A DNA stretch of 34,285 nt from an uncultured delta proteobacterium (lineage in GTDB: Bacteria; Desulfobacterota; Binatia; UBA9968), in contig CAWJBB010000075.1 of assembly GCA_963840855.1 (NCBI GenBank), forward strand, positions 1 to 34,285, given 5' to 3'. The translations under genes were made by a program, and so were the position numbers. A model generated the notes under the pieces. It worked only from the letters and a program-made list of their open reading frames with translations, searched no databases and was not told the origin of the DNA. Below are positions 1 to 34,285 of this stretch, in pieces. The number at the start of each line of letters is the position of its first letter. Positions within the stretch are counted from its first letter, which is position 1.

Positions 1-43
1 TGCTGCTGAGTTGCAAGACGAGTCTGAAATTCTCGGGTATTGA

Positions 44-1042
44 CTACCGTGCCAGATTTAGCTCGCGGCGGGCTTTTTCGAGAAAACTGTAATCGACGAT
101 TTGCTCAACGCCGAAGGGCTGGGAGACTTTGGAGTCTTCCCGCACCAAGTCGATCATCAGCTGCATGCCCTCGTTCTTGACTGACATGTCGCGGATCACG
201 CCGCGGTTTAGCTGCTGGAGCATCGCACCGGCGAGCCGGCGGTCGGAAAGCTTCCATTGCTTCATGATAATGCCGATGACTTCATCGCGGTTGCGCTGAT
301 CTAAACTAAAAATGAATCCGCGCAGCGTCGCCCGAACCATGCCGTAGACTTCGTCGGGACTCTCCTGGATCTTTTTGACCGAGGCGCCAAAACCGTTTTG
401 CGGAAAACTCACGATGTCACCAAGAAAGAGCAGCTCGTTGTAGCCTTTCTCCGTGGCAATGATGTTTTCCGGCACGCCGAGAAGCGCCGCATCGATCGTG
501 CCCGACTCCAGCGCTATCCATCGATTGTCTCGCAGCGGCACCACCGCGACATCGCGGCCGGGAACGAGACCGAAGTGTTTAAGCGCCAGGTCCGCCATCA
601 AAGTCGCCGTTCCGCCCGCGGTGCTGCCGGCGACCTTTTTACCCTTGAGATCGCGCGCCGAGCGGATTTCCTTCCTGGCGATAAAAGATTGCAGCGGGCG
701 GTCGACGGCACAGGCGAGGATCTTGGCGGGATTACCGCGCACGATGGTTTGAACGATGCCGTTTACGGCGGCGCTGTAGTCGAGATCGCCGCGCGCGAAA
801 GCCGCATTGACGGCTTGGGTTGCCATGAAGATGATTTCCAGGTCGATTCCCTGCTCGCGGTAAAAGCCCTTGTGATAGGCCACATGGAAAGGCAGAAAAC
901 CGATGTTGGTCGACTGCATACCCATCCTGACTTTTTTCGCAGACGTCTGCGCATGCACTTTCGCCTTTGCGGCGGCGAAAAGGAGAAACATCAAGCAACC
1001 GGCAAGGAAGGCCAGATGATTACCCAACACTCGGATCAGCAT
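44..1042 (-). CDS. ABC transporter substrate-binding protein, NMT1/THI5/SsuA-like (nitrate/sulfonate/taurine class)
   Basis: 332 aa ORF; N-terminal signal peptide; motifs KGFYREQGIDLE, DLKGKKVA, and C-terminal VDYSFLEKA typical of this family. Confidence 0.85.
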   Translation of the reverse strand: MLIRVLGNHLAFLAGCLMFLLFAAAKAKVHAQTSAKKVRMGMQSTNIGFLPFHVAYHKGFYREQGIDLEIIFMATQAVNAAFARGDLDYSAAVNGIVQTIVRGNPAKILACAVDRPLQSFIARKEIRSARDLKGKKVAGSTAGGTATLMADLALKHFGLVPGRDVAVVPLRDNRWIALESGTIDAALLGVPENIIATEKGYNELLFLGDIVSFPQNGFGASVKKIQESPDEVYGMVRATLRGFIFSLDQRNRDEVIGIIMKQWKLSDRRLAGAMLQQLNRGVIRDMSVKNEGMQLMIDLVREDSKVSQPFGVEQIVDYSFLEKARRELNLAR

Positions 1043-1278
1043 GAACGTCCATATACCGAATAAGCCGCTCGTCTGTCAATTTTCCATAGTCCGCGATCGG
1101 GGTTCAATATCGACGGATCAGGGCAATTTTCCACGCGTCTTTTCCCTCAACCAGGCCTGTGATAAATCACGAACCCGTCGAAGAAGGCGGCAAAGTGTGG
1201 TTGAACCTTCGGCCGGGTGGCCATAGCGCTTGGGCGCGGGTTGGCTGCATAGAGCGGAATGAAAGCGAGGAGTACACG

Positions 1279-2469
1279 ATGAAAATCACCGTCATGGGAA
1301 ATCAAAAGCCAAGGATTGCTTTTGCGCCGATGGCCGTTGCGTTGATGCTCTGGGGAATGGCTCTGCATCCAATCGACCCGGCCTACGGCGCCGTTGCCGG
1401 CAACTTCGACCAAGAATGGTCCAAGTTAGGCGCGCTGGCGAAGCAAGAGGGGATGGTTGCCATCGCCTCGGGCGGCGCGCCTTCCCGACAGTATCGCCCC
1501 GTGGTTGACTTCTTTCAAAAAAAATTCGGCGTCAAGGTCGAAGTGTCCACCGGCAACGCCACCGACACCGTGAACCGGATACTGGCCGAACGAAAGGCCG
1601 GAAAATATACCATGGACGTCGCGCTAATCAGCTCCCGCGAGAGCAATCAGAGGCTTTTCCCATCCGAATCCATTATTCCGCTGACGCCCCTGCTCATGCA
1701 TCCCGAGGTGTTGGATATGTCCGGCTGGTACCGGGGCAAACACTGGTACACCGACAAGGCATCCAGTTATGTCTTTATTTATCATGCCTCCAAAGAGGAT
1801 CAGTACGAGAGTTGGTATAACACCGACAAAATCAAGGAATCAGAAATCGCGGCCATAAAAAAACAGACCGATTTCTTCGACCCGCGCTGGAAAGGCAAGA
1901 TCGGCGGTCAAGGGATGGGCGACCCCTCCGGCATAAGACAGATGATCGATAGTTATTATGAGCCCGACCGGGGGCAGGAGTGGGTGCGAACATATCTGCT
2001 CAATGCGGGAGTGACGTTTTCGGACGATCGGCGGATTTTAGAAACCTGGCTTGTGGGCGGGAGATTTCCACTCCACGCCGTTGCCACGGGCAGCGAAGAA
2101 CTGATCGCCTTGGCGAAAAAAGGACTGCCCATCAAGCAGGTATTCTGGCCGAAACAAGTCGCCACGATACGCGCCGGCGGGTCGGGTTGCTGCATCTCGG
2201 CATTTGCCAATGCGCCGCATCCCAACGCGGCCAAGCTATTCATCAATTGGTTTCTTTCGAAGGAAGGCCAAACTTTGACGCATACCTTGATACCCAACCT
2301 CGACCGCTCGTCGCTGCGTAACGATATTCCCGCCGGTGAGGTGGTAATCGATCAGCGGCGCACCCCGGGCGTAGAATACGCTTTCCCCGACGCAGACCCC
2401 AAATTTGGCGCGCGCCAGGAAGAGGCGCAAAAATGGATCTATAAAATATGGGAGTCGAGGCAGAAATAA
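1279..2469 (+). CDS. ABC transporter extracellular solute-binding protein (Fe3+/thiamine/polyamine-like class)
   Basis: ORF 1159-2469; more likely start is ATG 1279 after a GAGGAG RBS; signal peptide; motifs AKQEG, DPRWKGKI, APHPNAAKLFINWFLSKEGQ. Confidence 0.85.
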   Translation: MKITVMGNQKPRIAFAPMAVALMLWGMALHPIDPAYGAVAGNFDQEWSKLGALAKQEGMVAIASGGAPSRQYRPVVDFFQKKFGVKVEVSTGNATDTVNRILAERKAGKYTMDVALISSRESNQRLFPSESIIPLTPLLMHPEVLDMSGWYRGKHWYTDKASSYVFIYHASKEDQYESWYNTDKIKESEIAAIKKQTDFFDPRWKGKIGGQGMGDPSGIRQMIDSYYEPDRGQEWVRTYLLNAGVTFSDDRRILETWLVGGRFPLHAVATGSEELIALAKKGLPIKQVFWPKQVATIRAGGSGCCISAFANAPHPNAAKLFINWFLSKEGQTLTHTLIPNLDRSSLRNDIPAGEVVIDQRRTPGVEYAFPDADPKFGARQEEAQKWIYKIWESRQK

Positions 2470-2473
2470 CTTC

Positions 2474-2595
2474 GGTTCAAATCGTACCAATCGTTCAAGC
2501 CGTTCAAGTCGTTATCCGGATGAGAGAAATTCATTCCAATTTCTGTTCGATCGAAAACGATTTGAACGTTTTGAACTGTTTGAACGGCTGGAACC
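2474..2595. repeat. Inverted arrays of 9-bp GTTCAA-core tandem repeats
   Basis: GTTCAAATC GTACCAATC GTTCAAGCC GTTCAAGTC ... GATTTGAAC GTTTTGAAC TGTTTGAAC GGCTGGAAC. Confidence 0.85.
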
Positions 2596-2609
2596 GGCCG
2601 CGCTAATCA

Positions 2610-4379
2610 ATGGAACACTCGCCTACATTAAACGAACTTCGCGCTGAACGGCGTGCCCCTGTTGTCCGTTTTGGTAGCGGTCATATAATAATGGCCGCCC
2701 TGCTGATCACCCTCGGCTACTTTCTCATTTGGCCGGTCATCCTGTTACTGATCAATAGCTTCAACACGGCTGCCGACTGGTTCGTTGAACCGCGCAGTTG
2801 GGGACTGACGCATTGGCAGAACGCGTTTCAACGGCCTGGCCTGCTCAAATCATTGGGCAATACGGTGCTCATCTGGTCACTGACCGTAGCTATAAGCTTC
2901 CCAATCGGCGTCACCATCGCCTGGGTCCTCGCGCGCACGCGGATTCCCTTCAGCCACATTTTGGAATTCCTGTTCTGGGTTTCTTACATGGTGCCCAGCC
3001 TGCCGACGACGATCGCGTGGATAACGTTGCTGGACCCGGATATCGGCGTGATCAACGTAGCGCTGACAAAACTGGGGCTGTTTGAGCAAGGACCTTTCAA
3101 CATCTTCAGCGTTCCCGGCATCGTTTGGGCTAATCTGATGGGTCACGGCATCTCCATCAAGGTCATGCTCATGACGCCGGCGTTTCGCAACATGGACGCG
3201 ACTCTGGAAGAAGCCGCGCGGGTCGGCGGCGCGAGCAACTTGAGAACGCTTTTCAGAATCACGCTGCCGCTCATGATGTCGCCGATGATGATGGTGTTTG
3301 CGCTGCAGCTCCTGCGCGTCTTTCAATCTTTTGAGACCGAATACCTGCTCGGCATGCCATTTGGATTCTATGTTTACTCGACCAAGATCTATTCGCTGAT
3401 TCGAAACCAGATTCCCAACTACGGCGAGGCGACGGTGCTGGCCAGCGTTACGCTGTCGATGATCGCGCTGATCATTCCGCTGCAACGCTGGATTCTCGAA
3501 CGGCGGCGCTACACGACTATCACCGGCAGTTTCCGGCCCGGGCTCATCGATCTCGGGCGATGGAACTATGTGAGTTTCGGCATTATCGCCACGCTGCTTG
3601 TCCTGCTCACCGTGGGACCGCTGTGCATCTTGGTGATGGGCAGTTTCATGACCCGCATCGGCTACTTCGTATTGGGGTTCACGCTGGATCATTGGAAGCT
3701 GGTACTGACCGATCCGGTGTTTCTAAAAGCCTTGCGCACCACACTGGCGCTTGGCAGCACGGCCGCCATCCTGAGCCCGCTGCTTTTTTCGATCATCGCT
3801 TATATATTGGTGCGGACGAAACTCCCGGGGCGCAACGCATTGGACTTGATGGTGTGGGGTGGTGGAGCGATTCCCGGCATCCTCGCCGGGCTTGGATTGT
3901 TGTGGATGTTTCTCGGTACGCCGGTGCTGCGCGACCTTTTTGGTACCCTCTGGGCGCTGATCATCGTCGTTGTTCTGCAGGGAAAGACGACCGGAGTCAA
4001 CGTCATGAAAGGCGTGCTGGTTCAAGTGGGCGCCGATATGGAAGAAGCGGCGCGGGTCGCAGGCGCCGGGTGGTTGAGAACCTACCTTCGCATCTGGCTG
4101 CCGTTGCTGATGCCTTCGCTGATCCTCCTGGCGGTCATGAACTTCGTGAGCGCCGCCGGCGCCACGGCCAGCATCATTCTACTCGCTTCACGGGAAACCA
4201 TGACGCTCTCGCTCATGGCTTTGGAATTGTCCTCGACGGGGGTCAGCAACCGCGAGGCGGCGAGCATCATCAGTATCTTCATCGTCGCCATCACCGTGTC
4301 GGGCGCGCTGGCGCTAAGACATTTTGGCCGGCGCCTGGGCGTACGTCACGATCTTACGGCCGGCGCGGCCGTAAGGTAA
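2610..4379 (+). CDS. Iron(III)-type ABC transporter permease (FbpB-like, two fused BPD_transp_1 domains)
   Basis: 589 aa, highly hydrophobic; two EAA motifs (LEEAARVGGAS, MEEAARVAGAG); follows the solute-binding gene. Confidence 0.88.
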   Translation: MEHSPTLNELRAERRAPVVRFGSGHIIMAALLITLGYFLIWPVILLLINSFNTAADWFVEPRSWGLTHWQNAFQRPGLLKSLGNTVLIWSLTVAISFPIGVTIAWVLARTRIPFSHILEFLFWVSYMVPSLPTTIAWITLLDPDIGVINVALTKLGLFEQGPFNIFSVPGIVWANLMGHGISIKVMLMTPAFRNMDATLEEAARVGGASNLRTLFRITLPLMMSPMMMVFALQLLRVFQSFETEYLLGMPFGFYVYSTKIYSLIRNQIPNYGEATVLASVTLSMIALIIPLQRWILERRRYTTITGSFRPGLIDLGRWNYVSFGIIATLLVLLTVGPLCILVMGSFMTRIGYFVLGFTLDHWKLVLTDPVFLKALRTTLALGSTAAILSPLLFSIIAYILVRTKLPGRNALDLMVWGGGAIPGILAGLGLLWMFLGTPVLRDLFGTLWALIIVVVLQGKTTGVNVMKGVLVQVGADMEEAARVAGAGWLRTYLRIWLPLLMPSLILLAVMNFVSAAGATASIILLASRETMTLSLMALELSSTGVSNREAASIISIFIVAITVSGALALRHFGRRLGVRHDLTAGAAVR

Positions 4380-4380
4380 C

Positions 4381-4524
4381 GTTCAAGGTTCAAAGTTCAA
4401 GGTTCAACGTCTCGGATCCTAACCCGGATCCACGACATTTTTCGCGTTCGAGAAGTAAGCCTCGGTCGGGCCAAGACCCGGAATCGGATTGAAAACCTTG
4501 AACTTTGAACGTTGAACATTGAAC
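4381..4524. repeat. Inverted arrays of 7-bp GTTCAAN tandem repeats
   Basis: GTTCAAG GTTCAAA GTTCAAG GTTCAAC (4381-4408) and CTTGAAC TTTGAAC GTTGAAC ATTGAAC (4497-4524). Confidence 0.9.
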
Positions 4525-4595
4525 TGACGAAGTTTGAACCGCCAAAGGCTGCGCCGTTGCTAACCCGAGTCCGCTAGATTATTCTTACAAGTTAC

Positions 4596-6335
4596 ATGGG
4601 CCGCTTGAAGTATTACCTCCGGCGCTATTGGCGGCGCTATTTTTTGGGTGCGTTTTGTCTACTGGTCACCGTGACCTTGGTGATGTGGATACCGTGGTGG
4701 ATCCGCGAAGCGGTGCGCATCATCGAACAGGGCGGCTCGCTCAGCGACGTGACCTTTTACGCAGGGTTGATCGGCGCGGCGGCATTGGCGCAGGGGTTGG
4801 TGCGTACTTACTCCCGCGCTTTGATTTTCAACGCCGGGCGCAACGTCGAGTACGATCTGCGCAACGATCTTTTCGCTCACCTGCAGAAGCTGCCGGTTTC
4901 CTTTTACCAGTCCCAACGGACCGGTGACCTGATGTCGCGGCTGATCAACGACATCTCCGCCGTGCGCGTGATGCTCGGCCCCGGCTTTCTCAATTTCATC
5001 AGCGCGCCGCTTTATTTTATTTATGCTCTCGCATTGATGTTCTCGATGGACGCGCGCATGACGCTGGCGGCGTTGGCGCCGTTTCCTGTTCTCATCCTCG
5101 CGGTGGGCAAGTTTCGCGGCCAGATCATGAAACGCTCCATGGAAGTGCAGCAGCAACTGTCGGCGCTCAGCAGCCACGTCCAAGAGAATCTTAGCGGCAT
5201 GCATGTGGTCAAAGCCTACGCCCAGGAGAAGTTCCAGACGGAAGAGTTTGTTCGGCTGAACGAAGACTATCAGCAAAAGAGCATGGAGGTGGCGCGGCTG
5301 CGCGGTATTATCACGCCGGTGATGCAGGGCATCAATGGACTTACGATCCTGATCGTCATCTGGTACGGCGGTATTCGCGTTGCTCGCGGCGACCTGCTGG
5401 TGGCCGATATCGTCGCCTTTATCGCCTACTTGAATGTCCTGGCTTGGCCCACCGCGGCCTTCGGCTGGATGTTTTCGTTGGTGGAGCGAGGGCGCGCGGC
5501 CATGAAGCGCCTGGAAGAGCTTTTCAAGATCGAGCCGGCCATCGCCGACGGCGAGTCGACACAGCCATTGCGCGGCCTCAAACAGGGTATCGAATTCCGC
5601 AATATCTCATTCGCTTATGGGCGGCAGAAAAACGGCTACGGCGCCCTTAACGGCGTCAGTTTTTCCCTCTCCGTCGGACGCACCGTGGGGCTGGTTGGGC
5701 GCATCGGGTCGGGCAAGAGCACCGTGGCGCAATTGGTGCCGCGCTTGTTCGACGTCGGCGGCGGGGAAATTCTCCTGGATGGCCAGGATATCCGCAAGCT
5801 CTCTTTGCGCGATCTGCGCCAAACGCTCGGCTATGTGCCCCAGGACCCGTTTCTCTTTTCCACGTCGCTCAGGCGCAACCTCGCCTTCGGCCGTGACGAC
5901 GTGACTGAAGACGAGCTCAAGCGCGCCGCGGCCATCGCCAGGCTTGACCGGGACCTGGAAGTCTTTCCGGAGAAATTGGACACCATCGTGGGGGAGCGCG
6001 GCGTGACGCTCTCCGGCGGGCAAAAGCAGCGCGCGACGCTGGCTCGGGCGCTGGTGATGGACCCGCCTGTGTTGATTCTCGATGACTGCCTCTCCAGCGT
6101 CGATGCGCAGACGGAAGCTGAAATACTGCGCGGTCTAAGATCCATCCTTAAGGAAAAAACCTGCCTCATCATCTCGCACCGGATTTCCGCCGTGAAAGAG
6201 GCCGACGAAATACTCGTCCTCGACGACGGCCGAATCATCGAGCGCGGCAGCCACGACGAGCTGGTGCGCCGTGGGGGAGTGTACGCCGAGCTCTACCAGC
6301 AGCAGCGTTTAAGCGAGGAGTTGGAACAGATTTAG
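4596..6335 (+). CDS. ABC exporter, fused permease/ATP-binding subunit (MdlA/YheI-like)
   Basis: N-terminal TMD; Walker A GRIGSGKST; signature LSGGQKQR; Walker B ILDD. Confidence 0.92.
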   Translation: MGRLKYYLRRYWRRYFLGAFCLLVTVTLVMWIPWWIREAVRIIEQGGSLSDVTFYAGLIGAAALAQGLVRTYSRALIFNAGRNVEYDLRNDLFAHLQKLPVSFYQSQRTGDLMSRLINDISAVRVMLGPGFLNFISAPLYFIYALALMFSMDARMTLAALAPFPVLILAVGKFRGQIMKRSMEVQQQLSALSSHVQENLSGMHVVKAYAQEKFQTEEFVRLNEDYQQKSMEVARLRGIITPVMQGINGLTILIVIWYGGIRVARGDLLVADIVAFIAYLNVLAWPTAAFGWMFSLVERGRAAMKRLEELFKIEPAIADGESTQPLRGLKQGIEFRNISFAYGRQKNGYGALNGVSFSLSVGRTVGLVGRIGSGKSTVAQLVPRLFDVGGGEILLDGQDIRKLSLRDLRQTLGYVPQDPFLFSTSLRRNLAFGRDDVTEDELKRAAAIARLDRDLEVFPEKLDTIVGERGVTLSGGQKQRATLARALVMDPPVLILDDCLSSVDAQTEAEILRGLRSILKEKTCLIISHRISAVKEADEILVLDDGRIIERGSHDELVRRGGVYAELYQQQRLSEELEQI

Positions 6336-8153
6336 ATGGCCGAGTTGCCGCACCAAGAAGAGGTTTTTGGCAAAGCATACGATTTTCGGCTGATCAAACG
6401 GCTGTGGCGGTTTATTCTACCTTACCGGCGGTTGTTTCTAGCGGCGATGCTGCTCTTGCCATTGCAGCAGGCCTTTGGCCTGGCCCAGCCCTATCTCATG
6501 AAGATCGGCATCGACCAGTACATCGCCAACCGGGATCTCGGGGGCCTTCAGAACGTGGGGCTGCTTTTCCTGGGCGCGCTGGCGGGCGAAACCGTGACGG
6601 CGTTTTTCCATTTTTATCTCACCATGCTGGTGGCTCAGCGCTGCCTCGCCGACCTGCGCGTGGCGGTGTTTGCCCATGTGCAAAAACTCCCCATGAGCTA
6701 TTTCGACCGCAACCCGGTGGGCCGGCTGGTCACGCGCATGACCAGCGACGTGGACGTGCTGCAAGAGATGTTTTCTTCCGGCGTGATGACGCTGATTTCG
6801 GATTTTGTCATGGTGCTCTGGATCGTCGCCATCATGTTTTACCTCGATGTCAGGCTGGCGCTCGTGTCCCTGGCATTGATCCCGCCGATGGCCATCGCCA
6901 TCAATTTTTTCCGCGGCAAGGCGCGCCAGACCTACCGCTTGATCCGCGTGCGCCTCGCGCGCATCAATGCCTATCTGGGCGAAGCGATCTCCGGCATGGC
7001 GGTGATCCAGCTCTTTGCCCGGGAAGGCAGGAGTTACCGCGACTTCGACGATCTTAACTCCTCTCACCGGGACGCGTATCATCTATCGAATCTCTATGAA
7101 GCGGCGCTTTACTCGATGGTGGAAGCGGCGGGCTCGGTGAGCGTCGCGCTGCTGCTCTGGTACGGCGGCGGCGCAGCGCTGCAGGGCGCGGTGGGCATCG
7201 GCACGCTAGTGGCATTCAAAGAATATCTCCATCGGTTTTTCGTGCCGCTGCGCGACTTCAGCCAAAAGTACGCCGTGATGCAATCGGCGATGTCCTCGGC
7301 GGAAAGAATCTTTCAACTGCTCGACACGCCGGTTTTGATCGAGAGCCCGAAGAACGCCGTCGTGCCCACGCCGTTTCGCGGCGAAGTGGTTTTCGACAAC
7401 GTCTGGTTTCACTACAAGCCGGGCGATCTGGTGCTCAAGGGCGTGTCGTTCAGAATCGCGCCGGGTGAGAAAGTCGCCGTGGTCGGCGCCACGGGTTCGG
7501 GAAAGACCACGATCATCAGGTTGCTCAACCGCTTCTACGATATTCAGCAGGGCTCGATCAAAGTAGACGGGGTTGACGTGCGCCAGTGGGATCTCCAGGC
7601 GCTCAGGCGCCATATCGGCGTCGTGCTCCAGGATGTTTTTCTTTTTTCCGGCGACGTGCGCGGCAATCTGGCGCTGGGCGACCCAAATGTGCCGATGACG
7701 CGCATCGAGGCGGCGGCGCGCTCCGCCAACGCGGACGATTTTATCCGGCAGCTGCCCGATGGGTTTGGCGCTCTGGTGCGCGAGCGCGGCAGTAACTTTT
7801 CCGGCGGGCAGCGCCAGCTCCTGTCACTAGCCCGGGTTCTGGTGTTCGAACCGGAGATTCTCGTCATGGACGAGGCGACTTCCAGCGTCGACAGCGAAAC
7901 CGAAGCGCTGATCCAGGACGCGCTGGAAAAGGTCATGCAGAAGCGCACCTGTCTATTGATCGCGCACCGCCTTTCGACGATTTGCAATGCCGACCGAATC
8001 ATCGTGCTGCACCATGGTGAAGTGCGCGAGGTGGGTTCCCACGCCGAACTGATGGCGCGGGGCGGTATTTATCACCGTCTCTATCAATTACAATACGAAC
8101 GGGAAGAGTTGAAGCTCGTCAGCCATGAGCCGGCGCAAAAGGTCATCGCATAG
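6336..8153 (+). CDS. ABC exporter, fused permease/ATP-binding subunit (MdlB/YheH-like partner)
   Basis: Starts immediately after the previous stop; Walker A GATGSGKTT; FSGGQRQ; Walker B VMDEATS; H-loop IAHRL. Confidence 0.92.
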   Translation: MAELPHQEEVFGKAYDFRLIKRLWRFILPYRRLFLAAMLLLPLQQAFGLAQPYLMKIGIDQYIANRDLGGLQNVGLLFLGALAGETVTAFFHFYLTMLVAQRCLADLRVAVFAHVQKLPMSYFDRNPVGRLVTRMTSDVDVLQEMFSSGVMTLISDFVMVLWIVAIMFYLDVRLALVSLALIPPMAIAINFFRGKARQTYRLIRVRLARINAYLGEAISGMAVIQLFAREGRSYRDFDDLNSSHRDAYHLSNLYEAALYSMVEAAGSVSVALLLWYGGGAALQGAVGIGTLVAFKEYLHRFFVPLRDFSQKYAVMQSAMSSAERIFQLLDTPVLIESPKNAVVPTPFRGEVVFDNVWFHYKPGDLVLKGVSFRIAPGEKVAVVGATGSGKTTIIRLLNRFYDIQQGSIKVDGVDVRQWDLQALRRHIGVVLQDVFLFSGDVRGNLALGDPNVPMTRIEAAARSANADDFIRQLPDGFGALVRERGSNFSGGQRQLLSLARVLVFEPEILVMDEATSSVDSETEALIQDALEKVMQKRTCLLIAHRLSTICNADRIIVLHHGEVREVGSHAELMARGGIYHRLYQLQYEREELKLVSHEPAQKVIA

Positions 8154-8273
8154 CGGACTGCTGAAAAATTCTGAATATCGTGCTCGTCTTCTCGTGCTCG
8201 GATGAACACGAACCACGAACACGAGTCACGAAGGTCGCATGCTCCGCCTCTGAGATCTATTTGAGCAGGCTGC
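8153..8273. repeat. MITE/REP-like element with terminal inverted repeats and internal CTCGTG/CACGA repeats
   Basis: GCGGACTGCTGAAA ... TTTGAGCAGGCTGC (11/14 inverted match); inside, TCGTGCTCG repeats face CACGAA/CACGAG repeats. Confidence 0.55.
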
Positions 8274-9361
8274 GATTTAGGAATAATAGTTCCCGCCGGG
8301 TTTTCGGTTGCCTACTCCTCGTTACGCTCATCGGCTCTGGGCTTTCCGCTTGTTCGCCATTTTATGTGCTGCGAGCGGCCTACGAAGAGGGGATGATTCT
8401 CTGGCGGCGCGAATCCATTGCCGATTATCTGCAAAAGCCGGAGATAAATGCCGACACGCAAGATAAACTCAAACTCGTTCTGGCCGTGCGCCAGTATGCG
8501 CGCGACGTACTCAAGATGAACGTCGGCGGCAGCTATTCAAGTTATTCTTATGTCGACCGGCCCGATCTCTCATTCCTTCTTACCGCGGCGCCCAAGACGG
8601 AGTTAAAACCGTATACCTGGTGGTTTCTCATCGTCGGGCGGGTGCCGTATAAGGGATATTTTTCGAAAAGCGACGCCGAACTAGCCGCCGCCGAGCTGCA
8701 AGCCGCCGGCTATGACACAAACATCCGCTCCACTGCGGCATTCAGCACCCTCGGCTGGTTCGACGACCCGCTGCTCTCGCACCTTTTGCGTTACGACAAA
8801 ATAACGCTTGCCGAAGTGGTGTTTCACGAGCTGTTTCACAATACCCTCTATATCAAGGGCGCCGGCGCGTTCAATGAAAGTATGGCCAACTTCGTCGGCG
8901 GTCGCGCCGCCATCGATTTTTTCCGCGACAAATCCGGCGAGGGCAGCGCCGAGCACCGGCGCGCGCTGGAGGCCTGGGATAACGAGCTGGAATTTTCCGC
9001 TTTCATCGAACAGCTCGGTGCCGATCTGACAACCCTCTACGGGATGGAAATGCCGTTGTCGGAAAAGCTTCGCGAACGCGACAAAGTTTTCGCCGAGGGT
9101 AAGGAGCGGTGGGCGGGTCAGGTCGCAGGCAACCCGTCGCACCGTTTTCGCAACTTTCCCAAGCAACCATTGAATAACGCCGTCATGGTTCATTATCTGC
9201 TCTACTTTAAAGAATTGCGGCTCTTTCAGGCGCTGTACGAAACGCAAGGCAACGACTTGAACAAAACCATCAGCGTGATCCGCGCAGCGGTGGCTGACGG
9301 CGGCGAGCCGTTCGAGGCGGTGAGAGGACGGGTGAAGATAATGATGACGGCAGAAGACTGA
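8261..9361 (+). CDS. Putative Zn-dependent aminopeptidase lipoprotein
   Basis: ORF 8180-9361; start uncertain because the 5' part overlaps a repeat (in-frame TTG at 8261); lipobox LSAC; motifs VPYKGYF, AFSTLGWFDDP, HELFH...NES. Confidence 0.8.
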   Translation: MSRLRFRNNSSRRVFGCLLLVTLIGSGLSACSPFYVLRAAYEEGMILWRRESIADYLQKPEINADTQDKLKLVLAVRQYARDVLKMNVGGSYSSYSYVDRPDLSFLLTAAPKTELKPYTWWFLIVGRVPYKGYFSKSDAELAAAELQAAGYDTNIRSTAAFSTLGWFDDPLLSHLLRYDKITLAEVVFHELFHNTLYIKGAGAFNESMANFVGGRAAIDFFRDKSGEGSAEHRRALEAWDNELEFSAFIEQLGADLTTLYGMEMPLSEKLRERDKVFAEGKERWAGQVAGNPSHRFRNFPKQPLNNAVMVHYLLYFKELRLFQALYETQGNDLNKTISVIRAAVADGGEPFEAVRGRVKIMMTAED

Positions 9362-9401
9362 TAATCGAAGGCGGATTTAGATCGACGGATCAGAGACGGC
9401 G

Positions 9402-10274
9402 CTACCCGATTGACGCCGTTGTTTCGCGGAAGCGGCGGATGGCTTCGATGTGCGCGCTCGGGGTTGCCAGACCGGCTTTCATGGTATTGACCGTGAGGTG
9501 GGTTGCGCCTAGTTGCTTCCACGCTTTGACGTCGCTAATCCATTCGTCTGGCGGGCGCCGACCGATAGCCAAACGACCTTCGATACCGATGGCCGCAGGA
9601 TCTCTCCCGGCTGCCCGTGCGTGAGCGAAGATTTTGTCAATAGCCGCCCGGCATTTTTCGTCGGGGCTGAACTGGGGAAACCAGCCGTCGCCAAGGCGCG
9701 CGATCCGATCCAAAACACGATCGTCGGTGCCACCGAACCAGATCGGAATTGGCCGTTGCACCGGCATCGGATTGATCCCGGCGTCGGTGATCTTGTGCCA
9801 GCGGCCTTCATAGGTAACTGGATTCTGCGTCCAGAGTTTGCGCATCACGTCGACTTGCTCTTCGCAGCGGCGCCCGCGGTCGTGGAAATTTGCACCGAGC
9901 GCTTCGTACTCCACCGGGTTCCAGCCGATGCCGATACCGAGGCGAAGCCTGCCACCGCATAGAACGTCCAGAGCGGCGGCCTGTTTGGCGACCAGGACGG
10001 TTTGGCGCTGGGGTAGTATGATGATGCCCGTAACGAGTTCGATGGATTTGGTAATTCCAGCGAGGAAACCGAACAGAACAAAGGGCTCGTGAAACACGTC
10101 CAAATGAGAATAGGGCGGGCGCCAGCCCGGCCGGCTGGCAAGGTTGGCGCCGATCACGTGATCATAAGCGAGTATATGCTGATATCCCAGGTCCTCCGCA
10201 GTTTGGGCGAAATCCCGGATTACGGCCGGGTCGGCGCCGATTTCAGTCTGGGGAAAAACTACGCCAATTTGCAT
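9402..10274 (-). CDS. LLM class F420-dependent oxidoreductase
   Basis: MQIGVVFPQTEIG, YDHV, ILPQRQTVLVAKQAA, GIGIGWN, PIPIWFGG motifs. Confidence 0.9.
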   Translation of the reverse strand: MQIGVVFPQTEIGADPAVIRDFAQTAEDLGYQHILAYDHVIGANLASRPGWRPPYSHLDVFHEPFVLFGFLAGITKSIELVTGIIILPQRQTVLVAKQAAALDVLCGGRLRLGIGIGWNPVEYEALGANFHDRGRRCEEQVDVMRKLWTQNPVTYEGRWHKITDAGINPMPVQRPIPIWFGGTDDRVLDRIARLGDGWFPQFSPDEKCRAAIDKIFAHARAAGRDPAAIGIEGRLAIGRRPPDEWISDVKAWKQLGATHLTVNTMKAGLATPSAHIEAIRRFRETTASIG

Positions 10275-10445
10275 GGGGGAACTCCTTGCCGCGGGAGGCG
10301 GCGATTCTTCGATGTTTTTGGCTCTCTAAATTGGGCCTTTCTGGGTCTTGCTTTTTCGCTATCGCGTGCGCAAATTGAGCGCTGTGAGTTTTACCTTGAC
10401 TTACTTAGCGATTATTCTAGGATTATTCCATAAGGGGGACCGGAT

Positions 10446-11330
10446 ATGAATACTTTTCGCACCACTATACTGCTAGCTGTCCTTACGGCGCTGCTGGTCT
10501 GGATCGGTGACATGCTGGGTGGTCGCCAGGGTGCGGTTATAGCTCTAGTCATTGCCGGTGGCATGAACTTCTTCAGCTATTGGTTCAGCGATAAGATCGT
10601 TCTCAAAATGTATCGTGGCCAGGAAATAACCGCCAACGACGACCCGGAACTCTATGGGCTGGTCAGTGACCTGGCCACCAGGGCGGGACTGCCTATGCCC
10701 AAGGTTTACTTAATTCCGGAAGAAACCCCTAACGCGTTCGCCACCGGGCGTAATCCGCAACATGCCGCAGTGGCGGTGACCCAAGGAATCCGGCGCATTT
10801 TGAACAAACGCGAGCTTGCCGGCGTGCTCGGACATGAACTCTCCCATGTCGTGAACCGGGATATTCTTGTCAGCACCATCGCCGCGACCCTGGCTGGCGC
10901 CATCAGTTATATGGCGCAGATGGCGCAGTGGGCAATGATTTTCGGTGGCAATCGTGACCGCGACGACGAAGGCGGCGGCAGCAACATATTTGGATTGATC
11001 GTCATGATGATCGTGGCGCCGCTGGCGGCAATGCTGATTCAAATGGCGGTGTCGCGTTCGCGTGAATACGGCGCCGATGCAGGCGGCGCCAAGATCACCG
11101 GCGATCCGTTGGCGCTCGCCAGCGCGTTAAAGAAGTTGCATATCGGCTCGCAGCAGATTCCGCTTCATGCGAGCCCCGCAGCGGCCAACGCCACGGCCCA
11201 TATGTTTATCGTGAGTCCTTTAACCGGCCGCAGCATGGCCGCGCTGTTTAGCACCCATCCGCCGATGGAAGAGCGCGTCCGCCGGCTCGAAGAGATGGCC
11301 AGGACTTCACCAACGGCGCGGCCGTACTAG
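10446..11330 (+). CDS. htpX: Zinc metalloprotease HtpX (peptidase M48)
   Basis: [29 protein letters not shown]; GGGGG-type RBS upstream. Confidence 0.95.
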
Positions 11331-11335
11331 AGCAA

Positions 11336-11387
11336 GTTCAAAGTTCAAGGCCCGCCCTGAGCCCGGCGAACGGGTCTAAAGTTCAAG
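11336..11387. repeat. GTTCAA heptamer array interrupted by a 25-nt REP-like insert
   Basis: GTTCAAA GTTCAAG [GCCCGCCCTGAGCCCGGCGAACGGG] TCTAAA GTTCAAG. Confidence 0.65.
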
Positions 11388-11389
11388 TT

Positions 11390-11427
11390 AAGCCACGCCG
11401 AGAGGTACCCTCGGCGTGGCTTTTTTT
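11390..11427 (+). terminator. Rho-independent terminator of htpX
   Basis: 13-bp stem AAGCCACGCCGAG / CTCGGCGTGGCTT; the right arm runs into a T7 tract (11421-11427). Confidence 0.9.
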
Positions 11428-11481
11428 GCCGAGTCGAGACCATCTTCCTCACGCCTCACTCCTTTCGCCTCATGCCTAGTT

Positions 11482-11530
11482 TCACTCGATCACCTTTTCC
11501 GCCCTCATTAACACGACGGGGTGGAATCTC
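11482..11530 (-). pseudogene. Orphan 3' tail of an ABC solute-binding protein (COG2984-like family)
   Basis: Translates EIP/PVVLMRAEKVIE* with a 1-nt frameshift; matches the family C-terminal consensus IPPxVLxRADKVIx. Confidence 0.65.
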
Positions 11531-11568
11531 GCGATAATACGTTCGAGCCGAAGTTTGGACCCTGGAGA

Positions 11569-12831
11569 CTAGATACTCGCCTGATTCCAGGGCAGCCTGG
11601 CGAGGACCATAGACATGCCGCAGCTGTTGGTCACTCCCGCATAGACAAGACCGGCGCCAATTAGCGCCGACACCCCGTAGCCAGCGGGATGGACCCACGC
11701 GCCTGTGATAACGCCGAGCACGGATAACAGGCCCGCGGCAATACGCACTTGCCGCTCCAGCGAAATCACGCTGCGCTCGCCGCGCACTAACGGGAGGTCT
11801 GCCGATGTCCACGCGTTGGTGCCGCCATCGACATGCACAACATTGGTGAAGCCAGCGGCGCGGAGCCGCTGGGCGGCCAACTGGCTGCGCGTGCCGGTCT
11901 GACAGACGCAATAGAGCGGGGTCTCGGCGCCGAACCGCGTCAACAACGCTGGCGGATCGAGCCGTTCGAACGGAACATTGACCGCACCCGCGATGCGCAA
12001 GCTGGCAAACTCGCCAGGCGTGCGCACATCTAGGATGTGCAATCTCCCAGAGCCGGCTAGAACCGACAGTTGCTGCGCCGACACGCTACGCAAAGGTGTA
12101 CCGGCTTCAAGTGCGGCCTGCACCACGCGGGCGCCATCCGATTCAGATAAGCCCACGCCACCGGCCAGATTGGCCGGCACGGCCTCTTGGATGCGACTGG
12201 GCGTGGGCAGATTGAGGTTGTTCATGATCGCGATAAACTCCTCGCGACTTTTGCCGGCCAGGCGCGCATTGAATTGCTTTTCTTCACCGACGCTGCTCAC
12301 CCTGCGACCCTTATAGTCATGGCCGGGGTAAACCAACACCTGATCGTCCAGCCGGAACAGCTTTTCGGTGATGCTTAGCCAGAGTGCCTCTGGGCTACCG
12401 TTCTGAAAATCGGTCCGGCCGCAGCCACCGATCAGCAGAGTATCCCCGGTTAGCACGCGATCACGCCACAGATAGGAAACGCTCCCGGAGGTATGGCCGG
12501 GCGTAGCGATCACCAGAATCTCCTCGCGGCCGAACAGAATGACGTTGCCGTCTTCGAGCATGCGGTCGTAGCCTTGCGCGTGACAGTCGTTCGATACCGC
12601 GGTTTGCGCCCCGGTGGCCTGCTTGAGCGCCAGCGAGGCGGTGATGTGATCTGCGTGGACGTGGGTTTCCAGAATGTGCTTCAAGGTGAGATCGTGCTCG
12701 CGGATCAGCTTGAGGTCGCGCTCTAATTGTTCGATGACCGGATCAATCAGCACCGCCTCGTGCGTCTCGTCGTCGGCGATCAGATAGGTATACGTCGATG
12801 AGGTAGGATCGAACAATTGTTTGAAAAACAT
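11569..12831 (-). CDS. Persulfide dioxygenase (ETHE1-like MBL) fused to rhodanese and a DUF2892/YgaP-like membrane domain
   Basis: ETHVHADH, TPGHT, GCGRTDFQ; rhodanese DVRTPGEF...CQTGTRS; C-terminal SLERQVRIAAG...GLVYAGVTNSCGM. Confidence 0.88.
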   Translation of the reverse strand: MFFKQLFDPTSSTYTYLIADDETHEAVLIDPVIEQLERDLKLIREHDLTLKHILETHVHADHITASLALKQATGAQTAVSNDCHAQGYDRMLEDGNVILFGREEILVIATPGHTSGSVSYLWRDRVLTGDTLLIGGCGRTDFQNGSPEALWLSITEKLFRLDDQVLVYPGHDYKGRRVSSVGEEKQFNARLAGKSREEFIAIMNNLNLPTPSRIQEAVPANLAGGVGLSESDGARVVQAALEAGTPLRSVSAQQLSVLAGSGRLHILDVRTPGEFASLRIAGAVNVPFERLDPPALLTRFGAETPLYCVCQTGTRSQLAAQRLRAAGFTNVVHVDGGTNAWTSADLPLVRGERSVISLERQVRIAAGLLSVLGVITGAWVHPAGYGVSALIGAGLVYAGVTNSCGMSMVLARLPWNQASI

Positions 12832-13028
12832 AAAGCCTCCGATTCGGATGTTGTCACCCGACGATCTACCCCTACAGCAGCACGGGTGAATTCGGTCCTG
12901 ATCGCTCCCTGATGATTATGATCCAGCTTCTTCCATGACAATAACACGCCTAGGGTTCTTGGGTATCCCGACCATAAATTTCCGCGGTCCCGCTAGGTTG
13001 GGTCGAACAATGCCCGTCGTTGGCCTGA

Positions 13029-13092
13029 GATGGAACTGAACGCATCAGCCAATTCTTCCAGGATTTATTGGATGAAGAAATCAAGTGCAATC
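13029..13092 (+). repeat. Island palindromic site copy A (degenerate, full length)
   Basis: GATGGAACTGAACGCATCAGCCAATTCTTCCAGGATTTATTGGATGAAGAAATCAAGTGCAATC. Confidence 0.7.
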
Positions 13093-13119
13093 ATGGCAGC
13101 GCAGCTTGGTTCTTTTCCA

Positions 13120-13249
13120 TCACTTGATCAGCTTATTCGCCCTGGTTAGCACCTCAGCGGGACTTTTTTCGGCTGCTGCGCGTCGGCTATGACTCCAACA
13201 GCAAGGAGGATCACTATGGACAGGATTCCAAGACACCAGCTTTTTTCAT
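13120..13249 (-). pseudogene. Internally deleted 'mini' ABC solute-binding protein gene
   Basis: Signal-peptide region MKKAGV/..ILLAVGVIADAQQPKKVP (1-nt deletion vs the copy at 24677) joined directly to the C-terminal PAEVLTRANKLIK*. Confidence 0.75.
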
Positions 13250-13378
13250 TGCAGACACCATTTGCGCATTACGCGGAAGGTAACAGAAAAAAGTGACATT
13301 TACGACAGAAGGCGAAAGATATCCGTCGAGTGGGAAAACCAGATTTTTAGCCTGAGATTGAACTGATCGACGCGTCAG
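13159..13378. repeat. ~220 bp direct repeat, copy 1 (SBP 5' end + leader + site)
   Basis: Closely similar to 24585-24807, e.g. shared CATTGCAGACACCATTTGCG, TGACATTTACGACAGAAGG, CCAGATTTTTAGCCTGAGATTGAACTGA. Confidence 0.92.
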
Positions 13379-13390
13379 TAGAAATCAATC
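13356..13390 (+). repeat. Island palindromic site copy B (internally deleted)
   Basis: GATTGAACTGATCGACGCGTCAGTAGAAATCAATC. Confidence 0.8.
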
Positions 13391-13646
13391 ATATGGTCGT
13401 AGACGATCAGCGGGTTTATCGGTCCTGTTTCAGTTCGTCATGGACGACACCTGGACAGTGGAGAAAGGTGTCCATGCCCCAGGATTGTTCATCCTGTGTG
13501 CGATTGTAACTAGTCCAGTCGAAAGCGGTTTTTCATCAAGGTGTCCGCGTGGTGACCAGGGCAAGAGGCAAAAATCGGAGCTGAGTGTGAAAGCGTTAGA
13601 GGAATTGCAAGAGAAGGCTAAGAAAAACCCGAAGTAGAAACCGTCC

Positions 13647-13778
13647 CACCGTGAGATGCACAAGAAAAGCTCGGATGTCCTCCTTGCTGAGCTGATCTGG
13701 TGATTTCTTGTGATATCGGGCCAGTCTGCTCACCGCATAGACGTAACATGCCTGCGTTGCAGGAGAGAAATTCCGTAG
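13647..13778 (-). pseudogene. Fragment of a tyrosine recombinase N-terminal SAM-like domain
   Basis: LRNFSPATQACYVYAVSRLARYHKKSPDQLSKEDIRAFLVHLTV resembles Phage_int_SAM_4-type N-termini; no start and no catalytic domain. Confidence 0.75.
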
Positions 13779-14307
13779 GCTTTGGTACCCTACAAAAGAA
13801 TTAACATTGCCATTCGTGCGTTTAACGAAATGCGCCTTCCGCTGAAGGTTGTCGGAGAGGGCCCGTTGCAACGCCGGCCGGCTGGAACGAAATGCCAGGT
13901 CGAACATAGAATTTCTCGGTTGGGTTGACGAGTCGGCCTTGGCTGAGCTATACGGCTGTCAAGCACTCATTTTCCCTGGAGAAGAAGATTTTGGTATTGT
14001 CCCCCTTGAGGCTCACGCTTGTGGCAGGCCGGTCCTCGCATGTGGGAAAGGCGGGGTGCTCGAAACGGTGATTCCAGTGAAGGCAAGCGCTGAAAACGAC
14101 GGGGCGCCCACTGGAATTTTTTTCTCGGAGCAGACCCCAGAGCATTTAATTGAAGCAGTTGAGCTTTATCAAAGGATGGATAGCTTCTTTGAGCCAGGAA
14201 AAGTACGTGAACACGCCGCGCAATTTTCGGCCCAACGTTTCAGAAAGCAAATTTTCGAATACATCCAGGCCCGTTTGAGCGAGTGGGGAGTGGCTAACCC
14301 GTGCTAA
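13779..14307 (+). pseudogene. 5'-truncated, frameshifted GT4 (family 1/RfaB-like) glycosyltransferase
   Basis: ALVPYKRINIAIRAFNEMRLPLKVVGEGP, then a GCCG duplication (13873-13880) shifts frame into IEFLGWV...EEDFGIVPLEAHACGRPV. Confidence 0.8.
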
Positions 14308-14720
14308 TGCAACGCAGCGAGTTCTTCCAGAGTCTGATGATGCTCAACGACCTCTTTTTTTTGAGCGTCGCCTGGTGGCTCGCCTACCTGATCCGCTTTG
14401 AAACCGATTTGTTCCCGGAACCTGAACCGCATCTTCTCGTACACTATAGCATCGCCTGGCTCATCATCTTGATCGTTTGGGCAGTGGTTTTTTACTGGTT
14501 GGATTTCTATCGTCCCCTGCGACTGTCTGGCCAAAAGCGTGAACTGGTCGACGTGCTCAGGGGCCACAGCCTTGCCCTGGTTATTTTTCTCGCAATCCTG
14601 TTTTTGCTTCGCGCCATCGTTCTTTCCCGGATTGTGCTCATTCTTTTTGCGTTATTGAGCTTTAGCTTTCTTAGTTTAAGTCACATTGTTTTTCGAGAAA
14701 GGTTAAGGTTTTTCCGCTGA
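14301..14720 (+). pseudogene. N-terminal fragment of an undecaprenyl-phosphate glucose phosphotransferase (WcaJ-like)
   Basis: Four TM segments with D..FLSVAWWLAYLIRF and LSRIVL motifs; overlaps the GT stop; ends before the CoA-binding and Bac_transf domains. Confidence 0.7.
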
Positions 14721-14762
14721 CGAGGCTGCTGGGGATCTGACCAACGCTACATTTCCGCTCAA

Positions 14763-14802
14763 GATTGAACTGAACGACGCAACAGTCGCGTCTTGTAGGA
14801 TT
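14763..14802 (+). repeat. Island palindromic site copy C (right part missing)
   Basis: GATTGAACTGAACGACGCAACAGTCGCGTCTTGTAGGATT. Confidence 0.88.
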
Positions 14803-14803
14803 A

Positions 14804-14848
14804 AAGCGGCGCGCCTTGCGGCGCCTCCGGTTCAGCGCGTTGTTAAGC
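14804..14848 (-). mobile_element. Truncated canonical integron attC-like site
   Basis: Minus strand GCTTAAC (RYYYAAC) AACGC GCTGAACC GGAGGCGCCGCAAGGCGCGCCGCTT, ~25 bp after a stop codon; R' (GTTRRRY) is absent and site C occupies its place. Confidence 0.55.
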
Positions 14849-14872
14849 CGTCTTAGCTGCGTCATGCGCGTT

Positions 14873-15451
14873 TCACTTGAACTGAACCGAGGGGCAGGCG
14901 ACGCTGCCGTACGAGCAAAAGACGCAGCAGTGGCCTGGTTTCGGGCGCAGCGTCGTGTGGCAGCCCAGGCATTCATAGAAGTACACGCATGCGTCCGTCG
15001 GCATGGTCTCGTGGCTTTGGTGACCGCAATCAGGACAAGTAATGGTGGACTGTAACACCGCTGATTCAAGGGGCGAATCGGGACAGCACGGCGGCTCATT
15101 GGCGAAGACGCCGGGATGCTCTATTGGGCGTTCGAGGCGGTCGACATAGTGCGCCGGGCGTCGATGAAATTCCTCCAAACAGTGCGGACATCTGCAAAAG
15201 TAAAAGACGCGGCCCGCGTACTCGTCGCGGACAGCATGCGATGCTGGTTTTTCAGCCAAGCATACCGGACAGACTTCTAGGGATTCAGTCTCTCTAAGGT
15301 AAGGCTCTGGGTCCTTAACGAAGAGGTCGCGGCAACCGGCACAGCAGAAGAAATACTCGACGTTCCGATACCGGAAAGAGAGCGTCGGAACCGGGGTGAT
15401 TCCAAGTCGGACCAGGGAGCAGCCGCAGGTTGGGCAGATCAGGGGGTTCAT
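14873..15451 (-). CDS. Cys-rich metal-binding protein: tandem YHS/TRASH-like domains fused to a GDCCVxC-type domain
   Basis: CPTCGC...YFFCCAGC, CPVC...FYFCRCPHC, then QSTITCPDCGH...MPTDAC...GHCCVFCSYGSVACP; 22 Cys in 192 aa; GGAGG RBS. Confidence 0.8.
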   Translation of the reverse strand: MNPLICPTCGCSLVRLGITPVPTLSFRYRNVEYFFCCAGCRDLFVKDPEPYLRETESLEVCPVCLAEKPASHAVRDEYAGRVFYFCRCPHCLEEFHRRPAHYVDRLERPIEHPGVFANEPPCCPDSPLESAVLQSTITCPDCGHQSHETMPTDACVYFYECLGCHTTLRPKPGHCCVFCSYGSVACPSVQFK

Positions 15452-15538
15452 GGATAGTCAACCTCCGTGGAGGGTCTCACTATTAGCACACTCCTTAGGA
15501 CAAGGTCTTCCTGTGGAAAACCGTAGTGTCTTGCATAG

Positions 15539-15640
15539 CTATTTACGCTCACCCTTTTTTTGCCATAGGCCGAAAGCCACCAGGACTATGAACAAACCTA
15601 GAGCGGGGAGCAGCAGATAATCGAGATATGGGATGAGCAT
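15539..15640 (-). pseudogene. merF: C-terminal half of a MerF-like mercury transporter
   Basis: MLIPYLDYLLLPALGLFIVLVAFGLWQKKGERK* contains the MerF YLDYvLLPAL motif; in-frame stop upstream, so the CC-containing first helix is missing. Confidence 0.65.
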
Positions 15641-15752
15641 GCGCAACACACATCACAAGTCAGACGGTCCACCCTAAGTCAATGCGCCACCATCCGGTTC
15701 CGACCATCTTGTCCGTAAACTGTGCGGTATCGATAATCGATTTCCATTCTAG

Positions 15753-15818
15753 CTTTGCACTGAACGACGCAACGGACAAATCTCACAGGATTGAGACGTC
15801 GGAGAATTCAGTTCAATC
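15753..15818 (+). repeat. Island palindromic site copy D (full length)
   Basis: CTTTGCACTGAACGACGCAACGGACAAATCTCACAGGATTGAGACGTCGGAGAATTCAGTTCAATC. Confidence 0.88.
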
Positions 15819-15993
15819 GTAACGTTTCGGGTGGGTGGTGCTTCGAGCGTCGGTTTCAACCGGAAAGTTGGTGACGCGGCAACACAATCGCCCGTGATTG
15901 AGAGACGTGATGACCGCACATCAATTGTTTCTCTCGGAAGGTCTTGCCTCAGCGTTTCTTCTTTCCAGTTTTTGCTTTGGTGGCCAGGTCATG

Positions 15994-16908
15994 CTAGGCG
16001 GAAAGCGCTTTGGCTGCACCCTTGATCTTTTCTGGTCCTTCTCTAGTCAACTCGTTGATGAGTTTGACAACGTTGGGATGCTCCAATCCCGATACCAGGA
16101 AAGTCCATCTCCAGGCGCGGTGGGTCTTCGTCGAAATCTCCTCTTTCTCTGCCTCCGTGAACCTGCGGCCGGTCACATTTTGCAGAGTCTCTATGTTCAG
16201 CTTGATCTGCTGCAACAGTAACCCATCGATAGCTCCCCCAAGTTCGAGGAGCTCATCCACAGCAGTTTCTCGCTCCTCTAGGGTCGCCGTCTCGGCAATT
16301 TCGTCGATTAGCAGGGTATCAAGCTTGGCGTGTTGGGCCTCTTCCATCCAATGAAATCTCAAAAGATCGCGGAACAGCTCATCGAGACCCGACCCATCAC
16401 GCACGTGTTCGACGTAATGGAGCTGGGTAAACCATTCGATTACCGTGGTCAAGTACAGCGCGGCCAGCACCGACTTGCTCAGGACGACCTTCGCTACATC
16501 TTCCCGACCGGGGATTAAGCCGCACTTCGCGCCAAAGCCCTGGTCGAACAAAGCCATCGAGCGGCGAAAGAGTTCCTGATGCTTGAGCTCTTCCTCGGCG
16601 AACCGCAGCAGTGAGCGGAGCCTGACTTCCTCCCCGTGGATGTCCTTCAACGCCGTTTGTGTCACCATGGGAATAATAAATTCCTCCACGAAAGCGAAGA
16701 TGTGGCAGTAGGCGTTGCCCATGATCTGGTTCAACTGGCGCTTCTCGTTGTCGTTCAGACATGTGATATCGTCAACACCGCTCAACCGATTCGGCAGGAA
16801 ACGCTTCGAGAAATCGAAATTCTTGCCTGCAAAAACATCGTCCTCTTTCCACGCTACCTTCTTGGAATTGTCGAGACATTCCTTGTAGGAGTAATTGTGC
16901 GAAAGCAT
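15994..16908 (-). CDS. Ferritin-like diiron oxygenase (AurF/N-oxygenase-like)
   Basis: ORF 15994-16923; likely ATG at 16908 after GGAGG; diiron ligands VEEFI, EEELKH, IEWFT, MEEAQH. Confidence 0.78.
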   Translation of the reverse strand: MLSHNYSYKECLDNSKKVAWKEDDVFAGKNFDFSKRFLPNRLSGVDDITCLNDNEKRQLNQIMGNAYCHIFAFVEEFIIPMVTQTALKDIHGEEVRLRSLLRFAEEELKHQELFRRSMALFDQGFGAKCGLIPGREDVAKVVLSKSVLAALYLTTVIEWFTQLHYVEHVRDGSGLDELFRDLLRFHWMEEAQHAKLDTLLIDEIAETATLEERETAVDELLELGGAIDGLLLQQIKLNIETLQNVTGRRFTEAEKEEISTKTHRAWRWTFLVSGLEHPNVVKLINELTREGPEKIKGAAKALSA

Positions 16909-17032
16909 CGTGCACCTCCTCAAAGTAAAGGGATGTTAGGCTTCTTCGAATGATTCTGAAAAGCCAGCACACTCTGGCTACCCCAAGCTATTTTATCAGT
17001 TCGATCAAAGTCAAGCTCTATTATCGTCGTAG

Positions 17033-17095
17033 GATTGAACTGGACGCATCAGTCGCGTCTTGTAGGATTGAGTCGTAGGAGAAATCAGTTCAATA
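17033..17095 (+). repeat. Island palindromic site copy E (full length)
   Basis: GATTGAACTGGACGCATCAGTCGCGTCTTGTAGGATTGAGTCGTAGGAGAAATCAGTTCAATA; ends ATTGAACTG/CAGTTCAAT are a perfect inverted pair. Confidence 0.9.
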
Positions 17096-17317
17096 CTGAA
17101 GGCTTTCGGTTGGGCTTGAAACGGTCAGTTGATCACTGTATTCGCCCGCGGCGAGAGCTTTGTACAAATCCAGAGTGCGACAAGTTTTAGTAATCCGCCC
17201 GTAGTCCAACGGGATGATTGGCGTTGAAATGCTTTCAAGTTTTTGGATAAGCGTGTTGCAAGTTCGAGGTATGTCACGATGCAGGACTCAATAAAATAAA
17301 AAGCAGCCTGTGGCTGC

Positions 17318-17737
17318 TTAAACAGATCGGGTTCTTATTAACCGCGCCATTTTTGCTTTCAATGTGCTCTTAGCGGTTTCAGATTCATACCACAAGAGCG
17401 ACCTATCAACAAATACAACAGCCACAAGTTCGCTATTATAAACATCCGGAATCGCGCGTCTGTGCTCATCTAAACGTTGTTTTAGTGTCTGAAGCGTAAC
17501 AAGTAAACCGTAATCGGTATTATAAAAGCCGATCATATAGTCCATGGTATTATTATTTTTGCTTGAAAATGGCTCCGCGCCAATTATCTCTCTGCCGCAG
17601 TTTTCCAAAAGCTTACGGACGTCAGAATTCATTGTTTTCGAAATGAATTCCCGTCTTTCGTCTGCAAACAGACCAGGCGCCGTCAGTACAAACACCAATA
17701 CTTGTAAGAATAGGGCCGTACAAAAGATTTTTTTCAT
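17318..17737 (-). CDS. Hypothetical secreted protein (AT-rich region)
   Basis: 139 aa ORF with signal peptide MKKIFCTALFLQVLVFVLTAPGLFA; no recognised family. Confidence 0.6.
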   Translation of the reverse strand: MKKIFCTALFLQVLVFVLTAPGLFADERREFISKTMNSDVRKLLENCGREIIGAEPFSSKNNNTMDYMIGFYNTDYGLLVTLQTLKQRLDEHRRAIPDVYNSELVAVVFVDRSLLWYESETAKSTLKAKMARLIRTRSV

Positions 17738-17854
17738 GACCTACTCTATTTTCATTTCCTTTTTTAAGGCTATCCCGGCTTAAGGGCGACTGACCCCGCA
17801 TAGAAGTCGCGCTTCCGATGGCAGGGTAGGGCGAAGTCAGCCCTCTTTCAGTGC

Positions 17855-17870
17855 AGCAATCCACATGCCA
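17855..17870 (-). promoter_or_regulatory. Sigma-54 (-24/-12) promoter
   Basis: Minus strand TGGCAT-GTGGA-TTGCT matches TGGCAC-N5-TTGCW; ~120 bp upstream of the 17737 start. Confidence 0.6.
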
Positions 17871-18179
17871 GCAGAAGCGCTTGAAATTTATTGAACAAAC
17901 CTTTCACAGTGTTTGAATAAGTAGACACTCAGAGTTCCAATTAGTAGGAAATTTACTCACCATCTTCTAACTCTAAAAACGAGCCGGGGGTTCTGGTTCT
18001 GCCGCAACCCCTTAACAAACCAACTCACGTCCGAGGGATTCCCGGGTCGGACCGGGGCCAGGATCATGGTCAGGCATGATATTTGTTATTTGGAGGAATC
18101 TGCAGGCGTTGGGGCCAAACGGGTCTTTTGCTGATAGTTGTCGCACGTTCATCACACCAAAAAACCAAAATCAGCCTGA

Positions 18180-18206
18180 GATTGAACTAAACGCGACAGA
18201 TAAATC
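18180..18206 (+). repeat. Island palindromic site copy F (left half only)
   Basis: (CAGCCTGA)GATTGAACTAAACGCGACAGATAAATC. Confidence 0.75.
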
Positions 18207-18630
18207 CGTGATCGGAAATAGTCCAAACCGTAGCGCACCGACGCTACCCTAAATCATTTCCTGGAGTTTCTTCTTTACGCTGATCTCCGCAACCAGATGC
18301 GTGAGATCATCCGTGATCGGAATCAACCGGGATGCGGTCGCTGTATCCCGTTTCTCGTTCAACCAACGGCAAACCTGCATCCGTTCATCATGGATTCGAC
18401 TTAACCGTTCGTAAATCCCGCATCCATCGCTGGCCCTCGTCATTTCTCGATGATGAGCAGCGGTCTGCGGCCAAAGTCTCCGACGCAAAATCGTATCGAT
18501 AGCATCCCACTGGCCAAAAAGAAGATGATCGCGGCGTGAGCTGGAGGAACCAACAACAACTGACAACGAGGATTTAACTTACCGCTGTCAGATCAGGTGT
18601 TAACTTATGAACAATGGGGGTCTACAGGCA

Positions 18631-18758
18631 TGATTTTTACGGCAGAAGGAGAACCAGATTCATCGAGGGGGAAAAGGCTAATTTCGACGTAGGATTGAAT
18701 TGATCGACGCAACGGTCAAATCTCACAGGATTGAGTCGATGGAGAAATCAAGTTCGAC
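18631..18758 (+). repeat. Island palindromic site copy G (core 18693-18758) with conserved leader
   Basis: Core GATTGAATTGATCGACGCAACGGTCAAATCTCACAGGATTGAGTCGATGGAGAAATCAAGTTCGAC; leader TGATTTTTACGGCAGAAGG...TCGAGGGGGAAAA matches the leaders of copies B and H. Confidence 0.88.
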
Positions 18759-19061
18759 GCCGAGAAAGCGGCTTTAAACTGGTTCGTGTACACTTCGACG
18801 GTTGGGACCTTTGGGGAATCAGGGGAAAGGCCAGGCTTGTATGGGGGATTCTGCTGAAAAACCCTATCCTGATTTCGGGACAAGATCGAGAGTGTTCTCG
18901 GCTTCGACTGCCATGTCGATAAGTTCCTTTGGCGGCGTTCCCCACGTAACCAGCGCGCGATTGGACAAGGTGAGGCCGAAAGATGTTGTTTTCTCTGACA
19001 CGCCGTGAGCATAGGAAGAGGCCGCGCCATCTTTCAAGCGCTGCCTGTGCCGCTTTATAGA

Positions 19062-21758
19062 TCAGTTGTAGGGGATCATCTTGGATGATGTTCGTGAGTG
19101 TTCAATTAGAGACCCGACCTTTTCAACGAGGTCATCGACCGAATATGGTTTGTAAATGCAGTCCTTCACGCCGGCCTGGAAGAGTTCTGATTTCACTTGC
19201 GGCTCTAGATAACCGGTTGTGATGATAATCCTTATCCCCGGGTTTTGCTCCTTCAGCTCATGAATCACGTCAAAGCCGGTAATTTTGGGCAAGCCGAGAT
19301 CGAGCACCACGATATCAATCTCTTCTTTATGATGGTGATAAAGGTCTATCGCTTCTTCGCCGTCCATAGCAGTCAGGGTTTGGTAGCCCGCTTTCGACAA
19401 GACCTCTCTCAAAAGGCGAACCAGCGCCTCTTCGTCTTCGATCACGAGAACGGTTCCTCGACCACTAGCGTATTTTCGACTGGCGCCTTCCTTTTTCACT
19501 ATCTCATCAACCGAGGATTTTCCTTCCGCCCGAAGCACCGGCAAATAGAGCCGAAACGTGGTGCCGCCTCCAGGCTTACTTTCCACTTCGATGAAACCCT
19601 TATGCTCTTTGACGATGCCGTAGACGATTGCGAGTCCCAGCCCCGTCCCTTCACCGATTCCTTTAGTAGTGAAGAACGGCTCGAAAATTCGCTCCCGGAC
19701 TTCTTCTTTCATTCCCATCCCGGTATCGCTGATCACAATTGAGACATACGACTCCGTGCCGGCTTCGAGGCGGTGCTCCCGCGCTTTGTTTTCGTCGATC
19801 CTTTCCGTTCTGACTGTGAGTTTCCCGCCTGCCAGCATGGCGTCGCGCGCATTGACGCAAATATTGAGCAGCGCTTGGCTCAATTGATTTGAATCTGCCA
19901 TTACCGACGGCAGTCCAGGGTCAAGATCCAATGCGACGTCAATAATTTTGGGAAACGATTGTTTGATCAACTCGCTGATCGTCAAAACGAGGTCGTTGGC
20001 ATCGATGGGAGCTAACTGCGCTTTCGTCCTGCGCGCCACGGTCAAAAGTTGCCGCACCATGGACGTGCCGCGTTTGATTTGTTGGTCGATGGTTTTCAAA
20101 CTTTTGTCAATCTCCTGCTCGGTTAACTGTTCCTCGCCGATGAGCTCAGCGTAACCTTGGATAATAGTGAGGATATTGTTGAAATCATGCGCGATGCCGC
20201 CGGCCAGCGTCCCGATGCTTTCCATTTTTTGCGCGTGGCGGAGTTGCTCTTCAAGTTTTTTTTGCTCCTCGATGGTTCTTAATAGAGCCGCGTTGGCTTG
20301 CTTCAAATCGGCCGTGCGCTCCTGAACTCGCCTTTCGAGCTCTTCGTTGGCTTTGACCAAATCGCTTTTTGCTTGACGCACGAGTTCGTCCGCATGCTTT
20401 CGCTCCATAAACTGGCCGATCTGGCCGCCGATATCGCTGACCATTTGCAGGAAGCGATCGTCCGGTTCCCTAATCTCGCGGCTGAAGCATTCGATGACCC
20501 CAAGGGTCTTGTCTCCCAGTTTGATCGGGAAGCCAAAGGCACTATGTAGCCCCTCTTTGATCGCTACCGGCGCGCGTCTGAGATTGCTGTCCGTCGCCAC
20601 ATCGGGGATCCAGACCGCCCTGCCGGTGCTCCAAACTCGGCCTGGCAAATCAGTTTCACGAGTAAACCTGCCTTCTCTAGTGACGGCCTCGAACTGCGAT
20701 GCTTGTATTGACGGCGGATGCCACACCTCAAAGCAGCGTAATTCACCGCTAGCTCGATCCATGCTCCAAACGGCGCCCAGATCACATCCGGACCGTTCGC
20801 ATAACACCTGGACGATTTTGGCGGCAGCCTCTTTGAGAGCTGGAGATTCTGCCAAGATACGGCTCACTGCATCTTGAACCTCTAGAAGATGCTCGGCCCG
20901 CCGGCCCTCGGAAATGACTGCAGCAAGCACCAACGCCGCAATGGCGATAGTGCCCATAAAGGATTGCAGGTGCAGCAGCGATTCATTAGGGCTTGCATGG
21001 GCAAACGGACCAACGCCATTTAGCGTCCCGGCCAACGCGATCGCAGAGATGATAAACGCCGAAGTCACGGCGCCGCGCTGACCGAACCGGAACGCCGCCC
21101 ACAAAAGCGGCAAGAGCAGTATGTATTCCGAGCTAGAAGGGATGCCTAGTAAAAACACAAGGTAGGCAAGCAAGATCAGCGATAGCAGCAAACCTGCAGC
21201 CTCAACGATCCATTTGGTTTTCAATTGAAAATAAGGCGGTGTCAGCCAAATCAGCAGGATGGGGGTAACGATCAAATCGCCGACTGCATCGCCCAGCCAC
21301 CAGGTGAACCAGATGGCTGCGTACTGATTCCAGTGAGCGAAGCCACCCAGGGTCAAGCTGGTGACGCCGAAGGTCGCGCTAACCGCGGTGCTCAGAATCG
21401 GAGCGAGCAGGACGAACTTGAAAATGTTTCTCGCTCGTTCAAAGGCTTTCGTGCCATTGGCGAAGCGATTGATCGCCCAAGCGCCTAAAAGCGCCTCGAG
21501 CGTGTTACCGGCGGCAATGCCAAGTGTGGTTGCCACCGACCCTTGCGTGGTGATGTTCACCAGAAAGGCGCCGAGAAAAATTCCCGGCCAAAGTTTATAT
21601 CCCCAGAGGAGCAGTGCCGCCAAAGCTAACCCGGTCGGGGGCCAAACCGCAGAGGCACTCGCGTGTATATACGCCCATGAAAGCCCGAGCTTGCCGGCGC
21701 AGAAATAAACCGCGGCGAGCGCCAAAATCTCTGTCAACGTGCGGAACCCTGATCTCAT
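19062..21758 (-). CDS. Hybrid sensor histidine kinase (MASE1-GAF-HisKA-HATPase-REC)
   Basis: MASE1 motifs VWPPTG, GNTLEA, WWLGD; GAF; H-box GGIAHDFNN; G boxes DTGMG, GTGLGL; C-terminal receiver DLGLP...KP. Confidence 0.92.
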
Positions 21759-22064
21759 GTTTACATCTTTGCCTGTGGCCCGCAGGAGCTTATTTGTAGA
21801 GAAAATCTCGATCTCAATTGCTGTTTGGAGCGAAAGACGGACACCGAATCGTACACGGAACGATCACGCTCAGTTTTGGTTCCGTACTTTGATTGAGCCT
21901 TCAGCTAAGTTGTAAACGGCAAACTCTAAATGCTAGCTCGCTCCCATTTTTCCATATTGTCAATCCAATTCACCGAACGTTGAACATGTAAACCATTTGA
22001 ACCACGGCTGGATGCGTACGTATTGGACGGCTTAGGTGCGTCACCGAAGCGCAGCCATTCGATT

Positions 22065-23063
22065 TCAACGTGCCGAAATGACGGGACGGGAGTCAGGTAG
22101 GCGATTGGATGTGTCACCCTTGGAGATGTCGGGCCAAAAGACTTCGATCCGGTCTTTGCCATTGTGTTTGGCGGTATAAAGCGCTCGATCCGCGTCCTCT
22201 ATCATCTGGTTCGCATTGGCGTAGGGATGAATCGATGTGGAGCTAACACCTACGCTCAGCGTCAGGGAAAAGTAAGCATTGTTCGCGGAAAAGACCGATG
22301 AACGGATCTCGCCGAGAAGCCTTTCCGCGGCTGTTAGAGCATTTTCGTGATCGGTCTCGGGCAAGATAACAACGAATTCCTCGCCACCAAACCGTGATGG
22401 AAAATCGCTCTGGCGCGTAGTCGTGCGCAAGACCTGCGAGATCCTTACGAGAGCCGCATCACCGCCATTGTGACCGTAAGTGTCATTAATATCTTTGAAA
22501 TTGTCGATGTCGAGTATTAAAAGGGAGAGGGGATGACCATTGCGGCTCGCCCGCTCGAACTCGTCCGTGAGTCGTTTCTCGAACGCGCGGCGGTTGTACA
22601 GGCCCGTCAACGAGTCGGTCTGGGTCTGGTACTCCAGGTTCTGTTGGTATTGGACGATTCGCGATCCGACGCGAATCCGCGCCAGCAATTCGGAAAACGA
22701 AAATGGCTTCGTGACATAGTCGTCTGCCCCCGAGTCGAGTCCGCGGACCCGGTTCCCTTCTTGGATTAGGGCGGTGGTCAGGATGAGATAAAGATTCTTC
22801 AGATCAGCGTCGCTGCGAATAGCTTTGATCAATTCAAAGCCATCCATCTTGGGCATCATGACATCGGACAAGGCGATATGCACTTGCTCCGCTCGGAGCT
22901 TCTCGAGTGCTTCAACGCCGTTCGCCGCGGTAATGACGCGGTAGCCGTTGCGACGCAGACGCATGGCCAGCAAATCGCGTTGATCAGGAAGATCTTCGAT
23001 CACCAGGACGCAGAGTGAATTGCCCGCTTGTTGATTGTTATCCGTAGGATCTATTTTAGTCAT
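22065..23063 (-). CDS. Response regulator diguanylate cyclase (REC-GGDEF)
   Basis: REC with DVMMPKMDG and TKPF; DSLTGLYNRR; I-site RQSD; active site GGEEF. Confidence 0.92.
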   Translation of the reverse strand: MTKIDPTDNNQQAGNSLCVLVIEDLPDQRDLLAMRLRRNGYRVITAANGVEALEKLRAEQVHIALSDVMMPKMDGFELIKAIRSDADLKNLYLILTTALIQEGNRVRGLDSGADDYVTKPFSFSELLARIRVGSRIVQYQQNLEYQTQTDSLTGLYNRRAFEKRLTDEFERASRNGHPLSLLILDIDNFKDINDTYGHNGGDAALVRISQVLRTTTRQSDFPSRFGGEEFVVILPETDHENALTAAERLLGEIRSSVFSANNAYFSLTLSVGVSSTSIHPYANANQMIEDADRALYTAKHNGKDRIEVFWPDISKGDTSNRLPDSRPVISAR

Positions 23064-23570
23064 CCGTGTCTCTTGTTCTTTATATGACTCATCGGTCGGT
23101 ATCGCATTCTACTTAAGCGCCTTGGGTTTGCTGATTTCCATTTGAACCGTCCCGTTGCCCTCCACCATCAACGCCGGATAAAAGCGTTATAGGTAACTGG
23201 CGCTGCCCGCGGACTGCAAACCCGTTGGGGAAGCTTTAATTTTGAATGTCGCAAATGACCGTCCTGGGGTTTATTCTGCCCAGTCGCAAGCAAGACATTC
23301 GCTGCTGAGTCTTTGCGAACCATGGCCCTTGGGCGTGTGCTTTCATGAATGATACCACTACACTTCGGAGGCAGCCAATGGTCGTAAAGAAGTGAATCAG
23401 GAGATTGGTAGGTGTAGTCATGTTACCGTGGTTCCCTGGCGTGGCTTTTACGGAATATTTGGTGAGCCGCCGTTCGCTCAAGGAAGACCTCAAAACAGCC
23501 TGGCTGTCATGGAAAGAGACATTCTGGTTTGGAGCTAAGGACCACGAGAGAAAGCCGATGAACCCTTTGC

Positions 23571-24677
23571 TCACGTCGTGACAATCGTATAGGTGCGCAA
23601 GAGGTTTCCGTCCGGTTGCTTCCAGCTATCCCATAGACCGGCGAACGCGAACGACTCCCCGGACTTGAGTTTGAAGCGCATGGGAACCTTGTCCTTTCCT
23701 TCTTTCCGCCACTCGTAAAATCCATCGGCAAGAACGAGACAGCGGCGCGTCCCTAGCAGGTGTTTGAAAGCCGGTCTTTCGGTAAGCGTTTCAGCGCGGG
23801 CGTTGATCATCTCGTTACCGATGGCCGGATCTTTGGCCCACCAGGGGATCAATCCCCAGCGGAACAGCTCGAGGGTTCGTTTTCCCACGGCTTGAATGAT
23901 CACGGGCGCTTCTTGAGTCGGAGCGATGTTATAGCGGGGCTTTAAACCAAAGATTTCGTCAACATTCTTTCCGTTAGCATTCATTAGCGGCCCCCCCGTG
24001 GGATAGAGTCCATCCGGGCGCTGCTTGTTTAGCGCAGCGAATACCCTCTCGAAATCGTCCGTGCCTCGTACCTCCCAAGGCTGAATAGTCAACCTCAGTG
24101 CGCGCGCCGCGACTGGGAGAAGCTCTTTCACGTCGAGTACTTGGGCTGGAATGGCCGGATCGTAGAGAACCGCGACACGGGCAACTTTGGGAACGGCTTC
24201 TTTGAACAGCTCCAGCCGCTTCCCGCCTAGTTCTCTGTTAAGGTTTGTAAGCCCGGTGACGTTGCCGCCGGGACGGGCAAGGCTTTCAACCAGGCCTGCC
24301 TCGACGGGATCGGACCCACCCGACATAACAATGGGAATCGTCTTGGTCGCATTCTTGGCCGCCTGGATCATCGGGCTCCCTCCTGCGACCACAATGATAT
24401 CGACCTTGAGACGCACCAGCTCGGCCGCAAGCTCAGGGAGCCGATCGGGCTTCCCCTCCGCATATCGGTACTCGATGGCGATGTTCTGTCCTTCTATGTA
24501 GCCACGCTCGCGCAGAGCCAGCCGAATTGCCTCGGCACGGGCGGAGTCAGTAGCTGACTCGAGGTTTGATAGATAGCCTATCCGAGGGATTTTCTTCGGC
24601 TGCTGCGCCTCGGCTATGACTCCAACAGCAAGTAGAATCACTACGAACAGGATTGACGAGACCCCAGCTTTTTTCAT
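23571..24677 (-). pseudogene. In-frame chimera: N-terminal two-thirds of an ABC solute-binding protein (COG2984-like) fused to an internal SRAP/YedK fragment
   Basis: MKKAGV..AEAQQPKKIPRIGYL..DPVEAGLVESLARPGGNVTG..PLMNANGK | NVDEIFGLKPRYNIAPTQ..RWGLIPWW..INARAET..RCLVLADGFYEW..TYTIVTT*; junction ~23966. Confidence 0.85.
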
Positions 24678-24807
24678 TGCAGACACCATTTGCGTATTAC
24701 GCGGAAGGTAGCAGAGAAAAGTGACATTTACGACAGAAGGCAAAAAAGTATTCGTCGAGCGGAAAAACCAGATTTTTAGCCTGAGATTGAACTGAACGAC
24801 GCAACAG
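24585..24807. repeat. ~220 bp direct repeat, copy 2
   Basis: Closely similar to 13159-13378. Confidence 0.92.
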
Positions 24808-24845
24808 ATTGATCTCCACGAAAGATTGGCTCGTAGGGGAGATCT
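24785..24845 (+). repeat. Island palindromic site copy H (right end degenerate)
   Basis: GATTGAACTGAACGACGCAACAGATTGATCTCCACGAAAGATTGGCTCGTAGGGGAGATCT. Confidence 0.85.
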
Positions 24846-25118
24846 CTAAACGGAACGACGTTGCCGGCGCGGGCACCGGATGTGTCAGTGATATTTGTAA
24901 CTGATTTCGATTCAGGAGATTTCGGTGGGACTGATTCGGCTTTTTCTCTATGATCGCCTGCCGTCGATGACGAGATATTTAATTTGAACTTTCGGTGTTT
25001 AGTTTTGTGATTGGGCGGGGTGACCAGTTTCCGTGTAGGAGCCATCCTAAGATGACACCAGAAGAACGCCGGCCAAAACCGAGAACTTCATCCAGCATTG
25101 CCCGTAGAGGATTGCGTT

Positions 25119-25682
25119 CTATGGCGCGGGTGACTCCGCGTTGACCTCCCATAAATAGAGCGTGTGATGCCTTTCGATGTCGGGGTCCTTCCCCGGCTCA
25201 AGATTTACAACCCGCGTAGGTTTCCAGTCGTCGATGTCATAATCATGAGACACGATACGGGATCCCGGTTTGAGTTTCTGTAGCTTGGATCGAATCGCGT
25301 TGTTGAACCATTTGAACATGTAGAGTGTGACTACCGTTGCCTTGAAAATATCCGTTTGGGTCCCGTCCTCCGCGCGAAATTCCAGCAGATGGCTGACCCC
25401 TTCCTCTGTGGCCTTTTGTTTAGCCTCTGCTACTCGTTGTGGGTCCAAATCAACTCCGACGCCTCGCGTGCCATATTTTTTCGCGGCATGGATGAGTATA
25501 CGTCCATCGCCGCAGCCAAGGTCGTATATTACGTCGCCTTTCCTGACTCCAGCCAGTTCGAGCATACGCTCAACAACTGGCATCGTCGTGGGCACAAACG
25601 GGATGGGCTCTTGCGACCAGACAGTGGAGTTATTCAAAACGAATAGTAAAGCTGAGAATGATGCGATTTGCTTGAGCTTCAA
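25119..25682 (-). CDS. Class I SAM-dependent methyltransferase with a signal-peptide-like N-terminus
   Basis: IPFVPT...VVERMLELA, YDLGCGDGRI, ATVVTLY, LKPGSRIVSHDY; TTG start after GAGGTGG. Confidence 0.85.
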   Translation of the reverse strand: MKLKQIASFSALLFVLNNSTVWSQEPIPFVPTTMPVVERMLELAGVRKGDVIYDLGCGDGRILIHAAKKYGTRGVGVDLDPQRVAEAKQKATEEGVSHLLEFRAEDGTQTDIFKATVVTLYMFKWFNNAIRSKLQKLKPGSRIVSHDYDIDDWKPTRVVNLEPGKDPDIERHHTLYLWEVNAESPAP

Positions 25683-25845
25683 GTGGCCACCTCTCAGTCG
25701 TAAAATTTGGTTGTCATCCGTTCAGAATCGCATGAAATGTCAAACGACCCGTGGGTTGGAATCAGCATGAGTTAAGGTTAAGGGCCTAGGCCATTTTGCT
25801 GCGAATCTTTCCAAGCCTACCCGAAACTAAACGCTAATAGAAACT

Positions 25846-25866
25846 AGGGGTTATGTGCTAACCCCT
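25846..25866 (-). terminator. Hairpin overlapping the esterase stop codon (possible terminator)
   Basis: AGGGGTTA-TGTGC-TAACCCCT, followed by a weak T-rich tract on the minus strand. Confidence 0.35.
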
Positions 25867-26517
25867 CGTATTCAATACCTTCTCGTCTAACCAGGTCGAC
25901 AATTCGCGGAGGTTTGCCGGCGTGATATCATGTCCCATATCGTACTCGCGAAAAGTGAGCGGCAGTTTGAGCTGACGCAACCGTTCTACCGAGTCCCGCG
26001 CGCGGTCGACCTCTATCATGGAGTCTTGCGTGCCATGTTGGATTAGCGTTGGCAGCGCCTGGACTGCATCGCTCACGTTCAGCCGCGCTTCGAGCTCTTT
26101 CGGAAACCAACTGCTGAGGACGGCCAGCGCGGCAAATCGTTCTGGATGGCTCAAGGCGAGACTGTAGGACATGACGCCGCCCTGGCTGAAGCCGAGCAGC
26201 GCGAGCTTTTTTCGATCGATGGGATAGCTTGCCAGGCAGCGCTCAATGAAAGCCTCCAGTTCTCGCCGCGACGATAGCATGGCGTCGACATCCGGCGGGC
26301 CGCCCATGCTCATGGGATACCAGGCGAAACCGGTCATGCCTGGACCAATGGGCGTTTCCAACGGTCCCTGCGGGCAGATCATCAGAAATTTGCCGCCGCA
26401 CAGAAGCGGCGCCAGCCCCAACAGGTCCATGGCGTTGGCGCCCCGGCCATGCAGCGTCAAGATCGTAGGGAATGGGCCTTCACCCAGGGGTTGGTAAATC
26501 GTGTGAATCAGGTTCAC
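25858..26517 (-). CDS. Phospholipase/carboxylesterase (alpha/beta hydrolase)
   Basis: LHGRG, nucleophile GFSQGG, HGTQD, MGH catalytic motifs; GTG start after GGAGG. Confidence 0.9.
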   Translation of the reverse strand: MNLIHTIYQPLGEGPFPTILTLHGRGANAMDLLGLAPLLCGGKFLMICPQGPLETPIGPGMTGFAWYPMSMGGPPDVDAMLSSRRELEAFIERCLASYPIDRKKLALLGFSQGGVMSYSLALSHPERFAALAVLSSWFPKELEARLNVSDAVQALPTLIQHGTQDSMIEVDRARDSVERLRQLKLPLTFREYDMGHDITPANLRELSTWLDEKVLNTRG

Positions 26518-26550
26518 GGTTTCCTCCGTTCAAAGTTCGTTGAACTCCCG

Positions 26551-27780
26551 TCATTTTTCCAGCGTTTCGCGCGCCACGACCGCCAGCAGTACCGCGGCAA
26601 GAATCAACAGAGGGGCGTAGGCCAAAAACGGCACGCCGGGACTGAAACTATCGGCAAGAATTCCGCCGAGCAGCGGCGCGCCGACACCGCCGATCTCGGC
26701 GATGGTGCGGCGCAACGCTTGCAGCCGCCCGCGGGCGCCCGCCGGCACGACATCGTAAGTCGAGGTCGCGAGCGATCCCAGCGACAGTCCATTGGACACG
26801 CCGAGGAACGATAGCAGTATCGCCAACTGCAAAAACGACGTGGAGAACGGGATTAACAGGAACGCCAACGCAGGGATGCCCGTGCTCGGCACCGTCGCCC
26901 ATTTTCGTCCAACTTTGTCTATAACGAAGCCGGCGGGAAGGGTCATGACGAACACCGACAAACCGGAGATCGTGAAGAGCAGCCCGATATCCTTGGGCGT
27001 CATGCCGAGCTGAGCGCTGGCGAACACGGGGATCAGGCTTTGCGTAGTAATACGGTGCGCGAAGCTAGTCAAAGTCGCCAGCACAAGCACGACGTAAGTG
27101 GAGCGAAGGTCTGGATGGATCTGGTAAAACAAGTCGCGCAGGCCGCTGAGCCGCTGCCTCATCGCACCGATGCCCCAGCCTTTCACCTTGCTCTCGCTGG
27201 GCGACGAACGGTCGCCACGATGCCTGTTCTCTACCGTTAAACCGAAAATGACCGATATCCCGGCGCAGGCGCCGTAGGCGAGAAAGACGGCGCGAAAGCC
27301 GAGGGTTTCGGTAAGCCAGCCGCCGGCGAGCGGCCCGAATGCCAGACCAATGTAGTTAATGCCATGAAATCCGCTAAGCACGCGGCCTCGTTGGTCCGGG
27401 CGCACAAGATCGACGCCGGCCACTTCGCGGGCGATGACCCAAATGCTGTCGGCGATACCGATTAAAGAAACGGGAACCAACATTAAGCCAAACCAGGGTG
27501 TGATCGCCGCGAGCGCCGCGGCAACGCAAGCGATCGCCGGTCCGGCGATTAACGACGCGCGCGTCCCCAGCCGGTCCAAGATTACACCACTGATCGGCAT
27601 GCCCGCAAAGCGGCCGAGCGACAAAGCGGTAATGATCTGCGCCGCGGTCCCCGCTGAGATTTGAAAGGCCGATGACAGCACGGGTATTGCGGGGACGAGC
27701 ATCGCCCACATTCCCGACATCACCGTGCTGGCGTAGAGCGTTACGAGCGCGAGAACCGTGGATCGGGACGTTGAGTTCAT
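26551..27780 (-). CDS. MFS transporter
   Basis: About 12 TM segments; motif A GVILDRLGTR and GFVIDKVGRK. Confidence 0.88.
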   Translation of the reverse strand: MNSTSRSTVLALVTLYASTVMSGMWAMLVPAIPVLSSAFQISAGTAAQIITALSLGRFAGMPISGVILDRLGTRASLIAGPAIACVAAALAAITPWFGLMLVPVSLIGIADSIWVIAREVAGVDLVRPDQRGRVLSGFHGINYIGLAFGPLAGGWLTETLGFRAVFLAYGACAGISVIFGLTVENRHRGDRSSPSESKVKGWGIGAMRQRLSGLRDLFYQIHPDLRSTYVVLVLATLTSFAHRITTQSLIPVFASAQLGMTPKDIGLLFTISGLSVFVMTLPAGFVIDKVGRKWATVPSTGIPALAFLLIPFSTSFLQLAILLSFLGVSNGLSLGSLATSTYDVVPAGARGRLQALRRTIAEIGGVGAPLLGGILADSFSPGVPFLAYAPLLILAAVLLAVVARETLEK

Positions 27781-27858
27781 GAGCGATGCGACGAGGACGC
27801 GAGCCCGCGGATCATGATGTGTGGGATGGGGGCACTCGATTTTGTGAAGCGATTTTGA

Positions 27859-29124
27859 TCAAGCCATCTGCCCGGTGGCTTTCCGCCAAGATCTGGTCAA
27901 GCTGCCGAAGAACATTCCCGCCACGGCGAATACCAAGACGAGTGACCACAAGAGCGGCTCGTAGGTTTGCCAGCGGTCAAATACCGCGCCGGCGATCACC
28001 GGTCCCACGACTCCTCCCCAGGTGTAGAACAGACCCATATAACCGCGAATTTTGGCAAAGTGTTTGCGGCCGAACAAGTCGCCGACGATAGCCCAACCGA
28101 CCGAATAGGTGACTTCAACCGCGGAGAATAATAGCGTGAATAGGGACAAGAGCCAGAACGAGCTGGTGAAAATCGGCAACAGCATTGCGCCAGCCGCGCT
28201 GAACAAAACCACGGCGCACAGGCGCGGCTTATTTGTTTGATCCGCAAGCCAGCCGAAGAACAGCGTCGATACCATGCCTAAAAACGCGAAGGCGCTCAGC
28301 AACCACGCGGCTTGCTGTTGACTCAGGCCTTTCCAAACCATGAGTGGAATGAAATGGACTGAGACCGCGTGATAGGAAGCATTACGAACGCCGGCCGCCA
28401 ATACGGATCCCCAAAACGCGAAGGAGCGCAGTGCCTGGGCTAAAGTGACTTCCACTTCGGCGCGCCGCGGCCGGTTGGCGGCAGCGTCATCGCTGGTCGG
28501 TGCCATCGGCTCGTCGCCGTCCGGCAGGAGTCCCATACTTTCGGGCGAGCGGCGTATGGTTGAGCACAGCGGCAGTCCGACAAGTAAAAACGACAACCCG
28601 GCGACTACGGCGCCCCAGCGCCAGCCCCACGCTTGAACGATGAGGCTCAACAACGGCGCGATAACCACGCCGCCGAGGCCGAAGGCGGCGGCGTTTAAGG
28701 TGATGGCGCGCGAACGCTTGCGGATGAACCAGGTATTGATCAGCGTCATCGGCGCGTGCATGAAGCCGCCGGCGTGCGCCAACGAGATGACGCCGAGATA
28801 GACAATCAAAAACGTTGTGTAGCTGTTCGCTTGGGAGAGCAGCAGATAGCCGGTTCCCATGAGTAGGACCGCGGCGATCATGATCGGCCTGGGGCCATAG
28901 CGATCGAGCAGGTGGCCGACTACGGGGCCTTCGACCGCGCCCTCGGCGCGCGCCAGGGAGAAGACCAGCGACGTGGCCGTGCGGTTGATATTCAAATCCT
29001 GGCTTAGCGGCAGAAAAAACACCGTAAAGCCGAAACTGTGGAGTCCAGCGCCAAGCACGCGCAGCGCGGAGGCGGCGGCCACCATGTGCCAGCCGTAGAA
29101 GAGTCCATTGAGTTTATCGAGCAA
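27859..29124 (-). CDS. MFS transporter (OFA/monocarboxylate-like)
   Basis: FYGW, GHLLDRYGPR, WFIRKRSRA, PESMGLLPDG, DLFGRKHF. Confidence 0.88.
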   Translation of the reverse strand: MLDKLNGLFYGWHMVAAASALRVLGAGLHSFGFTVFFLPLSQDLNINRTATSLVFSLARAEGAVEGPVVGHLLDRYGPRPIMIAAVLLMGTGYLLLSQANSYTTFLIVYLGVISLAHAGGFMHAPMTLINTWFIRKRSRAITLNAAAFGLGGVVIAPLLSLIVQAWGWRWGAVVAGLSFLLVGLPLCSTIRRSPESMGLLPDGDEPMAPTSDDAAANRPRRAEVEVTLAQALRSFAFWGSVLAAGVRNASYHAVSVHFIPLMVWKGLSQQQAAWLLSAFAFLGMVSTLFFGWLADQTNKPRLCAVVLFSAAGAMLLPIFTSSFWLLSLFTLLFSAVEVTYSVGWAIVGDLFGRKHFAKIRGYMGLFYTWGGVVGPVIAGAVFDRWQTYEPLLWSLVLVFAVAGMFFGSLTRSWRKATGQMA

Positions 29125-29185
29125 GAGAATTGTCCTGTAGGGTTAGTTTATTTGACTTAGCACGAGGTTGCTTATGATGGTAAGG

Positions 29186-29274
29186 GTTCAAGAGTTCAAA
29201 AGTTCAAAGGTTCAAGATCGGACTCGATTTCTGCGTCGCACTCCTTGAACCCCTTGAACTCTGGAACCTTGAAC
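29186..29274. repeat. Inverted arrays of ~8-bp GTTCAA-core tandem repeats
   Basis: GTTCAAGA GTTCAAAA GTTCAAAG GTTCAAGA ... CCTTGAAC CCCTTGAAC TCTGGAAC CTTGAAC. Confidence 0.88.
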
Positions 29275-29282
29275 TCTTCAAG

Positions 29283-29313
29283 TTAGAAATCAGCGTTTCC
29301 CGGCGTGCGCGGG
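29283..29313 (-). repeat. Displaced duplicate of the asnS 3' end (att-like direct repeat)
   Basis: 27/31 identical to 30918-30948; encodes PRTPGNADF* versus PRTPGNAEF*. Confidence 0.85.
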
Positions 29314-29793
29314 TCCTGGAACCGCATTAGCCTTCGGTGTCTGCTTGGCCATTATGGTTTCGCCCGCGGACCGCCAGTCGTGTGTCATGCCAAGTCTGCG
29401 CAGCGCTTCGCTTGATGGGGAAAGGCCGGCACAACGCCCGACCGTGGTAACAGTTTTTGGTTTCCCAATACGCGAATCGTCAGTTCGGTATTCCGTATCA
29501 GCAATTGTTTGCGAAAAGGTACATTATAGGCCGAAATCGTCGGAAGTATAAACATTAGGGGGAGGGAAGATTGCGAATTTCGTTGCCTGGTTGCTCAAGT
29601 TTGCATTTCATGAATTGGCAGGTATACGATGCCCGCGTGCGCAACTAAAGTGAAGAGATATATACGGACCGAAAGATGGCTTCACAAAATGCTGTTAAAG
29701 TGGGAAGCCAGCTCGACGACGATAGCGTCCGCTAAAGCAACTCGCGCGCCGCGCGTCTCATCAACCGATAATATAAGATAGGGCACATCAGCA

Positions 29794-30909
29794 TTGAGCG
29801 ATCTCGGCGACTACGGCAACCGCCTCCATATTCGCAAGGACAAGACCAATCCTAGGCGTCTCGCGTACCTCGGCCTCTTATTGTTTGCCTCTCCTCCCCA
29901 TTGGTCGTGGCTCGCGCTGGGTATCGCGTCGGTCTTGACGGGCATTGCACTGCACGGTTGGGCCGCGGGCTACCTTGCTAGGGCCGGATATGCCGAGCGC
30001 GAAACGAAGCTGACAGTCGGCGGGCCGTATAGACACAATCGTAACCCCTACTACTTAGCCCAAATGATAATGGACCTAGGCGTCTTTATTCTTGCCGGTC
30101 ATCCCTTGTTTTATCTTTTCTATTTTCCGGTCATTTTTTTCGTTTATCGGCGTTGGGTCGTGAGTGAAGAATGCTTTTTGGAGAACGAATTCGGCGCGCC
30201 ATACCTTGCCTTAAAACGCGAAGTTCCGCGCTGGGGGTTTCGCATCCAGGGGGTGCCTGCGCGCGGCTCCGCACCGAATTTCCACTGGGCTACCTTTAGG
30301 CTAAACCGTGAGCCGGCGCGCTCGCTATCACATCTGTGTTTCCTCGTGGTGCTTGTGTTGTTTTTTATCTTCGGAAATCCCTTTGCTCAGATCAGCATAC
30401 TGGTTAGAGCCACGGTGATCGCCACGATCGCCGTCTGGCTGGTTTTGCACGACGTGTATCCGCTCAACGTCTCCCACAGAAGCTTGGGTTGGTCTATAGT
30501 TGCTTTTTGTAGCGCTTTGGTGACGGCCATTTTTCTGACCTATGCACCGGTATGGGAGCTTTGGTTTGGAGCAGGCGCATGGATAGCCATCGGCCTAGGA
30601 GTATGCCTCGGCTTGCTCGTTTGGCTTACGGCCTTGCCGGGACGCGCCGACCTTTCGGCTATTGGTAGCAAAAAATTCTTTGCCCGACCGATCTGCCAGT
30701 GGTACGTACTCGCTCTGAGTCTGGGCCTGCTCTCCTGCACTTTGGCAGGCGTGTGGCTCGGAACGATGGTGTCGTTGACTGTTTGGGCTCTACAAATCGC
30801 GGGCTGGCTGTCGATTCAGATGGTTCTGCAACGATTCAACGTCAGTATCTGCATTTTGGCGCTCATTGTTTGCTTGGGTAGCCTCGCTGTTATAAGGCAG
30901 CTGAGTTAA
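29794..30909 (+). CDS. Membrane methyltransferase (PEMT/isoprenylcysteine carboxyl methyltransferase family) with an extra C-terminal TM region
   Basis: WAAGYL, LTVGGPYRHNRNPYY, EE.FLENEFG..Y...VPRW; ~6 further hydrophobic segments; TTG start uncertain. Confidence 0.75.
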   Translation: MSDLGDYGNRLHIRKDKTNPRRLAYLGLLLFASPPHWSWLALGIASVLTGIALHGWAAGYLARAGYAERETKLTVGGPYRHNRNPYYLAQMIMDLGVFILAGHPLFYLFYFPVIFFVYRRWVVSEECFLENEFGAPYLALKREVPRWGFRIQGVPARGSAPNFHWATFRLNREPARSLSHLCFLVVLVLFFIFGNPFAQISILVRATVIATIAVWLVLHDVYPLNVSHRSLGWSIVAFCSALVTAIFLTYAPVWELWFGAGAWIAIGLGVCLGLLVWLTALPGRADLSAIGSKKFFARPICQWYVLALSLGLLSCTLAGVWLGTMVSLTVWALQIAGWLSIQMVLQRFNVSICILALIVCLGSLAVIRQLS

Positions 30910-30917
30910 ATAAACGA

Positions 30918-32309
30918 TTAAAACTCTGCGTTTCCTGGCGTGCGCGGGATAGGAATTACGTCGCGAATGTTTTTGAGGCCGGTTAGATACATCATCATGC
31001 GTTCCAAGCCAAGGCCGAAACCGGAGTGGGGAACCGAGCCATAGCGGCGCAGGTCGACGTACCACCAGTAGGGCTCATCGTCCAGGCCGCCATCGCGCAT
31101 CCTGTGCACAAGAATATCTTGGCGATCTTCGCGCTGGCTGCCGCCAATGATCTCGCCCACCCGGGGCACGAGCACGTCCATCGCCCGCACCGTCTTGCCG
31201 TCGTCGTTGACGCGCATGTAAAAGGGTTTGATATCCTTCGGATAGTCGGTCACGATGACCGGCTTCTTGAAAACTTCCTCCGACAAAAAGCGCTCGTGTT
31301 CGGTTTGCAAATCGCTGCCCCATTCCACCGGGAACTCCCAAGTCTTGCCGGATTTTTTCAATTCCTGGACCGCGTCGGAGTAAGTGATATGGCCGAAGTT
31401 CGATCCGGCGACATGCTCGAGCGTCGCGAGGATCGATTTCTCGATGAACTGGTTGAAGAACTCCAGGTCTTCGCGGCAATGATCGAGAACGTAGCGGATC
31501 GTATATTTGAGAAATTCTTCGGCGAGTCGCATGTTGTCCTCGAGCTCGTAGAAAGCCATTTCCGGCTCGATCATCCAGAACTCCGCCAGGTGGCGCGGCG
31601 TGTTGCTGTTTTCGGCGCGAAACGTTGGGCCAAAAGTGTAAACCTTGGAGAAAGCTAGGGCGAACATCTCGGCTTCGAGCTGGCCGCTGACCGTGAGATA
31701 GGCGGGCTTGCCAAAAAAATCCTGTGTCCAGTCGAGCTTCCCATCGGCGGTGCGCGGCGGGTTGTGCAGGTTCAGCGTCGTGACACCGAACATTTGCCCC
31801 GCGCCTTCGCAATCCGATGTCGTGATGATCGGCGTTTGCACGTAGAGGAAATCACGTTCTTGAAAAAAAGTGTGGATCGCGTGGGTGAGGGCGTTGCGCA
31901 CGCGAAAGGCCGCGCCGAAGGTGTTGCTGCGCACGCGCAGGTGGGAAATCTCGCGCAGGAATTCCAGCGTGTGTCCCTTCTTTTGCAGCGGGTAAGTCGC
32001 CGGGTCGGCGCTGCCGTAGATTTGCAGGGTCGCAACTTTCAATTCAACGGCCTGTCCCTTGGCGGGTGACTCGACTAAGGTTCCGCCGGCGGCGATGCTG
32101 CCGCCCGTGGTGACTTGCTTCAGTGTCTCATCAGGCACCACGCCGGCGTCGACCACCAATTGTATGCTCTTGAAACGCGAGCCATCGTTCAGTTCGATGA
32201 AAGTAATGCCCTTGGAGTCACGCCTTGAACGGACCCAGCCGCGCAACGTGATTTCGGTTCCCACAGGAAGTGAGTAAGCCTGCTTGACAGAAAAATACTT
32301 TGAGTTCAT
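30918..32309 (-). CDS. asnS: Asparagine--tRNA ligase
   Basis: GWVRSRR OB-fold, [53 protein letters not shown]. Confidence 0.97.
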
Positions 32310-32384
32310 GGGGCCAAGTATTCAATAATACGTGGCAATGTCAACCGATGATCAGGCTTAGTGAAAAAGGTCCACCTGCTTCAT

Positions 32385-32537
32385 CAGATTATGTGAAAAC
32401 TCACCGCTCATCCTTCGAGAGGCTCAGGACGAAGGGCTAAGTCCGTGAAGTTGCTTAGTGTCAAACCTGCTCGTGGTGAGCTAGCCTGCCCTGAGCGAAG
32501 TCGAAGGGAACCATGAGCGGGGTTTTCACAAAATCTG
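32385..32537. repeat. Composite REP-like palindromic element with a nested 25-nt insert
   Basis: Terminal IR CAGATTATGTGAAAAC / GTTTTCACAAAATCTG (15/16); inner CCGCTCAT/ATGAGCGG; insert GCCTGCCCTGAGCGAAGTCGAAGGG at 32484-32508. Confidence 0.75.
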
Positions 32538-32673
32538 TTATTGCGCTCAACCGTCTCGCCCCGGCATATGAACTTGGAAAGCGCAGCGGGCAAGGGGTCA
32601 GCGAGTAGAACGCTTTGCACCGTGCCCTTCGGCAAATTTCCCCCCACGTAGCTGAACTTCTTCGCATCACTAC

Positions 32674-33528
32674 ATGGTATGGAGGGCTCCAAAGGCGTCC
32701 GGTTTTTTGGTAAGCTGTTATCATAACGTCGCATTGCTCTTGGCAGCAGACGGCACCTCAGAATCGGTAATCAAACAAGTGGAAAGAAAACTATTAAGCA
32801 AAACTTCCCACCGGCCGTGGCCGCTTCCGTCGGAGCCGTGGGTGATGGCCATGCGTTGGCACGATCTACTGTTTCTCCATTGGCCGGTCCGTCCTGAGGT
32901 GATTCGGCCACTGATTCCACCGGACCTGGAGCTCGACACTTTCGACGGCTCGGCTTGGATCGGCGTCGTTCCGTTCCGTATGACCCGCGTCCGGCCGCGA
33001 CATTTTCCTTCGTTTGTCGGATTGGCTTTCTCGGAAATCAACGTTCGCACCTATGTGTGGTCTCCGGGTAGAAGCGGTGTTTGGTTCTTCAGCTTGGACG
33101 CGACAAATCGGCTCGCGGTTAGAACTGCTCGAGCGCGGTATGGGCTGCCCTATTACGATGCCCGAATCGATATACAATCGGAGCGCGGGCGCATTCACTA
33201 TCAAAGTATCCGGGTCGATAAAAGAAGCAGCGGCGCGGAATTTAGCGCGTTTTACAAGCCGACAGGAAACGTTTTCCGTTCTGCTCCGGGAACGATCGAC
33301 CGCTGGCTCACCGACCGCTATTGCTTTTATATAGTAGACCGCGCCAGCGGCGCGGGCTACGCGGAGATTCATCACTCGCCGTGGCCTCTGCAGCCCGCAG
33401 AGGTAGAATTGCGAGTCAACACAATGACTGTGCCGCTCGGCATCAACCTACCGGCCGTGCCGCCTCTAGCGCATTTTGCCCGCCGGCTCGAAGTCGTCGC
33501 GTGGCGGGTCGTGCCGGTTGCCGGTTAA
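32674..33528 (+). CDS. DUF2071 / YqjF family protein
   Basis: HRPWPLP, W.DLLFLHW, AWIGVVPF, E.NVRTYV, GVWFFSLDA, EIHH.PWPLQ; true start is probably downstream (e.g. GTG 32779). Confidence 0.85.
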   Translation: MVWRAPKASGFLVSCYHNVALLLAADGTSESVIKQVERKLLSKTSHRPWPLPSEPWVMAMRWHDLLFLHWPVRPEVIRPLIPPDLELDTFDGSAWIGVVPFRMTRVRPRHFPSFVGLAFSEINVRTYVWSPGRSGVWFFSLDATNRLAVRTARARYGLPYYDARIDIQSERGRIHYQSIRVDKRSSGAEFSAFYKPTGNVFRSAPGTIDRWLTDRYCFYIVDRASGAGYAEIHHSPWPLQPAEVELRVNTMTVPLGINLPAVPPLAHFARRLEVVAWRVVPVAG

Positions 33529-33567
33529 AATGGCCGCGCAGGTCGGCTTCAGCTGGCGTCTAATTTA

Positions 33568-33704
33568 TTCTCCTTCGCCGAATACCTCGCAGCTTGCTGC
33601 GAGGATGAAGGTGAGGAGAACCCTCCGTAGCCTTGGCGAAGGAGGGTTGAAGGGCTTCGGAGAATTTCGCAAAGATACCTCGGAGCTTTGCTCCGAGGAG
33701 CTTC
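33568..33704. repeat. Cluster of REP / IS200-IS605-end-like hairpins (non-autonomous)
   Basis: ATACCTCGCAGC-TT-GCTGCGAGG and ATACCTCGGAGC-TTT-GCTCCGAGGAGCTTCA flank CCCTCCGTAGCCTTGGCGAAGGAGGG. Confidence 0.65.
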
Positions 33705-33730
33705 ATTTAAAGGACTGATCGGAGAGGACT

Positions 33731-34285
33731 ATGACACGACGTGCATGGTTGCAGGTTCTGCTGGCAGCGGGTATCTGGGGTGCATCCAGGACGGGTGTTT
33801 TTGGCGCGCAGGCGTTATCGATGAAGGAGATCGAAAGTCTCCAAAAGAATTGGAAAGCGCTGCTCGCAGACGGTACAAAAATACCGCTACCATCCGAACC
33901 GCTCAAACGGTCGAAAGAGGATTGGCGCAAACTCTTGAATGCCGATCAGTTTCGTATCCTGCGCGAAGAAGGCACGGAGCGGCCCGGTTCAAGCCCGCTG
34001 AACGATGAAAAGCGGCCGGGAATCTTCGCCTGCGCCGGCTGCGATTTGCCCCTGTTTACGTCGGAGATGAAATACGAGAGCGGGACCGGGTGGCCGAGCT
34101 TTTTCACGACCATTCCAGGAGTCTTCGGCACCAACACGGATTTCAAGCTGGTCCTGCCGCGCACCGAGTATCATTGTATTCGCTGCGGCGGCCACCACGG
34201 CCATGTCTTCGACGACGGCCCGCCGCCGACAGGCAAACGCTGGTGCAACAATGGCGTGGCTCTGAAATTCATCCCGAAGAGCGGC
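33731..34285 (+). CDS. msrB: Peptide-methionine (R)-S-oxide reductase with Tat-like leader (runs off the window end; not in the supplied ORF track)
   Basis: ATG 33731 after GGAGAGG; MTRRAWLQVLL...; EEGTERP, CAGC, SGTGWPSF, CIRCGGHHGHVFDDGP.PTGKRWCNNG. Confidence 0.93.
   Translation, partial: MTRRAWLQVLLAAGIWGASRTGVFGAQALSMKEIESLQKNWKALLADGTKIPLPSEPLKRSKEDWRKLLNADQFRILREEGTERPGSSPLNDEKRPGIFACAGCDLPLFTSEMKYESGTGWPSFFTTIPGVFGTNTDFKLVLPRTEYHCIRCGGHHGHVFDDGPPPTGKRWCNNGVALKFIPKSG

Follow-up and report, generated by a model that had tools for sequence, protein, structure and literature searches.

The described systems that come closest to the locus analyzed here are the dif modules of Acinetobacter and the gene cassettes of integrons. 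In the passages of the literature on which we draw (PMC13141974, PMC11705084, PMC10132070), the modules of Acinetobacter Rep_3 plasmids are bounded by pdif (XerC/XerD) sites, each composed of two recombinase-binding arms, of unequal conservation, around a short centre; adjacent pdif sites are inverted, so that C and D modules alternate, and empty modules exist. Recombination in this system requires identical or near-identical central regions, and insertion sequences target the pdif sites. One of these passages gives the Xer site motif as ATAA-centre-TTAT (PMC11705084). For integrons, the part of the attC literature cited here describes site ends that follow the rule RYYYAAC/GTTRRRY and, in the folded attC, a paired R box, an unpaired spacer, an L box and a loop (PMC5027507).

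The window considered in this study is the whole stretch of 34,285 nucleotides from the 7.1-Mb genome of an uncultured delta proteobacterium (estimated contamination, 8.27%). Because a matching gene for an Xer-like recombinase is found in relatives, enclosed by a pair of the sites described below, the locus was read as part of a gene-shuffling system; it looks like a system built in the manner of the Acinetobacter dif modules and not described so far. A sequence-only reading had proposed a site-bounded island at 13029-24845. The island is there, but the segment is larger: relatives have the flanking genes next to each other, and therefore the stretch of about 11349-25876 (unstranded), which lies between convergent M48 peptidase and alpha/beta hydrolase genes, is specific to the source genome. 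These two genes, at 10446-11330 and 25858-26517 of the window, are adjacent in the relatives compared. Homology between one relative (G002) and the window ends at 11348 and restarts at 25877, with 42 nt between, and the spacing of the flanking genes is 56-110 bp in six others (G004, G007, G011, G017, G020 and the unpublished G015).

The repeat in the window is real. Its 11-nt end motif, GATTGAACTGA, has 11 matches with at most one mismatch, compared with 0.69 expected, a number that none of 100 shuffles reached; all of them lie within 13029-24795, save one at 4517 that is at chance level. Motif and sequence searches recovered the eight copies proposed earlier at or near their starts, all on the plus strand and all between long open reading frames, and the consensus proposed for them was essentially right. 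The description of eight palindromes of about 65 bp holds only for three or four full copies of about 66 bp, the remainder being halves, and the absence of copies outside the island is true of the window but not of the genome, in which an nhmmer profile gives 96 matches at E<=1 on 15 contigs, in about 13 arrays.

The unit of the repeat is not a single site of about 65 bp, as had been supposed. Each palindrome consists of two inverted 30-nt sites with a 6-nt linker between them, and each of the two sites is also found singly. In each site, a central hexamer that is itself conserved separates the conserved arm GATTGAACTGA from an inverted arm of degenerate sequence. Read outward from the former, type-1 sites have CGACGC as their hexamer and type-2 sites TTCTCC, and the arm ends beside the centre read CTGA(A/T). 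Over the 61 type-1 and 75 type-2 sites of the source genome, per-position conservation is 75-100% in the conserved arm and 33-93% in the second arm, a layout like that of pdif in having two arms around a short centre with one arm more conserved. Hexamer conservation is 93-98% for type 1 and 88-97% for type 2; the pdif passages describe a need for matching centres, and here there are two central-region classes, each nearly invariant. The inverted-repeat match from arm to arm is 5.7 and 5.95 of 11 positions, compared with 2.9 and 3.0 for shuffled arms. From this build, the palindrome of about 66 bp is predicted to be a pair of inverted 30-nt core sites of a tyrosine recombinase.

The genome also holds unpaired halves, 15 left and 32 right, although the 15 left halves include some composites in which the right arm has decayed. 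True solo right halves end near the linker, and true solo left halves lose similarity sooner, just past the central region; solo type-1 sites are 30-nt palindromes themselves. There is no sign of a hairpin requirement. The variable positions of the outer arms vary independently (at position 8, CC 46, CT 23, TC 11 and TT 4). The hairpins fold at -9.7 to -11.1 kcal/mol with z values of -2 to -4, and one copy folds no better than shuffles.

In the window, full two-armed copies occur only at 15755-15818, 17033-17095 and 18693-18755, all on the plus strand like the rest. The copy at 15755..15818 (nhmmer model positions 3-66, E 5.9e-17) is a composite whose outer type-1 arm is mutated; the start earlier given as 15753 is that of a copy beginning with this mutated arm. 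The composite at 17033..17095 (E 3.1e-14) is 63 nt long, 3 nt being deleted next to its type-1 centre, and has a fold z of -3 to -4; that at 18693..18755, found with nhmmer, has a degenerate outer type-2, or right, arm. A decayed composite with a type-1 and a type-2 site lies at 13029..13091 (model positions 1-65, E 1.6e-7). Only the left half is present in the others: a solo type-1 site at 13356..13390, in which an arm, a central TCGACGCG and an inverted arm form a 35-nt hairpin of -5.8 kcal/mol; a type-1 site without a type-2 partner at 14763..14804 (model positions 1-42, E 6e-8); a type-1 site followed by unrelated sequence at 24785..24842 (model positions 1-55, E 1.5e-6); and a weak type-1-like site at 18180..18209, which was missed by the nhmmer profile and found only by a 19-mer search allowing at most three errors.

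Within a contig of the source genome, all profile matches are on one strand, except for one palindromic self-match, and the clustered, co-oriented arrays do not resemble the random scatter through core regions that would mark REP or MITE elements. The REP/RAYT family was rejected as a source on the same clustering and co-orientation; of ten Y1_Tnp matches, none lies in an array. Type-1 and type-2 sites mostly alternate along the arrays in one orientation (85 of 115 neighbouring pairs alternate and 30 do not), so that modules of two classes lie between them. Those of class A, into which the conserved arms point, hold a leader and one or a few co-oriented genes, very often for a PF04392 substrate-binding protein, whereas class B modules are usually empty, consisting of the 6-nt linker that gives the 66-bp palindrome. 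A substrate-binding-protein homolog is found in 24 of 43 modules of class A and in none of the 42 of class B, 35 of which are only 6-15 bp long; in relatives, class B modules may carry the gene of a 307-aa Xer-like recombinase. Inverted neighbouring sites, two alternating classes (A and B here, C and D there) and empty modules are all features shared with the dif modules. Almost all genes are co-oriented with the sites, and the sites bound unrelated genes too. Contigs with arrays reach 334 kb; the genomes concerned carry the label Candidatus Binatia or delta proteobacterium.

The modules of the island are almost all on the minus strand. A conserved leader, belonging to repeat family D1, lies after the type-1 site and before the module gene at 24723..24784 (-), with further copies at 13294-13355 and 18631-18692, and it is found downstream of most type-1 sites in the genome. 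A chimeric open reading frame lies at 23571..24743 (-), in which Pfam recognizes an N-terminal PF04392 ABC substrate-binding part (ABC_sub_bind, 1.8e-30, residues 70-240) and a SRAP fragment (2.4e-48, residues 266-390). A remnant of a substrate-binding-protein gene start with its leader lies at 13147..13317 (-), where repeat families D4 and D6 match 24574-24745 and tblastn matches 13158-13312. By Pfam, what had been called a mer remnant is a YHS-domain frame between type-1 and type-2 sites (14873..15451, -), and the supposed EPS fragments are glycosyltransferase and CoA-binding fragments. Between a type-2 and a type-1 site lies a frame with weak AurF/diiron-like Pfam matches (15994..16923, -), and a large module contains a hybrid histidine kinase (MASE1-GAF-HisKA-HATPase-REC by Pfam) and a response-regulator diguanylate cyclase (19062..23063, -). 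No promoter or terminator signal above chance was seen in the island. Rfam likewise gave no family, either at gathering thresholds over the whole window or at E<=1 over 12900-25000.

The only recombinase sequence in the window is a remnant at 13641..13802 (-, Pfam Phage_int_SAM_4), and the earlier view that the window holds no intact recombinase is thus upheld by Pfam and sequence comparison. The remnant belongs to a tyrosine recombinase that accompanies an IS91-family transposase, and it is 78-90% identical to an intact 280-aa protein on another contig (C35 33661-34503), which forms a 2.43-kb unit (C35 32235-34658) with an IS91 transposase (295 bits, cut-off 125). IS91 elements favour a GTTC-type target. 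An IS91-family element is inserted at the centre of a type-1 site, with the same junction in three genomes, and 5 of 13 IS91-type matches in the source genome lie beside or inside site arrays. The sites had also been proposed to be the ends of a rolling-circle or ISCR-like capture element; this origin is rejected, the IS91-family element being an invader of type-1 sites. Insertion sequences target the sites in both this system and that of pdif.

In relatives and soil metagenomes, a gene for a 307-aa Xer-like tyrosine recombinase sits between a type-2 and a type-1 site. Two congeneric genomes have it precisely enclosed by a type-2 and a type-1 arm, and homology between these genomes is limited to the recombinase units of 1,014-1,034 bp, the flanks being unrelated. 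Of the 48 testable metagenome copies, 44 have a type-1 arm after the stop codon, and a type-2 arm lies 57-71 nt before the start in 28 of 42; the other 14 have no type-2 arm within 110 nt upstream, and 7 of 8 checked further have none within 700 nt. On the recombinase-bearing metagenome contigs, all 105 site matches and all 40 substrate-binding-protein matches are on the recombinase strand. Among 60 relatives, the gene is present in 5 of 21 with sites versus 0 of 39 without; many of the 16 site-bearing genomes that lack it are incomplete. The source genome has the most sites of all, yet its sole copy of the gene is frameshifted and is missing its type-1 end. On the XerC, XerD and XerA models, the 307-aa protein reaches about 200 bits, under their cut-offs, and its best matches among 72,556 plasmid records are below 35% identity. 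The source genome also has host XerC and XerD, and its candidate chromosomal dif (C46 134220) is unlike the arms of these sites.

The same modules occur in other contexts with breaks at the sites. Window 18693-21844, a 3.15-kb stretch which begins with the composite at 18693, matches C46 104631-107782 at 99.3% identity, with the break at a type-1 site, and a 645-bp module common to contigs C46 and C50 has sites on both sides and different neighbours; the recombinase units of the two congeneric genomes, with their unrelated flanks, are a further case. The frame at 15994..16923 recurs as site-bounded contigs in other soil samples, for example in a 1305-nt contig spanning 15797-17093, although the joints in public contigs have short sides that could derive from other copies. 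Because arms and hexamers are alike everywhere, the breakpoints cannot be placed within the hexamer, and homologous recombination between repeats would give the same breakpoint pattern. Near-identical duplicates between contigs may also come from co-assembled strains, in view of the contamination estimate. Neither a product of recombination nor a circle nor an empty site was seen; no filled/empty pair was found for 89 copies when the genome and the fetched loci were searched, a small data set, and the flanks of the copies show no constant target duplication.

The arrays invite comparison with chromosomal integrons, in which the palindromes would be attC sites, of integrons or integrase-less clusters, recombined as folded single strands by the family's own integron integrases. 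The layout fits: genes are followed by imperfect palindromes in co-oriented arrays with AAC/GTT ends, many arrays have no recombinase nearby, and the site sequence is lineage-specific and uniform, a trait also of sedentary chromosomal integrons. When folded, a composite would resemble the R box, spacer, L box and loop described for attC in the cited part of the literature (PMC5027507), the hairpins are moderately stable, and 11 of 72 copies lie 3-7 nt past a GTTA motif resembling an attC end. Integrases and sites both occur in families f1 and f2, and both are absent from 19 f3 genomes. Within f1 and f2, however, integrase presence does not track the sites: in 41 relatives, including the unpublished G009, both are found in 11, sites only in 10, integrase only in 11 and neither in 9, so that an integrase occurs in 11 of the 21 site-bearing genomes and in 11 of the 20 others. 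The source genome has a complete integron integrase (442 bits, C1 45951-47012), but its 101-kb contig has no profile match or array beside the gene, and the window contains no integron integrase. The ends ATTGAAC and GTTCAAT keep the AAC and GTT triplets and deviate from the attC rule at one position each, as had been noticed earlier; moreover, arms show no compensatory changes, half sites occur alone, a gene can be nested inside the would-be attC, and a crude attC scan of the island found nothing canonical apart from the repeat itself. The sites here have no adjacent intI or attI, and the linked recombinase reaches only 65 bits on the integron-integrase model (cut-off 265). Integron membership is not supported, and we regard recombination as attC as very unlikely.

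An insertion element with miniature copies deserves more weight, although we still consider it unlikely. The unit of about 1.0 kb, arm-recombinase-arm, would move, the 66-bp copies would be its internally deleted, non-autonomous derivatives, genes would be passive, and solo sites would be broken ends. The recombinase unit and the 66-bp copy have the same 18-nt ends, much as miniature inverted-repeat elements share terminal inverted repeats with a longer enzyme-encoding unit; the unit is a discrete block in unrelated flanks, and many metagenome contigs that carry it are about 1 kb long, as a multi-copy element would give, with numerous close relatives at 75-100% identity. Unlike such elements, however, the sites are clustered and co-oriented, the enzyme is an Xer-like tyrosine recombinase and not a transposase of a known IS family, and neither target duplication nor empty site was found. 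The 47 solo halves against about 45 composites are a high share for broken ends, and neither strict co-orientation with neighbouring genes nor the confinement of substrate-binding-protein genes to class A is expected from free insertion. More improbable still than the attC reading is that the palindromes are operators or terminator-like elements of an expanded substrate-binding-protein family, spread by gene duplication without recombination. These genes do have type-1 sites about 115 nt upstream and type-2 sites about 28 nt downstream, many units are 1.19-kb tandem paralogs, and tblastn finds 119 matches to the family in the genome; yet contig C6 carries at least 13 paralogs in tandem with none of these sites, unrelated genes are bounded too, the recombinase gene is nested between sites in many samples, the central hexamer is better conserved than the second arm, and the island shows neither promoter or terminator signals above chance nor an Rfam family, as described above.

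The reading we favour, with moderate confidence, is a module-shuffling system driven by site-specific recombination. The core of the earlier proposal, that recombination sites bound the modules and are acted on in trans, is retained on circumstantial evidence, namely the build of the sites, the nested recombinase, the reuse of modules and the lack of an intact recombinase in the window; the single 65-bp unit is not. The sequences show the anatomy of the sites, their association with the recombinase and the recurrence of modules in differing surroundings; binding, cleavage and mobility at the sites we infer as follows. The module-borne recombinase would bind the arms and exchange strands within the central hexamer, acting in trans in the source genome, where its own copy is frameshifted. 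Recombination would take place only between sites of identical hexamer, and this matching would keep orientation fixed while a gene module with its adjoining site is excised, inserted or swapped between arrays. Against this reading stand the lack of a product, circle or empty site, the 30 of 115 pairs that do not alternate, the frameshifted state of the gene in the genome richest in sites, the metagenome copies that have no type-2 arm nearby, breakpoints that homologous recombination would equally explain, and the majority of site-bearing relatives in which the gene is missing.

There are also differences from the Acinetobacter system. The arms lack ATAA-centre-TTAT and are unlike the candidate dif of the same genome. 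The arrays belong to chromosomes of uncultured soil bacteria, whereas the dif modules, moved by host XerC/XerD, are carried on Rep_3/OrfX plasmids, and one of the modules here encodes an Xer-like recombinase dedicated to the system. Unlike in dif modules, a single orientation is common to all sites of a given type and to nearly all genes, and only two central-region classes are seen. The co-orientation of genes and sites is not predicted by the dif-module model.

We tentatively suggest that these arrays might constitute an independent gene-cassette system, the third after integrons and the dif modules of Acinetobacter, located on chromosomes of soil bacteria that are uncultured. In it, a self-encoded Xer-like recombinase would shuffle leader-bearing modules from one 30-bp site to another, the sites being of two classes and the modules above all those of a substrate-binding-protein family that has expanded hugely. 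Because the paired sites share the layout of integron attC, they could show an origin of attC-type sites from ordinary Xer-type core sites; if this is true, the system may illustrate how attC-type sites arise.

Within the window, which is contig C75 in full (34,285 bp) from a genome of 7.1 Mb, 93 contigs and 56% G+C, the end motif GATTGAACTGA occurs 11 times with at most one mismatch, versus a mean of 0.69 in shuffled sequences; none of 100 shuffles reached 11. The sequence-only reading had reported eight copies of a ~65-bp palindromic repeat, and the repeat was indeed found at or near every one of those positions, on a single strand and between long ORFs. As to the full-length unit, the observation holds in part, because only three copies (15755-15818, 17033-17095 and 18693-18755) are two-armed, the copy at 13029-13091 being decayed and those at 13356, 14763, 18180 and 24785 consisting of a left half only. 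An Rfam search returned no match at gathering thresholds over the window and none at E ≤ 1 over 12900-25000, and a scan of the island that contains the copies for promoters and terminators revealed nothing exceeding shuffles.

A profile built from 27 full copies gave 96 matches at E ≤ 1 on 15 contigs of the genome, forming ~13 arrays of 2-52 kb, and the match strand was uniform within each contig, except for one palindromic self-match. Copies recur at a spacing of ~1.19 kb, and what recurs is a PF04392 (ABC substrate-binding family) gene with one repeat copy ~115 nt upstream and another ~28 nt downstream. This family yields 119 tblastn matches in the genome, and at least 13 of its paralogs form a tandem run without recombinase sites on contig C6 (1-16000); the repeat thus does not merely go with this gene family. 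Within that run, the intergenic regions are varied and several genes are broken. Genes or fragments encoding SRAP (SOS-response-associated peptidase) also recur within the arrays, in the window (23571-24743) and on contigs C27, C50, C67 and C85, the window copy forming an in-frame fusion with a truncated substrate-binding-protein gene.

The repeat is made up of candidate recombinase sites of ~30 nt, which are of two types. Across 61 type-1 and 75 type-2 sites, the conserved arm, GATTGAACTGA, shows 75-100% conservation per position, and the central hexamer, read from this arm, is CGACGC in type 1 (93-98% conserved) and TTCTCC in type 2 (88-97%). The inverted second arm is degenerate (33-93% conserved), and the inverted-repeat match between the arms amounts to 5.7 and 5.95 of 11 positions versus 2.9 and 3.0 for shuffled arms. 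Judged from their sequence, the arm-hexamer-arm halves have the build of a tyrosine-recombinase core site, and the 66-bp palindrome appears to be one site of each type, inverted and joined by a 6-nt linker. Halves also stand alone in the genome (15 left, 32 right): in true solo right halves the break falls at about positions 31-36 of the 66-nt unit, and in true solo left halves, which are 30-nt palindromes themselves, similarity is lost earlier, just past the central region. The variable positions of the outer arms are independent (at position 8, CC 46, CT 23, TC 11 and TT 4 among 87 distinct copies), which suggests conservation of the arms at the level of sequence and not of a stem. The site pair can fold (about −10 kcal/mol); a hairpin requirement was dropped, as the outer arms show no covariation. 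A second repeat family, composed of tandem GTTCAA-type heptamers that form long inverted repeats, is found at 4378-4527 and 11336-11390 in the window and at ~40603-40675 on contig C1. Its arms at 4378/4494 are 27 nt long and 93% complementary, short pieces of it that follow the M48 gene have matches at many places in the window's genome and in relatives, and it has a TTGAAC core in common with the recombinase-site arms.

Along the arrays, 85 of 115 neighboring site pairs alternate in type and 30 do not, and this alternation gives two module classes. Class A modules, which run from a type-2 site to the next type-1 site in the model orientation (n = 43), have a median length of 1,185 bp, and 24 of the 43 carry a substrate-binding-protein homolog. 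Class B modules, which run from a type-1 site to the next type-2 site (n = 42), are only 6-15 bp long in 35 cases and 1.1-9.1 kb long in seven, and none carries such a homolog.

The genus includes two further species-level genomes in which a gene for a 307-aa Xer-like tyrosine recombinase lies exactly in the class B position: a type-2 arm is found 57-71 nt ahead of the gene's start, and its stop is directly followed by a type-1 arm. Between these two genomes, homology is limited to units of 1,014-1,034 bp, and the flanking modules are unrelated. In a metagenome survey of relatives of this recombinase (72 loci), 44 of 48 testable copies have a type-1 arm after the stop, three of the four misses having a shortened arm, and 28 of 42 have a type-2 arm ahead of the start. 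The upstream region differs in the other 14, and seven of the eight examined further have no arm within 700 nt. All 105 site matches and all 40 substrate-binding-protein matches on the metagenome loci are on the recombinase's strand. Among 60 relatives, the gene was detected in 5 of the 21 genomes with sites and in none of the 39 without; our tallies of sites, integrase and recombinase over the relatives include the unpublished genome G009, on which no conclusion rests.

Against the models for XerC, XerD and XerA, the 307-aa protein reaches ~200 bits, short of each cut-off, and its score against the integron-integrase model is 65 bits; inspected by eye, it appears to keep catalytic-type Arg, Lys, His-x-x-Arg, His and Tyr motifs. 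The host genome also encodes XerC and XerD, both above cut-offs, and its candidate dif, a unique sequence of ATAA-6-TTAT layout on the minus strand of contig C46 near 134220, is unlike the module sites. The sole copy of the module-borne recombinase in the window's genome (contig C93, 37645-38633) has 96% DNA identity to that of a sister genome, lacks the type-1 end, contains several frameshifts and seven gaps, and represents either a pseudogene or assembly indel errors. In metagenomes, the family comprises at least 120 clusters of 57-100% identity, named only XerC or XerD, many of them on ~1-kb contigs. No close relative was found on annotated plasmids, for which all 63 records fall below 60% identity and the best listed reach 32-34%.

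The genes for an M48 peptidase and an alpha/beta-hydrolase are 42-110 bp apart in seven relatives, farther apart in three and 14.5 kb apart in the window, which therefore contains an insertion at ~11349-25876. The corresponding empty locus in relatives has no site (the synteny list includes the unpublished genome G015, on which no conclusion rests). The sequence-only reading had taken the repeats to be recombination sites or ends of a capture element. Breaks at sites do occur: window positions 18693-21844 are 99.3% identical to contig C46 104631-107782, with the left break at a type-1 site and the right break off-site; a 645-bp module common to contigs C46 and C50 has sites at both ends and different neighbors; and contig C69 64111-66462, which is 99.96% identical to contig C85 104930-102579, starts at a type-1 site. 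These breaks are circumstantial support for recombination sites, but no crossover was placed inside the hexamer, and homologous recombination between repeats, or co-assembled strains (the contamination estimate is 8.27%), could explain this picture of module reuse. Stretches of 1-3 kb that are 97-99.96% identical were observed between contigs C69/C85, C46/C75 and C85/C93; such near-identical stretches may be real duplications or, again, co-assembled strains. When the flanks of 89 full copies were joined and matched against the genome and the compared loci of other genomes, none turned up as an empty site, and the genome, these loci and the public contigs examined showed no recombination product. 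Contigs of four metagenome runs contain site-to-site joints with 21-39-nt sides, which possibly come from other copies or organisms and are neutral on recombination. Twenty public runs contain 22-43% of the sampled words. Over four public metagenome runs, three of them labelled soil, the summed contig depth is 110-1,836 for the stretch comprising the substrate-binding protein and its leader (23696-24803); elsewhere in the island it is mostly 1-60.

Integron attC sites consist of paired outer boxes, non-complementary spacers, inner boxes and a loop (PMC5027507), and the paired sites have an equal layout. We nevertheless do not assign the arrays to integrons, because the ends, as the sequence-only reading had pointed out, break the attC consensus (here counted as one position each), because half sites stand alone and because a gene is nested in a would-be attC; integrase, moreover, does not track the sites. 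In the window's genome, a full integron integrase (442 bits) is encoded on contig C1, which contains no site match and no array beside the integrase; C21 has an integrase fragment. In the survey of 60 relatives, families f1 and f2 have integrases as well as sites (11 genomes with both, 10 with sites only, 11 with integrase only and 9 with neither), and neither occurs in the 19 genomes of f3. A crude canonical attC scan of the island with our own script matched only the repeat itself. Elsewhere, at ~176830-176910 on contig C27, an 81-nt imperfect palindrome whose ends (GCCTAAC ... GTTAGCC) fit canonical attC lies 4 nt before a type-2 site; a GTTA motif lies 3-7 nt upstream of 11 of 72 copies, and among those 11 the C27 structure is the one convincing attC-like candidate. 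On contig C1, three tandem tyrosine-recombinase ORFs (42601-45847; 331, 327 and 336 aa) adjoin the integron integrase (45951-47012), a trio that we take to resemble a recombinase-in-trio element.

A rolling-circle or ISCR-like element had also been suggested as the source of the sites, and here the relationship proved to be the reverse: an IS91-family element invades type-1 sites and is not their source. On contig C35, a 2.43-kb unit (32235-34658) interrupts a type-1 site at its center, with AACG at both junctions; the unit encodes a 280-aa tyrosine recombinase and an IS91-family transposase (295 bits). At least the recombinase side of the junction recurs in two other genomes, one of which has most of the element, and a window ORF (13641-13802) is a remnant of the unit's recombinase. 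Site arrays contain or adjoin five of the genome's 13 IS91-type matches, and IS91-type gene fragments also adjoin sites on contigs C65, C77 and C85. A link to RAYT was considered and rejected.

An exact 21-nt pattern occurs in at least 84 stretches of public genomes, mostly labelled Candidatus Binatia or uncultured delta proteobacterium; labels of Pyrinomonadaceae, Blastocatellia, Verrucomicrobiia and Actinomycetota on some site-bearing contigs may be binning errors. Of 400 genomes sampled from the phylum, 18 contained between one and three matches, mostly with one mismatch, versus one match for the reversed control.

To our knowledge, two systems store and shuffle single genes by site-specific recombination, namely integrons and the dif modules of Acinetobacter. 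Integrons do so with a special integrase and folded attC sites, and the dif modules with the host XerC/XerD. The papers found describe the dif-module system for Acinetobacter only, mainly on plasmids; among the publications listed on integrons, tyrosine recombinases or gene cassettes in Binatia/Binatota and on Xer-like recombinases and dif-like modules, none deals with such arrays outside Acinetobacter. The dif modules of Acinetobacter plasmids are the closest known system to ours. They likewise have two-armed sites with a central region, inverted neighboring sites, two alternating module classes, empty modules and recombination limited to like central regions (PMC13141974, PMC11705084), the last of which we infer for the present arrays. 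Unlike the dif modules, the arrays here have different arm sequences, are chromosomal and in a distant lineage, have a dedicated module-borne recombinase and are strictly co-oriented. On this comparison, the present system would work like dif modules, while lying outside the dif-module family and not being an integron.

If this is true, a chromosomal system of dif-module style possesses its own recombinase and sites, and the design of variable gene arrays arose more than once. The paired form of the site would also bear on the origin of integron attC sites. Such a system would provide a simple, testable pair of recombinase and site, with 30-bp sites and two central-region classes, and would account for the ~13 arrays rich in paralogous binding proteins in one soil lineage.
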